A stretch of DNA of 64,000 nt, taken from an uncultured bacterium (GTDB taxonomy: Bacteria; Spirochaetota; UBA4802; UB4802). Below the pieces are notes generated by a model, which worked only from the letters and a program-made list of their open reading frames with translations, was not told the origin of the DNA and made no database searches. Of the stretch, positions 1 to 64,000 are shown one piece after another; the stretch's first letter is position 1, and every line of letters begins with the position of its first letter. Position numbers and translations under genes: made by a program. The stretch is from assembly GCA_937920495.1 (NCBI GenBank), contig CALEUQ010000039.1, positions 8,802 to 72,801 on the forward strand. Direction: 5' to 3'.

Positions 1-2536
1 AAAATAGCGATTTGGTTAAAAGCTTTTTTACAAATTTTTGATATAGGCCCAGCGTGTTATCTTTTTCAATAATAGGAATAATACCATCGCGCATTTCTTC
101 TAACCTGTATACAAGAGAATTGGAAAGCCGTTCTTTTATGCTTTTATCTTTAAATAATGAGAAGATATTGTTAAAGTTATCCCATACGGGATCATCCCAG
201 CGGGCCGCAAAATATCGCGAACCGCCCGAGCGCTTTTTCAATTCAATGGCACAGGCATTTCTGTTACAACTTGCCTTTGCCTCATTATCCAGAAGACCGT
301 GCGCTCGTGCAATCATTTCGGATAAGCTTTCCTTATGATGGCAAATGAGAATAGCAGCCGATATTGAAATCTTTTCACCCTTCCCCAGCTGAATTGCCAT
401 TTTCCCCACCTGAGGCGTAAACTTTTCTGATAAAGGAAAAACTTTTCCTTTATCATCCACAAATACAAACGGCTGGCAATAGACGTTCTGTATTTCTCTT
501 GCGGAATTCAATGCATTAAACGCTGGAAGTATTGCACAGATATCATCGCCACCAGCATATATGAGCCTTCCACGATACCGCTCAATAATTTCTTTTACAC
601 TGAAAAGTGAAAAATCACCCAGCGCCTCAGAAATTGCAGCATGAACTGCAGGAGAAAGCATCCTCTTTTTCAAAGATTGGCTTTTAAAAATATCTTCCCA
701 CTCTTTTGTATACACATCTGCAAGGGTTTTATTTTTTAGCTTATCTACAATTTCCGGATGTATCACAGTTTCCCACGTTGATGCCACGCTCTCACCATTG
801 ATGAGCGATCCCATATTGTCGCCATCCATTAAAAGTATGGCATAATACTTATCCTCTTCATACATCTTTATTTTTGTATGCACAACTTTCGCAATCTGCT
901 TTTCAAACTCATCATTTTCATGTAAATTCTGCGCTATTTCCCATTTATCATTTTTATTTTCAATATTGTATCTTTTAAAAAAATTATCAAGAGCTATTTC
1001 TGTTGTGGAGGGAAATGCGTCGGCATTGGCAAAGATATGTGATAATATATGTGAGTTTCCTTTTAGAACGATTGCAGCAAGCCTTTTCACCACACATACC
1101 GCACAAAGTTTTTCTCCCTCAGTAAAATCAAATTTCCCATACCCCTGTTTCACCTTTTCCCAGAATGCCTGTATATGCTTTGTGTATGTTGAAGCTTTCA
1201 CATCTTCAGGATATTCAACAGTATGAAGGACTTCAAACTCGCCGCATAAGTGGCACTTTTCACCATTTTCAGGAAGTCTATGAATGGTTCGCCTGCTCTT
1301 AGCAGATGCAAGCGCACTCTGCACAAGCCGATGCGTTACATTATAAAAACACCCCTGAAATGAACTGGAGGACAATTTTGCAAACTTTTGCGCCAGTTCC
1401 CAGGAAGCTTTATATACTTCTTCTTCAAAATAGTTTTTTAGGGAGTCAATATCCCTTTCCCCGATCATACCCGCACAGGCATAATTAATATCCCAGAAAA
1501 AACCTGTTTGACGTTTAAACATTTTTTCAATTGCATTTTTTTCTTTATCATTAATTGAACATTTTTTAACTATTGAAGAACATATCTGCAAAGAAAGCTC
1601 ATTCCATTTTGAAAGTATTGTTTCTTTTATTTTTTCACAAAAATCCTTAGCTTCAGAATAGGGAAGTAAAAACAAAAATTTATTTGGAAACGTGGCTATT
1701 TCGGATGGCTTTGGCAAACACGATTCCTGAATGAGCGCATCAAAGCCCGCAATACGTTTGAGATACATTTCAACCAGTGGCTGGTCAAGCAATGAAGGGT
1801 ACAATACATGATCAGGGCCAAGGTTCTCTGTCACATACCTGATGCCTTCAAATGCCAGCCATGACAGCAAAATCGATGAGGTCCAGTAATCCCGCAATTT
1901 GCGCGCTTTTGCAATAAAACCCTGCACAGGAGTTATGCTAAATACCGCAAGCGCTACTCCTTCCTGGGCTTTTGCAAGCTCCATGGAGCTATACAGCGCA
2001 GAAACAAGTGCATTGTGATGCCATATCGAGTGATCAGGCATGCGAGTATCAGCGGGTAATCTATGCCACAGCCCACCAAGTCCTGAGATATTTTTTGATG
2101 CAAGCCTGTACCGCAGCAAAAAATATAAGTAATAGAATCGATTGCGCACCCGTTCTATTTCATTGCCGCCATCAATTATTGTTATATCGTTTTCAATTAG
2201 TCCTTTAATTTCTTCGTAATTAATATCTTTAACATCTACATCTATTCCTATTCTGCTATTTGACGATACCGGATGGGTTGTTACTGGATTTTGTAAAAAA
2301 TTAACTGCGCCGCTTGTCTTTTCATCAGCTTGATACCCGGGCAACACCGCGCGTTCAAAACCAGCGGCCAACACATCTGCCGTTTTCCAGAATTTTTCCT
2401 GGCAGCTTTCCACTCCCAGCGCTTTGAGGTATTCAACTGCCCGCCCTTCATGTCCTGGTATTTTAAGCGCTTTATCAAAAGGATCGTGCAAAAAAGCTGC
2501 AATTTTATTATTCCAGTATGAAGTGTCTAAATTCAC
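1..2536 (-). CDS. cas10: Type III CRISPR-Cas Cas10/Cmr2 large subunit. It is 3'-partial because its C-terminus runs off the window start.
   Basis: The minus-strand reading frame is continuous from a GTG at 2536 (GGAGGA SD at 2542-2547) to position 1, about 845 codons. It is absent from the ORF track because it has no in-window stop. The translation shows an N-terminal HD motif (AAFLHDPFDK), a treble-clef zinc finger (CHLCGEF...CAVCVV) and a palm GGDD motif (LIYAGGDDICAI), in the canonical Cas10 domain order. Confidence 0.8.
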   Translation of the reverse strand, partial: MNLDTSYWNNKIAAFLHDPFDKALKIPGHEGRAVEYLKALGVESCQEKFWKTADVLAAGFERAVLPGYQADEKTSGAVNFLQNPVTTHPVSSNSRIGIDVDVKDINYEEIKGLIENDITIIDGGNEIERVRNRFYYLYFLLRYRLASKNISGLGGLWHRLPADTRMPDHSIWHHNALVSALYSSMELAKAQEGVALAVFSITPVQGFIAKARKLRDYWTSSILLSWLAFEGIRYVTENLGPDHVLYPSLLDQPLVEMYLKRIAGFDALIQESCLPKPSEIATFPNKFLFLLPYSEAKDFCEKIKETILSKWNELSLQICSSIVKKCSINDKEKNAIEKMFKRQTGFFWDINYACAGMIGERDIDSLKNYFEEEVYKASWELAQKFAKLSSSSFQGCFYNVTHRLVQSALASAKSRRTIHRLPENGEKCHLCGEFEVLHTVEYPEDVKASTYTKHIQAFWEKVKQGYGKFDFTEGEKLCAVCVVKRLAAIVLKGNSHILSHIFANADAFPSTTEIALDNFFKRYNIENKNDKWEIAQNLHENDEFEKQIAKVVHTKIKMYEEDKYYAILLMDGDNMGSLINGESVASTWETVIHPEIVDKLKNKTLADVYTKEWEDIFKSQSLKKRMLSPAVHAAISEALGDFSLFSVKEIIERYRGRLIYAGGDDICAILPAFNALNSAREIQNVYCQPFVFVDDKGKVFPLSEKFTPQVGKMAIQLGKGEKISISAAILICHHKESLSEMIARAHGLLDNEAKASCNRNACAIELKKRSGGSRYFAARWDDPVWDNFNNIFSLFKDKSIKERLSNSLVYRLEEMRDGIIPIIEKDNTLGLYQKFVKKLLTKSLF

Positions 2537-2574
2537 GTATTCCTCCTTTCCTTCTATGGATACGTTGAATCAAG

Positions 2575-3573
2575 TTAATAAATTGTTTTTATATCTTGAC
2601 CGGAGTGAATCTTTTTTAGAACGCCGGACATTTTTTGAGTAACGTTTGCATACTCGCCATTATCAGCAAGGGGCCCCTGATATTTATATGGCAGTACTAA
2701 AATCTTTCCCTGATATTTTCCCTCTTCTGTCTTGTTTACATGCAAAAAGCATGTTTTGGCGTGCCTCCCGTCTTTTACTTCCTCTTCTTTTGCCTGGACA
2801 ATTGGTAGGGCAATATATTTTCTATTGCCGTAATCATGTTTATTAATTGCTATCTCCTGTGATAATCGCATGGTGCGGTATGCTATGCCAATCTCAGAAA
2901 GCGCATCTTCCCATTTTTCATGCACCTTGAAAGCAAATAACTGCGATTTCTTAGAAAACGAGGTATATTTTGCTTCATCGGTTGCTATTTTTTTATGAAA
3001 TTCAATTATCGGAACATCTTTTGAATATACAGATCCAAAGCCATTTCGGCTCTTTGCTCCCATTCCACCATAATGGATGAGTGCGCTCAAGGCTTTTTCC
3101 ACTTCATCTTTTACAGCTTCTGACGTGTACATACAGTGTAGTATAAACGTGCTGCCGGGTGCGATATGCTTTCTGGACCAATTATGATTAGATGGGTCGT
3201 AGATTCCCAATCCTAAATAGGTAAAAATATCTATGTTGAAATTCTTGTTTTGCCTGACTACCTCAACCTTTTTCCCCTCTGCAATTTTATCCTTAATTTC
3301 TATTTTCTTTGTTTCTATGAACATTGAGAAAGGTGACTTTGATAGTGAATCATTCATGGCAGAGCCAAATACTGCCGATTCCTGTTTTTTTAGTTCATCC
3401 AGATTATGTATTGGATGTATTGCTCGCCACCAGAAACGAAGCAATCCTTTTATTGAGGCAGCTCTAAGTTCAGGCCTGGATATATCCGCACCCGACATGA
3501 ACAACGGAGTGACAACCTCGATTTCATAACTTTTTTTTATCCTGTAATTATATTTACCAATGTAGAACGCCAT
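2575..3573 (-). CDS. cmr1: Type III-B RAMP protein, Cmr1-like (Cas7 superfamily). It is the first gene of the cmr operon.
   Basis: This 332-aa protein starts MAFYIGKYNYRIK...VVTPLFMSGAD...ELRAASIKGLLRFWWRA, the typical RAMP N-terminal signature. It lies immediately upstream of cas10 on the same strand and is preceded by a 970-bp gene-free region. Confidence 0.6.
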   Translation of the reverse strand: MAFYIGKYNYRIKKSYEIEVVTPLFMSGADISRPELRAASIKGLLRFWWRAIHPIHNLDELKKQESAVFGSAMNDSLSKSPFSMFIETKKIEIKDKIAEGKKVEVVRQNKNFNIDIFTYLGLGIYDPSNHNWSRKHIAPGSTFILHCMYTSEAVKDEVEKALSALIHYGGMGAKSRNGFGSVYSKDVPIIEFHKKIATDEAKYTSFSKKSQLFAFKVHEKWEDALSEIGIAYRTMRLSQEIAINKHDYGNRKYIALPIVQAKEEEVKDGRHAKTCFLHVNKTEEGKYQGKILVLPYKYQGPLADNGEYANVTQKMSGVLKKIHSGQDIKTIY

Positions 3574-4542
3574 TGTTCCCCCTAAATATTAATAAAAGTT
3601 TATTAATATCTAAAATAAACTGACATCCATTACATGAAGTACGATCTTTTTCAAGGCAGGTTTGCAACTTTAGCGTCCAGCCAAATACACCACGCAAGGC
3701 TATATCTGGAAAGTTGAAAAACCGTATAGGCTTGGTTGCGTGTAAAAGTATTTTAAATTTATATAATAGTAAGGTAGCTTTTTGTGATAATATCATTCAA
3801 ACTCCTTGTCTATTACAAAAACTAACAAATGATGTCATACATAAAAACAAAAGTCAAACACTTTTCATTTTTACAAATTCTATCAACTATACTTTTCATA
3901 TCAATAACAGTACAAATTAACCTAATTATATTCACTATTTAATTTAATTTTAATTGTTATATGATAATCGTCCCTATTCCATTTCAGGCAATGACTGCAT
4001 GCAGGGCAGCCTGAACAATCATAAAAAATGGGACTCTTCTGATCTAACAACCCACCTACTTTTACTATATGAGACCCTGTTCATACACATATACACTTTG
4101 TATAATGCAACCTCTGTTTTTACATTTTGTTTTGTTCGATAGTTACAGGCTATAAAACATCATTTTCTTAGCTATCCATATATATTAATGACAGTGATAA
4201 CCACAGTTTTATAGGAGTACTTTGCTTTTTATTTTTACCCGATTATACATACAATAGATAGAAAATCACTTAAATAGACGGTGAATGCAGGTGTTATGGA
4301 TTCATAAAATTATACCAGGTATGGTATAAAGAATTGTACTTCCAATCTACCACCGATTACGGTGTAAACCTTTCACATTGTGATTCACCTGTCATACACC
4401 TGAATCGTCACGCAAAGCGATTATTATTGTACAGCATGGCTTTTAGGTTACAGCAGGATACACACCTTTTACATAAACACAATTTTAATCATCATTAATA
4501 TTTCTACTTGACACCACCCATAACCTACTTTTTCCATAAACT

Positions 4543-6126
4543 ATGGAGCAACTTCATCATCTTATTACTCAATTAAATTCAAAACCTAAAGAAGAGCGTA
4601 ATAACTTTTACCGTGACGCTATATTACCAATTATAAGTGATTTGCTGCATCAGCAATATCAACAATATCTACAATCAAACAATTACAATTCATATTTAAC
4701 TCTCATCACAACGCTTTCACATGATATCAATATCTTACTGCTTTTACTGTACAGCATTAAGCCCAAATACCTTGTGGTATTTTATACCAGCGATAAAAAC
4801 AAGTTGATTGAAAAACTATACCCCCTAACTCAATCACTACAACTCAACATAGAAACAATACAGCTTGATAGTACCAATCACAACAATAACAATAGTAAAA
4901 TAAAGGATACAATCAAACGTTACAAAAAAAACTATCATCCTGTGCTATGCGACATCACAGGTGGCAAAAAGATTTTTTCAACACAAATTGGTATACTGGC
5001 GCATTCATTAAAAACCGACATTGCATACATTGATTCATCAAAAGGTTTTTTACAGTGGGGCATACCTCTGCCCGGCACTGAAATATTATACATTCAAAAA
5101 CCTGATAACATCTTCAATTTGCTTGAAATATATCATGCCAATAAATTGCGAATACGCTTTAACAGCATCTCTTCAAATATAGAGTATGAAGCCGATGTTA
5201 ATGGAAGGTTGTACAGGTTAGGCCAGAAAAAACTAAAACCAGAGGAAATCGATAAACTGGTAGATTATGTAAACCGCTTTTACATGGATATCAATGCTTC
5301 TATCATCAATAATTCATATTCCACAATTAACATGGGGAAATATGCTCTGTCATTTAAAACCCTTCTTTTTACAAAAGAGCTCAATCATTTCGTTTCAATA
5401 CACAACAATTTAACTCATTTAGTCATAGATAATGAATTGAGTGCGTTTCCGTGGGAATTTATCTTTGCTCACTGCAACGTAAGTTTACCACTGTTTCGTA
5501 TTCCCAATCGTGATAGTAATTTCATTGAAAATAATAAATGTAATAATCAAAAAAGCATTGCATTCATCACAGGTTATGGTGAAAATCTCCCGGATTTTGC
5601 AACCACAGTACATAATATTAAATTGCTGTTATCAAAAGAAAAACAATTTTCACTGGCTACTATCACCGCAAAAAACTCATTTGAATTAAAAAAATTTTTT
5701 GCCGAATATAGTTCCAATCCCTTTACAGTGGTTATATTTTTTGGCCATGCAGCATTTGGTAACTGCAGTGAAAACACAGGCTTGATATGCCAGGATGGAA
5801 GTATTTTTTCTATTGAAGATTGTGATGTGCTAAGCGGCTCCCCACCTGAATGCATACTCATTAATTCCTGTCAATCAGCTCGCTGCAGTTTGTTTACACC
5901 CAATTCTTTTGCTCATGCTGTTATAAATTCGGGAGTTGAAACCTATATTGGGACCCATTTTTTTTTAGAATATAAACGAAGTATTTGTTTTTTACAATCA
6001 TTTCTTAAAGCTATTGCATGCAACCACACTTATGCAGATGCGTATAAATATAGCATCGATAGCATTACTCAACAATTTGGCAAAAATGATATAAGTACAT
6101 ATAATTATGTATACTACGGATATTAA
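4543..6126 (+). CDS. Fusion of a CARF-domain sensor to a caspase/CHAT-like cysteine peptidase. It is a candidate cyclic-oligoadenylate-activated protease.
   Basis: This 527-aa protein has, at residues about 75-260, a beta1 strand ending in polar residues (LVVFYTSD) and the strand-4 [DN]x[ST]xxx[RK] CARF signature (DITGGKK). Its C-terminal 190 aa has a caspase-fold pattern: KSIAFITGYG, then a His in VVIFFGHAAFG, then a Cys in ECILINSCQSA, followed by a CHAT-like tail (NSGVETYIGTHFFLEYK). There is no SD before the only possible ATG, so the mRNA may be leaderless. The gene is adjacent to cmr1. Confidence 0.6.
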   Translation: MEQLHHLITQLNSKPKEERNNFYRDAILPIISDLLHQQYQQYLQSNNYNSYLTLITTLSHDINILLLLLYSIKPKYLVVFYTSDKNKLIEKLYPLTQSLQLNIETIQLDSTNHNNNNSKIKDTIKRYKKNYHPVLCDITGGKKIFSTQIGILAHSLKTDIAYIDSSKGFLQWGIPLPGTEILYIQKPDNIFNLLEIYHANKLRIRFNSISSNIEYEADVNGRLYRLGQKKLKPEEIDKLVDYVNRFYMDINASIINNSYSTINMGKYALSFKTLLFTKELNHFVSIHNNLTHLVIDNELSAFPWEFIFAHCNVSLPLFRIPNRDSNFIENNKCNNQKSIAFITGYGENLPDFATTVHNIKLLLSKEKQFSLATITAKNSFELKKFFAEYSSNPFTVVIFFGHAAFGNCSENTGLICQDGSIFSIEDCDVLSGSPPECILINSCQSARCSLFTPNSFAHAVINSGVETYIGTHFFLEYKRSICFLQSFLKAIACNHTYADAYKYSIDSITQQFGKNDISTYNYVYYGY

Positions 6127-6139
6127 TTGATTGCTAACA

Positions 6140-8182
6140 TTAAAATGGAAACAAATACCATAAAGTATTCCATTTGATAACAGGTGTATCTTTATACTTT
6201 TCTTGCACCTTTACTAAATAGTCATACAATGTTGTACCTAAACTTTGTTGTAACACTTTGTGCCATATTTTTTTTATTTCTTCCTGCAAGCTTTTTAATG
6301 AAGCACTATCTTTAAGCGATAAAAGCCAGATATAGTCAGCTCTTATTGATAATTCTTTTGTCAGGATTGTAACATTTTCATTTTTCATGCATAACTCACG
6401 TGCATGATTATAGAAGTCATTTGCTTGCTTTATGGATGAGTTTGAACCATATAGACCATACAAAACCATTACATAATGATATATAGAATGAACAGGATAG
6501 GTTGACACTTTTACCATTGATTCAACATTTGCTTTATACTTATTAAAACACGTAGTTACTATCTCATAATACTTTTTAACATTTTTTGAATAATCGTTCA
6601 TTAGCTCTACGTAGTATATACGCAAAAAATGCAATAATGGAAATAATAATGATCTTTTTAAGATATCTTCCAGCAATTGCATATCATTGTGATATTCAAC
6701 ACCACACCCTTTTGCTAGATTTCGTCTTGCTTCTTCAAAGTTTTTTGTATACGTTTCAATTTGTGCACAGTACTGATACTGACGCATGATGTCTTCAGAT
6801 TGAACAAAGCTTTGTAGTGCTTTTTTAGAAATGTCCCTCACTTCTTCCCAGCTGCCCCCGTGTATTAAAGTGTGATACATCTTTGCTTGCAATTTTGTTC
6901 CAATAATTTCACCAAGTATGCGTGGTTGCACAACTATATTCTCATCGCTTTCACTTAGAAAACTAAATGCCTCGCTTACTTTTTTTTCAAGATTGTGCAT
7001 TTCATTGAAAGACCATTCAAATGCATACATATTGGTAAGATGCACACCATAGAGTACCTTGATACGTAACCGCGCACTTAAATAATCTAAATCAAATGGA
7101 ATTGATTTGATAAATGAGTATGCCTGTCTGTATACATCTTCAAATGTATGTACATCACCTTTATGGTTATATAAAGTAAGCAGGATCATATAACAGTAGG
7201 TATATATCCAGTGAATGTCTTCTTTACGTTTACCATAATCAGGAAGTTTTTCTTCTAAACGTGGCAAAATGTTTTCTATTATAAATAATATATCACTGTC
7301 CAAATCTTTTAAAATTCTATCTTCATTTATTGCATTATAATAAAGAGCAAGCAAAGATGAAAATATACTGTTAATATAAAAGATATTTAGTTTACATAAC
7401 TGCTCTAAAACATCAGGTAGGATTTTTTTTACCGCATTATCCTTTAAAGCGTTGTCGATTAAATTCTTTAACGCATACTCATACAGATTATCATTCATCA
7501 AATTATTAATCTTTTCAGTAATGGTTGGTGAAGCATGAATATATATTTTATGTTGTTCTATCCATATATTGAATTTTTCTACTACTTTTTGATCATACCT
7601 ATCATTACCATTTATATGCGTATCTAATCTATAAAACGTATGAACAATTGCATCAGCTAATTGTAAAAAATAATTTTTTTTACTTTCCACCTCTACCTTG
7701 GTTTTTATGTTTCTATTAGGTAATGGTGATAATACTATGGCCTTTGTAACTAATTCGTTTATTCTTTCTTTATATTCTTCTTCTTTTATTCCTACTCTAT
7801 GTTCGATAGTAACCGTTAATTCACTAATATCCTGGAATAATTTTGATTTTTTTTTAATAAATGCAAAAATTCCCTCAGCCAGCACATGCAGGTAAGTTTT
7901 AGTATCATTTATAACATAAAAACCACGCTGAGGGATAAAGATTATCGGAATAATATCATTTTGTTTACAAAAATCTATCAAATTATCTATTACAGCCAAT
8001 AAAGTTGAATTTGATAATTCGTTACCATGAAAAATTTCAGATTCTAAATTAAATTGTCTAAAAAAATTTGCTACATCGTTACTTGTTAAAATTTTGTCTT
8101 TAATAAAAAAACCACCAACAATACTACGTTTTTGTTTATAACCCTGAAATTTTCCACTTTCATCAAGGTACAAATAAGCCAT
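6140..8182 (-). CDS. DUF3800-domain protein with a large C-terminal alpha-helical (TPR-like) domain. It is the last gene of the sigma/anti-sigma operon.
   Basis: This 680-aa protein has an N-terminus MAYLYLDESGKF... and a later QLADAIVHTFYR, matching the DUF3800 (yiDESG...QlAD) signature. About 480 helical residues follow. It begins 15 nt after the anti-sigma stop, with GATGGA upstream. Confidence 0.5.
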   Translation of the reverse strand: MAYLYLDESGKFQGYKQKRSIVGGFFIKDKILTSNDVANFFRQFNLESEIFHGNELSNSTLLAVIDNLIDFCKQNDIIPIIFIPQRGFYVINDTKTYLHVLAEGIFAFIKKKSKLFQDISELTVTIEHRVGIKEEEYKERINELVTKAIVLSPLPNRNIKTKVEVESKKNYFLQLADAIVHTFYRLDTHINGNDRYDQKVVEKFNIWIEQHKIYIHASPTITEKINNLMNDNLYEYALKNLIDNALKDNAVKKILPDVLEQLCKLNIFYINSIFSSLLALYYNAINEDRILKDLDSDILFIIENILPRLEEKLPDYGKRKEDIHWIYTYCYMILLTLYNHKGDVHTFEDVYRQAYSFIKSIPFDLDYLSARLRIKVLYGVHLTNMYAFEWSFNEMHNLEKKVSEAFSFLSESDENIVVQPRILGEIIGTKLQAKMYHTLIHGGSWEEVRDISKKALQSFVQSEDIMRQYQYCAQIETYTKNFEEARRNLAKGCGVEYHNDMQLLEDILKRSLLFPLLHFLRIYYVELMNDYSKNVKKYYEIVTTCFNKYKANVESMVKVSTYPVHSIYHYVMVLYGLYGSNSSIKQANDFYNHARELCMKNENVTILTKELSIRADYIWLLSLKDSASLKSLQEEIKKIWHKVLQQSLGTTLYDYLVKVQEKYKDTPVIKWNTLWYLFPF

Positions 8183-8197
8183 AACGCAGTGTCCATC

Positions 8198-8749
8198 TTA
8201 TTTTGTTATATTAATTTTAATAATCTTTTTAAAATCAAATAGCAGCACTATATTACCTGGCTCAACTGACGAAAATTGCGCTGTATTGTTAGTAATAGTT
8301 GCTATATCAAATCTACTTCCAGTAAGCAGATGTATTTTTATACCATTTACGGGACTGTATATCACCACATCAATTGCTTTGTTATTATATATAATTTTAA
8401 CTTTAATTATTTTGTCATTATAAGGATACTCTATTTCTACTACCGGAAGTTTTTCATTTTCTAACACATATACTTGAGATTGCACTACATATTTTGAACA
8501 TACCTGAGGAATGAAAATATTATCTTGATATTTAATATCCAATATGAATGTGTCATCATCAATATTAAATTCATCTTCCATTGTTAAGAAATAATCTTCA
8601 TAAAGCTGTCTACATTGTGTGCATTCATTTAAATGATGAAACACTTTATCAATTGTTTTTTCATCAGTAATTGTACCATCAGCAACGCCCAATACCATAT
8701 CCTGCAAATCATCATTGCAATTAGATGAGTATATATGTAACTGCGTCAT
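8198..8749 (-). CDS. Zinc-binding anti-sigma factor (ZAS family, HxxxCxxC).
   Basis: This 183-aa protein has an N-terminal HHLNECTQCRQLYEDY, which is the H-x3-C-x2-C ZAS motif. Its start ATG overlaps the sigma-factor TGA stop (ATGA), indicating translational coupling. The C-terminal ~120 aa is beta-rich. Confidence 0.6.
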   Translation of the reverse strand: MTQLHIYSSNCNDDLQDMVLGVADGTITDEKTIDKVFHHLNECTQCRQLYEDYFLTMEDEFNIDDDTFILDIKYQDNIFIPQVCSKYVVQSQVYVLENEKLPVVEIEYPYNDKIIKVKIIYNNKAIDVVIYSPVNGIKIHLLTGSRFDIATITNNTAQFSSVEPGNIVLLFDFKKIIKINITK

Positions 8750-9378
8750 GACAGTATCTCCTCTTCAACTTCAGGATATTTCTTCTTAACTGCAGATAAA
8801 ATACGTTTTTTGATTTTTTCTATGCGTTCATATACGGAGGGTTGGGAAAGTTTTATCATTTGGGCAACTTCTGCTTGCGTTTTTTTATACAAAAAATACC
8901 ATGTGTAAATTAATTTATCTTTTTCATCAAACGTATCCAGTGTATTTTTAATAATATTTAAAATATCATTTTTCACAATTTCATCTGTAAAATCTATTGA
9001 TACCGGATGGAACAAATCAAAGATGCTAATATTGTCATCATCCTGCTCTTCTGATTGATTGCTGTCAATATCAACTTGTCTAATAAATTTGTTTTTTTTA
9101 TTAACATAACTAATTACACTATTACGTATTATCTTGAACAGGTAAGTTTTAAATTTACTTTTTCCCTTGTAATTGGCAATACCATTCAGAAAAAGTTTAA
9201 AACATACATTCTGGAAAATGTCTTCAATATCATCTTCATTAAGATTGTAATTTTTTACATAATTAATTTTTTTTATAGTACGTTTTATAAAGTCTAAATG
9301 TTCAATGAGCAATTGTTGTGGCGTTTTATCATCCATTATTATAAATACCATCTCAATTGGTAATATTTCATTACTCAT
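8746..9378 (-). CDS. ECF-type RNA polymerase sigma factor (sigma-70 family, regions 2 and 4).
   Basis: Region 2 is DDIEDIFQNVCFKLFLNGIANYKGKSKFKTYLFKIIRNSVISYV. Region 4 HTH is KLIYTWYFLYKKTQAEVAQMIKLSQPSVYERIEKIKKRI. The start is ambiguous: the ORF track starts at 9438, M21 is at 9378 and M35 is at 9336. Confidence 0.75.
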   Translation of the reverse strand: MSNEILPIEMVFIIMDDKTPQQLLIEHLDFIKRTIKKINYVKNYNLNEDDIEDIFQNVCFKLFLNGIANYKGKSKFKTYLFKIIRNSVISYVNKKNKFIRQVDIDSNQSEEQDDDNISIFDLFHPVSIDFTDEIVKNDILNIIKNTLDTFDEKDKLIYTWYFLYKKTQAEVAQMIKLSQPSVYERIEKIKKRILSAVKKKYPEVEEEILS

Positions 9379-9603
9379 TCTTTTATATTTACTGATGTTG
9401 TCAATAATAAAATATTTCAATATATATTTTAAATACATATACTGTACGTGACATTACCATATTACGCTAAACCTTACACGCTTTGTATTAATTAGACTGG
9501 ATTACATTGATAATTATTGTAAAATTTTGTGGATTGGTTTTTTTATTTTTTTGAATACATATACCAGGCAAGTGAAATGTCATAGTAAATTTGAATGATC
9601 TAA

Positions 9604-11664
9604 TTAATGCACCGTATTCTTCATTCTGTACGCATCACGGTCAAACTTCTCATAAATTTTTTTCTTTATAAAAAGCTCTACAATATCCTTATCCAGTTTA
9701 TTCTTATCTGCCTCTTCTTTTATTATACTCAGTGCTTGCTCTAATGTAATGGGCGGTTTATAGGGCCTGTCGGTAGCAATTAAGGCATCAAATATATCAG
9801 CAAGCGCCATGATACGTGCCTGCAGTGGTATCTGCTCACCTTTTAGTCCGTAGGGATAACCGGTGCCATCAAGCTTTTCGTGATGCTTTGCGGCAATCTC
9901 AGGAATGCGTGCAAACTCTGGCGGCCATGGGATCTTGCTTACAAAGTTATACGTATGCACCACATGGCTTTCTATTTCACGACGTTCATCATCGTTCAAG
10001 CTTCCGCGCTTTATGCTTAAATTTTTGATATAGTAATCATTGAATATTTCCAATGCATTATTTTCCACATCACAGCATTCAAGCGACTGCAACAAGGCTT
10101 GCAAATTTTTTACCTCTTTTTCAACATCCATTTCTCTTACCATTGGGTTGTTGAGCTCTATGACTTTCTGGCGCGCCTGAAGTATTGTATGCAACACATT
10201 ATCGCGTTCAGATTCAATAGCGGTAACGTGTTCAAGGCGTGCATCAAATTCAGCTTCTTTTTTGATTTCATTATATACTGCCATAGCATACTTCAACTGC
10301 TGATACCGGTACAGATATTCAAGCTTAAGCAAAATATTTTCAAGATCCTTTGGATACAATTTATGTGATTTTAAAAAGATTGCAGTGTCAATATACACCT
10401 TACCAAAGTCATGCAAAAGTGCCGCATATTCAAGCTCTTTTAATTCGGTTTCAGAAAACGTTGTTGTAGCAAATGGTCCTGATGTGTCCTCACCAATTGC
10501 CTGCGCAATCTTTAAGCACATATCAGCAACCCTGAATGAGTGGCCCGACGTGGCAACATCACGTGATTCAATGGCAGTTACCGATGCCCTGACAAATTCT
10601 TCAAACTGTTTTTGAATCTGACGTATCATGCGGTTATTTTCTATGGCGATAGCCGCCTGCGAGGCCACCGCTTCCATCAAACTTTCGTATCGTTTCTGAA
10701 ATGGCACTACTTTTGTATTAAAATCTTCTTCACACGTTAATTTAATTGAATACGCTTCATTGCCATCATACGCATTTTCAATATCTTCCTTGCTGTTAAT
10801 AAGCTGTATGACACCAATCGTTTTATTTACATGATTAATCATGGGTACTACAAGCATTGATTTTGAGCGATAGTTATGCGCCTTATCAAATGACGAATTA
10901 AATGCCACCGGATCATCAGGACCTAATTTATATACATCGGGTATATTGAGCACCTGCTGGGTTACTGCAACATACCCTGCTATTGAATTTTTATCCATTG
11001 GTATGGTGAACTCTTCATACGGCAGATCCTTTGAAAAGGTGTGCGAGTGCTTAAACCGTAAGAATTTATTCCCGTTTTTTTCTTCAACCAGATATATACT
11101 ACCTGCATCAGCACCGGTAATGGTCTTGCTTAAATGCAAAATTAATTTCAATAACCGGTCGGGATTTTTTTCAATTGATAGCGCTTTGCCTATATTAATT
11201 AACGCATCAAAATCTCTCTGAGTATCTGCAAGCTGATGTATATGCTGACGGCTTAACTTTTTAAACTCGCCATGCGAGTGGGCAATAAATTTTGCTTTGG
11301 ATATTATAAATTTAAACTCTACTTCACTGATTCCATTTCTATACAAAGCAATGACATCCTGCATCATGGTTGTAGTATATTTAGAGCCAACACATACAAA
11401 GCCCACATAAAGATTATTATTGTGTGCTTCAATATTGCGCACTATTGATTTTACTTCATCATAGTGATGCGATGGTATAATATATACCACAGCAGTACAA
11501 CTTCCAGGATCAGCATTAATTGCATGCAGTATTGCGGGCAGTTCATTATATGGAGTGTAAACGTAGTGAATATCTGCGCCACTTTCTTTAGGCAGGGCAA
11601 CAGCATCTTTCAACATACTATCTATAATAATACAGCACTGTAGTTTTAATGAGTCCACCAACAC
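9604..11664 (-). CDS. GAF-domain / HD-GYP-domain cyclic-di-GMP phosphodiesterase.
   Basis: This 686-aa protein has a GAF-like central region and a C-terminal HD-GYP signature (ALLHDFGK ... [14 protein letters not shown]). Confidence 0.8.
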
Positions 11665-11735
11665 ACTCTTAACATATATACTAATCTTAACTCACAATCC
11701 ATAAAATAAATAAAAAGTCAATGTAAAAAAAATAT

Positions 11736-13154
11736 TCATATTTCTATTTCCTGAGAAATAGTATGCAATTCTTCCTGATCGGGAGCTTGGGCAGGTTTGT
11801 GTACTTTGTCATCAAATTTCAAGAATGCTTCTGCCTCATCTGCTGTTACGGTTTGGGTTATAATCTCTTCTTCAGCAATTTCTTTTTTTGTTTCTGCCAT
11901 TTCCTCTTTAACAACCGTTGTTTCTTTTTGTGATGTTTCTTTCTTCTCTTCTTTTTCTTCTTCACCTTCAATGATAGCCATGTGGTCGCGGGATTTAAAA
12001 TATTTGGCTTTGGCAGTAAGCTGGCTGGGTTTTTCAATTATTGTTTCGCCAACGTTAAACTGCAAATTTGAATCCGACAAAAGCAGATTTGTTGTTTTTT
12101 CCATTCTGGACGCAACATATCCCAGCATCCTGAAAAGCTCATCAATACCAAAGTTAAGCGTAACCGGGTCATTGCTCTTTAATGAAACACCTTTCTCAAC
12201 AAGTTTATTTTCAAGCAGGGCATAAATCCGTGTAATTGGCTTGTCGTATAGCTGTGACTCAAGTTGTATATAGGTAAACCAAATGCGGTGCGATAGTTCC
12301 TTGAAAATAAGCTGCGTTATGGCAGGCATCTGTTCCATAACTGCAGTAAGCGATTCTTTCTTTATAGGAAGTAGTACAGTTTTGCCCCAGCTTATTGCAG
12401 CAGCATTACGCGGCTTTTCCGATATTAACGCCATCTCCCCAAACACATCGCCATCTTTTAATACAGAAAGTATTATCTCGCTTTCGCTGGATAATTTAAC
12501 AATTTTTACCCTGCCCTCTTTGATAATGTACATCTCATTTCCGGGCTCATCCTCGCAGAAGATCATCTGCTGGTCTGCATACACTTTATACGGTGCCTGG
12601 ATTACCGGAGCTATCGCCCCCTTTACCTTATCTTTAATGCTTTCCAACATTGTGGTAACTACACTGGCAAAAAGCCCCTGTGGGTACAGCTCCAGATAGC
12701 GCTTGCAGCAGTAATACGCATGGTTGTTGCTTCCATTATTATAAAAGTACCTGATGTGATTATACAGTGCTTCTTCAGGTGTTTCAAGCTCCACGCCTTT
12801 ATCCTTCAAGGCTATCATCATCTCATTATATGCTCTAAGCTCATTAGAAAAATAGTTTAACACCTTAATAGCTATCTGAGGCTTTTTTGATAAAAGATTC
12901 ATAAACTCCTGTTTGGTAAGTGATGTTATGACAGTATCCACACGTGCTATGGCAGATTCCATGCGTGGCTTATTGCATAGTGCCGCAATCACGCCAAAGA
13001 ATTCACCATCTTTCAGTATATTTTTATATATGGGAGCGTTCTTATTATAGCGATCTAACTGCACAACACCTTTATCAACGATGTACACAGTGTCCGCGTC
13101 TTCATCACCTTCTATATATATGTATGCTCCCTTTTTAAAAAGGCTCTTTTTCAT
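11736..13154 (-). CDS. Protein with tandem cyclic-nucleotide-binding (cNMP/CAP-effector) domains and an acidic/lysine-rich C-terminal tail.
   Basis: Two cNMP-binding signatures are present: YIYIEGDEDADTVYIVDKGVV...GEFFGVIAAL, and MYIIKEGRVKIVKL...GDVFGEMALISEKPRNAAAISW. The C-terminus is EEKEEKKE-rich. Confidence 0.75.
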   Translation of the reverse strand: MKKSLFKKGAYIYIEGDEDADTVYIVDKGVVQLDRYNKNAPIYKNILKDGEFFGVIAALCNKPRMESAIARVDTVITSLTKQEFMNLLSKKPQIAIKVLNYFSNELRAYNEMMIALKDKGVELETPEEALYNHIRYFYNNGSNNHAYYCCKRYLELYPQGLFASVVTTMLESIKDKVKGAIAPVIQAPYKVYADQQMIFCEDEPGNEMYIIKEGRVKIVKLSSESEIILSVLKDGDVFGEMALISEKPRNAAAISWGKTVLLPIKKESLTAVMEQMPAITQLIFKELSHRIWFTYIQLESQLYDKPITRIYALLENKLVEKGVSLKSNDPVTLNFGIDELFRMLGYVASRMEKTTNLLLSDSNLQFNVGETIIEKPSQLTAKAKYFKSRDHMAIIEGEEEKEEKKETSQKETTVVKEEMAETKKEIAEEEIITQTVTADEAEAFLKFDDKVHKPAQAPDQEELHTISQEIEI

Positions 13155-13160
13155 ACAATC

Positions 13161-13709
13161 CTACATCCAGTACACCTGCATGGTATTTTTTAATGTAGTC
13201 TGAATTTCTTTGCCGGCAAAAAGCCCCACCAGAGTCAGCGCAAATGGTAGTGCACATCCCGGGCCCTTTGCAGTGACAATTGTGCCATCAACCACAACAG
13301 GTTCATTCACAATAGTTGCACCGGTAAGTTCATGCTCAAAGCCAGGAAAACATGTTGCTTTTTTGCCATACAAAATTTCAGCAGCACCCAGCACAATAGG
13401 TGCAGCACATATAGCAGCAACATACCCACCTTTTGAAAAAATATGTTTAATGAATTTGTGCACATCATCATTGTTTTTTAAATTTTCACTACCAGGCATT
13501 CCACCCGGTAATACTATACAATTATAATCGACAGGATTGCATTTATGCAATAGTGTATCCGCCTTAATTGCAATTCCATGCGAGCCGGTTACAAGAGTGT
13601 CAGAAAGCGCCGCAGATTGTACATCCAGATTTGCTCTTCGCAGAACATCAATTATTGTTATAGCTTCTATCTCCTCAAATCCCGGAGCAAGCGGTACAAT
13701 TATTTTCAT
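13161..13709 (-). CDS. DJ-1/PfpI (ThiJ) family protein.
   Basis: This 182-aa protein shows MKIIVPLAPGFEEIEA...DYNCIVLPGG...AAICAAP, with the nucleophile-elbow Cys of the family. Confidence 0.8.
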   Translation of the reverse strand: MKIIVPLAPGFEEIEAITIIDVLRRANLDVQSAALSDTLVTGSHGIAIKADTLLHKCNPVDYNCIVLPGGMPGSENLKNNDDVHKFIKHIFSKGGYVAAICAAPIVLGAAEILYGKKATCFPGFEHELTGATIVNEPVVVDGTIVTAKGPGCALPFALTLVGLFAGKEIQTTLKNTMQVYWM

Positions 13710-13965
13710 CCTGTTCCTCCTTTTAAATAAAATTTAATCCCTTAACCTGACCCCAACCCATCTCCTTAAACAAGGAGAGGGGTTCTGAATTTCCCTCGCC
13801 TTTTCTAAGGAGAGTGTTTAAAGGTGAGGTTCCAATATAATTAAACTACATTGGATGAATCTTCTATAATTAAAGGCTATACTACTGGCCTCACAGTGCC
13901 ATTCCACCAACTTAATATAATGTACTATATGCTCGCAATAAGTCAATACAACAAGCTATCGTCCA

Positions 13966-14496
13966 TTACGTGCTTTTAAGCCATTCAATAAGGATGGTCT
14001 GTACCTTATGTGTGATTTGATGTAAATTATTTTTTTCTTCTGTGGTAAAATCTGACAACACATAATCTGCAACCGGAGTACCATCTATGGGTCTGCCAAC
14101 GCCTATCTGTATACGGTAAAAGTCAGGGGTACCAATATGTTGCTGTATAGAGCGGATGCCGTTATGCCCTTTGTGACCTCCGCCAAACTTAAGCTTTACA
14201 TGCCCAAACTGTAGTTCTATCTCATCATGCAACACAATAAGATTTTGAGGATTTTCTTTGTAATACGATAGCACCTTTTGTACGGCAATACCGCTGTTAT
14301 TCATATAGGTTTGTGGCATTACAAACAGGCACTCGTACCCATCAATAGTACCGATTCCCATAATAGCATCATGTTCTTTTTTGTGTATCGTGATTGTATA
14401 TCTGCGAGCAATTTCCGCGCCAATAATCATGCCTGCGTTGTGGCGGTTGCCCGCGTATTTTTTTCCGGGATTTCCTAAACAGGCTATTATTTTCAT
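13966..14496 (-). CDS. pth: Peptidyl-tRNA hydrolase.
   Basis: The sequence MKIIACLGNPGKKYAGNRHNAGM...FVMPQTYMNNSG...HDEIELQFG is a canonical Pth. The start is chosen at M8 of the track ORF. Its ATG overlaps the stop of the upstream STAS gene (ATGA). Confidence 0.85.
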   Translation of the reverse strand: MKIIACLGNPGKKYAGNRHNAGMIIGAEIARRYTITIHKKEHDAIMGIGTIDGYECLFVMPQTYMNNSGIAVQKVLSYYKENPQNLIVLHDEIELQFGHVKLKFGGGHKGHNGIRSIQQHIGTPDFYRIQIGVGRPIDGTPVADYVLSDFTTEEKNNLHQITHKVQTILIEWLKST

Positions 14497-14840
14497 TGTG
14501 CGGATATGTATAAGCAAGCTTCTTCGATAGTATTTTTAATTATCAGATGTTTATCAAGCTCAGTTAATTTAAATAATTTTATTATGTCCTCACTGCATCC
14601 GGTTATGACCACTTTTAATTTCTTTGCTTCAGCCTTTTTATGTGATGCAATAAGCAGACTCAAACCTGCACTGCATATAAAAGATAATTCATTGAAATCG
14701 ATAATGATGTTGTTCATTTTTTCAAGTGCAGTATATATCTCTTTTTCTAACTGTTTAATATGTTCAGTTACAAGCGACCCTTCAATCTTTATTATAACAA
14801 TACCATCTATACTTTTTCTGGTAATTTTCATTGCACCCAC
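14493..14840 (-). CDS. STAS-domain protein (anti-sigma-factor antagonist, SpoIIAA-like).
   Basis: This 115-aa protein shows ITRKSIDGIVIIKIEGSLV...IIDFNELSFICSAGLSLL, which is the STAS fold signature. Confidence 0.7.
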   Translation of the reverse strand: MGAMKITRKSIDGIVIIKIEGSLVTEHIKQLEKEIYTALEKMNNIIIDFNELSFICSAGLSLLIASHKKAEAKKLKVVITGCSEDIIKLFKLTELDKHLIIKNTIEEACLYISAQ

Positions 14841-15740
14841 AACCCCTTGAATTGTCTACATTCAATTAACACTTAACTATAGGCATTTATCCTAATTTTC
14901 AATATATAAATGTCAAGCAAAAGATATATGATCCTGCGTATTCAAAATAAAAATTTTACATTTTTTCCACATATCATTATAAACCTTTTAAAAATAATAT
15001 CAAACTTTATTTTACGCTACTTCTTTTCAAACACTGCCAGGCTTTCATCCGTATTTAATATTTTTTTACCCATAGATTTTATGCAGGCTCCACTTCAATG
15101 GAGAAGTACAATTTTTTAACTGAAAGATAGTTTTAAATTAAGGAACGTCCTCATGAAGTTGATTAGCCACAAACTAACTCAAAGGATAAGCCCTTATATA
15201 AATAGATACAAATGCTGTTAAAAATGTCTACTTACAAATTATGTTTGAGGAGCGCAAGAAAATTGCTTGCATGCACAGGAAGGTATTAAAACAAATTATG
15301 AATCTATTTATCTGTATATTTACCATGAAGCAACTGAATTGGTTGAATATACTGTCAGAGGTAGACGAAGGCAGCAAAAACGTTTAATTAAACCGGGTAA
15401 CAAGGATAGTGAAAATACACAATTGTGTGATTATCAGAAAGAGGCATGATGTAATTAACAACAAAACCAAGTATGGCCACCGGGAAGCTAATATGGTAGT
15501 CTCACGTCAAAGCAAAGCAGCTCTGGTTGTATTACGATAAAGAAAACTGCACATCGTTATCATCTGTAAAATACAACAAAGGACGGTACGACTGATGTAA
15601 AGGACTGTAGTAGAGATGTTGAAAAAATATCCTCTACATATATCATCTTTGATAACAGTCTAGAAAAATTGCGCTTGGTCATTGAATCCGTGACAAAATA
15701 AAAATTGACAGATGTAATTATTTTTTTATATTATTTCAAG

Positions 15741-16061
15741 TTATAGAGATATTACGGAATAAAACTTCTGGAGGAAATTATGGATTTTGAGACCACTACC
15801 TGTATTTCTCACACACATCTTGGTATAATTAGTACCAGTATCAATAAACCGTGCAATATCGCTGTCATAGATTACCGTAATTTCATTAGTCACTATCATC
15901 GGATCGTTTGTTTTTTCTGACTCATCTATAGCCAGACCCAGACGTGGTCCACCACATCCTATACCAGAAAAAACTAAACGCAGTGCAGATTTCTTGAAAT
16001 CTACTTCCTTTGTAGCTTCTAAAATTTTTTGCTTTGCAGCTTCGGTAATAGTAATATTCAT
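15741..16061 (-). CDS. HesB/IscA-like Fe-S cluster assembly-related small protein, lacking the C-terminal Cys pair.
   Basis: This 106-aa protein shows MNITITEAAKQKI...ALRLVFSGIGCGGPRLGLAID, which resembles the IscA/HesB N-terminal pattern. Confidence 0.4.
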   Translation of the reverse strand: MNITITEAAKQKILEATKEVDFKKSALRLVFSGIGCGGPRLGLAIDESEKTNDPMIVTNEITVIYDSDIARFIDTGTNYTKMCVRNTGSGLKIHNFLQKFYSVISL

Positions 16062-16201
16062 AAATATTTACCTTTAAATTAAATAATATAATATTAAATT
16101 ACTAAATATCCTGGAAAGTTCCAATAATTTTTTTAAGCTCATTTTAAGAATTTTGGGAAAATTATACATATCTTGTGATACTATAATGAAAGCAACTCTG
16201 C

Positions 16202-16365
16202 GGGTTTTTTATTGAAACAGTCTTTTTATGCAATACTATTATTCTTAAGTAGCGTTTTTTATGCATAAGAAATTAACGCAAAGATGAAATAACTTTTTGA
16301 TGGATAATCTTGTTTCAAAAATACGGAAACAAGAAAAAAATAATTATCCCATCTCAACATACAAC
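16202..16365 (+). repeat. Intergenic element copy A. It is about 160 bp and contains the palindrome TTATGCATAA. Its paralog lies at 26094-26250.
   Basis: About 80-85% identity to 26094-26250 was found by reading and aligning. The shared core is GGGTTTTT..ATT.AAACA...TTTTATGCAA...GTTTTTTATGCATAAG.AAT.AACGCAAAGATGAAAT..ACTTTTGAT.G...CATCTCAAC. Confidence 0.7.
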
Positions 16366-16512
16366 ACATTGTCAAGAAATATTACTCTTAACTTTGTATA
16401 TGCATAATAAAATGTCAAATAAATAAGTTGACAATAACCCCGCTGTATAACACTGTGTAGTTCATAGTGATTTGTATATATTAATTTACTCTATTTACAG
16501 GAAATTTTTACC

Positions 16513-17466
16513 ATGCGCGCTGCACGAATAGTTGCTCCACGGAAGTTTTCAGTTGACGATGAGCCAATCCCTGATTGCCCTGATGGTCATGTCAGGGTTA
16601 AGCTTTTAAAAGCTGCTATCTGCGGCTCCGATTTTCCTTATTTTGCAAATGACTATCCAAAAGAATCATATCCCCTGCCCCCCGGATACCCCGGGCATGA
16701 ATGTTTGGGTGTTGTTGAAGCTTCAAGGGTTACGCATATTAAAGAAGGCACTCTGGTAATGTATTATCCCCCCTTTCTGGATGCATATAAAGAATACCAT
16801 GTTACCCTGCCTTCACGGGTACAGGAAATACCCAATACATTACCTCTCAATGAGCTTCTAATGACACAGCTTCTGGGTGCAGTTTCGCACTGCGCATTCA
16901 GAATCGACAAGCCATACAATAAACATGTGGTGGTAATGGGACAGGGCCCTGTTGGCTTATTCTTTACCGCCCTTATGAAAAACTTTGGCGCGCGCAGTGT
17001 CATAGCTGTTGATATTCTGGATTATCGTTTGAACGCTTCAAAACGCATGGGTGCAACTCATACTATTAATCCCGAAAAGGAAGATTTAACTAAAACCATA
17101 CAATCAATTACCGGCGGTTCATTAGCTGATATTGTTATTGACGCATACGGCCAGAATGTGGCAGTTATTAATAAATGTTTTGAGATAGCAAAACATAATG
17201 GTCAGGTTGCTTTTTTTGGTATTTGCCTTGAAGAATCGCCACGGCTTAACTTTAATACATTTTTTAGAAAAGAATTGCGCATGATAGCCTCAGTTGGGCC
17301 TGATCTTACCATGGATTATCCATACGCACTGGACATGATTGTAAAAGGAGCTATCGACGTAACTCCGCTTTTGACTCATGACCTGCCTTTTGAGCATATT
17401 CAAAAGGGTTTTGAAATGGCAATACACAGAGCCGACAATGCAATAAAGATTGTATTAAGCTTTTAA
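16513..17466 (+). CDS. Zinc-binding alcohol dehydrogenase / medium-chain dehydrogenase family protein.
   Basis: The protein shows CGSDFPY, GHECLGVV and a VMGQGPVGLFF Rossmann motif. Confidence 0.8.
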   Translation: MRAARIVAPRKFSVDDEPIPDCPDGHVRVKLLKAAICGSDFPYFANDYPKESYPLPPGYPGHECLGVVEASRVTHIKEGTLVMYYPPFLDAYKEYHVTLPSRVQEIPNTLPLNELLMTQLLGAVSHCAFRIDKPYNKHVVVMGQGPVGLFFTALMKNFGARSVIAVDILDYRLNASKRMGATHTINPEKEDLTKTIQSITGGSLADIVIDAYGQNVAVINKCFEIAKHNGQVAFFGICLEESPRLNFNTFFRKELRMIASVGPDLTMDYPYALDMIVKGAIDVTPLLTHDLPFEHIQKGFEMAIHRADNAIKIVLSF

Positions 17467-17497
17467 ACGTTATACTGTTTACAAAGAGGTTTGTACT

Positions 17498-17959
17498 ATG
17501 CCACGAGCAAAAATATATGGGTTTTTGGCTGTTATTATTTCAGCACTCCTTGGAATTGCGTTTGTATATTATGCATTTATACGTTTTGACATGTATTCAT
17601 CGTTACATTTTTCTTCTATTGATACCGGTGCATACTGGGCAGTGACAACTCCCATTGCTATCGTTACCCTTTTTATTTTAGCAACCGGTTTTTGGGTTGG
17701 ATATACAATTTTAACGATAAAGGTGGCTCCTCCTATGCCAGAAATAGTTGAAAAGAAGGATAATTCAAAATTCAAAGCGTTTTTGCTTTGCCTGGTTACC
17801 GCTGCACTGGCAGCGTGGTTTGTATATGGATTATTGAATCATTACTATTTAGCTATTGCTATTCCTGCTGCATGCATAACACTGGTTATACTGGGCATGG
17901 TCTTCTGGGTTGGCATTGCAATCATCACAACACGTTCAACTCTGAAGAAAGATAAATAG
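17498..17959 (+). CDS. Small polytopic membrane protein (hypothetical).
   Basis: This 153-aa protein has four predicted hydrophobic helices. It sits between the dehydrogenase and the glycosyltransferases. Confidence 0.4.
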   Translation: MPRAKIYGFLAVIISALLGIAFVYYAFIRFDMYSSLHFSSIDTGAYWAVTTPIAIVTLFILATGFWVGYTILTIKVAPPMPEIVEKKDNSKFKAFLLCLVTAALAAWFVYGLLNHYYLAIAIPAACITLVILGMVFWVGIAIITTRSTLKKDK

Positions 17960-17965
17960 CCTTCT

Positions 17966-19204
17966 ATGCGTGCACTATTTTTGTGTTATCGTGGGAACCC
18001 GTTCTGCGGTGGACAGGGTATCTATTTATACAACCTAACCAAAGAGCTGGCACAATTAGGCGTTGAGATTGATGTCATTGTTGGTCCACCATATCCTGAC
18101 CCCATGGATGAATGGGCCACAGTGTATAAGCTTGAAAATCTTAATATGTGGGCAATAAAAACAAAACATTTCCCATATGAAAAGCTTATCAAACTTTATA
18201 AGCCATGGCATTTTACGGATTATGTGTTAACCCGCTTCCATATTTTTCCTGAAATGGAAACATTCAGCATGAAGGCTTTTTTTCTGCTACGAAAACTCCT
18301 CAAAGAAAGGCATTATGACATCATTCATGATGTGCAGTGTTTAGGCTGGGGACTTTTGCCAATGAAAGGCTATGGCATACCTATTGTTACCACCGTACAT
18401 CATCCACTAACCAAAGACCGTGAAGCAGATTTTCTTGTTGATAACACCATGTGGGAAATGGTGTGTACTATATTGTTTTATCCTTTGACCATGCAGAGAA
18501 TTGTAATTAACAGGCTTGACAGGGTTATCACCTCTTCACAGGAAGGGGTAAAAGCGCTCTATGAAGCATTCAATCTTTCACCAAAGAAGGTTTCAGTAGT
18601 GTATAACGGTATGGATGTGGAAGTATTCCGCAATACCGGCCAACCACGCAAAGAAAACACCATCCTCTTTGTAGGCAATACCGAAGACCACAAAAAGGGC
18701 CTGCGTTACCTTTTTGACGCTATGACCATGCTGCCCGAAAATATCAAGCTCATTATTGTTGATGATGGGCCTCCTAAACGGCTCACCGCATGGGGATGGA
18801 TACAGGAACGCGGCCTTGAAAAAAGAGTGACATTTACCGGCAAGGTTGACTTGGGTACACTGGTACATCTTTACAGTACCAGCACCATATTAGTAATGGC
18901 ATCACTCTATGAAGGTTTTGGACTGCCTGCAGCTGAAGCTATGGCCTGCAATACGCCTGTGGTGGTAACCAGTGCCGGTTCACTACCCGAGGTGGTTGGC
19001 GACTGTGGTATTATAGTTCCACCAAAAGACCCTGTGGCATTAAAAGAAGGCATACTGAAACTTTTGCATAACAAAGCACTGCGTGAAGAATTAGGCAAAA
19101 AGGGAAGGAAACGAGTGGAAGAAAATTTTGCATGGCCGGTAGCAGCAAAGAATACACTTGCAGTGTACCATGATGTCATTGAGCAGTACAGGAGCAGTTT
19201 ATGA
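17966..19204 (+). CDS. GT4-family glycosyltransferase, paralog 1.
   Basis: The N-terminal CYRGNPFCGGQGIYLYNLTKELAQLGVEIDVIVGPPYP pattern resembles BshA/MshA GT4 enzymes. A C-terminal Glycos_transf_1 pattern EGFGLPAAEAMACNTPVV is present. Confidence 0.8.
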   Translation: MRALFLCYRGNPFCGGQGIYLYNLTKELAQLGVEIDVIVGPPYPDPMDEWATVYKLENLNMWAIKTKHFPYEKLIKLYKPWHFTDYVLTRFHIFPEMETFSMKAFFLLRKLLKERHYDIIHDVQCLGWGLLPMKGYGIPIVTTVHHPLTKDREADFLVDNTMWEMVCTILFYPLTMQRIVINRLDRVITSSQEGVKALYEAFNLSPKKVSVVYNGMDVEVFRNTGQPRKENTILFVGNTEDHKKGLRYLFDAMTMLPENIKLIIVDDGPPKRLTAWGWIQERGLEKRVTFTGKVDLGTLVHLYSTSTILVMASLYEGFGLPAAEAMACNTPVVVTSAGSLPEVVGDCGIIVPPKDPVALKEGILKLLHNKALREELGKKGRKRVEENFAWPVAAKNTLAVYHDVIEQYRSSL

Positions 19205-20439
19205 AAATATGTCTGTTAAGTTATAGAGGAAATCCATACTGTGGTGGTCAGGGAATTTACTTAATGTATGTGGCCAGGGAGCTTGCAAAACTTGGGCACG
19301 AAGTGCATGCTATTGTGGGCCCACCATACCCATTTCCTATAGAAGGCGTTACCTACCACTATATCGACAACCATAATTACTTCAACATAAAGGATTTTGT
19401 AAAACCTCACAAGCCTTTTGCCACATTGGAGCCTTTAAATTTTTACGAATTTACGGCATCAAAGTTTGGTATATTTCCTGAAATTGAATCATTCTCAATC
19501 AGAGCATACTGTAAATTAAAAGAGCTTTTGAAAACACATTCTTTTGATATCATACATGACAATCAATGCTTAGGATACGGATTTTTATTAATAAAACAAT
19601 TTGGTATCCCTTTTGTGTCAACAATCCATCATCCCTTAACCATTGACCGCTCAACATGGTTTGAATACCCATCAAGCTTTTTCCTTAAAACCAAACGCAT
19701 CCTGTATTATCCGCTGGTGATGCAGAAATATGTAGCAAACAAGATGGACCTTATTATCACAGTATCACATGATTCAGCCAGAGAGATATATAAAGCATTT
19801 GGGGTACCACTTGAAAAACAGCGTGTAGTATACAATGGGATGGATAGTTCTATCTTCTATCCTATAAAAACAAAAAAAAGGCCCAATAGTCTGATATTTG
19901 TAGGTAATGTGGAAGACCGCAAAAAAGGCGTTATCTATATGCTTAAGGCCTTAACCCTTACAAAGCATAAAGTCCATCTGACCATAGTTGATGGAGGAGC
20001 ACCAAACCGCAACTATGTGCCAAAATGGATTGATAAATTTCAACTCAATGATCGCATCACATTTACGGGCAAGATACCACTGGATAAGCTGGTGAAGTTA
20101 TACGCCGAAACTCAGATAGCACTTTGCCCATCACTGTACGAAGGATTTGGATTCCCCGCAGCCGAAGCCATGGCATGCGAGCTTCCTGTTATTGCTGCAA
20201 CTGGTGGCGCCTTGCCTGAGGTTGTTGGCCAGCATAATAAAACCGGTATACTGGTACCACCCCGTGACCCATACGCACTGGCACAGGCCATAGACTACCT
20301 TATTGAAAATCCTGGTGTGCGGGAGCGCATAGGTAAAGCTGCCCGAACGCGTGTGCTTGAAACATTCACATGGGAAAATGCAGCAAAACAGATGGTGAAA
20401 GTTTACCAGGAGGCAATTGATGCTTACCGTGGACTTTGA
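19201..20439 (+). CDS. GT4-family glycosyltransferase, paralog 2 (a tandem duplicate of the preceding gene).
   Basis: The N-terminal YRGNPYCGGQGIYLMYVARELAKLGHEVHAIVGPPYP and C-terminal EGFGFPAAEAMACELPVI match its neighbour. It overlaps the neighbour by 4 bp. Confidence 0.8.
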   Translation: MKICLLSYRGNPYCGGQGIYLMYVARELAKLGHEVHAIVGPPYPFPIEGVTYHYIDNHNYFNIKDFVKPHKPFATLEPLNFYEFTASKFGIFPEIESFSIRAYCKLKELLKTHSFDIIHDNQCLGYGFLLIKQFGIPFVSTIHHPLTIDRSTWFEYPSSFFLKTKRILYYPLVMQKYVANKMDLIITVSHDSAREIYKAFGVPLEKQRVVYNGMDSSIFYPIKTKKRPNSLIFVGNVEDRKKGVIYMLKALTLTKHKVHLTIVDGGAPNRNYVPKWIDKFQLNDRITFTGKIPLDKLVKLYAETQIALCPSLYEGFGFPAAEAMACELPVIAATGGALPEVVGQHNKTGILVPPRDPYALAQAIDYLIENPGVRERIGKAARTRVLETFTWENAAKQMVKVYQEAIDAYRGL

Positions 20440-21130
20440 TCTTCTGGCCGTACAGGACGGTAATATTACACTGGATGCAGGCTGTGGTTTGGGACGACAT
20501 TCTTTTGAATTTGCTGCCCGTGGCGCAAAGGTTTTTTCCATGGATATGGATATGGACTGTGTTCGTCGCACTCGCTTCACGCTTGTTCATATGCGCGATA
20601 GTGGCCAGTCAAAACCCACTGCCCGCTTTCAGGTTCTGGTTGGCGATGCCTTAAACCTTCCCTTCAGGGACAACACCTTTGACCGCATCATCTGTTCGGA
20701 GGTTATGGAACATGTATGTGATGACAACCAGGCATGCAAAGAGCTTGCGCGCGTACTTAAACCAGGAGGGTTGATTGCCATAACAGTCCCCACATACATA
20801 TCCGAGCTTTTGTATGACACCCTCACGTATGAATATTTCACCTCGCCTGGAGGACACATACGCAAATATGTCCCCCGCGTGCTTGCACATATCATGGAGC
20901 AAAACGGCCTGAAGATTTATGCCATTGACTTTCGTCATTCATTTCATACTATCTACTGGCTTATACGTTGTGTGGTGGGCCTTCATCTTGAAAACCAGTT
21001 TTTTACAAAGCACTATCGCAACTTCCTGACGCGCACTCTGTTCTCACCGTTTATGCAGAAGGTTGAACGCTTCTTTGACAACTTTTTCCCAAAAAGCATT
21101 ATATTGTACGCACAAAAACCATTACAATAA
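20417..21130 (+). CDS. Class I SAM-dependent methyltransferase.
   Basis: The protein shows LDAGCGLGRHSFEFAARGAKVFSMD (motif I) and LKPGGLIAITVP. It overlaps the upstream GT4 gene. Confidence 0.75.
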   Translation: MMLTVDFDLLAVQDGNITLDAGCGLGRHSFEFAARGAKVFSMDMDMDCVRRTRFTLVHMRDSGQSKPTARFQVLVGDALNLPFRDNTFDRIICSEVMEHVCDDNQACKELARVLKPGGLIAITVPTYISELLYDTLTYEYFTSPGGHIRKYVPRVLAHIMEQNGLKIYAIDFRHSFHTIYWLIRCVVGLHLENQFFTKHYRNFLTRTLFSPFMQKVERFFDNFFPKSIILYAQKPLQ

Positions 21131-21184
21131 TTTTGGCGATAGTTAATAGTTAAAACATTCATACCTTAAAAAAGAGGAATATAT

Positions 21185-22144
21185 ATGGCTCTGACCCCAA
21201 CACCCGTACGAACATTACAACATTACCTGGAAGAAGCCATCTTTGTGGGACAGGCCCACCGGCTTGGCGTGTTTAAAGAACTTTATACAAAGCCAGATAC
21301 ATCAGATGGCCTTGCAAAAAGAATGCAATTTGACACACGCGCAACATGGATACTTTTAGAAGCGCTTGTTGAATTGGGATACCTTGAAAAAAATAATGAA
21401 ATCTATAGTCCCACAGAATATTGCACACATCATTTAATTGACGAAAAAAACGATGAATACGAGGGTAACTTTTTACAGTTCTTACTGTATCTCATCAACC
21501 CGTGGCGCACATTGCCTCATGTACTAAGTACCGGAAGTCCTGATGAATCCAGCTTTAAGGAATTATCCATGCATGATTTTATCAAAGGTATGGATTCCCC
21601 CTGGAAAAAGAAATTAGCGCCTGAAATAGTTGACCTGTGTATTGCACATTGCTCTGACCCCACAACCTGCATTGACATAGGTGGTGCCCCCGGAACAATT
21701 GCCAGAGAATTTGTGCGCAGGGGAATTAAAACAATAGTATTTGATCTGCCTCAATCACTAGCAATAACTCAAGATGAGTTGACAACCATCCCCAATATAG
21801 AAGTAATAGCAGGCGATGCAACAGTTGCATTACCGGATCGCAAGGTTGATATAGCATTTTTAGGAAATCTGTGCCATGGGCAAGGGCCTGAAGATAATCA
21901 GAAAATAATAACCATGTGCTATGATAGCCTTAATAAGAATGGTATCATAGCTATATTTGATAACTTACGAAACGAAAGTTATTTAGGTGCAACGCTTGCT
22001 CTTCACATGTTAACCCAAAGCAAAAAGGGCAATATCTATTCACGCCAGGAATATTTTGGATGGCTGGGCAATGCCGGCTTTAAAACACCTAAAGTATACC
22101 AGCTATCCGATAGGGCATGGCAGCTTATTATTGCAAAAAAATAA
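21185..22144 (+). CDS. SAM-dependent O-methyltransferase (Methyltransf_2-like, with an N-terminal dimerisation/wHTH domain).
   Basis: The protein shows CIDIGGAPGTIAREF...IKTIVFDLPQ, with an N-terminal wHTH-like region. Confidence 0.7.
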   Translation: MALTPTPVRTLQHYLEEAIFVGQAHRLGVFKELYTKPDTSDGLAKRMQFDTRATWILLEALVELGYLEKNNEIYSPTEYCTHHLIDEKNDEYEGNFLQFLLYLINPWRTLPHVLSTGSPDESSFKELSMHDFIKGMDSPWKKKLAPEIVDLCIAHCSDPTTCIDIGGAPGTIAREFVRRGIKTIVFDLPQSLAITQDELTTIPNIEVIAGDATVALPDRKVDIAFLGNLCHGQGPEDNQKIITMCYDSLNKNGIIAIFDNLRNESYLGATLALHMLTQSKKGNIYSRQEYFGWLGNAGFKTPKVYQLSDRAWQLIIAKK

Positions 22145-22510
22145 AGAGGGGTACATAAGCCGGATTCTGTTTTGACAGCCATCAATCTTGCATGCATGTT
22201 GCCATGCATGTCTATGCGGCCTACCCGCAACCTTGAGCGGGCAACTCTGATAACGGTTGCCTATTTGGCCTTGCACCGGATGGGGTTTGCACTGCCACCT
22301 GCATTACTGCAGATGCGGTGAGCTCTTACCTCGCCTTTTCACCCTTACCCCACTATGGGGCGGTATATTTTCTGCTGCACTTTCCGTCGCCTTACAGCGC
22401 CCGGGCGTTACCCGGCATCCTGCCCTGTGGTGTCCGGACTTTCCTCACAACAATGCACACACCACACTGTGTATGTACATTGTGCGCATGCCGTCTGTAC
22501 CCCTCTTACT
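22142..22510 (-). ncRNA. rnpB: RNase P RNA (bacterial type A), M1 RNA.
   Basis: The minus-strand read gives AAGAGGGGTACAGACGG...GTGAGGAAAGTCCGGACACCACAGGGCAGGATGCCGGGTAACGCCCGGGCGCTG...GGTAAGGGTGAAAAGGCGAGGTAAGAGCTCACCGC...GTGCAAGGCCAAATAGG...GCGGGTAGGCCGC...ACAGAATCCGGCTTATGTACCCCTCTT. This matches the E. coli P4, P10-12, P15 and P18 consensus blocks. The P1 5' and 3' ends are complementary and followed by a U-tract. The track ORFs 22257-22603 on + lie inside it and are spurious. Confidence 0.85.
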
Positions 22511-23099
22511 ATACTACCACCGTATAAATACTTAACGAATTGGTGCCATATTTTCGCGTTTCTTTTTTTATTAACCTACCTGCACTTTCAGGCATTATAT
22601 TAGTATGGTAATGCTGCACACAAATAACCGAATCCTGATGTATAATGCTACTTTTAGAAATTATGTCCAACATAGAACTGTACACAACGGGTACATCCGC
22701 TATCTTTTCAAACGGCGGATCACAGAAGATGACATCAAACACCATCCCGCGTTCACTGCATAGCTTTACGCATCGTTCTGCAACTATGTTGTAGTGCAGT
22801 GTTCTATCAGACAATTCCCATGCATGAACGATATCTTTTGCAAACTGATAGCGGTTCCTATCGCTATCATTAAACACAACAAGTTTAGCACCTCTACTCA
22901 ATGCTTCCAGCCCAATCTGGCCTGTGCCAGAATACAAATCCAAAAAATTTTTTCCCGTTAAATCCTCACCTAAAATTGAAAATAACGCCTTTTTTAAACG
23001 CTGGCTTGTGGCTTCGGCACCTTTTAGCTTTTTTTCAAACGGTATTATCCGCCCTTTAAAGCTTCCGCCAATCACGCGCATGGTGTGCTGTGAAGCCAT
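22509..23099 (-). CDS. rsmD: 16S rRNA (guanine966-N2)-methyltransferase RsmD.
   Basis: The protein shows MRVIGGSFKGR...RLKKALFSILGEDLTGKNFLDLYSGTGQIGLEALSRGAKLVVFND...FCDPPF. Its 3' end abuts the rnpB 5' end. Confidence 0.8.
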   Translation of the reverse strand: MASQHTMRVIGGSFKGRIIPFEKKLKGAEATSQRLKKALFSILGEDLTGKNFLDLYSGTGQIGLEALSRGAKLVVFNDSDRNRYQFAKDIVHAWELSDRTLHYNIVAERCVKLCSERGMVFDVIFCDPPFEKIADVPVVYSSMLDIISKSSIIHQDSVICVQHYHTNIMPESAGRLIKKETRKYGTNSLSIYTVVV

Positions 23100-23102
23100 A
23101 GA

Positions 23103-23309
23103 TTAATTCTTAGCCTCTTTGATGGCATCATTAAGCTCTTTAATAAACTGATGCACGTCAAGCCCGTTATTAACTGCTACCATACGAATAGTATCCTCAT
23201 CAGCACCCTTACAGCCAATACAATCAAGATTATATTTTTTAAAAACCTTTGCCACTTGAATATTGTGCGTTATAACGTCTTTCAATTTCATATCTTCAGT
23301 GATTTTCAT
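23103..23309 (-). CDS. DUF1858 (hybrid-cluster-protein-associated redox disulfide) domain protein.
   Basis: The sequence MKITEDMKLKDVI...VFKKYNLDCIGCKGADEDTIRMVAVNNGLDVHQFIKELN matches the DUF1858 pattern with its CxGC pair. Confidence 0.6.
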   Translation of the reverse strand: MKITEDMKLKDVITHNIQVAKVFKKYNLDCIGCKGADEDTIRMVAVNNGLDVHQFIKELNDAIKEAKN

Positions 23310-23490
23310 ACTACATTCTCCCACTACAATAGCATTAATTCACTATAAAAGTAAATTCTATGTAAAGCTATCTCCCCTATAACATCATCACATACTATAT
23401 GTAACCTAATGTATAAATATACATACGTAACAACAAAGCTACAATATTAAATTTTGTAAATTTCTACGTCAAGTATACTTTATTTTATTA

Positions 23491-23605
23491 AGTTCCCCGA
23501 AAGCGCGATTGGCCAATCGCGTTTTCGGGGAACTATCGCGCTTTCGGGGAACTATCGCGCTTTCGGGGAACTATCGCGCTTTCGGGGAACTATCGCGCTT
23601 TCAGG
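23491..23605. repeat. A 44-bp near-perfect palindrome followed by about 4.7 tandem copies of a 19-bp unit (ATCGCGCTTTCGGGGAACT).
   Basis: Read directly from the sequence: AGTTCCCCGAAAGCGCGATTGG|CCAATCGCGTTTTCGGGGAACT, then three full copies of ATCGCGCTTTCGGGGAACT and a partial copy. There are no spacers, so it is not a CRISPR array. Confidence 0.9.
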
Positions 23606-23880
23606 TGGCACCCTCATGAGGATATACCATCATGCCTTGGTTAGGATGGAACTGCTACGCACCTTGCAATAACGGCAGGATGGCAAAAGCACTTACATTT
23701 TTTGTATTTTTTATAATTTCCCTAAAATTTTGAATCAGCTTAAAAATTTAAAATAAAATTGTTGCAATTTTTACAGGTCATAAAAATTATTGTCTATCAT
23801 TTTTCCAGATGATTCTACACCATAATTAACTGAATATATTGATGTGTCTTTGAGCAATACAGCGGTGTGTGAATAAAAAA

Positions 23881-23908
23881 TTGACAAATTAGCATCTTTA
23901 GCTAATAT
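23881..23908 (+). promoter_or_regulatory. Putative sigma-70 promoter for rpmB (TTGACA-16-TAATAT).
   Basis: TTGACA lies at 23881-23886 and TAATAT at 23903-23908. A small TTAGC/GCTAA inverted repeat lies in the spacer. Confidence 0.4.
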
Positions 23909-23996
23909 ATTTAGTAACTATCGCGTAAGCAACACATGCTGTGCAGTTTGTTGAATACTATCAAATAATGAATAATACCTTACACAGGAGATAACA

Positions 23997-24185
23997 ATGG
24001 CTAAATGTGAAGTGTGTGGAAAGGCTGTATTATTTGGGCACAATGTAAGCCATTCCAATAAAAAGACCAGCAAAATATGGCATCCTAACGTTCAGAAGAT
24101 TCGCGTGGTTGAAGGCAACAAAGTTGTACGCAAGAATGTATGCACCCGTTGCATCCGTTCAGGTGCTGTACGTAAAGCAATATAA
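23997..24185 (+). CDS. rpmB: 50S ribosomal protein L28.
   Basis: The sequence MAKCEVCGKAVLFGHNVSHSNKKTSKIWHPNVQKIRVVEGNKVVRKNVCTRCIRSG matches L28. Confidence 0.9.
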   Translation: MAKCEVCGKAVLFGHNVSHSNKKTSKIWHPNVQKIRVVEGNKVVRKNVCTRCIRSGAVRKAI

Positions 24186-24773
24186 CTACGATAAAAGCCC
24201 GATTACTACCATTACACCAGCAATAAATATCAAAAAGCCCATAATCCCTGTAACGATAACGGGCAGAACCAGATATCCTATTGCTTTTATAGCATCAAGT
24301 GAATAGCGTTGTGAAACACATCGCATAGCGATGATGATTGACCACAGCATAAGTGCAAGCCACCCAAGACTATAAAAAAATACCGGTGCAAAATATAAAG
24401 AATGAAAGATAAGAACAACCGGCACAATGAAAATACGTGGTATCTGTGCAAGTGCTATTGTATTAATAATAAATCCACCGGATGCCTGATAGCCTGCAAT
24501 CTGTAAGGTAATGGTAAGCAAACCTGCATAGATCACAATACACACACTGTGTATCAGAAACAGCGCCACAAAGCCGTAGGTCACCTTATAGTAAAAAAAG
24601 CCCGACTGTACCGATAAAAGCGACTGTGCAACAATATCCATAAAGACAACAAGCGCCACAACCACTGCGCTTATTACAAAATGCTTCTTTTCTTCAACAG
24701 CAATAATCTGCGAAAGCTTTTCAGGATCAACTATAGCATTGTAGAAATAATCAATAAACTGTACTATATTCAT
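24186..24773 (-). CDS. Polytopic membrane protein, possibly Yip1-family.
   Basis: This 195-aa protein has five predicted TM helices after a hydrophilic N-terminus. Confidence 0.4.
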   Translation of the reverse strand: MNIVQFIDYFYNAIVDPEKLSQIIAVEEKKHFVISAVVVALVVFMDIVAQSLLSVQSGFFYYKVTYGFVALFLIHSVCIVIYAGLLTITLQIAGYQASGGFIINTIALAQIPRIFIVPVVLIFHSLYFAPVFFYSLGWLALMLWSIIIAMRCVSQRYSLDAIKAIGYLVLPVIVTGIMGFLIFIAGVMVVIGLLS

Positions 24774-25699
24774 GGCATGTAACTGTATTCTACTAAAGAG
24801 TAATCTGTTTGTATATAGTGCTCAAGCTTTGGCTTTACAAATGAAGACATGGTAGCAAGTATCCTTTCAATTGGGCTTGCAGTATCTTCATACACCGCAC
24901 TATCTTCAGGCAATTTTGCTAGCTGCCGTGCTTTATTGACTGCATCGTCAAAGGTACCCAATTCATCCACAAGTTTGTATTCAACAGCCTGGCTTCCAGT
25001 AAACACCCTTCCATCAGCATACGGCATGATATCGCTTACTGCCATGTTTCTGCCAACGGCAACATCGTACACAAACTTCTGATAGCTTGTATCTATAATC
25101 TGCTGGATGAGCTGTAACTCTTCTGGGGAAAGTTCCCTGTAGCTTGCAAGTATATCTTTATACTTACCGCTTTTGATGACATTCATACGTATCCCCAATT
25201 TTTCAAACAGCCCGCGCAAATTAGGAGCTATGGCTATTACACCAATTGAACCGGTAATAGTGCCATAGTTTGCAATAATAGTATTACATGCTGATGCTAT
25301 ATAGTAACCACCAGATGCGGCTAAATCGCCCATTGAAGCAACAATAGGTATATTTTGTTTCTTAAGCGATAGTATCTTGTTATATATCTCCTGTGTTGCA
25401 GCAACAGTACCGCCGGGAGAGTTTATGCGTACAACTATTGCCTTAATGCGACTATCCTGCGCCAATTCATCTAAGCGCTTAACAACATAATCAGCATTTG
25501 CCTGCGAGAGCATGTCGCCAGTGGATTCAATACGACCATATATACGCACCACACCAACACCGGGCCCTTCAGTAAGCGTTATGCGCGTCCCTAACGTAGC
25601 CTGTCGTTGCATGGTAATGCTGATCTGAATAATAGCAAGCACAACCGCAAAAACCAGTATAACAAGTATTGCAATGAGTATTCGTCTGTTTTTATCCAT
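24770..25699 (-). CDS. sppA: Signal peptide peptidase SppA (S49 family, 36K type).
   Basis: The protein has an N-terminal TM segment, then ...VVRINSPGGTVAATQEIY...ASMGDLAASGGYYIA. Confidence 0.85.
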   Translation of the reverse strand: MDKNRRILIAILVILVFAVVLAIIQISITMQRQATLGTRITLTEGPGVGVVRIYGRIESTGDMLSQANADYVVKRLDELAQDSRIKAIVVRINSPGGTVAATQEIYNKILSLKKQNIPIVASMGDLAASGGYYIASACNTIIANYGTITGSIGVIAIAPNLRGLFEKLGIRMNVIKSGKYKDILASYRELSPEELQLIQQIIDTSYQKFVYDVAVGRNMAVSDIMPYADGRVFTGSQAVEYKLVDELGTFDDAVNKARQLAKLPEDSAVYEDTASPIERILATMSSFVKPKLEHYIQTDYSLVEYSYMP

Positions 25700-26093
25700 A
25701 GTACCTTCCTGTATATGTGCGTTATGATATTATACAGTACCTATTTTATGCAACATTTTTTCTTTAGTTTTTTATAACCTTGCCCCTTTTATTAGAAAAA
25801 TAGTAGTAAAAATCGCATTAAATTGAAAATAAGTTTTTATAAAAGATGATAATTACAATGCAAATATTTACAGTTAAAAAGGCTTCTATAAAGAAAGACA
25901 TGCCGTACAGGGATGCACGGCGCCTATGTTGCGGATGTTACGATAATAGGCAGGATGCCGTCGGAACGCCGGCCGTGGAATGAATGAATTTTTAAATATC
26001 AGCTTGTGTTGAATTTTTTAGTAACAATGCCACCCTCTGGAGGTCATTTTTAAGAATAAATATACTGTGCTATAAAACTGTAATCCGCGCTGT

Positions 26094-26250
26094 GGGTTTT
26101 TGATTAAAACAATCATTTTATGCAACAATATTATTGCCAGTAAAGTTTTTTATGCATAAGGAATCAACGCAAAGATGAAATTTACTTTTGATAGGTCTTA
26201 TTTCTTAATAATACTAAAAGAAGGAAATAAAAAAACATCTCAACGTAAAA
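26094..26250 (+). repeat. Intergenic element copy B. It is the paralog of 16202-16365 and lies about 70 bp upstream of the tetR gene.
   Basis: The alignment is the same as for copy A. The palindrome TTATGCATAA lies at 26150-26159. Confidence 0.7.
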
Positions 26251-26318
26251 ATTAATTTGACGTTTTTATGCGCTATCAGTATATTGTTAACTAAATAGTT
26301 AGTTAATATTTAACGAAT

Positions 26319-26927
26319 ATGAAAACAACCAAAGACAAAATACTGAATGCTGCTATTGATGAGTTTGCACACTATGGGTTTGATGGCGCACGTATTGATC
26401 GCATTGCACATAAGTCAAAAGTAAATAAGGCTATGATATACTATCATTTTCCAGGAAAGGAAGCATTGTATGCATCAATTTTGCGAGAACTGGCACAAAC
26501 CATTGCAGATACTATCACTAACAATATAGCAAAAGTGTATGAAACAGGTAACCCGCTTATTATCATTGAAGCATACGCCTATCACATAAGCAACTTAGAC
26601 AGGCGATATTTTATGATTGTTATGCGTGAACTAGCAAGCGGTGGCAAATTCATAAAGAAGATTATAGTACCAACAATCATTGAACCCATGACTCAAATTA
26701 TTGGCAACCTGTTTGAGGCAAACAAAGGCACACACATCAATCCTGCCCTACACCCGCATTATACAATGATATCGGTAGCCGGAGCTGTTATCTTCTATAA
26801 TCTTATGCGCCAGATATTACACGGCACATCACTTCACCAAAAGCTTTTCAGTGATGATCATGTATATGAGTATATTGCCAATCTTCTCACATTAATGTCG
26901 CACGGTATTATCAAGGAGGATGTATGA
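26319..26927 (+). CDS. TetR/AcrR family transcriptional regulator.
   Basis: An N-terminal HTH is present: KILNAAIDEFAHYGFDGARIDRIAHKSKVNKAMIYYHFPGKEALY. Confidence 0.85.
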   Translation: MKTTKDKILNAAIDEFAHYGFDGARIDRIAHKSKVNKAMIYYHFPGKEALYASILRELAQTIADTITNNIAKVYETGNPLIIIEAYAYHISNLDRRYFMIVMRELASGGKFIKKIIVPTIIEPMTQIIGNLFEANKGTHINPALHPHYTMISVAGAVIFYNLMRQILHGTSLHQKLFSDDHVYEYIANLLTLMSHGIIKEDV

Positions 26928-28321
26928 AGGCAAAATCTATATTTATACAGTTACTATCGCCCATACTTTTTTTGCTTTTTGTTACCCACACATATGCACA
27001 GCAGGCACTTTCACTGGATGATGCAATAGCACTAGCGCTAAAAAATAGCCCTGAATACATCATTGCACAGCACAAACTGAAGCAGGCAGATGAAAAGATA
27101 GCTCAAGCCTGGGGAATGCTATATCCAGCATTAGAGTCTGAAGCAAGTGCACTGCGTCAGTATGCTGAAAACGGATTTATGAGCCTGTCAGATGGTCAGT
27201 ATGATCTTAAATTTGTTCAGCTTAAGTTTGGCATAAATCCGGGCAATTTTTACAACTCACTGTCACAAAGCTACAACAATTATAAACTGGCAAAAGAAGA
27301 ACTAAAGAAGATAAAAGCCTCCATTGAATACAATGTCATTAAAAGCTATTTTGATGTAATTACCGCGCATGAAATAATTAAACTCAGAGAAAATTCAATT
27401 GTAGTATTGCAGACTAATTTAGCTGATGTCAATCGACAGTTTAACACCGGCAGCATCCCAAAATTTGAACTACTTCAAGCGCAGGTGCAGTTACAAAGCC
27501 AGGAACCTTTGCTCATAGAAGCGCGCAATAACTACGCAACTGCACTTGACCTTTTTAACTATAACCTTGGCGCTAAAAGCGGCACATACAGTGTTACCTT
27601 TCACGGATATGACAGCGATCTAAAAAAGCCGCACTCTTCTGAAATTGTTGACTTGCTGGTTGAAAAGGCTCTTGTGCACAGGCCAGAAGTATTACAACTG
27701 TCGCTGAGCAAAGATATCGCTGGCGATAGCATTGATGCTACGCAATCGGTGTACCTGTGGCCAACATTTACTGTAGCCGGATATTATGGCAAAAGCTATC
27801 TTATGCCGAATGCACCACAGATAGAGCTTCCTTTCCCGGGACAATCAATAGATTTGTCAGCAATTACTGGTACAAGGGAATGGCAGACAACCTGGCAGGT
27901 ACGCGTTGCAGCAACTTATCGCTGGGGTGCACTGGCACCTGTTGACAGTGTACAGGCTGCTGAACGTGAGCAAAAAGAAAAACTGAAAGAAATAGAACAG
28001 CAACTCCAGCAGATTAAACAAGCAATTGCAATTGCTGTACGTGCTGATTATGGTAAGCTTGTAACCGCATACCAGACAATGATTGCACAGCGCAAAAACA
28101 TTGAAACTGCAACCGAAGGACTTCGCGTTGCAAGGGAAAGTTACAGGGCTGGTGTTATAAAAAATGCCGACTTGCTTAACGCTGAGTTGCAGCTTACATC
28201 GGCACGCATGGGTTACATTAAGGCTATAAATGATTTCTGGTGTGCTGTAGCACAGCTTAAAAAGGACACAGGTTTTGACTGCACATATATTATTTTTGCG
28301 GAGGAATACAATGAAAAATAA
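26924..28321 (+). CDS. TolC-like outer membrane efflux protein.
   Basis: This 465-aa protein has a signal peptide and an LSLDDAIALALKNSPEY start typical of OEP-family proteins. Confidence 0.8.
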   Translation: MKAKSIFIQLLSPILFLLFVTHTYAQQALSLDDAIALALKNSPEYIIAQHKLKQADEKIAQAWGMLYPALESEASALRQYAENGFMSLSDGQYDLKFVQLKFGINPGNFYNSLSQSYNNYKLAKEELKKIKASIEYNVIKSYFDVITAHEIIKLRENSIVVLQTNLADVNRQFNTGSIPKFELLQAQVQLQSQEPLLIEARNNYATALDLFNYNLGAKSGTYSVTFHGYDSDLKKPHSSEIVDLLVEKALVHRPEVLQLSLSKDIAGDSIDATQSVYLWPTFTVAGYYGKSYLMPNAPQIELPFPGQSIDLSAITGTREWQTTWQVRVAATYRWGALAPVDSVQAAEREQKEKLKEIEQQLQQIKQAIAIAVRADYGKLVTAYQTMIAQRKNIETATEGLRVARESYRAGVIKNADLLNAELQLTSARMGYIKAINDFWCAVAQLKKDTGFDCTYIIFAEEYNEK

Positions 28322-29111
28322 ACGCATTATCCCTGTTATTATTGTTCTTGTAGTGGTGATTGGTGTCACGCTGTATTTTGAGCTTGTGCGTTTTATGGGC
28401 TCAGAGAGCACGCACATTGAAGGCTCAGGTGTTATTGAGGTTACCGAGATTGAAGTTGCATCTAAAATTGCAGGCAGGATTGTTTCCCTGCCCTTTGACG
28501 AAGGTGAGGAAGTAACACAGGGCGACCTTATTGCAAAGCTTGCCTATGATGAGCTATCGGCACAAAAACTTGCTGCACTGGCAAACCTTACCAATGCTCA
28601 AAAAAATTTGAATCGTGCACGCGAGCTTTTTACCACTGGTTCCATATCCCAGCGCGAGTTTGACAACGCAGTTGCAGCATACAACGTTGCAAAAGGCAAT
28701 TACGATTATGTAAGTGCAACAATAAGCCAGGCAGTACTGTATGCGCCAATTTCCGGTGTGGTGCTATCGCGCAATTTAGAAGTTGGTGAGCTGGCCTTTC
28801 CCGGTACTTCTATTTTGACATTGGCCGATCTTTCCAGAGCATGGATTAAGATATACGTCAACGAAACGCATATCGGGCGCGTAAAGCACGGGCAAAAGGT
28901 TTTAGTGTTTGTCGATAGTTACCCGGATAAATCCTTCACCGGCAAGGTGGTGGCAATTGCAAGCAAGCCTGAATTTACCCCCAAGACAATACAAACCAAA
29001 GAGGAACGTGTAAAATTGGTCTTTGCAGTAAAAGTTGCCATTGACAATACCGGCAAAGAACTTAAACCCGGAATGCCCGCAGATGCAAGAATCTTAACAG
29101 GTGAACAATGA
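28311..29111 (+). CDS. HlyD-family periplasmic adaptor (membrane fusion protein).
   Basis: The start is at M13 of the track ORF, with a GGAGGA SD. It has an N-terminal TM segment followed by coiled-coil and barrel-sandwich patterns. ATGA-type overlaps link it to both neighbours. Confidence 0.8.
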   Translation: MKNKRIIPVIIVLVVVIGVTLYFELVRFMGSESTHIEGSGVIEVTEIEVASKIAGRIVSLPFDEGEEVTQGDLIAKLAYDELSAQKLAALANLTNAQKNLNRARELFTTGSISQREFDNAVAAYNVAKGNYDYVSATISQAVLYAPISGVVLSRNLEVGELAFPGTSILTLADLSRAWIKIYVNETHIGRVKHGQKVLVFVDSYPDKSFTGKVVAIASKPEFTPKTIQTKEERVKLVFAVKVAIDNTGKELKPGMPADARILTGEQ

Positions 29112-30022
29112 TACAAGCAACTCATCTCACAAAATCATTTGGCAGCGTTACTGCGGTTAACAATGTGAGCATCGCACTGCACAAAGGCGAGATTATTGGC
29201 ATTGTTGGCCCTGATGGTGCAGGCAAAAGCACGTTACTGAGAATGGCAGCAGGGATATTGCAGCCAGATAGAGGAACACTGTTTTTTGACGGCAGGCAGT
29301 ATGATGATGATATATACTTTGTGAAAGAGCATATTGGCTACATGCCACAGCGTTTTGGCCTGTATGAAGATTTAACGGTACTTGAAAACATCATGTTTTT
29401 TGGCAAAATCTATGGCATGCGTGAAAAGGAAATAAAAAATATTTTGCCCCTACTGTGGCGTTTTAGTAACCTGAAGCCTTTCCAGGACAGGCTTGCCGGA
29501 AAGCTTTCCGGCGGTATGAAACAGAAGTTAGGCCTTGCCTGTTGCCTGGTACACAGGCCATCAGTGCTTTTACTTGATGAACCCACCAATGGCGTTGACC
29601 CTGTTTCACGCCGTGAATTCTGGCGCATCCTGTATGACCTGTGTGTGGAAGGCGTCACCATAATGGTAAGCACCGCATATCTGGATGAAGCTGAACGCTG
29701 TAACCGCGTTGCACTGATGTATAACGGGTCTTTTTTTGCTGTGGACACACCGGTAAAGGTTAAAGCAATAATTGGCAAACCACTGATAGAAATTCAAAGC
29801 AAAAAGCCAGTTGAAATTGAAAAGATATTAAAAGAGCATGGTGATTACTCACATGCAGTGCAAAGCGGCAATGCAGTGCGTGTATTTGTAAGTAATGTTC
29901 ACAAAGCAAAAAAAGAAATCAGTACGATATGCAGCACACACCGCATTGCAGTTATTTCTATTCGTGAAGTTGTTCCAACACTTGAGGATACATTTGTGGA
30001 AGCAATAACAAAGGTACAATAA
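29108..30022 (+). CDS. ABC transporter ATP-binding protein.
   Basis: Walker A is GPDGAGKST. The signature is LSGGMKQKL. Walker B is LLLDEPTNGVD. Confidence 0.85.
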   Translation: MIQATHLTKSFGSVTAVNNVSIALHKGEIIGIVGPDGAGKSTLLRMAAGILQPDRGTLFFDGRQYDDDIYFVKEHIGYMPQRFGLYEDLTVLENIMFFGKIYGMREKEIKNILPLLWRFSNLKPFQDRLAGKLSGGMKQKLGLACCLVHRPSVLLLDEPTNGVDPVSRREFWRILYDLCVEGVTIMVSTAYLDEAERCNRVALMYNGSFFAVDTPVKVKAIIGKPLIEIQSKKPVEIEKILKEHGDYSHAVQSGNAVRVFVSNVHKAKKEISTICSTHRIAVISIREVVPTLEDTFVEAITKVQ

Positions 30023-30023
30023 C

Positions 30024-31163
30024 ATGAAAACGATGATACGCATAGTGGCCATAGCTCAAAAGGAATGGATTCATATCTACAGGGATACCCGAAGCCTTAT
30101 CCTTGCGCTAATTACTCCTGCGGTTTTAGTGCTCATATTTGGCTATGCCCTCAATATGGATGTGAAAAATCTTGCATTTGTCATCTATGATCAGGATAAG
30201 ACGCCTTCCTCACGGCAATTTGCTGAGATGTTTATGCACAGCGAATATCTTACATATAAAGGGCATGTTGCCAGATACAATGATATTGATACAGCAATCA
30301 ATAAAGGTAACGCTGTTGCAGCACTGATTATCCCATACAATTTTACGGAACACATAAAAGGTGGACGATCATCACAATTACAGTTAATACTTGATGCATC
30401 AGATTCTATGTCGGCTACTATCGCCTCAGCATATTTTAATGCAATTATCTCACAGTATAACTTTGCCTGGATCCAAAAACACCTAAACCGGTCCGGATTT
30501 GGTACAATCCAAATACCTGTACATATTGAAAGCCGGGTATGGTATAATGAAGAATTGCAAAGCAAAAACTTTGTGGTGCCGGGCATCATAGTCATAGTGC
30601 TTGCTATCATAGGTGCACTCATCACATCCCTTGCCATAAGCCGCGAATGGGAACGTGGTACCATGGAAAGCCTCATAACCACACCTGTACGTTCGTGGGA
30701 AGTTATCACTGGCAAACTTATTCCCTATATCTTCATTGGCATGTTTGATGTTGTTATTACCTATCTGGTGGGATACTTTGTATTTGATATCCCCATCAGA
30801 GGAAGTTTTACTGAACTTTTGCTTGTTTCAGTATTGTTTTTAATTGGCACCTGTACCTTTGGGCTGGTTATCTCATCAGCAACACGTGTACAGGTGCTTT
30901 CAATTCAGGTGGCCATGGTTGCAACATACATGCCCACTATTATATTATCAGGTTTTATCTTCCCTATCAAAAATATGCCGGTTATATTGCAGGCTATCAC
31001 CTATATCATTCCGGCACGCTACATGATAGCACTTATCAAAGGCATTGCGCTTAAAGGGCTGGCAGCATCACTGCTTTCCACTCAGATTGTTTTTATGGCA
31101 GTATTTGCAAGCATCATGATATTTGTAGGCATAAAAAAAATAAATTTACGCTATACAGGATAA
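30024..31163 (+). CDS. ABC-2 family transporter permease.
   Basis: This 379-aa protein has an N-terminal TM segment, a large periplasmic loop and five C-terminal TM segments. Confidence 0.8.
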   Translation: MKTMIRIVAIAQKEWIHIYRDTRSLILALITPAVLVLIFGYALNMDVKNLAFVIYDQDKTPSSRQFAEMFMHSEYLTYKGHVARYNDIDTAINKGNAVAALIIPYNFTEHIKGGRSSQLQLILDASDSMSATIASAYFNAIISQYNFAWIQKHLNRSGFGTIQIPVHIESRVWYNEELQSKNFVVPGIIVIVLAIIGALITSLAISREWERGTMESLITTPVRSWEVITGKLIPYIFIGMFDVVITYLVGYFVFDIPIRGSFTELLLVSVLFLIGTCTFGLVISSATRVQVLSIQVAMVATYMPTIILSGFIFPIKNMPVILQAITYIIPARYMIALIKGIALKGLAASLLSTQIVFMAVFASIMIFVGIKKINLRYTG

Positions 31164-31168
31164 TTACC

Positions 31169-32320
31169 ATGAAACTATCGCTACACAATATCAGGATTAT
31201 GATAAAAAAAGAGTTTGCCCTTGTCATGCGCGATCCAAAAATGCGTGCAATCATGATTGTGCCACCTATACTCATGTCACTTGTATTTGGGTATGCTGTA
31301 AATACTGACGTCACCAATGTATCATTTGCAGTGTTTGACAGGGACCGTACATCCACAAGCAGAGAATTTGTGCAGCAGTTTGTTGCCTCGCCGTATTTTG
31401 ACATGTACGCATACATCGATTCGCCAGTTGAGGCACTGCGTTTAATAGAAAAAGGCAATATTGATTTTTATCTAGAGATACCCAACAATTTTGGCAAAAA
31501 TTTAAAGATTGGCAGGGCTATTGCTTTACAGGTTATCCTTGATGGCACTGATTCAAGCAGGGCTTCCGTTATTCAGTCATATATCAACGCATTAACGCTT
31601 TCGTATGTACAGGAACGCTTTACCAACGTCATCAAAATAAAAATAATGCAGCGGTCACAATTCGGCAATCAGGTGGGTTCCATTGAACTTATTCCACGCT
31701 ACTGGTTTAATCAGGATTTAAAAAGCATTAATTTTTATCTGCCGGGTGTGATTGCGATGCTTATCTCACTTATTACCATTATGCTGACGGCAATGTCTAT
31801 TGTGAAAGAACGTGAAGCGGGAACCATGGAACAAATACGCGTATCACCTCTTACGCCAAATGAATACATTATCGGCAAATTAGTGCCTTTTGCTATTATT
31901 GCATTTATTGATATCATTATCATAACTGCTATTGCCATTTTCTGGTTTGGCATTCCTTTTAGAGGCAGTTTTATCTTTCTGCTTGCATGTGGTTTGATCT
32001 ACATCATATCAGCATTAGCCATCGGGCTTTTTATATCAACAGTGTCTTCAACACAGCAACAGGCCATGCTTTCATCATTTATGTTTTTTGTGCCTGCGAT
32101 TTTGTTTTCGGGAGTCATATTCCCCATATACTCTATGCCTGTAGTCTTCCAGCTCATAACCTACCTTAATCCTATGCGTTATTTTGTTGAGATTGTACGT
32201 AGTGTATTTTTAAAAGGCACCGGGTTTTCATACCTGTGGCATAACATAGTAATACTTATCATTATGGGTATAGTAATACTAAGGCTAAGCGTATGGCAAT
32301 TTGGCAAAAGGACATCATAA
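31169..32320 (+). CDS. ABC-2 family transporter permease (second copy).
   Basis: It is a paralog of the preceding permease. Confidence 0.8.
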   Translation: MKLSLHNIRIMIKKEFALVMRDPKMRAIMIVPPILMSLVFGYAVNTDVTNVSFAVFDRDRTSTSREFVQQFVASPYFDMYAYIDSPVEALRLIEKGNIDFYLEIPNNFGKNLKIGRAIALQVILDGTDSSRASVIQSYINALTLSYVQERFTNVIKIKIMQRSQFGNQVGSIELIPRYWFNQDLKSINFYLPGVIAMLISLITIMLTAMSIVKEREAGTMEQIRVSPLTPNEYIIGKLVPFAIIAFIDIIIITAIAIFWFGIPFRGSFIFLLACGLIYIISALAIGLFISTVSSTQQQAMLSSFMFFVPAILFSGVIFPIYSMPVVFQLITYLNPMRYFVEIVRSVFLKGTGFSYLWHNIVILIIMGIVILRLSVWQFGKRTS

Positions 32321-32321
32321 C

Positions 32322-33233
32322 ATGGAAACAGTAAAAGTTCTAAACCTCACAAAGCGTTTTGGCCATTTTAGGGCTGTTGATTCAGTCAGCTTTTCGGTGG
32401 CAAAGGGTGAAATATTTGGGCTGCTTGGGCCCAATGGTGCTGGTAAAAGCACTACTATTAAAATGCTATGTGGATTATTGCAGCCTGATGAAGGCCAGGG
32501 GACAGTAGGAGGTTTTGATATTACACACAACCAGTGGGAAATCAAACGTATTATTGGCTATATGTCGCAGAAATTTTCTCTTTATGAGGACCTTACCGTT
32601 GAAGAAAACTTAGAATTTTATGGCACAATATATGGGCTTTCAAAAATCCGTTTAATGCAACGCATGAACTTTATCTTTCAACTGGTAAACATCAAAGACT
32701 ATAAAGATAGTCTGGTAAAACATCTGCCACTTGGCATCAAGCAGCGTCTTGCATTGGGGCAGGCTTTGATTCATGACCCACACATACTTTTTTTAGATGA
32801 ACCAACCTCTGGCGTGGACCCCCTCATGCGAAGAATTTTCTGGGATGAGATTTATGCGTTAGCAAAGGAAGGGAAAACTGTATTTGTTACCACTCACTAC
32901 ATGGATGAAGCTGAACATTGCAACCGGATTGCACTGATCATTGCAGGCAAAATCATTGCCCTTGATACACCTCAGGGCTTAAAAGAAAAACTGCCCTACA
33001 CCATTGTAAAAATTGTAACCGATAGTTACCTTACAGCATACAACATATTGAACAATGCACACTTTGTAATTGAGGCAGCCCTCTTTGGAACCGACCTGCA
33101 CGTTGTGCTTGAAAAACAATTTAAAAATTTCTCACTCATAAAGAAATTACTGCAATCCCACAACATTCATGATGCTACTATTGAAACCATACTTCCCACA
33201 CTTGAAGATGTGTTTGTGATGAGTGCACGGTGA
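32322..33233 (+). CDS. ABC transporter ATP-binding protein (second copy).
   Basis: The start is at the ATG at 32322; the track ORF begins at a TTG at 32301. Walker A is GPNGAGKST. The signature is LPLGIKQRL. Walker B is LFLDEPTSGVD. Confidence 0.85.
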   Translation: METVKVLNLTKRFGHFRAVDSVSFSVAKGEIFGLLGPNGAGKSTTIKMLCGLLQPDEGQGTVGGFDITHNQWEIKRIIGYMSQKFSLYEDLTVEENLEFYGTIYGLSKIRLMQRMNFIFQLVNIKDYKDSLVKHLPLGIKQRLALGQALIHDPHILFLDEPTSGVDPLMRRIFWDEIYALAKEGKTVFVTTHYMDEAEHCNRIALIIAGKIIALDTPQGLKEKLPYTIVKIVTDSYLTAYNILNNAHFVIEAALFGTDLHVVLEKQFKNFSLIKKLLQSHNIHDATIETILPTLEDVFVMSAR

Positions 33234-33244
33234 TGCTTTTTTTA

Positions 33245-33276
33245 TTGACAATGTGTGAGTTTTGTAATACATTGTT
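33245..33276 (+). promoter_or_regulatory. Putative promoter/operator for the toxin-antitoxin pair. It reads TTGACA-17-TACATT with an ACAATGT...ACATTGT inverted repeat.
   Basis: TTGACA lies at 33245-33250 and TACATT at 33268-33273. The inverted repeat arms lie at 33248-33254 and 33269-33275. The ATG at 33280 follows with no SD. Confidence 0.35.
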
Positions 33277-33279
33277 TAC

Positions 33280-33549
33280 ATGATATTGTATGAGAAATCA
33301 GTGCAGAAAGCCATTCAAAAAGGCGAAATACCTTTAAAAACAATGAAGCTATTTCATAACGCATTCAAAGCACTTGATGTAACACAAGACTTTAATTTAT
33401 TTGATATTAAAAAATTAAAAGGCAATTATAAACGAGATTATTATAGATTACGAAAAGGTAAATATAGAGCAATCTTTTATATTGAAGATAACAATTTTTA
33501 TGTAATTTACATTGGAAAACGCGAGGAGGTATACGATATATGGCAGTAA
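33280..33549 (+). CDS. RelE/ParE-family type II toxin.
   Basis: This 89-aa protein has a C-terminus YRLRKGKYRAIFYIEDNNFYVIYIGKREEVYD, which is the typical RelE/ParE signature. Confidence 0.6.
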   Translation: MILYEKSVQKAIQKGEIPLKTMKLFHNAFKALDVTQDFNLFDIKKLKGNYKRDYYRLRKGKYRAIFYIEDNNFYVIYIGKREEVYDIWQ

Positions 33550-33752
33550 CATCTGTGAGATTTAATGCAAAAGAAGAAAAAATACTTAAACTATTACAAA
33601 AGCACTATAATTGTGATACTTCATCGCTTATTAAAAAATCACTATGGGAGCTTTACGAAGATATCAAAGATAAAGAAATCATAGAAGATTTTGAAAAGAA
33701 AGAAAAAAATAAAAAGGTTAAATTTGTGAACATAGACGAAATTATAAAATAA
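33540..33752 (+). CDS. Putative ribbon-helix-helix antitoxin.
   Basis: This 70-aa protein has an N-terminus MAVTSVRFNAKEEKILKLLQKH, with the beta-strand plus helix pattern of RHH/CopG proteins. It overlaps the toxin stop. Confidence 0.45.
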   Translation: MAVTSVRFNAKEEKILKLLQKHYNCDTSSLIKKSLWELYEDIKDKEIIEDFEKKEKNKKVKFVNIDEIIK

Positions 33753-33798
33753 GCAGAAGCCACCTCTCACTGCCTATCTTGCGCAAATGATACATCCA

Positions 33799-35364
33799 TC
33801 AAGAGTTGAGAGCTTTCCTTAGGTATCGTATGATATCTCCTGCCTGCATAACACAGCTTTCTGTATGAGCGCAGTAGATATCCGCAGCTTTACCGTGAAT
33901 ATATACACCAAGCGATGCCGCAACTAAAGGATCATACCCTTTTGAAAGGAAAGAACCAATAGCACCGGCAAGCACATCACCTGAACCACCGGTTGCAAGT
34001 GCAGGATTTCCCGTGGTATTAATACAGGTAGAGGTGCCATCGGTTACTATGGATGCCGGGCCTTTGAGTACGGTAACACAGTGCAGCGTTTGTGCTATGC
34101 GTTCTGCTGAATGCACACGGTTTTTCTTTATATCATCAACACTTACAGCAGCAATACGCGCTGCTTCCTTAAAATGTGGCGTAATAACACATAAAGGAAT
34201 TTGTACCTCAGGTAACTGCGCTAAAAAATACAACCCATCACCATCAATCAGTACAGGCAACTGCATCTTTGCTGCAATCTGACATACGGCTTCATATGTT
34301 GCAGCCGCACCTACGCTTCTACCCAACCCCGGACCAATGATGCATGCCGTGGGACGCGATTGCTGCACTATGCGTTCTAACTGAGATACAATCTCTTTGT
34401 ATATACCAGTAAACTCATCTGTGCCATACATGTCTTTTGAAAACGGTTCATGACTTGTTGTGTTAATAGCGTTGGTGATAGCTTCAGGAATTTTCCCCGC
34501 AATGATTGAACGCGCCTGCGATGTGGTTACTATTGTGACAAGCCCTATACCTGCAGCAAACGCTGCACTGGCGCACAAAAGGATTGCCCCTTCCATCCCA
34601 TCAAATCCACCAATACACAAAAGGTGGCCGTTTGCATTTTTATATGCATCATATTCTTTATTTGGGCGATAGTTGCCGGTAAAAAATCCATCATCTATCA
34701 GCTGACGCTGCAAACTATCTGAATTGCAAAGCACACCCGGAAACCCTATGTTGGCAACAATAACATTGCCTGCGTAATATTTTCCCGGATAGGCAACAAG
34801 ATTGATCTTGGGCAGCCCCATAGTGATGGTGGTGTGCGCTTTTATGATACAATCGGATTCAATAGCGCCATCTGCAGGAAGTCCGCTTGGCATATCTATG
34901 GCAATAACCTGAGTACCACTTCCATTGATGAGAGTAATCACCTGCTGCAACAACCCTTTTGGCTGTCCCGTAAACCCTGTTCCGGTGAGTGCATCAATGA
35001 TACAATCATATTTTTTTAAATCGATAGTTACCAGGGATTCATTTGATAGTGTATAACACCGCACACCAGCGCGCTGGCACACATCATAGTATATCCTTGA
35101 TGATGGAGTAAGCTTATCGGTATTGCCTAAAAGGAATATATCTACCTGTAGGTGCTGTGAAAGCAGATAGGCAGCAACAAAACCATCACCACCATTATTG
35201 CCTGTGCCGCAGAAAACTGCAACACAGTGAGCGTGTGTGTGATGCACTACATAATCAGCAACTGATTTGCCAGCCAGTGCCATGAGCACCTGGCCAGGGA
35301 TCCCGTACTGCTGTATGGTAACCCTGTCAATCTCTTGCATCTGTTGTGCTGTTACCACTTTCAT
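33799..35364 (-). CDS. nnr: Bifunctional NAD(P)H-hydrate repair enzyme Nnr (epimerase/dehydratase, YjeF N- and C-terminal domains).
   Basis: The protein shows an N-terminal VFCGTGNNGGDGF and a C-terminal IIGPGLGR...GDVLAG. Confidence 0.85.
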   Translation of the reverse strand: MKVVTAQQMQEIDRVTIQQYGIPGQVLMALAGKSVADYVVHHTHAHCVAVFCGTGNNGGDGFVAAYLLSQHLQVDIFLLGNTDKLTPSSRIYYDVCQRAGVRCYTLSNESLVTIDLKKYDCIIDALTGTGFTGQPKGLLQQVITLINGSGTQVIAIDMPSGLPADGAIESDCIIKAHTTITMGLPKINLVAYPGKYYAGNVIVANIGFPGVLCNSDSLQRQLIDDGFFTGNYRPNKEYDAYKNANGHLLCIGGFDGMEGAILLCASAAFAAGIGLVTIVTTSQARSIIAGKIPEAITNAINTTSHEPFSKDMYGTDEFTGIYKEIVSQLERIVQQSRPTACIIGPGLGRSVGAAATYEAVCQIAAKMQLPVLIDGDGLYFLAQLPEVQIPLCVITPHFKEAARIAAVSVDDIKKNRVHSAERIAQTLHCVTVLKGPASIVTDGTSTCINTTGNPALATGGSGDVLAGAIGSFLSKGYDPLVAASLGVYIHGKAADIYCAHTESCVMQAGDIIRYLRKALNS

Positions 35365-35367
35365 GCA

Positions 35368-36438
35368 CTACTTCCATTCATACACTTCTAATCCCGTAGA
35401 ATAGGCATGATATGAATATAACTTGCCGTCACTGGTAATATCAATATCCGAAAATAATGCCTGTTGAGGAAATGTGCATCGCACATTTCCTATAATGGTG
35501 CCGTCAAAACTATACAGCATAAACTTTACATCATTAGTATCTTCAACGTTCCACACATAGATATATTTATTCTGTATTACTGTAAAAAGTTCATTCTTTG
35601 GCTCGGATATCTTTAACAATTCTACAGGCTTTGAATCTTTAATATCAAACTGGAACAATTTTCTGTATTTAAATCGTGTATTATTATAATAGGCAACAGA
35701 AAGAATAAACCCATCCCCGCTGTGCAGTATCCGTATATTTTCTATCTTGCCGGTATACGATGTGGCGGAATCAACAGTATCTACAAAATAACTTCTGGTA
35801 AACGTCATGTAATAATCTCGCTGGCGCTTATCAAACCTGTACACGCTCCATATATCATACGTACGTGCTATAACAAAAAGTCTGTTTTTTTTATCTATCT
35901 CCAGATGCTCAATGTAGTAAAAAGGTACTGTTGGCATACCAGTCTGGCCTATTGTGTACTGCAGTTTTCCTTCAGGATCAAACACAAGTATAAACGAAGG
36001 TGACATGTCAATCTGCGTTCCAGCGGCATCTATTCGCTGCACCGAAGCCAACCTGTTTTGCACATACAGGTTGTCATCTGAATCAACAACCATGGTCCCT
36101 ATTATATCAAATTTGACCTGCGTTTTTATTATATCCTTAACTTCAGCTGTTGCAGTGATGTTGCCAATAGCAATCAAACATTTTCCATCTCTGTCAAAAA
36201 CAAGCACCTTCTTCTGAATATTATCCTTCACATACACTTTATGATCTGCAAGCAACACGCCAAAACTCATATCAAGCAGGCCTGACTCATTGTAGTTAAT
36301 ACTCACCGCACCCAATGCTGCTCCTGAGGGAATTGCACACACCTTGCTTGCAGAAAGATCGGTCACCCTGAAATAACCGCATGAAATAAGCATGCTACAT
36401 GCCACTGCCATCAATAGTTTTTGTATCATACTGTTCAT
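35368..36438 (-). CDS. Putative lipoprotein, beta-propeller-like.
   Basis: A signal peptide with an LISCG lipobox is followed by a beta-rich sequence. Confidence 0.45.
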   Translation of the reverse strand: MNSMIQKLLMAVACSMLISCGYFRVTDLSASKVCAIPSGAALGAVSINYNESGLLDMSFGVLLADHKVYVKDNIQKKVLVFDRDGKCLIAIGNITATAEVKDIIKTQVKFDIIGTMVVDSDDNLYVQNRLASVQRIDAAGTQIDMSPSFILVFDPEGKLQYTIGQTGMPTVPFYYIEHLEIDKKNRLFVIARTYDIWSVYRFDKRQRDYYMTFTRSYFVDTVDSATSYTGKIENIRILHSGDGFILSVAYYNNTRFKYRKLFQFDIKDSKPVELLKISEPKNELFTVIQNKYIYVWNVEDTNDVKFMLYSFDGTIIGNVRCTFPQQALFSDIDITSDGKLYSYHAYSTGLEVYEWK

Positions 36439-36616
36439 CCTTTATCAGTTACTATCGCCACACACAATAACCATTGGTAGTATGTGGCAGCCATTTTTTC
36501 AACATAAAAAAGTTACTGTTTTTAATTGTCAATTGTTATTGCCTTGACAAAATAAATCTGTATATGAAACGATAGTACACAGCAAATATTTATAGATTGT
36601 ATAAGGAGATCGGCGT

Positions 36617-37774
36617 ATGGATTTTAATTTATCAGAAGAGCAGCAGATGGTCAAAGATATGTGCAGGAAGTTTGCTGAAAACGAACTTGCACCAAAAGCT
36701 GAACATTACGACCGCACACATGAATTTCCCTGGGAACATGTAAAAAAATTAGGTGAAATGGGAATGATGGGTGTTGTGTACCCCGAAGAATACGGTGGCT
36801 CAGGCATGGATTATCTTACCTATGCCATTGCTGTTGAAGAGATTTCGCGGGGATGTGCATCAACGGGTGTTATTGTATCTGCACATAACTCATTGTGTCT
36901 ATCCCCTATCTATTACTTTGGCACCGAAGAGCAGAAAAAGAAATACCTGCCAAAATTGTGCTCAGGTGAATGGATAGGCTGTTTTGGCATCACCGAACCC
37001 AATGCAGGTTCTGATGCAGCAGGCACAAAAACAGTAGCCGAATTTAAAAATGGAAAGTGGGTGCTCAATGGTACAAAAAATTTCATCACCAATGGTGGTG
37101 TTGCAAATGTGGCTGTTGTTCTGGCAGTGACTGAAAAAGGGATTGGTCATAAAGGCTTGAGTATGTTTATTGTGGAAAAAGGAACACCGGGATTTTCGGT
37201 TGGCAAGACCGAAGATAAATTGGGTATATGTGCATCATCAACAACAGAGTTGGTTTTTGAAAACTGCGAAATACCTGAAGAAAACATCCTTGGTAAAAAA
37301 GGCGATGGTTTTAAAATTGCCATGCATACGCTTGATGGCGGGCGTGTTGGCATTGCTGCACAGGCACTGGGCATTGCACAGGCAGCTATGGATGCCGCGG
37401 TAAAATACTCACTGGAAAGGGTGCAGTTCAACCAGCCTATAGCACGCCAGCAAGCCATTCAGTGGATGATTGCTGACATGGCCACCGAGATTCAGGCAGC
37501 GCGGCTTCTGACATATCAGGCTGCAATGCTCATCGGCAGCGGGCCTGACCGCAGACGATACTCAAAAAATGCCGCCATGGCAAAACTCTTTGCTTCAGAA
37601 ACCTCACACAGGGCAACACACAAAGCGTTACAGATTTTTGGAGGATATGGGTACATTAAAGATTATCCAGCAGAAAGATTTTACCGTGATTCGCGGATTA
37701 CCGAAATATACGAAGGGACATCCGAAATACAGCGGCTTGTAATTGCATCAAACGTGTTAAGCGAATATCAATAA
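36617..37774 (+). CDS. Acyl-CoA dehydrogenase (short-chain/butyryl-CoA dehydrogenase-like).
   Basis: This 385-aa protein has canonical ACAD motifs: GCFGITEPNAGSD, and YEGTSEIQ near the C-terminus. Confidence 0.9.
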   Translation: MDFNLSEEQQMVKDMCRKFAENELAPKAEHYDRTHEFPWEHVKKLGEMGMMGVVYPEEYGGSGMDYLTYAIAVEEISRGCASTGVIVSAHNSLCLSPIYYFGTEEQKKKYLPKLCSGEWIGCFGITEPNAGSDAAGTKTVAEFKNGKWVLNGTKNFITNGGVANVAVVLAVTEKGIGHKGLSMFIVEKGTPGFSVGKTEDKLGICASSTTELVFENCEIPEENILGKKGDGFKIAMHTLDGGRVGIAAQALGIAQAAMDAAVKYSLERVQFNQPIARQQAIQWMIADMATEIQAARLLTYQAAMLIGSGPDRRRYSKNAAMAKLFASETSHRATHKALQIFGGYGYIKDYPAERFYRDSRITEIYEGTSEIQRLVIASNVLSEYQ

Positions 37775-37780
37775 TAAAAC

Positions 37781-37806
37781 ATGGCCGGGGCACATCCCGG
37801 CCATTA
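37781..37806 (+). terminator. Hairpin downstream of the acyl-CoA dehydrogenase gene (ATGGCCGGG-gcacat-CCCGGCCAT).
   Basis: A perfect 9-bp GC-rich stem is present. The downstream tract is A/T-rich but not a clean T-run. The next gene starts at 37816. Confidence 0.4.
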
Positions 37807-37815
37807 AAAGTTATT

Positions 37816-38715
37816 ATGAAAAATGATGTAACAGCCATTTTGAAAGATATACAGCACACTATTGCTTCATTTTCGGAAGGGCAGATATCATTTGATGAAG
37901 CATTGCGGAAATATACTCTATATAAAGAAAGAGCAGATGAAATAAAATCACAACCACAATATGAAAATTATCTTCTCAATTTTATAGCTACACACAATGC
38001 TGAAAATTTTGCACTATTTTCAGCAATTGTTGCATATCATGCAAAGGATAATCAAATCACCATTGCACTCTACCATGGTCCTGACGGGTTTGTGCAGCCG
38101 CTTTATTCAATATGTAAAAATACTTTTTTTTCTTCTCCGCCGCGCTTTGCACTTGACTATGTTGTACACCATAATGTTATTCAGAATTTTTCACTCCACA
38201 GCTCATTGGTATTTCATTCGGAAGATTTATCCATTGCATTTGTAGCCATCACTTCATCATCATTCTTTTCTAAAGAGACATTTCTAAACTATGCTGCGCA
38301 TCTAAAAGTTTTTACCAGCCCATTTGACATTGCCAGTATAATTTCTCTGGATGTCCCAAATAACACATTAAAATATATTCATCAGGTGTGTTCAAAAATA
38401 CTGGCCAAAGGACCATGTTCTTTATATGGTATATATATTACATCGCCTTTTGGTACATTAAACCACCTGGGTCTTCACGCACTCAATGAAGTTTCTGCAC
38501 TCATAAAAAATACTTTAATAGAAAATTTTGGGCAATACAGCTTTGCACTATCAATGAATAAGTATCTGTGCGTTAAAACAAAGACTCACGCTGACATTAA
38601 ATCATTGACTTTTAACTACCGGGATATTTCAATACCGTCAAAAATTTACCATAAAATAATTGAGCAGGAATCCGAAATTATACCAACAATTACAGAAATA
38701 TTACATTTCCATTAA
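37816..38715 (+). CDS. Hypothetical protein.
   Basis: This is a 299-aa ORF. I recognise no motifs in it. Confidence 0.4.
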   Translation: MKNDVTAILKDIQHTIASFSEGQISFDEALRKYTLYKERADEIKSQPQYENYLLNFIATHNAENFALFSAIVAYHAKDNQITIALYHGPDGFVQPLYSICKNTFFSSPPRFALDYVVHHNVIQNFSLHSSLVFHSEDLSIAFVAITSSSFFSKETFLNYAAHLKVFTSPFDIASIISLDVPNNTLKYIHQVCSKILAKGPCSLYGIYITSPFGTLNHLGLHALNEVSALIKNTLIENFGQYSFALSMNKYLCVKTKTHADIKSLTFNYRDISIPSKIYHKIIEQESEIIPTITEILHFH

Positions 38716-38731
38716 GTAAGCGATAGTAACC

Positions 38732-39238
38732 ATGAAAAAAACTCAGATTGTAGTTATTGGCTCAGCTGATGATACACAGCATTATTCAGTTGCGTATCAA
38801 ATAGGCTCATTTATAGCAAAAAATGGATGGGTGCTCATCACCGGGGGAAGGACCGGCGTTATGGAAGCAGCTTCAAAGGGCGCACATGAACATGGTGGTA
38901 TTGTGGTAGGTATATTGCCATTTGATAGTTTCAATGGTGCCAATGAGTATTGCCACATCATTATTCCCACCGGCATAGGATTTGCCCGCAACAGTATGAA
39001 TGTGCTTTCAGCAGATGTTGTCATTTCCATTGGAGGAAAAGCTGGAACCTTAACCGAACTGGCATATGCCTGGCATTATGGCAAACCAATAATTAGCTGT
39101 GTGTTTACCGGAGGCTGGAGCACACGGATTGTTGACCAGCCAATAGATGACAGGGACAATGGCGGCAGAATCTACCCTGCTCATTCAGTTGAGGAAGTGT
39201 TCTGTATTCTACTCAAACTACTTCACAAATCTGCATAA
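38732..39238 (+). CDS. LOG-family / TIGR00725-type Rossmann-fold protein.
   Basis: The protein shows GGRTGVMEAASKGA...GGIVVGILP...SIGGKAGTLTELAYAW, which is the PGGxGTxxE LOG signature. Confidence 0.7.
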   Translation: MKKTQIVVIGSADDTQHYSVAYQIGSFIAKNGWVLITGGRTGVMEAASKGAHEHGGIVVGILPFDSFNGANEYCHIIIPTGIGFARNSMNVLSADVVISIGGKAGTLTELAYAWHYGKPIISCVFTGGWSTRIVDQPIDDRDNGGRIYPAHSVEEVFCILLKLLHKSA

Positions 39239-39325
39239 TAACACTAAGATCATTCTGTCCCTATTGTCATCGTTACAGGATCTGAGATTCCTAATCAAGT
39301 TCACAATAACCTTATGAGTAGATTA

Positions 39326-39360
39326 CAAAAAAAAGCAGGCTCAATTCAGGATCGCTGCTT
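39326..39360 (-). terminator. Rho-independent terminator for the gpsA-fusion gene.
   Basis: The minus strand reads AAGCAG-16 nt loop-CTGCTTTTTTTTG. It lies about 40 nt after the stop at 39401. Confidence 0.55.
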
Positions 39361-39400
39361 AAAGAAGGTGCTTCAGAAAAACATGACAGCGCCGTGTTGC

Positions 39401-41731
39401 TCACACGATATACGCTGCAAAGTACTTAATGGCTTCTTTCTTATCTTCGTTTGCCAGCACTGTGTCACCACTCTGTGTAACACAATTATTTGAAATAAGA
39501 AAATTCACTCCTTCCCGTATTATATCTTCTATAGAATACCGGTGTTTTAAATTACGCAGTTTCAGTATACTATCAATCTCACTTTTAATGGTATCAATAC
39601 GTGCATTTCCCCCAGCGGCATGTAACACACAGGCTACAAAATAATGCGGATAAATGGGTATATCATGCCGATGCTTTAGCGCCAACATCATCTTAGTATC
39701 ATCGCTTAACGTTGGGCTGGCAGAAAAATGCGACAGCGTCATTGGCCTTGAAATGTGGACTTTTGTTACATTTCTGAAAATTTTCAGGAATGAAACCGGA
39801 TACGTTACAGGGTTATAATATTTATGAGCAACCCGGGCAGGGATAATTGCTATCTCTTCAGTTGTTTTATGCAGCAAATCGCACAACCCATCAATGAACA
39901 TTTCCTTAATAGACATCGTGTGCCTGTCTTCATCTTTCAAAATATCAGAATACAACACCGGAATTCCATGCTCAATACACACCAACATATACTGCAACAG
40001 TGTTTCTTTGTATATGACTGAAGCGCATCGCATAGTATGCACCACATAACCACCACAAAGCCTGAAAAGAAAACGCAGTAAGGTATTTTCTAAAAGCTGG
40101 CTATCAACATAAAACCGCGGCAGGGGTATAGAAATAAATTTAATAAGTGCTAGAACCACAAACAATGAATCTGCCTGATCATGTGCATTGCAAAAATATA
40201 CAGGGTTTGCTGTCATCACTATCTTTTTTAAATATCTAATATCACCGGTAAGCGAAATTCTTTCCTCAAAAAATTCCGTGAGCCTTCGACGGTATAATAA
40301 TCCATACAAATAAAAGAACAATCGTGCCAACTTCAATACCAGCACTGAGAATGTATACACATATCTATCGCTTATACTATCATAATAATACTCAATGAGA
40401 AGTTTAAGTTGCTTTTCATAATTTTCTTCATTAAGAGTTTTATAAAGCGATAGTTCATGTGAATACTCTTTATGCCGGGGAAGTTGCTGCTGTAAAAAGT
40501 CCCGGTATTCTTGCCGGTTACGTAACACCTCATTTTTTTTATTTTCACTGCATAACTGCTGCATAATCCTCTCAACCACAAGATTTTTAAATATTAAACC
40601 GCTCATGCGTTCTATGCCTTTTTTGCGCTCCTTTGCCTTTATCCGTGCACGCCGTGTGAGTATTTCATATTTTGCCGGATTTTTAATTGTTTCAATGAGC
40701 AGCCATGGATCGCGCTTATTGAGAAGCACATCGTACAGCGAGCGGTATACTGGCAAAGTGAGATTATATTTATCGGCAAGCTCTATAATGGGCTCTATGG
40801 CATACGCCCCTTCAACCAGATAATGCATGCGTTTACTCATTCTTTCCAGTACATTTTCAGGTTTTACGCGTAATAATAACTTGTCAAAAAAACCTAACGT
40901 TGTTCCTTTCTGGGTTATTTGTTCAGCTATCTCCCTGCCAAAGCGCCTGTTACGGCTATGCTGGCTTAACGCTGTTGCAACTAAGTCACCTAAACCGGCA
41001 ATGCCCATAATAGTCTGTTCCTTTGCACCCAGGCAGCGTCCCAGTTGAATCATCTCAAGGTGTGCCTGTGCAATCAACGCTCCTGAAAGGTTATCTCCGC
41101 ACGCAGGCAGGTTGCCAATAATTCCGGCAGCAATTGCTGCGGGATTTTTCAAGGTGCTTCCACAGTCAACACCAATAATGTCATCTGCCGGTATGCATTC
41201 CAGATATTCATTTTGAAGTAGATTCACAAAAAAATTAATTGAAGCTTTTGATTTGCTGGCAACATGCAATGCCGTATGGTATTCCCGGCACACCTCCTCA
41301 GCATGGCTTGGTCCATATATAGCACACACCCTGTCTATTAAAAAAGGCATTGCTAACTCTATAGTCTGTGACATGGTATAAATACCCGAACCAACCTTGC
41401 AAAAGCCTTTAGACAAATATCCACAATATACCTTTGCATCAACATAGCGTCTGATTCGTGTGCAGGTATCATATACAACTTTGGAAGGAGTGGCAATAAT
41501 TACTGCATCCGTGCCTTTGACCGATTCTTTAATATCAGTATATGCAACAATATTAAGAGCAAGTTCCACATCAGGAAGGTACATTATATTGACATGCTGA
41601 GTATTTATAGTACGTACCACATCCTTCTCGTAAGCCCACATCCGCACAACAATTTCAGGATGATTACGGGCAACTACATTAGCAACAGCAGTGCCCCATG
41701 CACCTGCACCTATCACAGTTATGGATTTCAT
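39401..41731 (-). CDS. gpsA: NAD(P)H-dependent glycerol-3-phosphate dehydrogenase domain fused to a ~440-aa uncharacterized C-terminal domain (possibly acyltransferase-like).
   Basis: The N-terminus MKSITVIGAGAWGTAVA... through residue ~330 matches GpsA. It is followed by a long hydrophobic/helical extension in the same ORF. Confidence 0.65.
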   Translation of the reverse strand: MKSITVIGAGAWGTAVANVVARNHPEIVVRMWAYEKDVVRTINTQHVNIMYLPDVELALNIVAYTDIKESVKGTDAVIIATPSKVVYDTCTRIRRYVDAKVYCGYLSKGFCKVGSGIYTMSQTIELAMPFLIDRVCAIYGPSHAEEVCREYHTALHVASKSKASINFFVNLLQNEYLECIPADDIIGVDCGSTLKNPAAIAAGIIGNLPACGDNLSGALIAQAHLEMIQLGRCLGAKEQTIMGIAGLGDLVATALSQHSRNRRFGREIAEQITQKGTTLGFFDKLLLRVKPENVLERMSKRMHYLVEGAYAIEPIIELADKYNLTLPVYRSLYDVLLNKRDPWLLIETIKNPAKYEILTRRARIKAKERKKGIERMSGLIFKNLVVERIMQQLCSENKKNEVLRNRQEYRDFLQQQLPRHKEYSHELSLYKTLNEENYEKQLKLLIEYYYDSISDRYVYTFSVLVLKLARLFFYLYGLLYRRRLTEFFEERISLTGDIRYLKKIVMTANPVYFCNAHDQADSLFVVLALIKFISIPLPRFYVDSQLLENTLLRFLFRLCGGYVVHTMRCASVIYKETLLQYMLVCIEHGIPVLYSDILKDEDRHTMSIKEMFIDGLCDLLHKTTEEIAIIPARVAHKYYNPVTYPVSFLKIFRNVTKVHISRPMTLSHFSASPTLSDDTKMMLALKHRHDIPIYPHYFVACVLHAAGGNARIDTIKSEIDSILKLRNLKHRYSIEDIIREGVNFLISNNCVTQSGDTVLANEDKKEAIKYFAAYIV

Positions 41732-41794
41732 TATGTCCTCACCTGATTTTATTAAAATAAAATCAGTAAATTACAGATAGTTGTTTACTTAAAA

Positions 41795-41832
41795 AATAAA
41801 AAAATGGGAGATACAATCTCCCATTTTTATTG
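41795..41832 (-). terminator. Bidirectional Rho-independent terminator after rpoD.
   Basis: The stem TGGGAGAT-aca-ATCTCCCA is flanked by an A-run and a T-run. Confidence 0.6.
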
Positions 41833-41849
41833 CTATTGTACAGTGACTG

Positions 41850-43613
41850 CTACATGTAGTCAAGATAATCTTTTAATTTTCGTGCACGGGTGGGGTGCCG
41901 CAAACGTCGTAGTGCCTTTGCTTCAATCTGTCTGATGCGTTCACGGGTTACCTTAAACACATACCCAACTTCTTCAAGTGTATGGGAATACCCGTCATCA
42001 AGTCCAAATCGCATACGGATAACCTTCTGTTCTCGCGCCGGCAATGTGCTCAATACTGCATTAATCTGTTCGGAAAGCAGCCTGTATGCAGCCGTATTCA
42101 CCGGTGAATCTACCTCTTTATCCTCAATGAAATCACCAAGTAATGAATCTTCTTCCTCGCCAATGGGCGTTTCAAGCGATATTGGCTCGCGGGCAACATT
42201 CTTTACACCTTTTACTTTACTTACCGGCCAGCCCAGCCTGTCGGCCAATTCTTCAGGGCTTGGCTCCCGGCCAAATTCCTGCTGAAACAACCTTGTTTCG
42301 CGCATTACTTTGTTTATTTGCTCAATCATATGCACAGGGATACGTATGGTACGCGCCTGATCAGATATTGCCCTTGTTATTGCCTGGCGTATCCACCATG
42401 TGGCATAGGTGGAAAATTTATACCCCTTGCGATACTCAAACTTATCAACAGCTTTTATTAAGCCAATATTGCCTTCCTGAATCAGATCAAAGAAATGCAT
42501 GCCCCTGTTGGCATATTTTTTTGCAATTGAGACAACAAGGCGCAGGTTTGCATTGATAAGCTCCTTTTTGGCCAGTGAAATTTTACGGTGGCCTATCTCA
42601 ATCTGTGTACCCCACTCCATGATTTCATCACAGGTGGCACCTGCTTCCTGCTCTATACGGCGAATCTTGCGCTCATTATTTCTTATGTCTTTAACTATCT
42701 CTAAAATTTCATCTTTACTTTTCGCTTTAAGTTCTTTTAATATCTTTTTAACATCTTCATTCTTTTCCAATTTACGGCCATATTGCTTTAACTCTTTTAC
42801 CGATTTGTTAAATTGATTTTCAAGGCCTTTAAAAAAATGACGTGTTTCTTTTATTCGGGTAACCATTGATAAAATGCGCTGCGCTGTTTTATTGATTTCG
42901 TTTTCATGCACCTGCAGATTTACCAGCGCTTCCTTAATAATTTTGCGTGATTCTGCAATTTTTTCTTTTAATTCCAGCGCTTTTTTTGAATCTTCAGCCA
43001 TTTTCCTTAGCTTGTTCTGGTACTGTAATACTTTTTTGTCTTCAGCTATGATAATACTCATATTGTTTTCATAGCGCTTTTCCAGATCATGCATATCAAA
43101 AGAAGAAAAATAGTAGAGTTTATTTATCCGCAATACATCAGTTAGTTTAATCTTGCCGCTTTTAACTTTTGGATGGTTTTTTATGAGCTCATTAAGAAGC
43201 ACGGTTGAGTCCAGTACAGCATTCTCAATTAAAATTTCACCTTCTTCTATACGTTTTGCCAGCTTTACTTCCTCATCACCCGAAAGCAGCGATACCTTCC
43301 CTATTTCCTTCAAATACAGGCGGATTGGGTCATCAGAAATGGCTGTTTCAGTACCTGTCGCTGCGGCCTTTTTTGAATGGGATTTTTCTTTTTTTGTTGA
43401 TACTGCTTCAGCACGGCGTGTGGGCTCTTCAACAACATCAATGCCTAACTGATTGAGAAGAATAAAAATATCATCAATTTTATCAGAATTTAATATCTTA
43501 TCGGGCAAAATATCATTAAGCTCATCGTAGGTAATCTCACCATTGGTTTTACCAAGATCCACAAGTTTTTTAACTTCTGGAATGCTTTCTAAAAGAACAT
43601 CACCTTTTGCCAT
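41850..43613 (-). CDS. rpoD: RNA polymerase sigma-70 factor RpoD.
   Basis: The protein shows ...[40 protein letters not shown]... and a region 4 HTH. Confidence 0.95.
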
Positions 43614-43653
43614 AATAAACTCTACCCTTTATATTAAAAAATTTATTGTGAAC

Positions 43654-45429
43654 TTAAATTTTTACACTGCCTTTGTTATAAATATATGAAGCCAATTTTT
43701 CTCTTTCGCGGCGCAACACTTCTAATTCGGTCATATAATATTGTATATTATCCTGCTGATTCTTCTTAATTTTTTCTGCAAATTCGTTAATTTTTTTGTC
43801 GATAGTATACAGCCGCATATTTAATATTATTTCTGAATATGCAATTTTGGGATCTTCAAATGTAAATTGTTTTGAAAAACCCTGTGTAAGCAATTTGTAC
43901 TCTTCCCCTTCGGGGAAAAAATCAAACATTTTGTCCAGTGAAATTGGTTCATTTTTTTCATACAGGTCTATGATTGCCTGGTAGATATTCTTTGCCACTG
44001 TATCGGTAAACTGTGAAAGTGAACAATCCACAACCGAATGTTCAATTAATTCAGGGTAATTGCACAGCAAAAGTACCAGTTCACGCTGACTTTTTGAATA
44101 AAAATCAAGAGACTCTTTAACAGTTACTATCGCCGCCCCATTTGTTTTTTGCCCTTTTGTAAAACGCTCATAATCCGTACGGATAGCCTGCTCGCTAACC
44201 TGAAACATTGTGGCCAGTTTTTTAAAGTATTGCTGCCGCTGTACCTCAGATGAAACTTCTTTTAACACCACAAAAATTTGTTTTATTACGTCAATAGTGC
44301 GTTTGCCCTTATTTTCAGCTATTATTCGCCCAATTCGGAAATCAACGGGTTGTAATGCGCTGTCAACAATTGCCATGAATTCACGTGCACCAAACTTTGT
44401 AACAAAATCAAACGGATCAAGCTGTGGCAACTGCGCAATACGTATATCAATATTCAAGTTTTGCGCAACATCAAGGGACCTGAGTGATGCATTCACTCCT
44501 GCTGAGTCTGCGTCAAATACAATGATGACTTCATGGCATAATCGTGACAGAAGTTGCAATTGTTCCAGCGTTAACGCAGTACCCAGCGGCGCTACCACAT
44601 TCTGAATACCTGCCTGATACACGCCAATTACATCCAGGTAGCCTTCAACAACTATTGCCCGTCCCAGCTCAACTATGTGTTGACGTGATTTATTCAATCC
44701 GTAAAGAATATTCCGCTTTTGAAAAATTAGCGATTCAGGAGAATTGAGGTATTTGGGTTCACCCTGTGCAATTATTCTACCACCAAAGCCAATAATTTCA
44801 TTTTTTTGGTCAAAAATAGGAAATATGACCCTGTTTCGGAACCTGTCATAGTAATGGGTGATATCGTTTTTTATTACTTTGTTAATATTTCCTGTCTTAA
44901 CTGCCATATCAAGCGGGATATTCATATTTTTTAATATATCCGTAGCATACCGCCACTCGTCAGGAGCATATCCCAGCTCAAATTCGTCAATGCTCTGCTG
45001 GCTAACCCCACGCTGTAAAAGATACTCCAATGCGTGCCTGTGTGCAGGCATACGCAATGCGTTGCGATAGCTGTCAGCAATTAGCCCATTTATTTTTAAG
45101 AGCCTGCTGTATTCATCATCCCTGTATTTTCCATCATCACGGACAGGTATGCCTATTATCTCACCTACTATCTTTACGCTTTCTGCAAAGTCAACATGTT
45201 CCACCTTTGATATGAATGTGAAGACATTTCCACCTTCATGGCAGCCAAAACAGTAAAACATCTGTTTATCAGGCGATACAGTAAACGAAGGGGTCTTCTC
45301 TTTATGAAATGGGCATAAACCAACGTAATTCTTACCCTTTTTGGTAAGGGTAGGAACATAACGTTTTATAATATCTTCTATAGCAGCTTTTTGCCGTATA
45401 TGTTCAATCGTATCTCGGGGGATAGCCAT
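43654..45429 (-). CDS. dnaG: DNA primase.
   Basis: A zinc ribbon is present: CPFHKEKTPSF...FYCFGCHEGGN. TOPRIM motifs are EGYLDV and DADSAG. Confidence 0.9.
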   Translation of the reverse strand: MAIPRDTIEHIRQKAAIEDIIKRYVPTLTKKGKNYVGLCPFHKEKTPSFTVSPDKQMFYCFGCHEGGNVFTFISKVEHVDFAESVKIVGEIIGIPVRDDGKYRDDEYSRLLKINGLIADSYRNALRMPAHRHALEYLLQRGVSQQSIDEFELGYAPDEWRYATDILKNMNIPLDMAVKTGNINKVIKNDITHYYDRFRNRVIFPIFDQKNEIIGFGGRIIAQGEPKYLNSPESLIFQKRNILYGLNKSRQHIVELGRAIVVEGYLDVIGVYQAGIQNVVAPLGTALTLEQLQLLSRLCHEVIIVFDADSAGVNASLRSLDVAQNLNIDIRIAQLPQLDPFDFVTKFGAREFMAIVDSALQPVDFRIGRIIAENKGKRTIDVIKQIFVVLKEVSSEVQRQQYFKKLATMFQVSEQAIRTDYERFTKGQKTNGAAIVTVKESLDFYSKSQRELVLLLCNYPELIEHSVVDCSLSQFTDTVAKNIYQAIIDLYEKNEPISLDKMFDFFPEGEEYKLLTQGFSKQFTFEDPKIAYSEIILNMRLYTIDKKINEFAEKIKKNQQDNIQYYMTELEVLRREREKLASYIYNKGSVKI

Positions 45430-45452
45430 TTGATAGTAATATATATATAAAT

Positions 45453-45902
45453 TTACAGATTTTCAAGTTTATTCTGAACAATCTGCTTTACAACCTGCCC
45501 ATCGGCCTTACCTTTAAGATCTTTCATAACCTGCCCCATGACTTTGCCCATATCTTTTTTGGTAACAGTTCCCATGGAAGCAATTACCTGGTCAATATGG
45601 GCAGCAATCTGTTCCTGGCTCATCTGCTGCGGCAGGTATTTCATGATGATTTCAAGCTCCTGTTTTTCCTTTGATGCTAAATCGTTCCTGCCTGCTTTTT
45701 CATATTCGGTTATGGCTTCTTTGCGCTTTTTTGCACTGCGAGTTAAGACCTCAATTATTTTTTCATCGGTTAATTCTTCGGTGCCCTTAGTCTTTTCATA
45801 CATTATGTCTGATTTGAGCATACGCAACGTACTGCTTAAAAGCTCATTTTTGTTTTTAATTGCTTCTTTTAGGTCGGATTCGATAGTGGTAAGAATGGTC
45901 AT
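45453..45902 (-). CDS. yqeY: GatB/YqeY domain protein.
   Basis: The sequence MTILTTIESDLKEAIKNKNELLSSTLRMLKSDI... matches YqeY. The start is at M34 of the track ORF. Confidence 0.75.
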   Translation of the reverse strand: MTILTTIESDLKEAIKNKNELLSSTLRMLKSDIMYEKTKGTEELTDEKIIEVLTRSAKKRKEAITEYEKAGRNDLASKEKQELEIIMKYLPQQMSQEQIAAHIDQVIASMGTVTKKDMGKVMGQVMKDLKGKADGQVVKQIVQNKLENL

Positions 45903-46040
45903 ACACATACCCCATAATAAATAGGAATTTTTGACGCGAAGTAATAAAGTTAAAATGGAGAGTGTACCACATATAAATTTATTCCATTTGTATGTCAACA
46001 AAAGTTTTATGTTTCAAACGTAAAATTGCATTTCAATAAT

Positions 46041-46146
46041 AAAATTTGTGAACATAATAAACATATTGTACACCCCCGCCGGCTTCGGCGGCGGGGATGT
46101 GCACTTTTTTATTAACAAAATATTTGTAAGGAATTATTAGTGAAAG
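46041..46146 (+). repeat. Hairpin-containing intergenic element copy A. It has a conserved 5' box, a GC-rich extended hairpin with a UUCG loop, a T-run and a conserved 3' box. Its paralog lies at 49881-49982.
   Basis: It aligns with 49881-49982 at about 88% identity. The hairpin at 46067-46103 is TGTACAC-CCCCGCCG-G-C-ttcg-G-CGGCGGGG-A-TGTGCA. It is followed by CTTTTTTATT. Confidence 0.7.
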
Positions 46147-46260
46147 TAATTGACATTTCCTTTTTAACCAATTAGAATTACACAATTAAAAAAATCAATT
46201 TACACAACATAAGCTGAAAAATGTGTTGTAATACCATGTATACAGATGGTGGAGAAATAT

Positions 46261-47271
46261 ATGAAAAATATACGAACACATCATTATGTATATTGTATTA
46301 TTTTTATGATTTTAATTGTATTGTTTGCCACCTATCCCATTTACGGATATGACGAATCTGATGATGATAAGATCTGGGTTGGTATAAATCTCCAACCATG
46401 GATATGGTGGAATGTTTCTTATTTTTTTAGCAAAGACTATGATGAAAAAGAATATTTACATTATAAGTTTGAACGCTCTTCACTGACTGCTTATGAGTCA
46501 AACATACGCCTCTCTGATTATGGAATTACGTTGGGAGTACAAATAGATGCGGGTGATAGAATGATTGGAAAAATTGAGGAAATACTTGGGTACTTTGGAT
46601 ATAAGGGCTTTATACTAAAAATAACCTATGGGAACCTGGAAGGAGCAGCCAGGTGGGATGGCACACTTCAACCTGGTATGTCATCACGCTTTGATTACAA
46701 ATTTAAATTTAAACATTATGATTTGCTCTATTACCCCGAAGATTTTGGATACTATGGTTTTGGACACACGGCATTCACTATTCCGGTACGCGTTAAATTT
46801 TTAGATAACGCTAGTATGTCTTATGGGACACCGATATATGACAAAAACTATCAAGTATCACTCTATTCAATAATTGTGGCATTGGACTCGTTATCTTCGG
46901 CAGTCCGTGGGGTAGAGAATCAATTAACCCAACCATCTATGGGATTAACTTTGTGGCTTTTGTACAATGTTAGATTTGGTGCCGGGAAGGGAACACTGAG
47001 CAACGAAGCATTGCAATGGGCGTTGTCAGCTAATCCAGGGAAAAAAATCGTAGGTCAGAAATCAACCGTGACGTATCTTGGTGCAGAAGCTGCAATTGGG
47101 CTTGCTTATTTCTTTACCGAAAATTCTGCATTAGGTGTTGGTTACAGTGGCAGTACTGCAATGATACAAAAGTGGGGAGGAGGAGCTTCTGATTATACTG
47201 AACTTGGGTATGATACGTCTTTTCAGTTATCCAACCATGGGCCCGTATTTAGATTTTATCTACTCTTTTAA
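46261..47271 (+). CDS. Putative outer-membrane beta-barrel protein.
   Basis: A GGTGGAGA SD precedes the ATG at 46261. A signal peptide is present. The sequence is beta-rich and Gly/Tyr-rich. The C-terminus is ...FRFYLLF, ending in an aromatic residue as in OM barrels. Confidence 0.5.
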   Translation: MKNIRTHHYVYCIIFMILIVLFATYPIYGYDESDDDKIWVGINLQPWIWWNVSYFFSKDYDEKEYLHYKFERSSLTAYESNIRLSDYGITLGVQIDAGDRMIGKIEEILGYFGYKGFILKITYGNLEGAARWDGTLQPGMSSRFDYKFKFKHYDLLYYPEDFGYYGFGHTAFTIPVRVKFLDNASMSYGTPIYDKNYQVSLYSIIVALDSLSSAVRGVENQLTQPSMGLTLWLLYNVRFGAGKGTLSNEALQWALSANPGKKIVGQKSTVTYLGAEAAIGLAYFFTENSALGVGYSGSTAMIQKWGGGASDYTELGYDTSFQLSNHGPVFRFYLLF

Positions 47272-47279
47272 ACTGTTCG

Positions 47280-48542
47280 TTACTTAGCGTATTGAGTTAC
47301 CAGTATTTTTTTTAACTTATGTAAACGTGCATAGAACACGAGGGCAACAATAGTACAACCGGCTCCGCTCAAAAACAGCGTAAGGGATACGCCAATACGC
47401 TGGGCGATAGCTCCGGCAAATAAATTCCCGATGGTAGCCATCCCCATGAACGACATTGTATACAGGCTCATAACCCTGCCACGCATTCCATCTTCCACCA
47501 TTGACTGAATAAATGTGTTGGAAGACGCCATCTGCACAATAAGGCTTATGCCTATAATAAACATAAGTATTAAAGAAACATACAAATTTCGTGAAAATGA
47601 AAAAAGTACCAGCCCACAACCAAGCAAAAGCGAACCGGCTGCAATATTATTTTCAAACCGTGTGGTATGGCTGCGTGATGCTATAAAGAGCGCCCCCACA
47701 AGCGCACCTAAACCGGCAGTTCCTAAAAGAAAGCCCAACGTGTGCGAATCACCATGCAAAATTTCCACTGCAACAACAGGCATAAGTACCATGTACGGCA
47801 TCCCCAGTAAACTTATCAATGCCAGCAACAACAGCACTGTGCGGATAGGATAATGATTTGTAACGTAACGTAAGCCTTCGCGAATATTTTCCATGATATT
47901 CCCTGAACGCGACAGAGCAGTATACGTAACATTTTTCATAAAAGCCAGTGCAACGATAATTCCGGAAAACGTTGTGGTATTTATTAAAAAGCATATACCT
48001 TCACCAAACTGCGCCACAAGCATTCCTGCTAGCGGTGGCCCAATAAGTCGGGTGCTGTTAAATACAACGGAATTCAAGGCAATGGCATTGCTCAAAAGCT
48101 CCTTTTCGGCAACCATATCAAATACAAATGACTGTCGCACAGGCATATCAAAGGCATTGAAACACCCCTGCAGGATATTAAGCACCAAAAGCCATATAGG
48201 CGTGATATATCCGTAAATAACGAGCAACCCCAATATAAGCGATTGTATACATAAAAGAATCTGGGTAATCACCAGTATATGATGCCGGTTATAGCGGTCA
48301 GCCACTACGCCGGTAATGGGTGTTAATATAAATATTGGAAGCTGTGCAGCAAATGCAAGTAACCCCAGCCACATGGATGAAGCAGTCAAACGATACATAA
48401 GCCAGCTTGAAGCCAGTTGCTGAATCCAGGTCCCAATGAGGGAAATAAACTGGCCCATAAAAAAAAGCCTGAAATTATATACCTTGAGTGCCCTAAAAGG
48501 GTTATTGGATATAATTCTTGACTTTATTGTTTGTTCTTTCAT
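47280..48542 (-). CDS. MFS transporter.
   Basis: This 420-aa protein has 12 predicted TM segments and a GVVADRYNRH motif between TM2 and TM3. Confidence 0.8.
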   Translation of the reverse strand: MKEQTIKSRIISNNPFRALKVYNFRLFFMGQFISLIGTWIQQLASSWLMYRLTASSMWLGLLAFAAQLPIFILTPITGVVADRYNRHHILVITQILLCIQSLILGLLVIYGYITPIWLLVLNILQGCFNAFDMPVRQSFVFDMVAEKELLSNAIALNSVVFNSTRLIGPPLAGMLVAQFGEGICFLINTTTFSGIIVALAFMKNVTYTALSRSGNIMENIREGLRYVTNHYPIRTVLLLLALISLLGMPYMVLMPVVAVEILHGDSHTLGFLLGTAGLGALVGALFIASRSHTTRFENNIAAGSLLLGCGLVLFSFSRNLYVSLILMFIIGISLIVQMASSNTFIQSMVEDGMRGRVMSLYTMSFMGMATIGNLFAGAIAQRIGVSLTLFLSGAGCTIVALVFYARLHKLKKILVTQYAK

Positions 48543-48842
48543 GGCTTACACGTCACCTTTACTACAAAAAAATTATCAGCATGTATCTCTAAACGATAGT
48601 CAATGAATAACATAAGGAATTGCGTCCATGCCATCATGCATACAATAATTCTAAGAAATTGTTTGTGAAAAACCGCCATAGAGCACACATAAACGTCTTA
48701 TTACATAATAGCGATAATAAGTAAATAAAAATTTTAGCAGTGTTTTTTTGGTATAACGGATATATATTTTAGTCGACAAATAACACCAGTGTATCACTAT
48801 ATACTACACACATATAATCATAACTTATAGAAAGGAAACAAT

Positions 48843-49841
48843 ATGAAAAAGATTGCCGTCTTACTTATCTGCTGTGTAACTATTATAGGTATTCTTATTG
48901 GCTTTGAGATGTTTGGTAAAAGCGATACACAGGTAACAGTTGATGAAATAAAACCCATGCCTGCACCCGAATTTTATAAAGGCATTTACCTTAACTCGCA
49001 ATCAGGACGCGACATTAACCTTCTTAAAAATTTCATCACAAAAGCAAAAGATGCAGGGTTCAATGCAGTTGTTATTGATGTGCATAATGAATCCAATAAT
49101 AAATTTTTAATCCCCGGGGAAAACATTGATTATGTTGTTTCACAAGGGTTATACCCAATTGCCCGTGTGGTTATGTTCCCTGATGGATTAAAGGTATATC
49201 CTGTCCCTGAAGAACTCATCAAAGGCAGGCTGGAATTGGCAAAAAAAGCCTGCGAAATAGGTTTCAGGGAAATTCAGTTTGATTATATACGGTTTAATGA
49301 CCATGGGATATTAAAACATGTTCCTTTAGAACAGCGGTATAAAACTGTTGAAGGATTTTTAGCACGAGCTAAGACAGAATTACAGCCATATAACGTAAAA
49401 ATTGCATGTGATGTGTTTGGCAGAATTCCGCTCAACACCAACGATACTATCGGGCAGCGCATGGAAGGGCTGGATCAGGTTGTTGATGTTATCTGTCCCA
49501 TGGCATATCCTTCCCACTATACATGGAGCAAAAAATTGATGGCTGATCCCTATTACACGGTATTTATAACTGGAAAAAGAGCAAAGGAACGCACAAAGAA
49601 TGCACAGATCGTGATGTACATACAGGCATTCAAGATACGGGTAGCAATGTCGGGATTGTCATTCCAGGAATATATGGCCAAACAGATTCAGGCAGTACAT
49701 GATGCCGGCGTAAAAGGTTTTATATGGTGGAATGCTTCACAACAGTATGATGAGCCATTTGCGGTTACCAGACAATTCTACTCAAACTTCAAAGAGCAGA
49801 GTATATCAAAAGCAGATATCAATGATAAAGGAAACTTATAA
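48843..49841 (+). CDS. Putative TIM-barrel glycoside-hydrolase-like protein (DUF4015-like), N-terminally membrane-anchored or secreted.
   Basis: An N-terminal hydrophobic segment is followed by ...GFNAVVIDVHNE...IQFDYIRF..., reminiscent of the DUF4015 putative glycosyl hydrolase family. Confidence 0.45.
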   Translation: MKKIAVLLICCVTIIGILIGFEMFGKSDTQVTVDEIKPMPAPEFYKGIYLNSQSGRDINLLKNFITKAKDAGFNAVVIDVHNESNNKFLIPGENIDYVVSQGLYPIARVVMFPDGLKVYPVPEELIKGRLELAKKACEIGFREIQFDYIRFNDHGILKHVPLEQRYKTVEGFLARAKTELQPYNVKIACDVFGRIPLNTNDTIGQRMEGLDQVVDVICPMAYPSHYTWSKKLMADPYYTVFITGKRAKERTKNAQIVMYIQAFKIRVAMSGLSFQEYMAKQIQAVHDAGVKGFIWWNASQQYDEPFAVTRQFYSNFKEQSISKADINDKGNL

Positions 49842-49880
49842 AAACTTCTTTAAGCATTCCCTTGCAAGTACTTTAAAATA

Positions 49881-49982
49881 AAATTTTTGAACATAATAAA
49901 CATATTGTACAGCCCTCCGCCGAAGGCGGCGGGGGTGTACACCGTTTTATTAACAAAATATTTTTTAAGGAATTATTAGTGA
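49881..49982 (+). repeat. Hairpin-containing intergenic element copy B, the paralog of 46041-46146.
   Basis: The hairpin at 49905-49940 is TGTACA-G-CCCTCCGCC-gaa-GGCGGCGGGG-G-TGTACA. It is followed by CCGTTTTATT. It lies 64 nt after the stop of the 48843-49841 gene. Confidence 0.7.
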
Positions 49983-50130
49983 ACGACAACCATACTATCG
50001 ATGAAGGAAATGCATAGTAATGTAAAAATATTCTTGACTTATAGAAAATAAAAATTTTTGCTTTTCACAATTAATGTCGTGGTAGTTAAAAATTTTATGT
50101 TTTTAAAAATATTCAGGAGGATCGGATTAT

Positions 50131-51378
50131 ATGACACATCACAACAAACTTTTTGGCCTATCACCGGAAGCAGGGCGATGGGTGTACGTTGTTACAAGCT
50201 TAATTATGTATTTATGTCTTGGAAGCGTGTATGCATACAGCATTTTCTTACCAGTAATTAAAGAAAGTTTTGGCGTTACAGCTTCCCAGGGAAACCTTCC
50301 ATTCATGATCTTTTTAGCTTTCTTTTCAATTCTAATGTTCTTCTCAGGAAGAATTATGGAAAAATATGGGCCAAAGAAAATTGCTATCTTTGGCGGTCTT
50401 ATTGTTGGACTTGGATGGGCATTGTCATATTTTGCCGGTGAGTCAAAAAATATTTATATTCTTATTTTGACGTATGGCATTATTGCCGGTAGCGGTGTAG
50501 GTGTTGTGTATGGTTGTCCCATCAATATTGCCGGGAAATGGTTTCCAGATAAAAAAGGTTTAGCAACAGGATTAATGCTGGCAGGATTTGGTGGTTCAGC
50601 TCTCATTACTGGAAAGCTTGCAGGAGTGCTGATCCCATCAATTGGACTTTCAATGACATTCCTTTATTTTGGGTTTGGTTTTGCAATTCTTTTAGTGCTA
50701 CTGGCATTGCCATTCAAATCTCCGGAAGCAGGGTGGAAGCCCGCAGGCTGGACACCTTCCGCTGCTGCAGCAAGCGCAGTTGATTTTGATTCAGCTGAAA
50801 TGATAAAAACTTCTACATTTTGGGGTTTATTCCTGGCATACATCATTGGTTGTCTGGCTGGCCTTATGGCAATAGGAATTTCTAAACCCGTTGGCAGTGA
50901 AGTTATTAAAATTGATGGGGAAACAGCAACAACCCTTGTTGGAATTTTTGCAATTTTCAACGCATTAGGTCGTCCACTCTTTGGCTGGCTCACCGACAAG
51001 ATAACACCAAAAGGTGCAGCCATTCTCAACCTTTTGATTATCATCGCTGTCTCTGCAATGATGCTTATGGCAAAAGAAGGCGATGTGGTTATGTACACGG
51101 TTGCGTTCTGTGGTTTCTGGCTAATATTAGGTGGCTGGCTTGCAATTGCTCCAACAACTACTGCTACATTTTACGGATTGAAGAATTATGCACGTAATTA
51201 CGGTATCGTATTTTTTGCCTACGGTTTGGGTGCTATCATTGGTGGTATTATCTCAGGTCAGGCAAAGGATGTATTTGGCTCATATCAGGTTGCTTTCTGG
51301 CCAACACTTGTTCTTGGTGTAGTTGGACTTATGATAGTAATGGCATTGCTCAAACCTCCAGTTAAAAAAGCTGCATAA
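50131..51378 (+). CDS. MFS transporter, oxalate/formate antiporter (OFA) family.
   Basis: The protein shows YVVTSLIMYLCLGSVYAYSIF and has 12 TM segments. Confidence 0.8.
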   Translation: MTHHNKLFGLSPEAGRWVYVVTSLIMYLCLGSVYAYSIFLPVIKESFGVTASQGNLPFMIFLAFFSILMFFSGRIMEKYGPKKIAIFGGLIVGLGWALSYFAGESKNIYILILTYGIIAGSGVGVVYGCPINIAGKWFPDKKGLATGLMLAGFGGSALITGKLAGVLIPSIGLSMTFLYFGFGFAILLVLLALPFKSPEAGWKPAGWTPSAAAASAVDFDSAEMIKTSTFWGLFLAYIIGCLAGLMAIGISKPVGSEVIKIDGETATTLVGIFAIFNALGRPLFGWLTDKITPKGAAILNLLIIIAVSAMMLMAKEGDVVMYTVAFCGFWLILGGWLAIAPTTTATFYGLKNYARNYGIVFFAYGLGAIIGGIISGQAKDVFGSYQVAFWPTLVLGVVGLMIVMALLKPPVKKAA

Positions 51379-51400
51379 ACAATATATACAGCTACCATAC

Positions 51401-51430
51401 AAGGGCACATATTTATGTGCCCTTTTTTAT
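51401..51430. terminator. Bidirectional Rho-independent terminator between convergent genes.
   Basis: The stem AAGGGCACAT-attt-ATGTGCCCTT is followed by TTTTTATAT. Confidence 0.7.
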
Positions 51431-52296
51431 ATTTCTCGTATTATGAAAGCATTATCTCCCGGATATTTATGTATGTATTCTGCAACCGGCAAGCATTTTA
51501 CTTTAAATATAAAAAACAATTTTACCTTATTTTTCACCAATCCTTCCAATGGAGCGTCTATCATTGTTTCAAAATTTCCCTGCCCCTTAAGGATAATCAT
51601 ATCTGCCTGCGATAGTTCATTTAAAAACTCATCGCTGCATCGATGCACATTAATCCCTGGAGTAGGGTCACCGGTGGTTATTACTCTAACTTTTCTATCT
51701 AACCCAATATGCCGTACGTCTTCCATGGTTGCATCGTTGATGACTGGGCCACCACGCACAACACACACGATCTTACCAATAGGAAGCTGCTCCATAAGCA
51801 GCATATCGGCAACTATCTCTCCCGCATTATCAGCGATATACAGTATCCTTTGTGAATCTGAAATGGTTTTGGTAAATTGGTTGTAGAATTTATTAGGCAC
51901 CGTGATATTATTCACCAGCGTTTTGAATGTTGCCAGATAATCTGTCTCAGGTTCCATATCGCCAATGCCGTAATCAATTATATTGGCAGCCAGCGCTATG
52001 CGCAATGCCTGTTGTAAGGTATCACCCTGCAGTAGAGTTTGTAACTGTGGTAGCAATGACATCATCAATGCATTGCTTTCTTTTTTGATATCTGCAAAAG
52101 GATCATGACCAATCCATTTACGGATAGCCTTATACATTTCATATGCACAATCAGGTGGGGTGGAAAAATTCCCTGCTATTATACGGGTTAACTGCTGCAT
52201 TACACATAATTTGGTATTTTCATCAAGAGTAAGTTTTGACACCACTCGATATATATGGTTGATATGGCAGGGGATACAATGGAAGGTGGGCTTCAT
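51427..52296 (-). CDS. DUF89 / ARMT1-like (damage-control phosphatase family) protein.
   Basis: This 289-aa protein shows ...ILKGQGNFETM..., resembling the DUF89 KGDANYR-region pattern. It is a family guess. Confidence 0.5.
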   Translation of the reverse strand: MKPTFHCIPCHINHIYRVVSKLTLDENTKLCVMQQLTRIIAGNFSTPPDCAYEMYKAIRKWIGHDPFADIKKESNALMMSLLPQLQTLLQGDTLQQALRIALAANIIDYGIGDMEPETDYLATFKTLVNNITVPNKFYNQFTKTISDSQRILYIADNAGEIVADMLLMEQLPIGKIVCVVRGGPVINDATMEDVRHIGLDRKVRVITTGDPTPGINVHRCSDEFLNELSQADMIILKGQGNFETMIDAPLEGLVKNKVKLFFIFKVKCLPVAEYIHKYPGDNAFIIREI

Positions 52297-52308
52297 ACTG
52301 TTATAATA

Positions 52309-52848
52309 TTATACTGAGCAATACAAGACAGTATCTTCTTGATTATCTATTTCTTTAAGGCGTACTTTAACCTTATCACCAACCTTTGTGTGCAGTGTTA
52401 TCCCGCAATAATCCGGTTGAATTGGCAATTCACGGTTGCCACGGTCAACCAGTATTGCAAGTCGTATTATCTGAGGCCTGCCAAATGACATTAAGGTCTC
52501 CAGTGCAGCTTTTATTGTCCTTCCTGTAAAAAGAACATCATCAACCAGGATGATAATCTTTTTGGTAATATTAAATGTGATTGTTGTTTCTTTAATTGCC
52601 GGAAGTACTCCCCTGGTTGCTAAATCATCACGGTAAAACGTAATGTCAAGTGTGCCCATCTTGATTTCTTTCCCGCTGCGTGTCTCAAGATTTCTTTTTA
52701 TACGCTTAGCTATCTCCACGCCACGGGTTTGTATGCCAACAATTGCCACATTTGATACATCGCCAAATTCTTTCATAATATCACTGCTGATATTGTTAAT
52801 TGCTTCCTCAATTTGATTGGCATTCATTATAACCTTGTCTTCACACAC
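52309..52848 (-). CDS. pyrR: Bifunctional pyrimidine operon regulator / uracil phosphoribosyltransferase PyrR.
   Basis: The protein shows ...[17 protein letters not shown]... and a PRPP-binding [17 protein letters not shown]. Confidence 0.85.
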
Positions 52849-55800
52849 TCCTGCACCTCCCTATGGTACTCCTGTAATGGCTTTACCGTAAATTGTCCAG
52901 CTTTTTTCATGGTGATAATACCCTGTACCGCAGCTCTTGCAGCCGCCAGTGTAGTGATAATAGGCACACGGTATCTTACCGCTGCCTGACGTATGGTGTA
53001 AGCATCCTCTTTTGGCCGCTTTCCAGTAGGAGTATTAATGATAAGGTCAACTTGCTTATTCTTTATGATATCAACTACGTTGGGGCGGCCTTCACTTACC
53101 TTATATACGCGCTGGCATGGAATTCCATTATCATTGAGAAATGCTGCAGTACCTTCTGTGGCAATAAGCGTAAAACCTTCTTTATGCAGTAGACGCATAT
53201 CCTCAAGTAGTTCCTCTTTTGAGCGCTGGTTAATACTTAAAAAGATGGTACCTGATAGCGGCAATCTGTCGCCTGCTCCCAATTGGGCTTTATAAAATGC
53301 TTCACCAAAATGTGAAGCTATTCCCATCACCTCACCGGTTGATCTCATTTCAGGGGATAACAAGGTATCAACACCGGGAAATTTGCTAAAAGGCAATACT
53401 GCTTCTTTTACGTTAATGTACGGAATTTTTTTCATACGTGTTAATCCAAAATCTTTAAGCTTTTTCCCAAGCATAATCCACACCGCTATCTTTGCAAGTG
53501 GAACACCGGTTGCTTTAGATACAAACGGTACTGTCCGTGAAGCACGAGGATTAACTTCCAGAACATATAGTACACTATTTTTTATAGCAAACTGAATATT
53601 AATAAGCCCAATAACATTGAGCTCTTTTGCAAGTGCAACGGTTGTTTCAATAATGGTGTTCATCATTGCTGGCTTCAGGCTTACAGCAGGCAAACTGCAC
53701 GCAGAATCGCCCGAATGAATTCCCGCCAGTTCAATATGCTCCATGATACCACCTATATATACATCGTTACCATCACATAGCGCGTCAACATCTATCTCAA
53801 GTGCATCTTCCAGAAATTTATCAATAAGTATGGGATGTTCGGGCGATAGTTCAACAGCACTAACTATATATTCTAAAAGGCTTTTTTCATCATAAATGAT
53901 GGACATTGCCCTTCCACCCAGCACATATGAAGGACGCACCAACACAGGATATCCAATACGATTGGCCTGCAGTATTGCTTCTTCACGTGTGAACGCAATA
54001 CCATTTTCAGGCTGATTGAGTTTGAGTTTGTTCACAACCTCAGCAAAACGCTGCCTGTCCTCGGCCCTGTCTATTGAATCAGGTGATGTACCTAAAATTT
54101 TTACGCCATTTGCTTCTAACCGCCGTGCAAGCCGTAACGGCGTCTGGCCACCAAACTGCACTATAACGCCATCAGGTTTTTCATTGTTGTAAATATGCAG
54201 GATATCTTCCAGTGTTAGTGGTTCAAAGTATAACCTGTCGGAAGTATCATAATCGGTTGAGACAGTCTCGGGATTTGAATTAACCATTATTGACTCTATA
54301 CCAGCTTCACGTAACGCAAAAGAGGCGTGGCAGCAGCAATAGTCAAATTCTATGCCCTGCCCTATACGGTTTGGGCCACCACCCAGTATCATCACTTTGC
54401 GTTGTGTTGTATGCTTTGCTTCATCTTCGTCATCGTACGAAGAATAGTAATAAGGGGTATATGCTTCAAATTCGCCGCCGCAGGTGTCAACCAGTCTATA
54501 CCCGGGAACTATCGCCTGCTCAAACCTGAACTTCCTGATAGAATCTTCCAGCTGTGTTAAACGCTTTGAGTAATCTTTCTGTGCATCAAGCCCTTTTGCA
54601 TATATTGCCTTCAATTCATCTTTATAGAGCAAAAATGCCAGCTGCCTATCGGAATAACCCAGTTTTTTCATGCTCAGAATGCTTTCTTTCTGTAACCCCT
54701 GTTTACTACGTGCCACAAACTCACGCTCTGCATCTACCAATTCTTTTAATTGGTGTAAAAACCATGGATCAATAGATGTTAATTCATGAATTTTCTCAAC
54801 AGTCCAGTCAAGCTCCAGGGCTTTTCTGATATAGAATACCCTGTGTTCTCTTGGAATACGCAGATTCTGTTCAATAATGTCATTTTGCTGTCGCTGTGGT
54901 ATTGCATCAACTACTGCATCAATCTTTAAATTACCATCAGAGCCAAACCCATAACGGTCAATCTCAAGGGATCGTAACGCTTTCTGAAATGACTCTTTAA
55001 ATGTGCGCCCAATTGCCATTGCCTCGCCAACCGATTTCATCTGTGTGCCAAGCGTTGTATCAGCACCTTCAAATTTTTCAAATGCCCAACGCGGTATCTT
55101 GGTAACAACATAATCAATGGTTGGCTCAAAGCAAGCTGGCGTTTCACGTGTAATATCGTTTGCAATTTCATCAAGGGTAAGCCCCACTGCAAGCTTGGCA
55201 GCAATTTTTGCAATAGGGAAACCCGTAGCTTTTGATGCCAGTGCAGAACTTCGGCTGACACGTGGATTCATCTCAATTACCATTACCCTGCCATCCTTTG
55301 GATTAACCGCAAACTGAATATTAGAACCACCGGTTTCTACACCAATCTTACGAATTATCTTGATTGCCATATCCCTGAGAGCCTGATACTCTTTATCGGT
55401 CAGGGTTTGCTGGGGGGCAATGGTTATGGAATCGCCGGTGTGTATACCCATTGGATCAAAATTTTCTATGGAACATATAATGACCACATTGTCTTTAAGA
55501 TCACGCATTACCTCAAGTTCAAATTCTTTCCACCCTATAACTGATTCCTCCAGTAGAACCTGGCTTATTGGAGATTCATCCAATCCTTTGCGTACCAGTT
55601 CAACAAAATCTTCCTGATTATACACAATATTGCCGCCTGTACCACCTAATGTAAATGCAGGGCGAATAATGATGGGAAGTGGAATGGTTTCCAATACTTT
55701 TAACGCTTCATCTATGGTGGATGCTAATGATGAACGTGGTACCTGCAAACCAATTTCAATCATTGCTTTTTTAAACAGGTCCCTATCTTCAGCTTTTTTT

Positions 55801-56168
55801 ATGGCATCAATCTTTGCCCCAATCAACTCAACGCCAAATTTTTGCAACACACCGCTCTCATAAAGTTCTACCGCAATATTTAAAGCAGTTTGTCCGCCAA
55901 CGGTTGGCAATAATGCATCCGGTCGTTCTTTTTCAATTATGCAAGCAACAATATCGTGTGTTATTGGTTCAATATAGGTTTTATCAGCCATATCAGGATC
56001 GGTCATTATAGTTGCAGGGTTTGAATTAACCAGAACTATCTCATAACCTTCTTCTCGTAGTGCCTTACATGCCTGTGAACCTGAATAATCAAACTCACAT
56101 GCCTGCCCTATCACTATAGGTCCTGATCCAACAATCAGTATTTTTTTAATATCTGTACGCTTTGGCAT
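52827..56168 (-). CDS. carB: Carbamoyl-phosphate synthase large subunit.
   Basis: The start is at M17 of the track ORF, as [30 protein letters not shown]. Duplicated ATP-grasp halves and a C-terminal MGS-like domain are present. Confidence 0.95.
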
Positions 56169-56405
56169 GCAAATATTCCTTTCTGTGATGTATTTTACCA
56201 ACAATGAATTGTACACATCCTAAGACTTAGTACGCAGTTATGTACTCTATTCCGTATTTTGATCATAAGTATTCGTTTAGATATATTTTACTTAAAAATA
56301 TATCAAAATTACTACCAAAACGTTTAACTAATATGTGTGGCGCAAGTAAAATTCCAATAATTTTTTATTGTAGTGAAAAATTTAACGTGATTGTAACACG
56401 TAGTG

Positions 56406-57059
56406 CTAAAAAGCTGTTAATGCAGCTCTAAGGAAGCTAGTAATTGGTGCCTGCTCACGCGTATCTTCAATAGTATCCTGCAATTGCTTTATTAAATCTG
56501 TTGCCTGGCCATGTACAGTATCTTCATTGATTATCTTGCCTAAAGTACCTTTGCCAGAATTAATCTTATCAGTGATATCACGCAAATTCTTAACAGTAGC
56601 ATTTACATTGCCCCTGTTATCAGCTATAAGGCGCGAAAGCATGGTAAAAGGATCAGGTACTGAAGTTCCCACCAGGTTTTCACGCGTAGTTATAACCGCA
56701 TACTGTTTGCCATGTTCATCCATCGGTGTTCCAGGATTAATACTCACATATTTACCCGCCAGAGCAGTTTCATTTCGTACCATGATCTCATAGTTTTCAT
56801 AAAGTGTAAAATGATTAAATAACCGTAATTTTACTACAACATTATTGTCAATCAAATCTACTGAATTCACATATCCCGATAACACCCCATTTATACGCAC
56901 TTTATCATCCTTTGATAAACCCTCAACATCCTTAAACACAACTGTCATTGGATAGTAGGTATGTGTTTCAAATATCTCATCACTCATTATTATAGTAAAA
57001 TAACCTAATACCGTAAGCGCTATAATAACTATTATCCCTACGGCTATCTCCTGTTTCAT
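56406..57059 (-). CDS. mlaD: MlaD/MCE-family protein.
   Basis: An N-terminal TM segment is followed by an MCE domain. Confidence 0.7.
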   Translation of the reverse strand: MKQEIAVGIIVIIALTVLGYFTIIMSDEIFETHTYYPMTVVFKDVEGLSKDDKVRINGVLSGYVNSVDLIDNNVVVKLRLFNHFTLYENYEIMVRNETALAGKYVSINPGTPMDEHGKQYAVITTRENLVGTSVPDPFTMLSRLIADNRGNVNATVKNLRDITDKINSGKGTLGKIINEDTVHGQATDLIKQLQDTIEDTREQAPITSFLRAALTAF

Positions 57060-57179
57060 GGCACCCTCCTTCACACATAAAATATAACTAATGACATTTA
57101 TAATTCCTTTTATTTACACTGTCAATTTGTACCATCAAAGGAATTTATACCTTCTAATATTTTCACAAGTATAACACCA

Positions 57180-57926
57180 TTATAATATATCAATGGGCCC
57201 TTCAAGAGAGCCTGTAATGAACTGACGTACAATGGGATTGGTAGTATTCCTGATCCCGTCAGGCTCATCACATTGTATAATTGTACCATCATACAGCATA
57301 GCAATTCTGTCACCAATTGCATAGGCGCTATCCATATCATGAGTAACAACAACCTGTGTTATTGAGTGATCTTCTTTAATCTTGTTGATGATAGTATTTA
57401 TCAAACTTGACATCACAGGATCAAGGCCTGATGTTGGCTCATCATACAATATAATTTCCGGGTTTCGAACCAGTACACGGGCTAAACTTGCACGTTTTTT
57501 CATACCGCCACTTATTTCAGCAGGCATCTTATTACGGGCTGCCGTGAGTTGCAATAATTCCATCTTCTCTTCAACTATCCTTTTAATTTCATCTGGTGGA
57601 TATAATTTATGCTCAACAAGAGGAAGCGCTATGTTTTCCTCAACAGTCATCCAGTTAATTAACGCACCTGACTGAAATACAAAGCCTATTTTTTCCCGCA
57701 ATCTATCTTTTTGACTTTTGCCAGTCCCATTTATCTGCTGACCATCAACCAGAATTTGCCCGCTATCCGGTTCAAGCAATCCTGCAATATGCTTCAATGT
57801 AACCGTTTTACCTGTGCCCGAACGCCCAATGATAACGAATGTTTCGCCTTTTTCTATTTTTAAACTTAGATTATTCAGAACCTTTGTTCCACTCAATATT
57901 TTGGTGACATTCCTGAACTCAATCAT
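57180..57926 (-). CDS. mlaF: Mla-type ABC transporter ATP-binding protein.
   Basis: Walker A is GRSGTGKT. The signature is ISGGMKKR. Walker B is ILYDEPTSGLD. Confidence 0.8.
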   Translation of the reverse strand: MIEFRNVTKILSGTKVLNNLSLKIEKGETFVIIGRSGTGKTVTLKHIAGLLEPDSGQILVDGQQINGTGKSQKDRLREKIGFVFQSGALINWMTVEENIALPLVEHKLYPPDEIKRIVEEKMELLQLTAARNKMPAEISGGMKKRASLARVLVRNPEIILYDEPTSGLDPVMSSLINTIINKIKEDHSITQVVVTHDMDSAYAIGDRIAMLYDGTIIQCDEPDGIRNTTNPIVRQFITGSLEGPIDIL

Positions 57927-57956
57927 TGTGTATAACAGTAACCTTAAAATTTTGCG

Positions 57957-58757
57957 TTATTTGCCATAAAAAAGTGCTGTGATATAGTACCCCGTAATGA
58001 GCACCATTACGAAAGATGATACAACCGAATTTCGTGTTGCCTTCCCAACACCTAATGCTCCATTAGTTGCTCTAAGTCCATTGGCACAACTTATAGTAGA
58101 AACCATCATACCAAATACCAGCGCTTTTAAAAGACCCACGTATGTAGCTTTAAAATGTAATGAATCAAGTACATGTGTATAATATACATCAAAACTCACA
58201 TCAAGCTGGAAATATGCAACAATTCCACCACCAATGCTGCCCAGCAGGTTGGTATAAATGGTTGCAACAGGTAACATAATGGCAAGAGCAATGACCCGTG
58301 GCATTACTAAAAATTTTACAGGGCTTATTGCCATCATCTCCAATGCATCAATCTCTTCTGATACCGTCATTGTACCAATTTCAGCAGCCATCGTGGAACC
58401 AACTGCTGCAATTAAAATTATAGCAGTCACAAATGGTGCCATCTCACGTGTGAGCGTAGCAATTATAATATTACCCACCAGAGCCTGCTGTTGATAGGGC
58501 TTTAATTCAAGGCCGGTCTGAAGAGCAAGAATCATCCCCGTAAAAAGCCCCACGATTGACACTACTATAAATGTTTTCACTCCTGCATAGTACATCTGTT
58601 TTACTATTTCACTACGCTTTTGAAATGCTGCTTTGGAATGATATAGCACTTCTAAAAATAGCAGCATACTATACCCCATCATTTCAATGATGTTTAAGGT
58701 ATTGGCTCCTATATCATAAACAAAGTTATAAATAATTTTTCTTACTTTACTTCCCAT
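57957..58757 (-). CDS. mlaE: Mla-type ABC transporter permease.
   Basis: This 266-aa polytopic protein shows the MlaE pattern ...MAAEIGTMTVSEEIDALEMMAISP.... Confidence 0.8.
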   Translation of the reverse strand: MGSKVRKIIYNFVYDIGANTLNIIEMMGYSMLLFLEVLYHSKAAFQKRSEIVKQMYYAGVKTFIVVSIVGLFTGMILALQTGLELKPYQQQALVGNIIIATLTREMAPFVTAIILIAAVGSTMAAEIGTMTVSEEIDALEMMAISPVKFLVMPRVIALAIMLPVATIYTNLLGSIGGGIVAYFQLDVSFDVYYTHVLDSLHFKATYVGLLKALVFGMMVSTISCANGLRATNGALGVGKATRNSVVSSFVMVLITGYYITALFYGK

Positions 58758-58835
58758 ATACAGTTCCTTGCAATCATACCATTGCTGTATTTTATTTATA
58801 TTCTATACTTTTTTTTACACAGCATCTTAAAGATT

Positions 58836-60455
58836 TTAAAACATCACCGAACATATAGTTACTCCCTGCACAATATTTTCCTCATATAAAAAACTGGAAC
58901 TCAGGTGTGTTGCGCCACCACCTGCATTTTGAAGCAATACCGCTTTTTTTTGTTTTACAGTATATGCTTCGTTATCTTTAATATCTCTATACACCGGAAT
59001 CCATCCAATTCGCAATTCTTTAATCACATCATCGTTAGTATAGCTGAAAAAAGACAAAAGCAAAGATATATGTTGTAATGAGTTATCTTTCTGTGAATAT
59101 GAAATAATAAATGGGATCTTCATTGCAAAGTAAGTATCGTTCCAGCTTTGAAAATACGTTCGCAATAGCAACCCAAAACGCTTGTCCCCATTAGATTGGC
59201 TGGAATACTCAACAATGCTAAAAAAGGGCTGATACAGGCGCTCATAGCCTTCTTCATCCCTGAAAGGCAATAGTGAAAGTAATGCAAAGGAACTATCGCC
59301 CCTATTATTATACTCATAATGAAACAATGGCCATAATTTATAAAAGCGCCAGTGCGTACCATACCGCTGGTGCTCTCTCTTGTAATCCCTTGCAAAATAC
59401 CAGAAAAGAATACCATATATGGAATACCTGGATTCATACCATTCTGATTGTTTTTCAAGCACAAAGTAAAGGGGTGTAATAAAAAAAGTAGTACTATTTC
59501 TTTCAATATATTTGCCATAAAACGGGAAAAATATGCGCTTATAAATATATGGATCATCACAATCTCGTATCTGAACAAAAGGCCAGGGGAAATTTATTTC
59601 CTGATTGCCATGTTTATCATTATATCCCCAGGAAAAGAAAGGCCACAGTAAAGATGAGCTTTCTGCTTTGCCGGATTCAAGCCATCTGCGCGCATAAAAC
59701 GGCACAAAGAAAATTGTATGTAAGGTGTCATTACCAATATATTCCCTTCTTACATTATACAAAAGCCCATACGAGTAGGTATCATAAAAATCTTTCTTTT
59801 TGCTATGGGCATAGAAAGGCATAACGCGCACATCATCTCGCACCGTGCTTTTACCCCACTGAATTAAAGGCCATAAAATCCCATGTGCATCATAATCCTT
59901 GCTTGTATAATGCACATACACGGGTACAAGCGATGCAACAAGATACATTGCAAGTACATAATATGATGATACTGGATATAAAAAGAAAAGAGCTATTCCC
60001 GGGAATACATACGTGGTAATTGAATCAGTTGCAAGCTTCCCCTTAATAGTTCCCCCAAATGGCCACACGTGAAGATATCTGTCTTTTTCATCTGTTGACA
60101 CACCATATAACACAAATGGGAATATGCCAGTATCATTTTCAAAATGCTGCGCCCCCCAGTAATCCACACTTTCATAAAAACCCAACACACCTTTTGCCGT
60201 ATGTTGCCGGGGTGTGGTATATTTCCAGTAAAGTAGCGGCATCAGTGAAGCCGTAAACGAAGCATCAGCATAGGTATTTTTAAGGTATAGTGGCCGGTAC
60301 ACAGTATACGTGCTGGTATAAAAATTTCCCTTTTCATACACAAACCAGAACCAGTCAAAATCATTCCCGGCTACAGCATGGGTACACATAACAAAAATAA
60401 TACATATACTCAACACTACCGTATGTAGTATGTTACGTAATCCGCTATATTTCAT
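58836..60455 (-). CDS. Hypothetical secreted protein rich in aromatic residues, with repeated WP[FL] motifs.
   Basis: A signal peptide is present; the start is chosen at M11. Motifs LWPFFSW, FPWPFVQI, LWPLFHYEY and HVWPFGG recur. It lies upstream of the mla operon. Confidence 0.4.
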   Translation of the reverse strand: MKYSGLRNILHTVVLSICIIFVMCTHAVAGNDFDWFWFVYEKGNFYTSTYTVYRPLYLKNTYADASFTASLMPLLYWKYTTPRQHTAKGVLGFYESVDYWGAQHFENDTGIFPFVLYGVSTDEKDRYLHVWPFGGTIKGKLATDSITTYVFPGIALFFLYPVSSYYVLAMYLVASLVPVYVHYTSKDYDAHGILWPLIQWGKSTVRDDVRVMPFYAHSKKKDFYDTYSYGLLYNVRREYIGNDTLHTIFFVPFYARRWLESGKAESSSLLWPFFSWGYNDKHGNQEINFPWPFVQIRDCDDPYIYKRIFFPFYGKYIERNSTTFFITPLYFVLEKQSEWYESRYSIYGILFWYFARDYKREHQRYGTHWRFYKLWPLFHYEYNNRGDSSFALLSLLPFRDEEGYERLYQPFFSIVEYSSQSNGDKRFGLLLRTYFQSWNDTYFAMKIPFIISYSQKDNSLQHISLLLSFFSYTNDDVIKELRIGWIPVYRDIKDNEAYTVKQKKAVLLQNAGGGATHLSSSFLYEENIVQGVTICSVMF

Positions 60456-61058
60456 GTATAATCCATGTAGTGCTAAACAATTCATTGTACAAAAGTTTTA
60501 ATGCCACAACCCTTTCTTTACATTTTTTATCCACAATGCACTTTTGAGAACATGTATGGTATGTACACGTACTCACCACATTAGTCAACTTAAATTAGTG
60601 TATCTACTTACACTATCGCTTTTTGAAATACAATCTATAATTTTGTTACAGCATTTTCATTTTTGGCGATAGTTACCGGACACATTACCACTGACAAAAA
60701 TAGTATTGACATTTATATACTACACATCTCTTAATATTGCCCATGACGCTATTACACTTTTGTAACAATAATATTTACAATGATGTATACCAATAATTCC
60801 GTGCGATTATTGATGAATAATAAAGCGATCGCAATTAACCTTTGTATGGCAGGTGTGAAATTTTTACTTTTTTACACACAGTTTTTGTGTAAGACTTCAA
60901 AGTAAATTTTTTTTGTAAAATGTATATACACAATATATGAATTATTTTCAACGCCACAAAGCAGAACTTTACTAAAAGAATCAACGAAAAAAATACAGCT
61001 ATTCTGATGAAGAATACAGAGAAGCTTTGAAAAGCTTGAAGAAGACAACAGGTGGCGT

Positions 61059-61481
61059 ATGGATGAAGCCAGACTCTTAGCAGAATATTGCAAGGCGATA
61101 GTTCCTGAAAACGTACCTTTGATTGTGATGGGTGATTTCAATGCTACTCCCGATTCACCCGAAATGCAGTATTTTTTACATCAGGAGTATTACGATACAT
61201 TTATAATTTACAAAAAGCATGAACCCTACACATGGAATCCATTAAAAAACACCAACATACAAAAGTATTATACAATTGACACAAATAAAAAATTTGATTC
61301 ACTCTATTCACATCTAAATAAAATACATGAGCTTGAACCAAAGCGAATAGATTACATTATTGTGAATAAATCGATTGCACCTGATAATATAATTGATTCA
61401 CGGGTGTGCTGCGATACTCTTTATGATGGCATACATCTATCGGATCATTTTGGAGTTTACGCTGAAATAAGGATAGAGTAA
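61059..61481 (+). pseudogene. Endonuclease/exonuclease/phosphatase (EEP) family gene fragment, C-terminal half only.
   Basis: EEP C-terminal motifs are present: VMGDFNATPDS and LSDHFGVYAEI. There is no in-frame N-terminal half. An in-frame stop lies at 61008, and the upstream 570 bp is non-coding. Confidence 0.5.
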
Positions 61482-61579
61482 CATAATAATTGCTGCCATA
61501 CACAGCAAGCGCATACACAATATGTCATATTGCATGTTTGAATTTGCCAATAAATCGTGAAACAGTAAAATAATTTCTG

Positions 61580-61608
61580 TTGACATTACAGTAATACATC
61601 TATATAAT
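61580..61608 (+). promoter_or_regulatory. Near-consensus sigma-70 promoter (TTGACA-17-TATAAT).
   Basis: TTGACA lies at 61580-61585 and TATAAT at 61603-61608. An AAGGAGGT SD lies 8 nt before the ATG at 61652. Confidence 0.6.
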
Positions 61609-61651
61609 GAAAGTAAAATAAGAAAAAATCATCAAGGAGGTCATTTGTAGT

Positions 61652-62326
61652 ATGAAGAAGATTATATATGGATGTATAACAGTGCTATTATGCTGTTCAA
61701 TTGGCATTATTTACGCACAGGATGAAAAGTCAAAAGAAGCACAGAAGGTGTTAGAACAGGAAAAACAGCTTAGCGATCAGGTTTATAAAGAAGTTACTCT
61801 GGAAGACTTTGAAACAACAGAATATACTGATAAAAATATAAGTTTACGCGTGGTTAAGGATGAAAAAGCTGCAGTTGCAATGCGTACAGACTATCCTGCT
61901 CCAATACAAAATTCAAAACGATATTTAGGTGTAAAGGTTTTTGCTAAAAGTGGTTCAGTCCTGACAATCATACCAGCAAAACCTCTGATTATTGATAAAT
62001 ATTGCAAATACATAAACATGTGGGTGTATGGAAAGAATTTTTCTGGCGAACTCTCAATTTTAGTGAAAGATGCAAATGACAATATAAAACGACTGGTTAT
62101 GGGAAAATTAAACTTCTTAGGCTGGCGTAAATTGTCAGTACCAATTACCGATGAGATAGCCCAGGAAGACAAATACCTGGCACAGAAAAGAAACATAGAA
62201 ATTGTAAAGATACTCTACAATCCAAGCACCTTAGAACGCCTTCCTGCGTGGAATTACTTCTATATTGACGACATTACCGCCATTGTACGTGAAAAATACA
62301 TAGACAAGCAAAGCGACGAGTGGTAA
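61652..62326 (+). CDS. Hypothetical secreted protein.
   Basis: This is a 224-aa ORF with a signal peptide (MKKIIYGCITVLLCCSIGIIYAQ). It has a strong promoter and RBS. Confidence 0.45.
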   Translation: MKKIIYGCITVLLCCSIGIIYAQDEKSKEAQKVLEQEKQLSDQVYKEVTLEDFETTEYTDKNISLRVVKDEKAAVAMRTDYPAPIQNSKRYLGVKVFAKSGSVLTIIPAKPLIIDKYCKYINMWVYGKNFSGELSILVKDANDNIKRLVMGKLNFLGWRKLSVPITDEIAQEDKYLAQKRNIEIVKILYNPSTLERLPAWNYFYIDDITAIVREKYIDKQSDEW

Positions 62327-62395
62327 AACATAACACTACAGGGATGCAGACAAACCGCATCCCTGTTCATACATCTTTTTTCTTGGAATGATACA

Positions 62396-62905
62396 ATGGA
62401 AGTAGCTCTGTTAATAGCAGCGATACTATGTGCCATCGGTGGCATTCTGGGGTCAATTTTCCCAATACTTCCCGGTCCACCGTTAAGCTTCTTTGCACTT
62501 ATCCTCATGAATTTTAGCGGTTTTGCTTCTTTTAGCTTCACTGTGTTGCTTATATCAGGAACTATCGCCGCACTATTAACGGTGCTTGATTATATACTGC
62601 CATCATGGATTATTAACCGCTTTGGTGGTTCAAAGAAAGGTGCAATTGGATCCATGATTGGATTGATAGTGGGAAGTATTGTATTGCCGTTTATTGGCAT
62701 AATCATAGGCCCTTTTATTGGTGCGTTGATAGGTGAACTTTTGGCAGGAAATAATACAAGGTCGGCATTGAAAGCGGCATTGCTCACCTTTATGGGATTT
62801 TTAATAAGTACCGGGTTAAAGTTGGGGTATACAATAACCATAGCATATTATATTGCAAAAGCATTAATGGGGCAACCTGAAGCTTTTGATTACCCCATTA
62901 TCTAA
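62396..62905 (+). CDS. DUF456-family small membrane protein.
   Basis: The sequence LLIAAILCAIGGILGSIFPILPGPPLSF... matches the DUF456 N-terminal pattern. Four TM segments are predicted. Confidence 0.55.
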   Translation: MEVALLIAAILCAIGGILGSIFPILPGPPLSFFALILMNFSGFASFSFTVLLISGTIAALLTVLDYILPSWIINRFGGSKKGAIGSMIGLIVGSIVLPFIGIIIGPFIGALIGELLAGNNTRSALKAALLTFMGFLISTGLKLGYTITIAYYIAKALMGQPEAFDYPII

Positions 62906-62916
62906 TTACCCACACA

Positions 62917-63702
62917 TTACCTACCTTTAAAATTTGCTTCGCGGCGCTCAATAAAGGCTCTGACCCCTTCCTGTGCATCTTCACTTCTCATAATGGGCAA
63001 AAGGTCGGGAAGTAACCGCGCCAGTGCAGCTTTTGCTCCTTCAACACGTGAAAGGCGGGCTGAACGCAGTATGGCTTTTACCCCCAGTGGTGCCTGCTTT
63101 GCAATAACTTCTGCAATTTCTATTGCGCGTGCAAGCTCTTTTCCCGGCTCAACCAGCTCCTGCACCAGCCCAAGACGGTAGGCTTCCTGTGCATTCATCT
63201 CATCACCCGTGAGTAAATACCGCATGGCATTGCCCCAGCCTATCTCCTCAAAAAGCCGTACTGTGGCGCCACCCACCGGATAAATACCACGCTTTACCTC
63301 AATTTGAGCCAGTCGCAGGTTAGTAGCCGCAACACGAACATCGGTAGCAAGCATAAGCTCCCAGCCAACAGTAAAGCAAATACCCTGCAGGGCAGCCACA
63401 ACTGGCTTACCCACCCGGTTATCCTCATCAATACCAAAGGGATCCTTGCTGCCTTCAGGAAGTTTTGGATACTCACCTTTTGAAAACGGCTCCACCCATT
63501 GAACCAGATCAAGCCCACCGGTGAAATGCTCACCATGCGCAAAGAGTACACCACAACGCACATCATCATCAGCATCAAGCGTGCCATAGGCCTTTGCAAG
63601 GTCCCAGTACATTTCAACATCAAATGCATTGCGCTTTTCAGGACGGTTTAGCCCAATCAGTAAAATATGCCCCTTCTTTTCTACAGTTATTTTTTGTGTC
63701 AT
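62917..63702 (-). CDS. Enoyl-CoA hydratase/isomerase (crotonase) family protein.
   Basis: The protein shows ...GLNRPEKRNAFD... and ...FTGGLDL.... The start is at M7. The gene is visibly more GC-rich than its surroundings. Confidence 0.85.
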   Translation of the reverse strand: MTQKITVEKKGHILLIGLNRPEKRNAFDVEMYWDLAKAYGTLDADDDVRCGVLFAHGEHFTGGLDLVQWVEPFSKGEYPKLPEGSKDPFGIDEDNRVGKPVVAALQGICFTVGWELMLATDVRVAATNLRLAQIEVKRGIYPVGGATVRLFEEIGWGNAMRYLLTGDEMNAQEAYRLGLVQELVEPGKELARAIEIAEVIAKQAPLGVKAILRSARLSRVEGAKAALARLLPDLLPIMRSEDAQEGVRAFIERREANFKGR

Positions 63703-64000
63703 ACAAACCTCAATATACAATATTCATATTTTGTATTAATACACATTATTACCATTTCATGTCAATTCATAATAATTTTTATATGTGGCGATAGTTACTG
63801 TTATAGAGCCTTATTCTTAGTTATGTGACCAGCCGCTCCTGCGATCAATTGCTATCAGTACAAGACAAATTAAAAACACCACCAGGACATGGGGCACATC
63901 ATCACGAATAGTACATTGCATTTTACGAGAAAATAATCCAGCCTGTGCAATACAACCAATCACTAAACTCTCTTCATAAATCAAAAACTGATTTTTTAAA

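Follow-up and report, generated by a model that had tools for sequence, protein, structure and literature searches.

The window analysed here, a stretch of 64,000 nucleotides from an uncultured bacterium of the Spirochaetota, begins within a chromosomal type III-B (Cmr) CRISPR interference operon that is cut by the window edge, which raises the question of whether the Cas10 of this operon can still signal and which proteins would respond to it. The cmr operon taken alone is routine, a further example of a well-known type. The weight of the locus lies in the neighbouring CARF-CHAT module: four genes on the far side of, and divergent from, the cmr operon, encoding a CARF-CHAT protein, a DUF3800-TPR protein, a putative anti-sigma factor and an ECF-type sigma factor.

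A type III-B operon with conserved Cas10 residues

On the minus strand, the cas10/cmr2 frame is free of stops from position 2569 to position 2 (856 codons in the translation of the window), a length for which a chance origin can be discounted, given the 5-6 % of stop codons or so in DNA of 38 % GC. The probable start is a GTG at 2536, 5 nt 3' of GGAAAGGAGGA, and the first 845 of 885 codons (2..2536) run from there to the edge without a stop. An earlier, sequence-only reading had described an open frame of about 845 codons, missing from the ORF list solely for want of an in-window stop, and both statements hold, as the ORF runs off the end. The last 40 codons, outside the window to the left, were recovered from L001, an independent assembly that is 99.99 % identical to the window (a single mismatch, at window position 6838) and extends 7.4 kb further left. 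L001 gives a full length of 885 aa, excludes a stop or frameshift in the missing codons, is identical across cas10 and cmr1 and has the same start called; neither a frameshift nor a stop was found in cas10.

The translated Cas10 contains FLHDPFDK (H17-D18), the zinc finger CHLCGEFEV...CAVC and the cyclase motifs LLMDGDNMG (D571, D573) and YAGGDD (G662-G663-D664-D665), and it matches Pfam Cmr2_N (6e-32) and Cas10-Cmr2_palm2 (2e-27) as well as NCBIfam TIGR02577 (Cas10/Cmr2; 232 bits, cut-off 79.4). An alignment to Pyrococcus furiosus Cmr2 (4w8y; 1e-50, HD region covered) places the DxD and GGDD opposite those of PfCmr2 (MDGDDMG and GGDD), and the five HD ligand positions (HD, H in PGHEGR, D in TADVLA, H in THP) agree with PfCmr2 and 9l7c. 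The HD motif, zinc finger and GGDD noted earlier are confirmed. Judged by sequence, the HD-nuclease and Palm-cyclase residues are all kept, and with these intact, synthesis of cyclic oligoadenylate (cOA) on target RNA is expected, an expectation indirectly supported by the presence of two CARF effectors at the locus.

The adjacent cmr1 (2575..3573, minus strand) encodes a RAMP protein of 332 aa (TIGR01894, 2e-19, 70 bits with a cut-off of 29; PADLOC Cmr1, 6e-34). Leftward, L001 carries the end of cas10, then directly cmr3, cmr4, cmr5 and cmr6, as had been predicted from the window, followed by csx1 and, at its far end, cas1. The order on the minus strand is therefore cas6 stub, cmr1, cas10/cmr2, cmr3, cmr4, cmr5, cmr6, then csx1 and cas1; csx1, cas1 and the six cmr genes each run their full length without a stop and retain their catalytic motifs. 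Cas10/Cmr2, Cmr1, Cmr4, Cmr5 and Cmr6 all exceed their family-model cut-offs; Cmr3 falls short of its own (82 bits, cut-off 100), but its position in the operon fits, and Pfam Cas_Cmr3 was recorded for it. Csx1 (TIGR01897, 227 bits; HEPN motif RNFFAH) is of the CARF-HEPN RNase type, and a CARF-like fragment of 94 aa, truncated in appearance, adjoins its gene. The locus thus resembles the P. furiosus III-B system (Cmr1-6 with Csx1) in the order cmr1-cas10-cmr3-cmr4-cmr5-cmr6, in its CARF-HEPN Csx1, in the HD, zinc-finger and GGDD elements of Cas10 and in an effector operon without internal array. It differs in that cas6 survives only as an 80-aa remnant, fused to the leader of cmr1, and that a second, unusual CARF effector, the CARF-CHAT protein, is encoded next to it.

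A cas6 remnant upstream of cmr1 and the absence of arrays

The sequence-only reading took cmr1 to be the first gene of the operon. No intact cas gene precedes it, but its start is overlapped by an 80-aa ORF (3554..3796, minus strand; homologous part 3614-3781) that corresponds to the N-terminus of Cas6 and whose last ~40 bp hold the cmr1 ribosome-binding site. This stub matches Pfam AF_1859_N and PADLOC Cas6 (3.8e-7, profile positions 3-51 of 296 only) and shares 66 % identity (9e-25) with residues 5-60 of an intact Cas6 (309 aa) in the syntenic relative L013. Neither the 7.4 kb on the left, where cas6 had been expected, nor the rest of the window was found to contain anything else resembling Cas6. 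In the stretch that separates the divergent cmr operon and CARF-CHAT gene (3797..4542), blastn revealed homology of positions 3797-3918 to the region upstream of cas6 in L013 (69 % over 276 bp) and, at 4075-4120, a 46-bp scar like the 5' end of cas1 in L003/L004 (87 % over 46 bp); promoter-like hexamers were no more frequent there than by chance. The cas6 stub has the look of a scar left when a csm cassette was swapped for a cmr one, which would make it a clean case of whole-cassette exchange in a fixed chromosomal slot with retention of the accessory module.

No CRISPR array was detected in the window (TRF, direct-repeat search, Rfam), in agreement with the earlier reading, and none in the 7.4 kb of L001 to the left, where one had been anticipated. 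With neither an array nor an intact cas6 found across 71 kb (window plus L001), crRNA supply depends on sequence outside both. L001 stops just past cas1, and since synteny with L034, L002 and L019 leads one to expect an array beyond cas1-cas2, an array may lie beyond the cas1 at the far end of L001. The CCCCTATCAGCGGGG-core repeat is the repeat type looked to for such an array.

A CARF-CHAT protein beside a sigma factor and its putative anti-sigma factor

The 527-aa CARF-CHAT protein (4543..6126, plus strand) begins with a CARF domain (residues ~35-207, with a CDITGGKK loop) and ends in a caspase-like CHAT domain, with a beta domain between the two. PADLOC CARF models match residues 35-203 (best 1.6e-18), no PADLOC model spans the whole protein, and Pfam CHAT is matched at 4.8e-8 (33 bits, cut-off 24). 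CDITGGKK is invariant in the family alignment, as are G401-H402 and C443 in an alignment of 14 homologues; in the AF2 model (pLDDT 84) the latter residues lie at the ends of strands 396-404 and 437-443. Foldseek returned Csx29 of Craspase (8d9h_E, 1.3e-9) and the CARF domain of TtCsm6 (4e-7), with further matches to separase, caspase-4, Cam1, Csa3 and Can2, and by sequence the CARF domain is closest to Csm6 proteins. Alignment and model predict a genuine CARF sensor, complete with Gly-rich ligand loop, and a CHAT protease with a caspase fold and a His-Cys dyad at the strand ends; the ligand is probably cA4. A SAVED sensor was considered for the N-terminus and rejected, as it matches CARF models and structures only. 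An exhaustive profile search recovered ~17 full-length clusters among 1.84 billion representatives, and no paper in the literature searched uses the term "CARF-CHAT".

Downstream and convergent lies the gene for the DUF3800-TPR protein (680 aa; 6140..8182, minus strand), in which an N-terminal RNase-HII-like domain is followed by a C-terminal TPR superhelix of the Rap/NprR/MalT type, the peptide-sensing kind. It is assigned to DUF3800 by a match to Pfam PF12686 and by an RNase H-like fold in which acidic residues are conserved; D6-E7-S8-G9, H51 and D176 are invariant and catalytic-looking, and the lowest-confidence linker residues (190-192) lie between the two domains. Cas12a2 and type VI-F loci are known to carry TPR+DUF3800 accessory proteins (PMC10910872, PMC12669027); there, as here, an RNase H-fold DUF3800 domain and TPRs occur beside a CRISPR effector. 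The window protein differs in its partners, a type III signalling protease and a sigma/anti-sigma pair. Its DUF3800 domain precedes the TPRs, and its likeness to the Cas12a2-linked TPR+DUF3800 proteins is one of architecture.

The next gene (8198..8749, minus strand) encodes a putative cytoplasmic anti-sigma factor of 183 aa, so named from one short motif and its gene position. The ZAS motif consists of H38-x3-C42-x2-C45 plus C10, the first three residues being invariant and C10 nearly so in 13 homologues, and is followed by a variable acidic linker and a beta-rich C-terminal domain. No profile matched this protein above its cut-off and no PDB chain is detectably similar to it; the sole family hint is a weak one, to the RsrA model, and at 16.8 bits with a cut-off of 62.5 an assignment as RsrA equivalog was rejected. 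Its gene overlaps by 4 bp that of the ECF-type sigma factor (196 aa; 8746..9336, minus strand), which has Pfam Sigma70_r2 and r4 domains, scores 86 bits against TIGR02937 (sigma70-ECF; cut-off 43) and is weakly similar to E. coli sigma-E (1or7). The length is counted from the conserved start MDDKTPQQ, the mechanical ORF extending to 9438. Upstream of this start, TTGACA indicates a housekeeping-type promoter for the sigma operon, which fits a pre-made sigma/anti-sigma pair without proving one. These accessory genes to the right of cmr1 were absent from the sequence-only reading of the cmr edge.

Distribution of the module and its CRISPR neighbourhood

The CARF-CHAT/sigma/anti-sigma gene set is rare and previously undescribed. 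The three genes occur together in ~16 independent loci, down to 28 % identity, and the identity of the four module proteins falls in parallel from locus to locus. Throughout the branch of >37 % identity the DUF3800-TPR gene lies tail-to-tail with the CARF-CHAT gene, 13 bp past its stop. The distant branch (L027-L035) and L011/L024/L025 yielded no DUF3800-TPR protein, whereas sigma and/or anti-sigma was detected in all of these except the short contig L024. At 28-32 % identity the sigma and ZAS anti-sigma genes still adjoin CARF-CHAT, and the ZAS motif recurs in the 28 % branch, including L034.

Type III effector genes stand directly beside the module in three loci: the window (III-B), L034 (III-B with two arrays and a Cas10 47 % identical to that of the window) and L013 (III-A with intact cas6). 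Further loci (L002, L003/L016, L017/L019, L009, L032) have cas1-cas2 and/or arrays of one repeat family beside it. Cas genes or arrays lie within 10 kb in ~8 of the 14 informative loci, many contigs being short. No cas gene was found within 10 kb in L005/L006, where Zorya-like genes flank the module, or in L008/L014, L011 and L020; the link to Cas10 may accordingly operate in trans or be non-obligatory. In many related MAGs the module occupies the same chromosomal slot, by GAF-HD, cNMP-binding and DJ-1 genes, with adjacent cas content variable or absent.

A proposed route from Cas10 to transcription

The genes present, their motifs and predicted folds, and their co-inheritance with one another and with CRISPR loci lead us to infer the following mechanism. 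On binding target RNA, the Cmr complex would make cOA, most likely cA4, to be read by two CARF proteins, Csx1 and the CARF-CHAT protein. Binding to the CARF domain would activate the caspase-like CHAT domain, the protease would cleave the 183-aa anti-sigma factor, with the poorly conserved acidic linker (residues ~55-90) as candidate site, and the freed ECF sigma factor would redirect transcription; the DUF3800-TPR nuclease could be a downstream effector or a second substrate. Precedents for cOA- or RNA-triggered, sigma-releasing proteases are CalpL-CalpT-CalpS and Craspase-Csx30-RpoE (PMC11229360; bioRxiv 10.1101/2023.06.23.546230). We regard this chain as a whole, from III-B Cas10 signal through CARF-CHAT protease to sigma release, as probably the best explanation of the locus, and hold it with moderate confidence.

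The substrate could be a different one. If the DUF3800-TPR protein were the real, Csx30-like target of CHAT, its cleavage, or binding of a released peptide to its TPRs, would free the RNase-HII-like nuclease and so arrest growth, and the sigma/anti-sigma pair would serve operon control only. The tail-to-tail placement at 13 bp in every locus of the >37 % branch would suit this proposal, as would the invariant DESG, H and D, the combination of RNase-HII-like fold and peptide-sensing TPR type, the low-confidence interdomain linker and the accessories of Cas12a2 and VI-F. We nevertheless consider it unlikely, as the protein went undetected in L027-L035 and L011/L024/L025, where, save in L024, sigma and/or anti-sigma was present.

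Two further readings question the CRISPR connection itself. The cmr locus might be a decaying or orphan cassette without crRNA supply, its cas10 motifs intact through recent loss and the CARF-CHAT module serving another system or none; this seems quite improbable. The 80-codon cas6, the lack of an array in the window and L001, the truncated-looking fragment by csx1 and the intergenic scars of former arrangements speak for decay, yet the complete cmr set, csx1 and cas1 are intact, most III-B loci, according to the account in PMC12669027, have no array of their own and rely on Cas6 and crRNA supplied by other loci, and an array is expected by synteny just where L001 stops. Highly improbable, in our judgement, is a stand-alone stress or defence switch responding to another nucleotide, with CRISPR adjacency due to defence-island clustering at a recombination hot spot. 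The CARF domain is nearest to cA4-binding Csm6, Cam1, Csa3 and Can2 by sequence and structure, L034 at 28 % identity and in another genomic context is again beside cmr genes and arrays, and ~8 of 14 informative loci have so close a CRISPR neighbourhood, although many contigs are short, all of which speaks against it; what favours such a switch is the shared slot with its variable or absent cas content and the Zorya-like flanks in L005/L006.

Comparison with known type III proteases

The proposed CARF-CHAT route has a close counterpart in CalpL-CalpT-CalpS, a type III-B SAVED-Lon protease, anti-sigma and ECF sigma factor (Rouillon et al. 2023, as described in PMC11229360), with which it shares adjacent anti-sigma and ECF sigma genes and cA4 as likely signal, the likeness to CalpT and CalpS being one of gene arrangement. 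Here, however, the sensor is CARF rather than SAVED and the protease a caspase-like CHAT rather than Lon, on which grounds a CalpL-type identity was rejected; the putative anti-sigma factor is of the ZAS HxxxCxxC type, detectably similar to no PDB chain, and there is an extra RNase-HII-like TPR protein. Craspase (III-E gRAMP, TPR-CHAT Csx29, Csx30, Csx31, RpoE) likewise has a sigma gene alongside, and its Csx29 is the best structural match of the CHAT domain. Activation is proposed to proceed through diffusible cOA and CARF, in contrast to TPR docking on the RNA-bound effector. A Craspase accessory set was rejected, the CHAT fold alone being in common: the N-terminus is CARF and not TPR, the module proteins showed no Csx30/Csx31-like sequence or fold, and the sigma factor matches the III-E RpoE-like model NF041236 weakly (42 bits, cut-off 100).

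It is possible, if doubtful, that the CARF-CHAT/ZAS anti-sigma/ECF sigma set joins SAVED-Lon CalpL and TPR-CHAT Craspase as a third, independently assembled type III protease-to-sigma output that can move between III-A and III-B systems, perhaps with a second arm in which a CHAT cleavage product is sensed by the Rap/NprR-like TPR of the DUF3800 nuclease, so that one cOA pulse would fire both transcription and nuclease. The gene set suggests that a CRISPR alarm molecule can turn on a transcription programme. If the mechanism is true, sigma-factor release by a protease would be an output on which type III immunity has converged repeatedly, RNase-H-fold DUF3800-TPR proteins, as seen by Cas12a2 and VI-F, would be tied to CRISPR signalling, and a compact, soluble, probably cA4-switched protease would be available for study and tool building.

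In the type III-B system of Haliangium ochraceum, a SAVED-CHAT/PCaspase cascade has been described (Steens et al.; bioRxiv 10.1101/2023.06.23.546230). The two systems are alike in a CHAT protease that lies beside a III-B system and is activated by cOA, as predicted here, and in a sigma gene in the neighbourhood; they differ in that the module has CARF (probably cA4) and not SAVED (cA3), lacks PCaspase, PCi and the kinase, and includes a dedicated anti-sigma partner. A second protease, a subtilisin of the S8 family, adjoins some relatives of CARF-CHAT and hints at cascades.

A CARF-CHAT protease gene module with its own sigma factor

An ECF sigma factor gene and the gene of a partner protein with a ZAS motif are co-inherited with a CARF-CHAT protease gene, and this module is repeatedly found adjacent to CRISPR-cas genes of two type III subtypes. 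In the window, the CARF-CHAT gene (4543-6126, plus strand, 527 aa) is divergent from cmr1, while the other three genes of the module, encoding the sigma factor, a 183-aa protein and a DUF3800-TPR protein, form one tight operon on the opposite strand, tail-to-tail with CARF-CHAT at its 3' side.

The N-terminal part of CARF-CHAT (residues 35-203) matches CARF models of PADLOC (1.6e-18) and the C-terminal part is a CHAT protease domain (Pfam, 33 bits, cut-off 24). Across 14 aligned homologues of 40-100 % identity, the CARF loop CDIT-G-KK, G401-H402 and C443 within N-x-C-Q-S-A were invariant. An AlphaFold model built from this alignment was confident (pLDDT 84) and positioned H402 and C443 at strand ends in a caspase-like placement; the catalytic dyad is intact. 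A Foldseek search of the PDB returned the Craspase protease Csx29 as the top match (8d9h_E, 1.3e-9), with T. thermophilus Csm6, separase, Cam1, the CHAT-containing anti-sigma protein DdvA, Csa3, Can2, Card1 and caspase-4 among the lower matches. Outside the family, the closest relatives of the middle and CHAT parts were proteins of about 1280 aa (P0050, P0052, P0058), of which P0050 combines a Ser/Thr kinase domain, TPR repeats and a C-terminal CHAT domain (1e-59) and P0052 is a TPR-CHAT protein with no kinase match; these proteins suggest an origin for the protease half.

The sigma factor (8746-9336, minus strand) scores 86 bits with TIGR02937. The mechanical ORF (8746-9438, about 230 aa) probably overshoots the true start: every relative begins at a conserved MDDKTPQQ (window 9336), and in most loci a T-rich, promoter-like TTGACA lies just 5' of this start, inside the longer ORF of the window. 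Against the PDB, the full 229-aa ORF gave no match at E <= 0.001 and the 196-aa form gave generic ECF sigma matches only. The sigma gene overlaps by 4 bp the gene of the putative anti-sigma protein (8198-8749, minus strand, 183 aa), in which H38-x3-C42-x2-C45 is invariant and C10 nearly so, which is the zinc-binding anti-sigma (ZAS) signature. A poorly conserved acidic linker and a beta-rich C-terminal half follow, and inspection of the sequence revealed no hydrophobic stretch of transmembrane-helix length. The DUF3800-TPR protein (6140-8182, minus strand, 680 aa; Pfam DUF3800 31.7 bits, cut-off 21) was modelled with a pLDDT of 87.7 and has the invariant residues D6-E7-S8-G9, H51 and D176. Published work describes DUF3800 as a nuclease with an RNase H fold and proteins with TPR and DUF3800 as Cas12a2 and VI-F accessories (PMC10910872, PMC12669027). 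Sequence searches of the PDB, with single sequences or profiles, gave no useful match for CARF-CHAT, the 183-aa protein or DUF3800-TPR.

Distribution and composition of the module

CARF-CHAT is rare: 14 clusters came out of a word-seeded search through 5.8 billion, and an exhaustive profile search across 1.84 billion representatives yielded about 17 full-length ones, clustered at 50 % identity, the next-best matches covering one half only, either the CHAT half (kinase-TPR-CHAT proteins) or the CARF half (Csm6). Co-inheritance was examined over about 16 independent loci, across which identity declines in parallel among the four module proteins. In a distant branch, at 28-32 % identity, the sigma and ZAS genes still adjoin CARF-CHAT, and the invariant core is therefore protease, sigma factor and anti-sigma protein. 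DUF3800-TPR was not detected in this branch, where a Dna2-like helicase-nuclease gene often replaces it directly downstream of CARF-CHAT.

DUF3800-TPR belongs to the variable partners, together with the Dna2-like protein, a subtilisin-type S8 peptidase, a membrane protein of about 135 aa and MJ1673/MJ1674-like proteins. The Dna2-like nuclease-helicase (about 1140 aa) recurs beside the module on comparison contigs (L028 3186-6443; L003 2171-5611; L014 14268-17687; L020 12086-15544), and the S8 peptidase beside CARF-CHAT on several (L009 2572-4459; L011 4347-6182; L015 19048-20901; L020 4365-6050; L032 829-1911), hinting at protease cascades in some variants. The window has no S8 neighbour of CARF-CHAT, nor any trace of the membrane protein, which precedes CARF-CHAT in relatives.

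Three times the module directly adjoins type III effector genes: in the window (III-B), in L034 (III-B; cas10 47 % and cmr4 61 % identical to the window locus), which also carries two arrays and cas1-cas2, and in L013 (III-A). Genes for cas1-cas2, arrays or both adjoin it in L002, L003/L016, L017/L019, L009 and L032. The arrays next to the module (L034 5314-5740 and 7316-8328; L002 590-1321; L019 1113-1671; L032 12606-12718) all belong, on unrelated contigs, to a single repeat family with the common core CCCCTATCAGCGGGG. No cas gene lies within reach of the module in L005/L006, where Zorya-like genes are adjacent, or in L008/L014, L011 and L020; many comparison contigs are short, and these counts of cas adjacency are therefore lower bounds.

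The adjacent type III-B operon and its predicted signal

The operon at the left edge of the window is almost certainly of type III-B (Cmr). On the minus strand the cas10 frame runs without a stop between 2569 and 2 (856 codons), with a GTG start at 2536, preceded by the ribosome-binding site GGAAAGGAGGA, and 845 codons from there to the edge; the gene is absent from the ORF listing solely because ORFs running off the source are left out. Its translation confirms the sequence-only reading, which had described cas10 as open to the edge with HD, Zn-finger and GGDD motifs: no stop was found, and the motifs are FLHDPFDK (H17-D18), CHLCGEFEV...CAVC, LLMDGDNMG (D571, D573) and YAGGDD (662-665). The protein matches Pfam Cmr2_N (6e-32) and Cas10-Cmr2_palm2 (2e-27), NCBIfam TIGR02577 (Cas10/Cmr2; 232 bits, cut-off 79) and several Cas10 and Cas10b models of PADLOC (lowest E 8e-99). 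Its top match among solved structures was full-length P. furiosus Cmr2 (4w8y, 1e-50), with the HD region within the alignment and the HD dyad, the His of PGHEGR, the Asp of TADVLA and the His of THP all kept; 9l7c shows conservation at these same positions. The neighbouring cmr1 (2575-3573, minus strand, 332 aa) scores above the TIGR01894 cut-off and matches the PADLOC Cmr1 model at 6e-34.

An identical Cmr1 protein occurs on L001, a Logan contig of 16.7 kb, which aligns to window positions 8093 to 1 with one mismatch in 8093 bases and runs 7.4 kb beyond the edge. The sole difference (A versus C, window 6838, L001 1256) is within the DUF3800-TPR gene. The leftward gene order on L001 is cas10, cmr3, cmr4, cmr5, cmr6, csx1, a 48-aa ORF, a 94-aa CARF-like fragment and cas1, so that cmr3-6 lie where the sequence-only reading had expected them. 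Cas10 is complete there at 885 aa, only 40 codons thus being missing from the window, and cmr4 scores 188 bits with TIGR02580. By these sequences the Cmr operon looks intact, with HD and cyclase motifs present.

Csx1, encoded on the opposite strand of L001 (TIGR01897, 227 bits), has a DxTHG motif and the HEPN motif RNFFAH, and with CARF-CHAT makes two CARF effectors in the locus. The ligand of CARF-CHAT is likely cA4, since its CARF relatives are mostly cA4 binders, effectors co-resident in one system usually respond to a common signal (PMC11229360) and Csx1 belongs to the same locus. SAM-AMP signalling, as in the CorA-type III-B pathway, was set aside, as the annotated genes surrounding the operon, in the window and on L001, include no CorA and the two accessory sensors are both of the CARF type. 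The fragment between csx1 and cas1 (L001 13511-13795; Pfam Cas_APE2256; TIGR02619 25 bits, cut-off 37) is probably truncated and may be what is left of a ring nuclease.

Traces of a probable cassette exchange

The sequence-only reading had taken cmr1 as the first gene of its operon and had placed cas6 left of the window. Neither claim held: nothing Cas6-like was found in L001, and an 80-aa cas6 stub (3554-3796, minus strand) precedes cmr1 and overlaps its start. The stub matches just the first 50 or so positions of the 296-position Cas6 profile, as well as Pfam AF_1859_N, and no second Cas6-like sequence was found in the window or L001. On L013, a syntenic MAG contig (NCBI GCA_026414805.1), the four-gene module is followed by an intact cas6 (13898-14827, 309 aa) and then by csm1-csm2-csm3, a type III-A operon. 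The stub shares 66 % identity with residues 5-60 of this Cas6 (9e-25), and at the DNA level window 3646-3918 shares 69 % with the cas6 5' end and the sequence that precedes it. Protein-level homology stops at about 3614, 40 bp before the cmr1 ATG, and the cmr1 ribosome-binding site lies within these 40 bp. The simplest reading of this breakpoint is that recombination within cas6 put the cmr cassette in place of a csm cassette, in which case the former promoter region of cas6 would now drive the cmr operon. A promoter and terminator scan of the divergent cmr/CARF-CHAT intergenic region gave hits no more numerous than in shuffled controls.

A further 46 bp (4075-4120) match, at 87 % identity, the 5' end of cas1 in L003/L004 and the DNA preceding it. 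Relative to CARF-CHAT both stretches point the same way, and the one in the window is probably the scar of an older array-cas2-cas1 arrangement. As had been noted from the sequence, the 64-kb window contains no CRISPR array by TRF, direct-repeat search or Rfam; the 7.4-kb extension on L001 has none either, and orphan copies of the repeat known from related loci were absent from both (core CCCCTATCAGCGGGG at <=2 mismatches; full repeat at <=9). Some 1.2 kb of that contig still further left presumably hold cas2 and the beginning of an array.

Proposed mechanism and alternatives

We propose that, upon target RNA binding, Cas10 would produce cA4, which would switch on Csx1 and, through its CARF domain, the CHAT protease; the protease would then cleave the putative anti-sigma protein and free the sigma factor, with the DUF3800-TPR nuclease as an effector or a second substrate. 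We hold release of the sigma factor by CARF-CHAT to be somewhat better than an even bet. The main rival, in which the protease acts on DUF3800-TPR and not on the anti-sigma protein, seems unlikely to us; as the core function it is opposed by the absence of DUF3800-TPR from the distant branch. That the cmr locus is a decaying orphan is improbable, given that its genes are full length and that III-B loci commonly have no array of their own (PMC12669027). A switch independent of CRISPR, for which the loci with no cas gene in reach might be cited, is a slightly poorer prospect still, as the sensor is a CARF domain and cas adjacency recurs.

Release of the sigma factor by proteolysis would resemble the action of CalpL-CalpT-CalpS and of Craspase-Csx30-RpoE, but the module belongs to neither family. 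In contrast to CalpL-CalpT-CalpS, its sensor is CARF rather than SAVED and its protease CHAT rather than Lon; the Craspase sensor is TPR, the sigma factor reaches only 42 bits with the III-E RpoE model (cut-off 100), and similarity to Csx30/Csx31 was not found in the module proteins by sequence or fold. Homology of the 680-aa and 183-aa proteins to the Csx30/Csx31/RpoE set was accordingly rejected as a claim of family membership. SAVED-CHAT differs in its sensor, and the present module has a dedicated anti-sigma partner. The term CARF-CHAT was not found in the literature searched, where the nearest topics were CalpL, SAVED-CHAT, DdvA and classification papers; caspase-family proteases are named generically among cOA-activated effectors (PMC12669027).

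Genomic setting

The window is chromosomal, with RNase P RNA, carB, rpoD and dnaG present. It probably comes from a member of Spirochaetota, judging by syntenic MAG records that carry the names Spirochaetes or Spirochaetota and by flanks with 70-75 % DNA identity. Next to the sigma operon (9604-13154) are genes for a 686-aa GAF and HD_5 (HD-GYP-like) protein and a 472-aa protein with two cNMP-binding domains. Both flank the sigma operon in many related contigs and represent a conserved host flank with nucleotide-signalling domains; by way of its cNMP domain, the 472-aa protein weakly matches PADLOC models of Pycsar-type effectors. The bacterial class A RNase P RNA (22141-22506, minus strand, 301 bits) lies about 1 kb from 4.6 copies of a 19-bp tandem repeat, ATCGCGCTTTCGGGGAACT (23516-23602).

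Follow-up and report, generated by a model that had tools for sequence, protein, structure and literature searches.

The window, the whole 64,000-nt stretch of DNA that was analysed, begins within an operon of CRISPR-Cas type III-B genes, which is followed by a gene encoding a CARF sensor fused to a CHAT-type protease module and by three genes of the opposite orientation. The features of this region are as follows:

<1..2536, minus strand: 5' part of cas10/cmr2, its 3' end lying beyond the window; FLHDPFD (HD) and YAGGDDICAIL (GGDD) in the translation
2575..3573, minus strand: cmr1, a type III-B RAMP (TIGR01894, 2.1e-19; Pfam RAMPs, 4.3e-20)
3554..3796, minus strand: 80-aa ORF like the N-terminus of Cas6 (PADLOC Cas6, 3.8e-7, model positions 3-51 of 296; Pfam AF_1859_N)
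4543..6126, plus strand: CARF-CHAT gene, ATG-start ORF of 527 aa plus stop
4681..5142, plus strand: CARF sensor domain (residues ~47-200); the N-terminus before it (residues 1-46) is one long helix
4951..4971, plus strand: DITGGKK, CARF ligand-site motif (residues 137-143)
5143..6123, plus strand: CHAT/separase-like protease module (residues ~201-527), with a beta/helical front half and a caspase-fold catalytic half (~336-527)
5746..5748, plus strand: codon of H402, predicted catalytic histidine
5869..5871, plus strand: codon of C443, predicted catalytic cysteine
6140..8182, minus strand: DUF3800-TPR protein of 680 aa, residues 1-215 (nt 7538-8182) forming an RNase H-fold nuclease domain and residues ~220-680 a TPR solenoid
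8198..8749, minus strand: ZAS-type (zf-HC2) anti-sigma factor of 183 aa, with an N-terminal zinc-binding sigma-binding domain, a variable linker and a beta-rich C-terminal domain
8462..8467, minus strand: V95-L96 codons of the anti-sigma factor
8746..9438, minus strand: ECF-type sigma-70 family sigma factor, 230-aa ORF (TIGR02937 sigma70-ECF, 1.7e-24; Pfam Sigma70_r2 and r4)

The ORF at 4543..6126 had been put forward as a gene from the letters alone. It was found with exactly these coordinates, and homologs at 40-100% identity (n = 14) confirmed that it is a gene. An identical protein (P0001) is present in public assemblies, and further cluster representatives reach down to 24% identity. The family is small, with about 17 clusters at 50% identity, and all 13 full-length genome matches came from Spirochaetota MAGs. 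D137, T139, G141, K142, K143, H402 and C443 were invariant among its members (25 sequences). A single-sequence phmmer search against the PDB returned a chance match only; searches of this kind were thus uninformative and family profiles were needed. NCBIfam contained no model matching the protein and PADLOC no full-length one. The AF2 model had a mean pLDDT of 84.

The N-terminal domain was identified by profile as CARF (PADLOC CARF1, 1.6e-18; PDB Can2, 8.4e-6; TtCsm6, 1.6e-5), in accordance with the sequence-only reading; the Pfam families Csa3_N and CARF_Card1 matched 12 and seven of 14 members, respectively. It has the Rossmann-like alpha/beta fold of the CARF type and, after strand 4, the [DN]x[ST]xG..K ligand-site motif of the superfamily. 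DITGGKK aligned with NVTGGTK of Can2 and DLTSGTK of TtCsm6, with K143 falling on K137 of TtCsm6, the residue mutated in PDB 8jbc. The motifs pointed out earlier were all found (YLVVFYTSD at 75-83, CDITGGKK at 136-143, VVIFFGHAAFG with H402 and ECILINSCQSA with C443). LVVFYTSD had been taken for the first strand of the domain; LVVFYTS (76-82) is indeed a strand, but the AF2 model and the Can2/Csm6 alignments made it the second, the first being LTLIT (53-57), followed by an SHD loop. A SAVED identity of the sensor was rejected, as its matches were all single-CARF families; Pfam, PADLOC and fold searches gave no SAVED match. The nearest solved CARF relatives, TtCsm6, Can2, Crn1, Csa3 and Cam1, are cA4 binders. 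For this reason, and because a 2025 table of the components of type III signalling gives Csx1 and CARF7, whose genes occur alongside, as cA4-responsive families, cA4 is by analogy the most plausible ligand. Its most likely binding place would be the interface of a CARF homodimer.

The C-terminal module showed a caspase-hemoglobinase fold with CHAT/separase-type architecture and, as had been proposed, a histidine followed by a cysteine where the two central strands end, C443 lying 41 residues after H402. In the profile alignment, H402 was one column away from H585 of Csx29 and C443 fell column-for-column on C627, these two residues forming the Csx29 catalytic dyad (PMC9729208). The G-H and C-x-S-A motifs around H402 and C443 were also invariant in the 25 sequences, down to 24% identity, and the CHAT-like tail noticed earlier was present as NSGVETYIGTHFFLEYK at residues 462-478. 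CHAT and separase domains exist in pseudo-protease forms, and cOA-degrading CARF domains are known, TtCsm6 and Crn1 being among the nearest relatives here. The protein could accordingly be pictured as a scaffold with an inactive CHAT, or as a CARF ring nuclease or cOA sponge tuning Csx1 signalling. Such a role is extremely improbable in view of the invariant dyad and motifs, the superposition of H402/C443 on the experimentally validated dyad of Csx29 and the conserved anti-sigma partnership described below, which would be hard to explain without proteolysis. A pseudo-protease reading was rejected on the invariance of the dyad. CARF-CHAT is probably a cOA-gated caspase-like protease, the predicted sensor-protease arm of a four-gene module that also comprises the ECF sigma factor, the zinc-binding anti-sigma factor and a nuclease.

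The start of the anti-sigma gene overlaps the stop of the ECF sigma gene by 4 nt. The sigma factor scored 8.6e-11 against the type III-E CRISPR-associated RpoE-like model NF041236, below the cutoff of that model. Alignments to its homologs from related loci begin at residue ~35, and translation may in fact start near M35. The direct model match of the anti-sigma factor was only weak (RsrA, 5e-3). The protein carries, as ZAS anti-sigma factors do, an HxxxCxxC motif with an upstream ligand (C11, H39, C43 and C46, unchanged across 16 sequences that reach as low as 20% identity), its gene comes right after that of the ECF sigma factor, and one of its homologs is named zf-HC2 domain protein by NCBI. 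An alignment of the sequences upstream of the sigma genes revealed no conserved promoter motif, and a sigma-70 promoter/terminator scan stayed at background (43 sites versus 41 expected in AT-rich DNA).

Linkage of the homologs to ECF sigma pairs had been named earlier as a point to check, and it was observed in all informative loci but one, each containing a sigma factor, a ZAS anti-sigma factor or both. The exception was a 9.7-kb contig with neither gene (L013); L014 had the sigma gene only. The partnership persisted when identity fell to 20-30% and when the order of the genes was rearranged. The sigma/anti-sigma pair is the strongest conserved link of CARF-CHAT, a point that the interpretation first offered had missed. 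Within the otherwise variable inter-domain stretch of the anti-sigma factor, the V95-L96 dipeptide was invariant in 16 sequences. It is a speculative candidate for the cleavage site, suggested by this conservation and by analogy with Csx29, which needs Leu or Met at P1 (PMC9825189), a preference that L96 as the candidate P1 residue would fit.

The sigma/anti-sigma operon ends with the DUF3800-TPR gene, which is convergent with CARF-CHAT across a 13-nt gap. The sequence-only reading had recorded a DUF3800 neighbour and missed that it is a predicted nuclease fused to a TPR domain: an RNase H-like fold with conserved acidic residues is followed by TPR repeats. A nuclease is the usual partner of CARF-CHAT and its kind varies, being either DUF3800-TPR or a Dna2-like helicase-nuclease. 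One possibility is that cOA activates CHAT but that the real substrate is the partner nuclease of either kind, unleashed by cleavage or by TPR capture of a cleavage-made peptide, the sigma/anti-sigma pair controlling only the expression of the module. TPRs are the classical working partners of CHAT domains. A nuclease is found in both variants of the locus, in variant B co-transcribed with CARF-CHAT, and the TPR portion of DUF3800-TPR is similar to Rap, PlcR, AimR and NprR, receptors that bind peptides. There is also the precedent of SAVED-CHAT, which cleaves and thereby activates a second enzyme, and DUF3800-TPR proteins serve as accessories in Cas12a2 and type VI-F systems. The nuclease is, however, inconstant in kind, and in five loci (L010, L015, L019, L020 and L021) it was missing from the sequence at hand although sigma and anti-sigma genes persisted. 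Moreover, since DUF3800-TPR and the Dna2-like nuclease have no relationship to each other, one cleavage mechanism serving both would be a costlier assumption than a common anti-sigma substrate. A nuclease as the real substrate is considered rather unlikely, and the anti-sigma factor is preferred.

A three-layer circuit can also be drawn, in which cA4 from Cmr would switch on a CARF-dimer-gated protease and one cut in the anti-sigma factor would both free the ECF sigma factor and make a peptide or neo-terminus, read by the Rap/PlcR/AimR-like TPR and arming the DUF3800-TPR nuclease. This version appears very unlikely. If true, it would mean that the TPR-CHAT unit of Craspase is split over two proteins and that the nuclease obeys an intracellular 'peptide signal', a CRISPR signalling circuit without previous description.

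As for the origin of the messenger, Cas10 of the window is identical to the 885-aa Cas10 of L001 (Pfam Cmr2_N and Cas10-Cmr2_palm2), and the HD and GGDD motifs that it had been said to keep were both read in its translation. In L001, the cmr3, cmr4, cmr5 and cmr6 genes, a Csx1 (CARF9-HEPN) gene and a Cas_APE2256 gene are located further left of cas10. The cmr1-6 operon at the CARF-CHAT locus is complete and comes with the Csx1 effector; judged from its sequence, it looks like a cyclase-competent type III-B system and is a putative source of cOA. CARF-CHAT had been described as immediately beside cmr1. The two are neighbours but not flush, as they are divergent and separated by the Cas6-like ORF and a 746-bp ORF-free gap. 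That ORF is similar to the N-terminus of Cas6 only and may be a truncated cas6 remnant or a small N-terminal-domain protein. TRF and a repeat finder detected no CRISPR array in the window or the adjoining 10 kb on its left. The sole repeat reported by these programs was a 19-nt tandem repeat at 23.5 kb.

The expected linkage of homologs to type III systems held in part: it was seen with cmr here, with the relatives beside cas1-cas2 and an array and with L021, but several homologs had no cas gene within reach. A cmr operon adjoining CARF-CHAT was confined to this genome, and tblastn with the Cmr proteins of the locus gave no match near CARF-CHAT homologs beyond the window and L001. In L002 and L003, a CRISPR array and cas1-cas2 were located directly upstream of CARF-CHAT, at the same chromosomal site as in the window. 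Since the same housekeeping flank is common to the window, L002, L003-5 and L009 (four CRISPR-adjacent close relatives), these loci count as roughly one evolutionary event. In L021, Csx1 and CARF7-DUF2103 genes lie on either side of a 28%-identical homolog, bringing the independent associations of CARF-CHAT with cOA-pathway genes to at least two. PADLOC and Pfam scans did not find cas10 among the unexplained neighbours in L010, L013, L014, L019, L020 and L021. At least eight other loci had no cas gene within the 3-20 kb of sequence at hand, and the neighbours in cas-free defence islands were Zorya-like ZorA/ZorB (L006-8), subtilase and DprA-like proteins (L010) and WYL, HEPN/MNT and PIN proteins (L025).

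Such non-CRISPR surroundings could be explained by a self-standing defence or stress switch that is independent of type III systems and responds to another nucleotide or to a non-CRISPR cOA, with the cmr adjacency reflecting defence-island clustering. The GC content of the module, lower than that of its flanks, is island-like, and CARF clades without a CRISPR link exist (Crf3 and Crf6 in the 2025 table). Against this stand the two or more associations with cOA-pathway genes, a CARF motif and nearest structural relatives that belong to cA4-binding CRISPR effectors, and the scans beside the homologs, in which no alternative cyclase (CD-NTase/SMODS or mCpol) was found. In addition, CARF effectors often act in trans from other sites in the genome. 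An autonomous switch is regarded as unlikely. Control by the type III-B system remains preferred, and the points that count against it include the cmr adjacency in a single genome, the lack of an array in the window and the 10 kb to its left, and a cas6 that is only a fragment.

The course of events that we favour would start with binding of invader RNA by the neighbouring Cmr complex and production of cOA, most likely cA4, by the Palm domain of Cas10. The messenger would be captured by the CARF domain, most likely at the homodimer interface, and the His402/Cys443 site of CHAT would be turned on. The protease would then sever the cytoplasmic anti-sigma factor, parting the zinc-binding domain that holds sigma from the C-terminal one, with the cut maybe after Val95-Leu96. 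The freed ECF sigma factor would drive a defence transcription programme, probably including its own operon, with the DUF3800-TPR nuclease as the likely executioner. Taken as a whole, this chain from Cmr cOA to sigma release and nuclease output is given a somewhat better than even chance.

A close parallel is CalpL/CalpT/CalpS, in which a cA4-activated protease cleaves an anti-sigma factor. In both systems, a cOA sensor-protease fusion is found beside type III-B genes together with an ECF-type sigma factor and its cytoplasmic anti-sigma factor, and the same sigma release is expected. CalpL has a SAVED sensor and a serine Lon protease, whereas CARF-CHAT has a CARF sensor and a cysteine protease of the CHAT/caspase fold, which makes it an analogue and not a homologue of CalpL. 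Its activation probably proceeds without the head-to-tail stacking of SAVED, and the module differs further in its zinc-binding ZAS (zf-HC2) anti-sigma factor and in the added nuclease gene (DUF3800-TPR or Dna2-like). The SAVED-CHAT/PCaspase system of the Haliangium ochraceum type III-B locus relies on a SAVED sensor, a cA3-glued filament and a second caspase as substrate; CARF-CHAT has a single CARF domain instead, and cA4, a CARF dimer and the anti-sigma factor are expected in place of the others. No PCaspase (Peptidase_C14), PCi or kinase gene was found among the window neighbours, nor any caspase gene in the related loci scanned. With a single CARF and no SAVED domain, CARF-CHAT is not a member of SAVED-CHAT, though probably similar in its working.

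Craspase (Csx29 TPR-CHAT, Cas7-11, Csx30, Csx31 and RpoE; type III-E), in which Csx29 cuts Csx30 and a sigma factor is released, shares with the module a CHAT domain with an equivalent His/Cys dyad and the coupling of a CRISPR-controlled protease to an ECF sigma factor. Craspase is activated by contact with the RNA-bound effector and uses no second messenger, while CARF-CHAT has CARF in place of TPR, the TPR being found here on the neighbouring nuclease. Homologs of Csx30 and Csx31 were not detected. Csx1/Csm6, Can2/Card1, Cami1, Cad1 and Cam1 likewise join an effector to a CARF domain that bears the same ligand-site motif and are found near type III systems, but their effectors are nucleases, deaminase or membrane domains and not a caspase-fold protease. 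In DdvA/DdvS of Myxococcus xanthus, which controls a CBASS/type III-B island, CHAT is part of a transmembrane anti-sigma factor and no CARF is present; here, protease and anti-sigma factor are separate and cytoplasmic.

The earlier view that such an effector is uncharacterised agrees with the literature and PADLOC searches, apart from a possible mention in the 2020 CARF classification. The phrase 'CARF-CHAT' was not found in the literature searched, though a minor clade in that classification (NAR 48:8828) may correspond to it. [quoted passage not shown] The CARF models of PADLOC include a CARF-Lon (CARF_m2) and no caspase-fold CARF-protease. To our knowledge, only three routes lead from CRISPR RNA sensing to proteolysis: SAVED-Lon CalpL, SAVED-CHAT and the messenger-free Craspase.

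The module is probably a new version of these CRISPR-triggered protease switches, which reprogram the bacterium during virus attack. If this is true, a caspase-like enzyme, too, can be driven by CARF, the most frequent sensor domain of type III systems, presumably through a dimer as opposed to the filament and stacking mechanisms of SAVED proteins. The compact 527-aa protein, with a small, soluble and apparently dedicated candidate substrate in the 183-aa anti-sigma factor, might be developed into a protease switched by cA4, for use in reporters and diagnostics. The conserved pairing of a sigma/anti-sigma switch with an RNase H-fold or Dna2-like nuclease would offer a tractable view of how type III systems join transcriptional reprogramming with nucleic-acid destruction, and the DUF3800-TPR accessory proteins, of which little is understood, would gain from the module a setting in which they can be tested.

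The CARF-CHAT gene was located between a type III-B (cmr) locus and an operon of three minus-strand genes convergent with it. The relevant features of the window were as follows:

cas10, crossing the window start, minus strand, HD and GGDD motifs kept
cmr1, 2575..3573, minus strand
80-aa ORF, 3554..3796, minus strand, overlapping the cmr1 start and matching the Cas6 N-terminus only (first ~50 model positions)
CARF-CHAT ORF, 4543..6126, plus strand, ATG start, 527 aa
680-aa protein, 6140..8182, minus strand, N-terminal DUF3800 domain
183-aa putative anti-sigma factor, 8198..8749, minus strand, start overlapping the sigma stop
ECF sigma factor, 8746..9438, minus strand, TIGR02937 match at 1.7e-24

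The strand opposite the CARF-CHAT ORF contained stops throughout. All motifs quoted in the sequence-only reading were found with the spacing it had given: CDITGGKK at residues 136–143, H402 within VVIFFGHAAFG and C443 within ECILINSCQSA, 41 residues after H402. By word-indexed search, 14 full-length homologs with 40–100% identity were retrieved from 5.8 billion proteins. When 1.84 billion cluster representatives were searched exhaustively with a profile, a family of about 17 full-length clusters (513–545 aa) emerged, outside which only proteins with one half in common were obtained. Residues D137, T139, G141, K142, K143, H402 and C443 were among the invariant positions of a 25-sequence alignment reaching down to 24% identity. 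Judged by this conservation, CARF-CHAT is a real gene under selection. All 13 full-length genomic matches among GTDB representatives came from Spirochaetota/Leptospirales MAGs.

The proposed CARF nature of the N-terminal half was borne out by PADLOC, Pfam and PDB profile matches and by the preserved ligand-site motif. PADLOC CARF models matched residues 35–203 (CARF1--CARF_HEPN, 1.6e-18; CARF_m2--CARF_LON, 2e-12; several Csx1 models), and Pfam Csa3_N and CARF_Card1 were detected in 12 and 7 of 14 members, respectively. Among solved CARF proteins, the family profile matched Can2 (8.4e-6), T. thermophilus Csm6 (1.6e-5) and the ring nuclease Sso2081 (~4e-3). In the profile alignments, DITGGKK corresponded to NVTGGTK of Can2 and DLTSGTK of Csm6, and K143 coincided with Csm6 K137, which is mutated in PDB 8jbc. 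The segment LVVFYTS, taken earlier for strand beta1, is instead the second strand, the first being LTLIT (53–57). The N-terminal half is thus a single CARF domain (~47–200) preceded by a long N-terminal helix. Two Planctomycetota loci (L022 and L023, match at ~10001–10585) encoded 520–570-aa proteins having only the CARF half in common (E ~1e-17 to 1e-18) and a different C-terminus.

For the C-terminal half, the caspase/CHAT-like His-Cys layout proposed from the sequence agreed with a Pfam CHAT match above threshold (4.8e-8, residues 347–500) and with the alignment of the invariant H402 and C443 to the dyad region of Csx29; a weak separase match (Peptidase_C50) covered residues 223–307. The Csx29 dyad is H585/C627, equivalent to separase H2003/C2029 (PMC9729208), and the catalytic-half profile placed C443 exactly at C627 and H402 one column off H585. 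An AlphaFold2 model built from the family alignment (mean pLDDT 84) gave Foldseek results in agreement with the CARF plus CHAT picture. Based on the profile, structure-model and dyad results, residues ~201–527 form a complete CHAT/separase-type module with an active site predicted to be intact, fused to the single CARF. Set against the invariant dyad, a non-catalytic CHAT module appeared highly improbable. Outside the family, the proteins closest to the CHAT half were ~1280-aa protein kinase-TPR-CHAT proteins (P0032, P0034 and P0040; E 1e-36 to 1e-59), which suggests that this lineage was the source of the protease module.

On the Cmr side, cas10 had been described as keeping both the HD and GGDD motifs, which was confirmed, and Cas10 looks cyclase-competent. 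CARF-CHAT had also been called the immediate neighbor of cmr1 and cas10; both genes are indeed nearby, but the 80-aa Cas6-like ORF and 746 ORF-free bp (3797–4542) intervene before cmr1. In the public assembly of the same contig (L001) the gene order was cmr1, cas10, cmr3, cmr4, cmr5, cmr6, Csx1 (CARF9-HEPN family) and Cas_APE2256. Neither the window nor the 10 kb left of it contained a CRISPR array; Cas6 and the array may be located elsewhere or the locus may be partly decayed.

Around the module, at 4–10 kb of the window, the GC content was 28–34% vs. 36–41% in the flanks. Against the sigma model of type III-E CRISPR, the sigma factor scored 8.6e-11, which does not reach the cutoff of that model. 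In the 183-aa protein, C11, H39, C43 and C46 were invariant among 16 sequences down to 20% identity, forming HxxxCxxC with an upstream Cys, the arrangement of RsrA. The zinc domain was followed by a variable stretch, an invariant Val95-Leu96 and a beta-rich C-terminal domain, and one homolog was named a zf-HC2 protein by NCBI. The protein is accordingly a ZAS-type (zinc-binding) anti-sigma factor. The 680-aa protein (structure model pLDDT 87.9; D7, E8, E143 and D177 invariant) agrees with the literature on TPR-DUF3800, where it is described as an accessory with an RNase H fold in Cas12a2 and type VI-F systems. Just past the sigma gene (9604–13154, minus strand), two further genes encoded a protein of the GAF + HD-GYP type (HD_5) and one of 472 aa that carries two cNMP-binding domains. 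Both are nucleotide-signalling proteins, though probably not module members, since the pair formed a syntenic housekeeping-like flank in L002–L005 and L009 (77–89% identity) and was missing beside the module in L006–L008. Further along, the window contained a full-length Rfam match to bacterial RNase P class A RNA (22141–22506, minus strand, 301 bits) and about 4.6 head-to-tail copies, with 98% identity, of the 19-nt unit ATCGCGCTTTCGGGGAACT (23516–23610); no tRNA genes were present across the 64 kb.

The related genomic loci fetched were each scanned by tblastn with the window proteins and by HMMs from family alignments. The ZAS family adjoined CARF-CHAT in L002–L010, L012, L015, L016, L019, L020 and L021, and searching from the anti-sigma side added L024–L026. 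The pairing was kept even with CARF-CHAT at 28–33% identity and an altered gene order. L011 and L018 were too short or truncated on the relevant side, and L017 was short, with sigma at the contig edge. Neither partner was found in L013 (a 9.7-kb contig) and sigma only in L014. Sigma and anti-sigma genes thus widely accompany CARF-CHAT, a tight partnership with a soluble pair that is family-wide bar L013 and L014. DUF3800-TPR occurred in the closer clade (window, L002–L009, L011 and L012), and a Dna2/MkoA-like SF1 helicase-nuclease of 1060–1180 aa directly followed CARF-CHAT in L016–L018 and L024–L026 and also occurred in L003–L005. CARF-CHAT, sigma and anti-sigma make up the core module, to which an interchangeable nuclease is added.

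Other neighbors were more sporadic. In L025 and L026, 45 bp separated CARF-CHAT from the downstream helicase-nuclease, and WYL-domain proteins lay near the module in L024 and L025. A subtilase (Peptidase_S8, ~1e-42) adjoined CARF-CHAT in L009 (2432–3703, minus strand) and L010 (4367–5731, plus strand) and may be a second protease in some module versions. Directly upstream of CARF-CHAT in L002 (3045–3449) and L003 (5755–6180, plus strand), a 134–141-aa protein without family matches was encoded, with no counterpart in the 746-bp gap of the window.

The expected association of homologs with type III systems held in part. L002, L003–L005 and L009 were located at the chromosomal site of the window (GAF-HD-GYP, cNMP-binding, DJ-1, Pth), with cas2-cas1 immediately upstream of the module, and are phylogenetically non-independent of it. 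In L002 (590–1321), at least 10 repeats (~36 nt, GTCGCAATCCCCTATCAGCGGGGAAGTTTTTCGAG, 73–79-nt period) formed a CRISPR array next to cas2-cas1 and directly upstream of the module; two array repeats were found at the contig end of L003 (1–102). In L021 (5161–9197), three genes for cOA-sensor proteins form an independent cluster: a 28%-identical CARF-CHAT was directly followed by Csx1 (CARF2-HEPN, 2e-131) and a CARF7-DUF2103 protein (1.6e-101). Sigma and anti-sigma lay 4 kb upstream, and the 15.8-kb contig carried no cmr genes. On the other hand, no cas genes were within reach in L006–L008 (beside a Zorya-like ZorA/ZorB/DUF8245 set), L010 (beside the subtilase and a DprA-like protein) or L025 (among WYL, HEPN/MNT, PIN and SNase genes). 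The type III linkage, direct in this genome, is only partial across the family. The cas-free loci would fit a module independent of CRISPR, an explanation regarded as unlikely beside the Cmr, cas1-cas2 and Csx1/CARF7 neighborhoods; no alternative cyclase was seen at any related locus.

The best-supported reading, favored with modest confidence, is a cOA-gated protease controlling an ECF sigma factor; the CARF ligand motif and the CHAT dyad are both intact. CARF proteins are generally activated through their dimer, and a CARF dimer would mediate activation here. The ligand is predicted to be cA4, because cA4 is bound by the solved CARF proteins nearest to this one, the co-resident Csx1 and CARF7 respond to cA4 according to the 2025 classification table, and type III loci tend toward one cOA species each. 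The substrate, likewise a prediction, would be the anti-sigma factor, by analogy with CalpL/CalpT/CalpS and Csx29/Csx30/RpoE and because the anti-sigma is constant while the nuclease varies. Cleavage might occur after the conserved Val95-Leu96; in Csx29, P1 must be Leu or Met (PMC9825189). The released sigma could then upregulate the nuclease, whose gene ends the sigma operon in the window variant; no promoter support for such sigma-driven expression was found. A nuclease partner that is itself the true substrate, or is peptide-activated, was considered rather unlikely, its exchangeability standing against its recurrence beside the protease.

Among known systems, CalpL-T-S works alike, but CARF-CHAT has neither Lon nor SAVED and is therefore not a CalpL member. 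The sigma arm resembles that of Craspase, from which the system is excluded by the lack of Cas7-11 and by a protease without TPR. The protease fold is common to Csx29 and SAVED-CHAT; the CARF sensor and the lack of PCaspase set the system apart from the latter. The view that the fusion is uncharacterized stood: the phrase 'CARF-CHAT' did not occur in the literature searched, outside which the 2020 CARF classification lies, and targeted searches returned only SAVED-CHAT, CalpL and Craspase work. Among the components of type III signalling tabulated in 2025 there was no CARF+caspase entry, and PADLOC contained no full-length model, while the 188 systems of Altae-Tran et al. included SAVED-CHAT variants, 'CARF_Sigma' and UAS-75 (listed as 'Sigma_factor + Csx1 + large Csx1', compared by label only), but not CARF_CHAT. 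The original finding is thus real and its interpretation upheld, with refinements to the core module, the type III linkage and the ligand and substrate. CARF-CHAT is a logical yet apparently undescribed combination, and its small set of soluble proteins makes it readily testable.

What the first reader, a model, noticed from the sequence alone, without database searches (positions are those of the whole stretch)
6140..8182. A 680-aa DUF3800-plus-helical-repeat protein as the last gene of the sigma/anti-sigma operon
The N-terminus MAYLYLDESGKF and a later QLADAIV match the DUF3800 signature. A long TPR-like helical domain follows. The gene starts 15 nt after the anti-sigma stop and ends 14 nt from the CARF-CHAT stop. 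It could be the executioner regulated by the module, a second protease substrate, or a scaffold. Its role is unknown.
Basis: inference. Interest (0 to 1): 0.6.

Follow-up and report, generated by a model that had tools for sequence, protein, structure and literature searches.

The report
CRISPR-linked sigma operon carrying a nuclease
The 680-aa gene is real and encodes an RNase H-fold nuclease domain fused to a long TPR-like domain; it is the only non-regulatory gene in a self-activating sigma/anti-sigma operon that sits next to a cyclic-oligoadenylate-sensing caspase-like protease and a type III-B CRISPR locus, so it is a concrete, testable candidate for what a CRISPR-controlled sigma factor switches on.

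Summary
ORF 6140..8182, on the minus strand, encodes a 680-aa protein. Its N-terminal DUF3800 domain has an RNase HII-like fold, and D7, E8, E143 and D177 are conserved across the family. The C-terminal ~460 aa form a TPR-like solenoid.

The gene starts 15 nt after a zinc-motif anti-sigma gene, which follows an ECF sigma gene. It converges, 13 nt stop to stop, on a CARF-CHAT protease. Cmr1 and Cas10/Cmr2 lie beside the module.

The four-gene module recurs in at least 10 Spirochaetota-type loci. The neighbouring cas or defence genes differ between these loci. A bipartite ECF-type promoter motif (CWATAW-N16-GTCTAAT) is conserved upstream of the sigma gene. In one diverged locus other enzymes replace the DUF3800 gene, which looks like a cargo swap.

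Distant relatives (about 700 clusters at 50% identity) lie next to Csm6/Csx1, Csx20-Cas6 or CRISPR arrays. The literature already lists DUF3800-TPR as an uncharacterised CRISPR auxiliary gene.

Best reading: a nuclease effector amplified by a cOA, CHAT protease, anti-sigma, sigma cascade. This is a new variant of the CalpL/CalpT/CalpS and Craspase logic. No step has been tested biochemically.

The parts
6140..8182 (-). DUF3800-TPR gene, 680 aa (the finding)
   Evidence: ORF; Pfam DUF3800 E 2.9e-7; 11 close homologue clusters and a family of about 714 clusters; AF2 model pLDDT 87.9.
7538..8182 (-). N-terminal RNase H-fold (DUF3800) domain, aa 1 to ~215
6143..7522 (-). C-terminal TPR-like alpha-solenoid, aa ~221-680
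8198..8749 (-). Putative zinc-binding (ZAS-type) anti-sigma factor, 183 aa
   Evidence: Overlaps the sigma stop by 4 nt. C11 and H39-x3-C43-x2-C46 are invariant in 8 orthologues. Weak RsrA hit at aa 11-51, E 0.005. zf-HC2 hits in 2 of 8 orthologues, E 0.03. AF2 model: 3-helix N-domain, low-confidence linkers, C-terminal beta-sandwich.
8746..9336 (-). ECF-type sigma factor. The mechanical ORF extends to 9438, but the conserved start is M35 at 9336.
   Evidence: Pfam Sigma70_r2/r4; NCBIfam sigma70-ECF 86 bits. An alignment of 10 orthologues begins at MDDKTPQQ.
9491..9519 (-). ECF-type promoter-like bipartite motif CAATAA-N16-GTCTAAT upstream of the sigma operon
   Evidence: Conserved at this position in every orthologous locus although the flanking intergenic sequence has diverged. 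It is the only strict match in the 64-kb window.
9377..9404 (-). Sigma-70-like promoter match (TTGACA-N16-AAGAAT), probably the basal promoter
   Evidence: Promoter scan, 10 of 12 positions. The TTGACA block is conserved in L001, L002, L006, L008 and L015. This is a consensus match only.
4543..6126 (+). CARF-CHAT protease, 527 aa, convergent with the DUF3800-TPR gene
   Evidence: PADLOC CARF models E 1.6e-18; Pfam CHAT E 4.8e-8. The CDITGGKK motif and the G401-H402 / C443 dyad are invariant in 13 homologues.
2575..3573 (-). Cmr1 (type III-B RAMP)
   Evidence: PADLOC Cmr1 E 6e-34; NCBIfam cmr1 70 bits.
2..2569 (-). Cas10/Cmr2, cut off by the start of the window (856 aa open, GGDD present)
   Evidence: Open frame found by script; NCBIfam Cas10/Cmr2 232 bits against a cut-off of 79.4.

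Best explanation
The gene encodes a two-domain effector. The N-terminal part is a metal-dependent RNase H-fold (DUF3800) nuclease domain. The C-terminal part is a large TPR-like domain that probably gates or targets the nuclease. The gene is the cargo of a four-gene signalling module.

Proposed sequence of events:
1. The Cmr complex recognises foreign RNA, and Cas10 makes cyclic oligoadenylate.
2. The CARF domain of CARF-CHAT binds the cyclic oligoadenylate and switches on the caspase-like CHAT protease.
3. The protease cleaves the zinc-motif anti-sigma factor, probably in one of its flexible linkers.
4. The freed ECF sigma factor transcribes from its own CWATAW-N16-GTCTAAT promoter. This amplifies the sigma / anti-sigma / DUF3800-TPR operon. 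In loci that have a second copy of the motif, it also amplifies the CARF-CHAT operon.
5. The accumulated nuclease attacks nucleic acid (substrate unknown; RNA in RNA/DNA hybrids is the closest analogy) and stops the invader or the cell.

Shown here: gene order, domain folds, conserved residues, conservation of the module, and the position-specific promoter motif.
Inferred: every biochemical step, the identity of the protease substrate, the promoter function, and the nuclease substrate.

For: (2) Operon. The anti-sigma gene overlaps the sigma gene by 4 nt. The DUF3800-TPR gene follows after 15 nt (6-60 nt in the other loci). No terminator-like site lies between them.

(3) Module conservation. 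Sigma, anti-sigma, DUF3800-TPR and a convergent CARF-CHAT occur in the window and in L001, L002, L003-5, L006/7, L008, L010, L015 and L026-29. Protein identities go down to 38-43%. The neighbouring genes differ: III-B, III-A, cas1/cas2, a Dna2-like helicase, Zorya-like genes.

(4) Promoter. All 11 strict matches to the bipartite motif in 187 kb lie either upstream of the sigma gene (8 loci) or upstream of the small-gene/CARF-CHAT operon (L002, L003, L010). Further copies or variants occur in L026, L028 and L030. The -10 element GTCTAA resembles ECF promoters (own knowledge).

(5) Cargo swap. L030 has homologous sigma, anti-sigma, S8 peptidase and CARF-CHAT (35-41% identity). After the anti-sigma gene it carries a HAD hydrolase, a PRTase-like protein and a DprA-like protein where the other loci have DUF3800-TPR.

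(6) The sensor and protease look functional: the CARF motif and the His/Cys dyad are invariant.

(7) Family-level defence context. Distant members sit next to Csm6/Csx1 in a III-B locus (L011), next to Csm6 (L014), next to Csx20-Cas6 (L018), and near a CRISPR array and a STAND NTPase (L023). One member is fused to a STAND NTPase (P0110). The gene type is catalogued as CRISPR auxiliary UAS-94 and as Cas12a2/a3- and VI-F-linked (PMC10910872; PMC12669027; PMC13594972).

(8) The module has 27-33% GC against 39% in the flanks, consistent with a mobile island.
Against: No experiment exists for any step. The anti-sigma assignment rests on a motif, gene position and weak hits (E 0.005-0.03). The promoter motif is AT-rich: shuffles give about 2.4 chance matches in the same 187 kb. 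The eight upstream-of-sigma copies are orthologous, so they count as one conserved feature, not eight independent ones. Because the gene is co-transcribed with sigma and anti-sigma from a probable basal promoter, the protein should be present before induction. Transcription alone therefore cannot be the only control. Distant relatives work with partners that have no protease or sigma factor (Csm6, Cas12a2/a3), so the protein's core activity does not need this cascade. Some family members stand alone among housekeeping genes (L013, L016, L022/L025). The N-domain profile has no sequence-level match to any solved RNase H. L026-29 have no cas gene within 10 kb, so the source of the activating nucleotide there is unknown.
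Confidence: 0.5

Rival explanations
1. Parallel auxiliary nuclease or sensor. DUF3800-TPR is a self-contained accessory of RNA-targeting CRISPR systems, as in Csm6-, Csx20- and Cas12a2/a3-linked loci. It senses a common product of those systems through its TPR domain, for example cleaved RNA or stalled complexes. It merely shares a transcript with the sigma pair. Its activity does not depend on CHAT proteolysis or on sigma induction.
For: Relatives at 20-27% identity occur with Csm6/Csx1, Csx20-Cas6 and CRISPR arrays and have no sigma, anti-sigma or CHAT partner. The literature links the architecture to Cas12a2/a3 and VI-F, which do not signal through cOA (PMC10910872, PMC12669027, PMC13594972). 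Polar motifs inside the TPR domain are invariant across the family (H340, G342, N384, R467-QYQY-R472), which argues for one conserved ligand rather than locus-specific partners.
Against: In the subfamily to which the window protein belongs, linkage to sigma, anti-sigma and CARF-CHAT is complete. It is kept across 38-64% identity and across different chromosomal contexts, with 6-60 nt gaps. L030 swaps the gene for other enzymes at the same slot, which fits a module-specific cargo.
Confidence: 0.25
2. Protease-gated effector. The CHAT protease acts on DUF3800-TPR itself. Either it cleaves an inhibitory part of the TPR domain, or it releases a peptide from the anti-sigma factor that the Rap/PlcR/AimR-like TPR groove binds. 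Either event would switch on the nuclease.
Against: The same TPR motifs are conserved in relatives that have no protease partner, so a protease-derived ligand cannot be general. TPR fold matches are generic. No cleavage motif can be defined from sequence. The low-confidence loops in the model (aa 11-20, 190-200, 410-420) are not specifically conserved.
Confidence: 0.13
3. Scaffold or regulator. The protein is catalytically irrelevant here. Its TPR domain assembles sigma, anti-sigma and protease (analogous to the TPR part of TPR-CHAT/Csx29, or to Csx31) or tunes the cascade.
For: CARF-CHAT lacks the TPR domain that Csx29 carries, and a separate TPR protein is encoded alongside it. The counts of homologue clusters are similar for DUF3800-TPR (12), CARF-CHAT (14) and anti-sigma (13).
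Against: The catalytic-type residues D7, E8, E143 and D177 are invariant in this subfamily and across the whole family, which would not be expected for a pure scaffold. L030 keeps sigma, anti-sigma and CARF-CHAT without this protein, so the cascade core does not need it.
Confidence: 0.08
4. Ordinary housekeeping RNase H-like enzyme or chance neighbour.
For: The fold resembles RNase HII. Some distant relatives lie among metabolic genes.
Against: There is no sequence-level match to RNase H families or to any NCBIfam model. The distribution is rare and patchy. GC is low compared with the flanks. Linkage to the defence module is complete in the subfamily.
Confidence: 0.02

Closest known systems
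DUF3800-TPR CRISPR auxiliary proteins ('UAS-94 (DUF3800_TPR)' and 'Cas12_DUF3800_TPR_UvrD_TPR' of Altae-Tran et al. [quoted passage not shown]
   Same: Same two-domain architecture and size: the published signature genes are 646-745 aa and this protein is 680 aa. The DUF3800 part is predicted to have an RNase H fold. They lie next to RNA-sensing CRISPR systems, and their function has not been determined experimentally.
   Different: Here the partners are a type III-B locus, a CARF-CHAT protease and a sigma/anti-sigma pair, not Cas12a2/a3 or Cas13. The gene is embedded in the sigma operon.
CalpL-CalpT-CalpS (type III SAVED-Lon protease, anti-sigma, ECF-like sigma; PMC11417357, 10.1101/2024.05.08.593097)
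   Same: Same logic: a cOA sensor fused to a protease is encoded with an anti-sigma/ECF-sigma pair next to type III genes, giving a transcriptional output.
   Different: The sensor is CARF, not SAVED. The protease is caspase-like CHAT, not Lon. The anti-sigma factor has a zinc HxxxCxxC motif plus a beta-sandwich and shows no sequence match to CalpT or to any PDB chain. A nuclease gene is part of the sigma operon, whereas the CalpL/CalpT/CalpS papers read here name no output gene for CalpS.
Craspase: type III-E gRAMP/Cas7-11 with TPR-CHAT (Csx29), Csx30, Csx31 and CASP-sigma
   Same: A CHAT protease is linked to release of an RpoE-like sigma factor in a type III system. The sigma factor gives a sub-threshold hit to the NCBIfam type III-E sigma model (42 bits). 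A TPR element is part of the system.
   Different: The protease is activated by cOA through CARF (inferred), not by direct binding to the effector complex. The TPR domain is on a separate nuclease protein, not fused to CHAT. No Csx30 or Csx31 homologues are present. The sigma score is below the model cut-off of 100.
SAVED-CHAT / PCaspase cascade of Haliangium ochraceum type III-B (10.1101/2023.06.23.546230)
   Same: A type III-B-linked, cOA-activated CHAT protease is encoded in the same gene cluster as a sigma factor.
   Different: The sensor is CARF instead of SAVED. There is no second caspase, kinase or protease inhibitor. The anti-sigma factor is the likely direct substrate.
RNase HII/H2/H3 and retron type VII DUF3800 (PMC7736814)
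   Different: There is no sequence-level relationship. A 460-aa TPR-like domain is added. There is no reverse transcriptase partner. No Rfam DUF3800 RNA motif lies nearby.

Membership tests
Pfam DUF3800 (PF12686) | Score at or above the curated gathering threshold; N-terminal DxSG motif and C-terminal QxxD motif | tested here: met
   31.7 bits against a cut-off of 21, aa 3-185. The protein has LDESG at aa 6-10 and QLAD at aa 174-177.
DUF3800-TPR CRISPR auxiliary family (UAS-94 / Cas12a2-linked) | An N-terminal DUF3800 domain fused to a C-terminal TPR-type helical domain, about 650-750 aa | tested here: met
DUF3800-TPR CRISPR auxiliary family (UAS-94 / Cas12a2-linked) | Sequence homology to the published representatives (e.g. 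GCA_017934005.1 JAGBKJ010000834 818-3053) | not testable with these tools
   The supplementary files give coordinates only. The records could not be fetched.
DUF3800-TPR CRISPR auxiliary family (UAS-94 / Cas12a2-linked) | Recurrent adjacency to CRISPR-Cas genes | tested here: met
   The window has cmr1 and cas10. L001 has csm genes. L002 has cas1/cas2. L011 has a III-B locus plus Csm6/Csx1. L014 has Csm6. L018 has Csx20-Cas6. L023 has a CRISPR array. Not all members are adjacent to cas genes: L013, L016, L025 and L026 are not.
RNase H type 2 (RNase HII/H2A/HIII) | RNase H fold | tested here: met
RNase H type 2 (RNase HII/H2A/HIII) | Sequence membership and the DEDD catalytic tetrad in the correct geometry | tested here: inconclusive
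   D7, E8, E143 and D177 are invariant. There is no sequence-level hit to any solved RNase H.
CalpL/CalpT/CalpS system | A SAVED-Lon protease as the cOA sensor | tested here: not met
   The neighbouring protease is CARF plus CHAT. There is no Lon or SAVED match.
CalpL/CalpT/CalpS system | An anti-sigma factor homologous to CalpT | tested here: not met
   phmmer and a profile search of the anti-sigma protein against all PDB chains give no relevant hit, at E up to 10.
CalpL/CalpT/CalpS system | An ECF-like sigma factor encoded with its anti-sigma factor beside a cOA-sensing protease and type III genes | tested here: met
   This is shared logic, not shared ancestry.
Type III-E Craspase module (Csx29/Csx30/Csx31/CASP-sigma) | A sigma factor reaching the NCBIfam CAS_III-E_sigma cut-off, a TPR-CHAT fusion, and Cas7-11 | tested here: not met
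   42 bits against a cut-off of 100. The CHAT domain is fused to CARF, not TPR. The effector genes are Cmr1 and Cas10.
ZAS-type (zinc-binding) anti-sigma factors | An HxxxCxxC motif with an upstream Cys or His, in a helical N-domain, encoded directly after an ECF sigma gene | tested here: met
   C11 and H39-x3-C43-x2-C46 are invariant. Three helices span aa 13-59. The gene overlaps the sigma gene by 4 nt. Model scores are only weak: RsrA E 0.005, zf-HC2 E 0.03. Binding to sigma is not testable with these tools.
RRNPP peptide receptors (Rap/NprR/PlcR/AimR) | A TPR peptide-binding domain joined to an HTH or phosphatase output domain, with a cognate secreted peptide gene | tested here: not met
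   There is fold similarity only. The output domain is an RNase H fold. No HTH domain and no peptide gene were identified.

The most novel reading that the evidence does not exclude
The module is a complete, self-amplifying CRISPR-to-transcription circuit whose output gene is visible in cis. In this reading, cOA-activated CARF-CHAT destroys a zinc anti-sigma factor. The ECF sigma factor then drives its own promoter. The only enzyme it induces is a TPR-gated RNase H-fold nuclease. The invariant TPR pocket of that nuclease recognises a conserved by-product of RNA-targeting CRISPR immunity, such as a cleaved-RNA end, an RNA/DNA hybrid or a small peptide or nucleotide. One protein family could then serve as a second-stage executioner for type III, Cas12a2/a3 and Cas13 systems alike.
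Probability: 0.15. Interest if true: 0.8.

Novelty: new variant of a known kind. Interest (0 to 1): 0.62.

Why it matters
Three CRISPR-linked protease and sigma systems have been described: CalpL/T/S, Craspase with CASP-sigma, and SAVED-CHAT/PCaspase. In the papers I could read, the genes that the released sigma factor turns on are unknown or only tentatively proposed.

In this module the sigma operon contains one conserved enzyme gene, and a conserved ECF-type promoter motif sits in front of it. That gives three things that can be tested directly: a promoter, a candidate regulon member, and a candidate effector activity.

The module also places the DUF3800-TPR family in a type III cOA-signalling context with defined partners. 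Until now the family was only catalogued as an uncharacterised auxiliary of Cas12a2/a3, type VI-F and 'UAS-94' loci. The new context may help to work out what the family does in all of these systems. A compact cOA-to-transcription switch built from a CARF-CHAT protease, an anti-sigma factor and a sigma factor could also be useful as a tool.

Tried and rejected
- **Rfam scans:** the window at gathering thresholds, and 3400-9700 at permissive E-values, gave no DUF3800-associated RNA motif. Only RNase P was found elsewhere in the window. Seven loci of distant relatives also gave none. The ncRNA partnership described for other DUF3800 genes (PMC5737381) therefore does not apply here.
- **PADLOC, NCBIfam and PHROGs:** no model matches the 680-aa protein.
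- **Sequence searches against PDB:** the full-length profile and the N-domain profile gave nothing meaningful.
- **tblastn of a family member against the plasmid collection:** no match.
- **Broad neighbourhood census:** Narrower alignments returned only 3 genome loci and 8 metagenome loci. The census of the roughly 700-cluster family therefore rests on about 11 loci and is not statistical.
- **AFDB Foldseek library:** not available.
- **Small membrane gene upstream of CARF-CHAT** (present in L002, L003, L008 and L010): I looked for it in window 3400-4700 by tblastn and it is absent.
- **CRISPR array in the window:** none found by TRF or by a k-mer spacing scan.
- **Generic promoter and terminator scan:** uninformative in this AT-rich DNA (44 promoter-like sites found, 43.6 expected) and no terminators were found.
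- **Ring-nuclease role:** considered and set aside because relatives accompany Cas12a2/a3 systems, which do not use cOA.
- **Housekeeping RNase H:** considered and set aside because of the patchy distribution, the low GC and the strict linkage to the module.
Full report
**1. Observation**

The window holds an ATG-started ORF of 680 aa at 6140..8182 on the minus strand. Its product starts MAYLYLDESGKF and contains QLADAIV at aa 174-180. Pfam DUF3800 matches aa 3-185 with 31.7 bits, above the gathering threshold of 21.

The upstream genes on the same strand are:
- an ECF-type sigma factor. The mechanical ORF is 9438..8746, but the conserved start is M35 at 9336.
- a 183-aa protein at 8749..8198. 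It overlaps the sigma stop by 4 nt and ends 15 nt before the DUF3800 start.

A 527-aa CARF-CHAT gene (4543..6126, plus strand) converges on the DUF3800 gene, with 13 nt between the stop codons. Further on lie Cmr1 (3573..2575) and a Cas10/Cmr2 with an intact GGDD motif that runs off the window start. The module has 27-33% GC, against 39% for the rest of the window. The window contains no CRISPR array.

**2. What the protein is**

No Pfam TPR model and no solved protein matches by sequence, so both assignments rest on fold.

A profile search of 1.84 billion representative proteins finds 714 clusters at E<=1e-3 and 366 at E<=1e-30. Most are 670-730 aa and matched end to end. The two-domain architecture is therefore an established and fairly large family.
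- Invariant across 82 members sharing ~20% identity: D7, E8, G10, F12, G24, H52, G104, D177 and G342.
- Nearly invariant in those 82: S9, T96, Y97, R129, Y137, E143, H340, N384 and R467.
- Invariant in 20 diverse N-domains: D7, E8, S9, G10, E143 and D177.

The adjacent Asp-Glu pair at the end of strand 1, plus later acidic residues, is the RNase HII pattern. A DEED variant was noted earlier for retron-linked DUF3800 (PMC7736814). Invariant polar motifs inside the helical domain (NH-x-G, VH-x2-N, D-x2-RQYQYR) suggest a conserved ligand or interface rather than a variable target.

**3. The neighbours**

The sigma factor scores 86 bits on NCBIfam sigma70-ECF (cut-off 42.9). It scores only 42 bits on the type III-E CRISPR sigma model (cut-off 100).

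The 183-aa protein has an invariant C11 and H39-x3-C43-x2-C46, which is the zinc anti-sigma motif. It gives a weak RsrA hit at aa 11-51 (E 0.005) and weak zf-HC2 hits in 2 of 8 orthologues. Its model shows a three-helix N-domain, two low-confidence linkers (aa 58-64 and 92-99) and a C-terminal beta-sandwich. I call it a putative ZAS-type anti-sigma factor.

CARF-CHAT matches PADLOC CARF models (E 1.6e-18) and Pfam CHAT. The CARF motif CDITGGKK and the catalytic pair H402/C443 are invariant in 13 homologues.

**4. Conservation of the module**

All close homologues of the 680-aa protein that could be placed on contigs sit in the same arrangement: sigma, anti-sigma and DUF3800-TPR on one strand, with CARF-CHAT convergent. 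The loci are L001, L002, L003-5, L006/7, L008, L010 and L015.

Searching from the CARF-CHAT side gives 14 clusters. Its second most diverged homologue (43% identity; L026-29) again carries all four genes. There the module lies next to Zorya-like genes, with no cas gene within 10 kb.

Most loci share flanking core genes (a GAF-HD gene and a cNMP-binding gene), so they are orthologous insertions in related Spirochaetota. L010 and L026 have different flanks. What lies beyond CARF-CHAT varies:
- III-B cmr genes in the window
- III-A csm genes in L001
- cas1/cas2 in L002
- a Dna2-like SF1 helicase in L003, L008 and L010

Four loci add a small membrane-type gene upstream of CARF-CHAT, which the window lacks. 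Several loci add an S8 peptidase with a small partner.

**5. Regulatory signal**

An alignment of the regions upstream of the sigma gene shows one conserved block in otherwise diverged AT-rich DNA: C[AT]ATA[AT]-N16-[GA]TCTAAT. In the window it lies at 9519..9491 and is the only strict match in 64 kb.

Across eight sequences (187 kb) there are 11 strict matches. Eight are upstream of sigma. The other three are just upstream of the small-gene/CARF-CHAT operon in L002, L003 and L010. Shuffles give 2.4 matches on average, scattered at random. L026 and L028 carry a copy upstream of a 93-aa ORF that precedes sigma. L030 has the variant CTATAA-N16-GTCTCAT upstream of sigma and look-alikes before its cargo genes.

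A GTCT-type -10 element with 16-nt spacing is typical of ECF promoters (own knowledge). A conserved TTGACA nearer the gene (window 9404..9377) may be a basal promoter.

My reading is that the sigma factor autoregulates its operon and thereby controls the DUF3800-TPR gene. In some loci it also feeds back on the protease. This is an inference from sequence only.

**6. Cargo swap**

The most diverged CARF-CHAT locus, L030, has true homologues of sigma (36% identity), anti-sigma (39%, HxxxCxxC kept), the S8 peptidase (41%) and CARF-CHAT (40%). After the anti-sigma gene and a hairpin it encodes a HAD hydrolase, a PRTase-like protein and a DprA-like protein, and it has no DUF3800-TPR.

The regulatory core is therefore kept while the enzyme downstream is exchanged. 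This is the behaviour expected of an effector slot. It also argues against a structural role in the cascade.

**7. The wider family**

Of about 11 loci of distant relatives (20-27% identity):
- four are CRISPR-linked. Desulfofarcimen acetoxidans Dtox_2970 lies directly after Csm6/Csx1 at the end of a III-B locus with arrays (L011). L014 lies directly before a Csm6. L018 is followed by Csx20 and Cas6. L023 lies near a CRISPR array and a STAND NTPase.
- others sit in defence islands, with an SF1 helicase and a TPR protein (L019) or with VWA/PP2C/kinase-type genes (L014, L017).
- others stand alone (L013, L016, L022/L025).

One member is fused to a STAND NTPase (P0110).

The literature already records the architecture. 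'TPR-DUF3800' is linked to a Cas12a2 sub-branch and predicted to have an RNase H fold. 'UAS-94 (DUF3800_TPR)' is listed as an auxiliary CRISPR-associated gene (PMC10910872). [quoted passage not shown] It is also an accessory of Cas12a3 loci (PMC13594972). None of these reports gives a function. No paper in the searchable library uses the term 'CARF-CHAT'.

**8. Mechanism**

The best-supported model follows the known protease, anti-sigma, sigma logic of type III systems:
1. Cas10 makes cOA on target-RNA recognition.
2. The CARF domain senses the cOA.
3. CHAT cleaves the anti-sigma factor.
4. The ECF sigma factor fires its own promoter.
5. The RNase H-fold nuclease accumulates and acts, with its TPR domain gating or targeting it.

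The gene is co-transcribed with its regulators from a probable basal promoter, so post-translational control through the TPR domain is likely as well.

The rivals are a parallel auxiliary nuclease that is independent of the cascade, a protease-gated effector or peptide receptor, and a scaffold. The relatives that work with Csm6 or Cas12a2/a3 show that the protein's core activity does not require a protease or a sigma factor. This keeps the first rival alive. The invariant catalytic-type residues and the L030 swap weigh against the scaffold idea.

**9. Comparison and novelty**

The system works like CalpL/CalpT/CalpS and like Craspase with CASP-sigma, but it is not a member of either. The sensor is CARF, not SAVED or a direct complex partner. 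The protease is CHAT, not Lon. The anti-sigma factor is unrelated in sequence to CalpT. The sigma factor is below the III-E model cut-off.

The 680-aa protein is a member of Pfam DUF3800 and, by architecture, of the catalogued DUF3800-TPR auxiliary group.

Two things are new. The first is the combination: a CARF-CHAT protease with a ZAS-type anti-sigma/ECF sigma pair. The second is a nuclease gene inside the sigma operon behind a conserved ECF-type promoter. I rate it a new variant of a known kind. The CalpL/CalpT/CalpS preprint searched here names no gene that CalpS switches on, and the SAVED-CHAT preprint describes the targets of PCc-sigma as an open question and Cas1 as only a possible CASP-sigma target. 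This locus offers a promoter and an output gene that can be tested directly.

**10. Limits**

Nothing here is biochemical. The promoter motif is AT-rich and its copies upstream of sigma are orthologous. The anti-sigma label rests on a motif and on position. The family-wide context census is small. I could not inspect the active-site geometry in the model.

Noticed in passing
window 3574-4542: A 970-nt AT-rich (31% GC) gap separates cmr1 and CARF-CHAT. It has no ORF with homologues. Related loci (L002, L003, L008, L010) carry a 112-141-aa membrane-type gene here with its own copy of the ECF-type promoter motif, and the window lacks both. A TACTTGACA block about 30 nt upstream of the CARF-CHAT start is shared with L001 and L015.
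   Followed up: partly
window 8746-9438: The mechanical sigma ORF (230 aa) is probably about 34 codons too long. Orthologues align from M35 (MDDKTPQQ; start at 9336), and a conserved TTGACA promoter-like block lies inside the 5' extension.
   Followed up: yes
L030 1-7813: This diverged version of the module has sigma, anti-sigma, an S8 peptidase and CARF-CHAT all on one strand. A HAD hydrolase, a PRTase-like 214-aa protein and a DprA-like protein take the place of DUF3800-TPR. This cassette may be a different, uncharacterised effector set under the same switch.
   Followed up: partly
L003 19048-21324; L010 10738-12986; L030 3963-6182: A fervidolysin-like S8 peptidase with a small 100-136-aa partner recurs beside the module in three lineages. 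This raises the possibility of a second protease layer, reminiscent of the SAVED-CHAT/PCaspase cascade.
   Followed up: partly
L003 14313-17753; L008 14268-17687; L010 1418-4879; L019 9676-12048: A large Dna2/Upf1-like SF1 helicase (AAA_11/AAA_12) accompanies DUF3800-TPR genes both in the spirochaete module and in an unrelated distant locus. This echoes the 'UvrD' partner reported for Cas12-linked DUF3800-TPR.
   Followed up: no
L026-L029: The four-gene module sits next to Zorya-like genes (ZorA-like, OmpA-like, DUF8245) with no cas gene or cyclase within 10 kb. The source of the nucleotide signal for CARF-CHAT in these genomes is therefore unknown.
   Followed up: no
L023 5096-13469: A DUF3800-TPR gene is split into two ORFs (probably a frameshift or pseudogene). 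It lies between a methyltransferase/SNF2 helicase pair and a 1504-aa STAND NTPase, followed by a 13-repeat CRISPR array with no cas genes in view.
   Followed up: no
L018 153-3758: A DUF3800-TPR homologue is followed directly by Csx20 (E 9.5e-36) and Cas6 (E 7e-30). This is another link between the family and type III/I accessory genes.
   Followed up: partly
protein P0110 (1300 aa): This family member has a NACHT/STAND NTPase plus TPR region fused in front of the DUF3800-TPR C-terminal part. The fusion links the family to STAND-type immune sensors.
   Followed up: no
window 9604-13154: A GAF plus HD-GYP-type (HD_5) protein and a protein with two cNMP-binding domains flank the module. They are conserved, with the same downstream genes, in most related loci. 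This site appears to be an integration hot spot where the adjacent cas or defence cassette differs between relatives.
   Followed up: partly
window 22141-22506 (-): Bacterial RNase P RNA class A (301 bits).
   Followed up: no
window 23516-23602: A perfect-looking tandem repeat of a 19-nt unit (ATCGCGCTTTCGGGGAACT, 4.6 copies, 98% matches) lies in an otherwise unremarkable region.
   Followed up: no
window 17966-20439: Two adjacent 412-aa family-4 glycosyltransferase paralogues overlap by 4 nt. They are conserved in the related loci.
   Followed up: no
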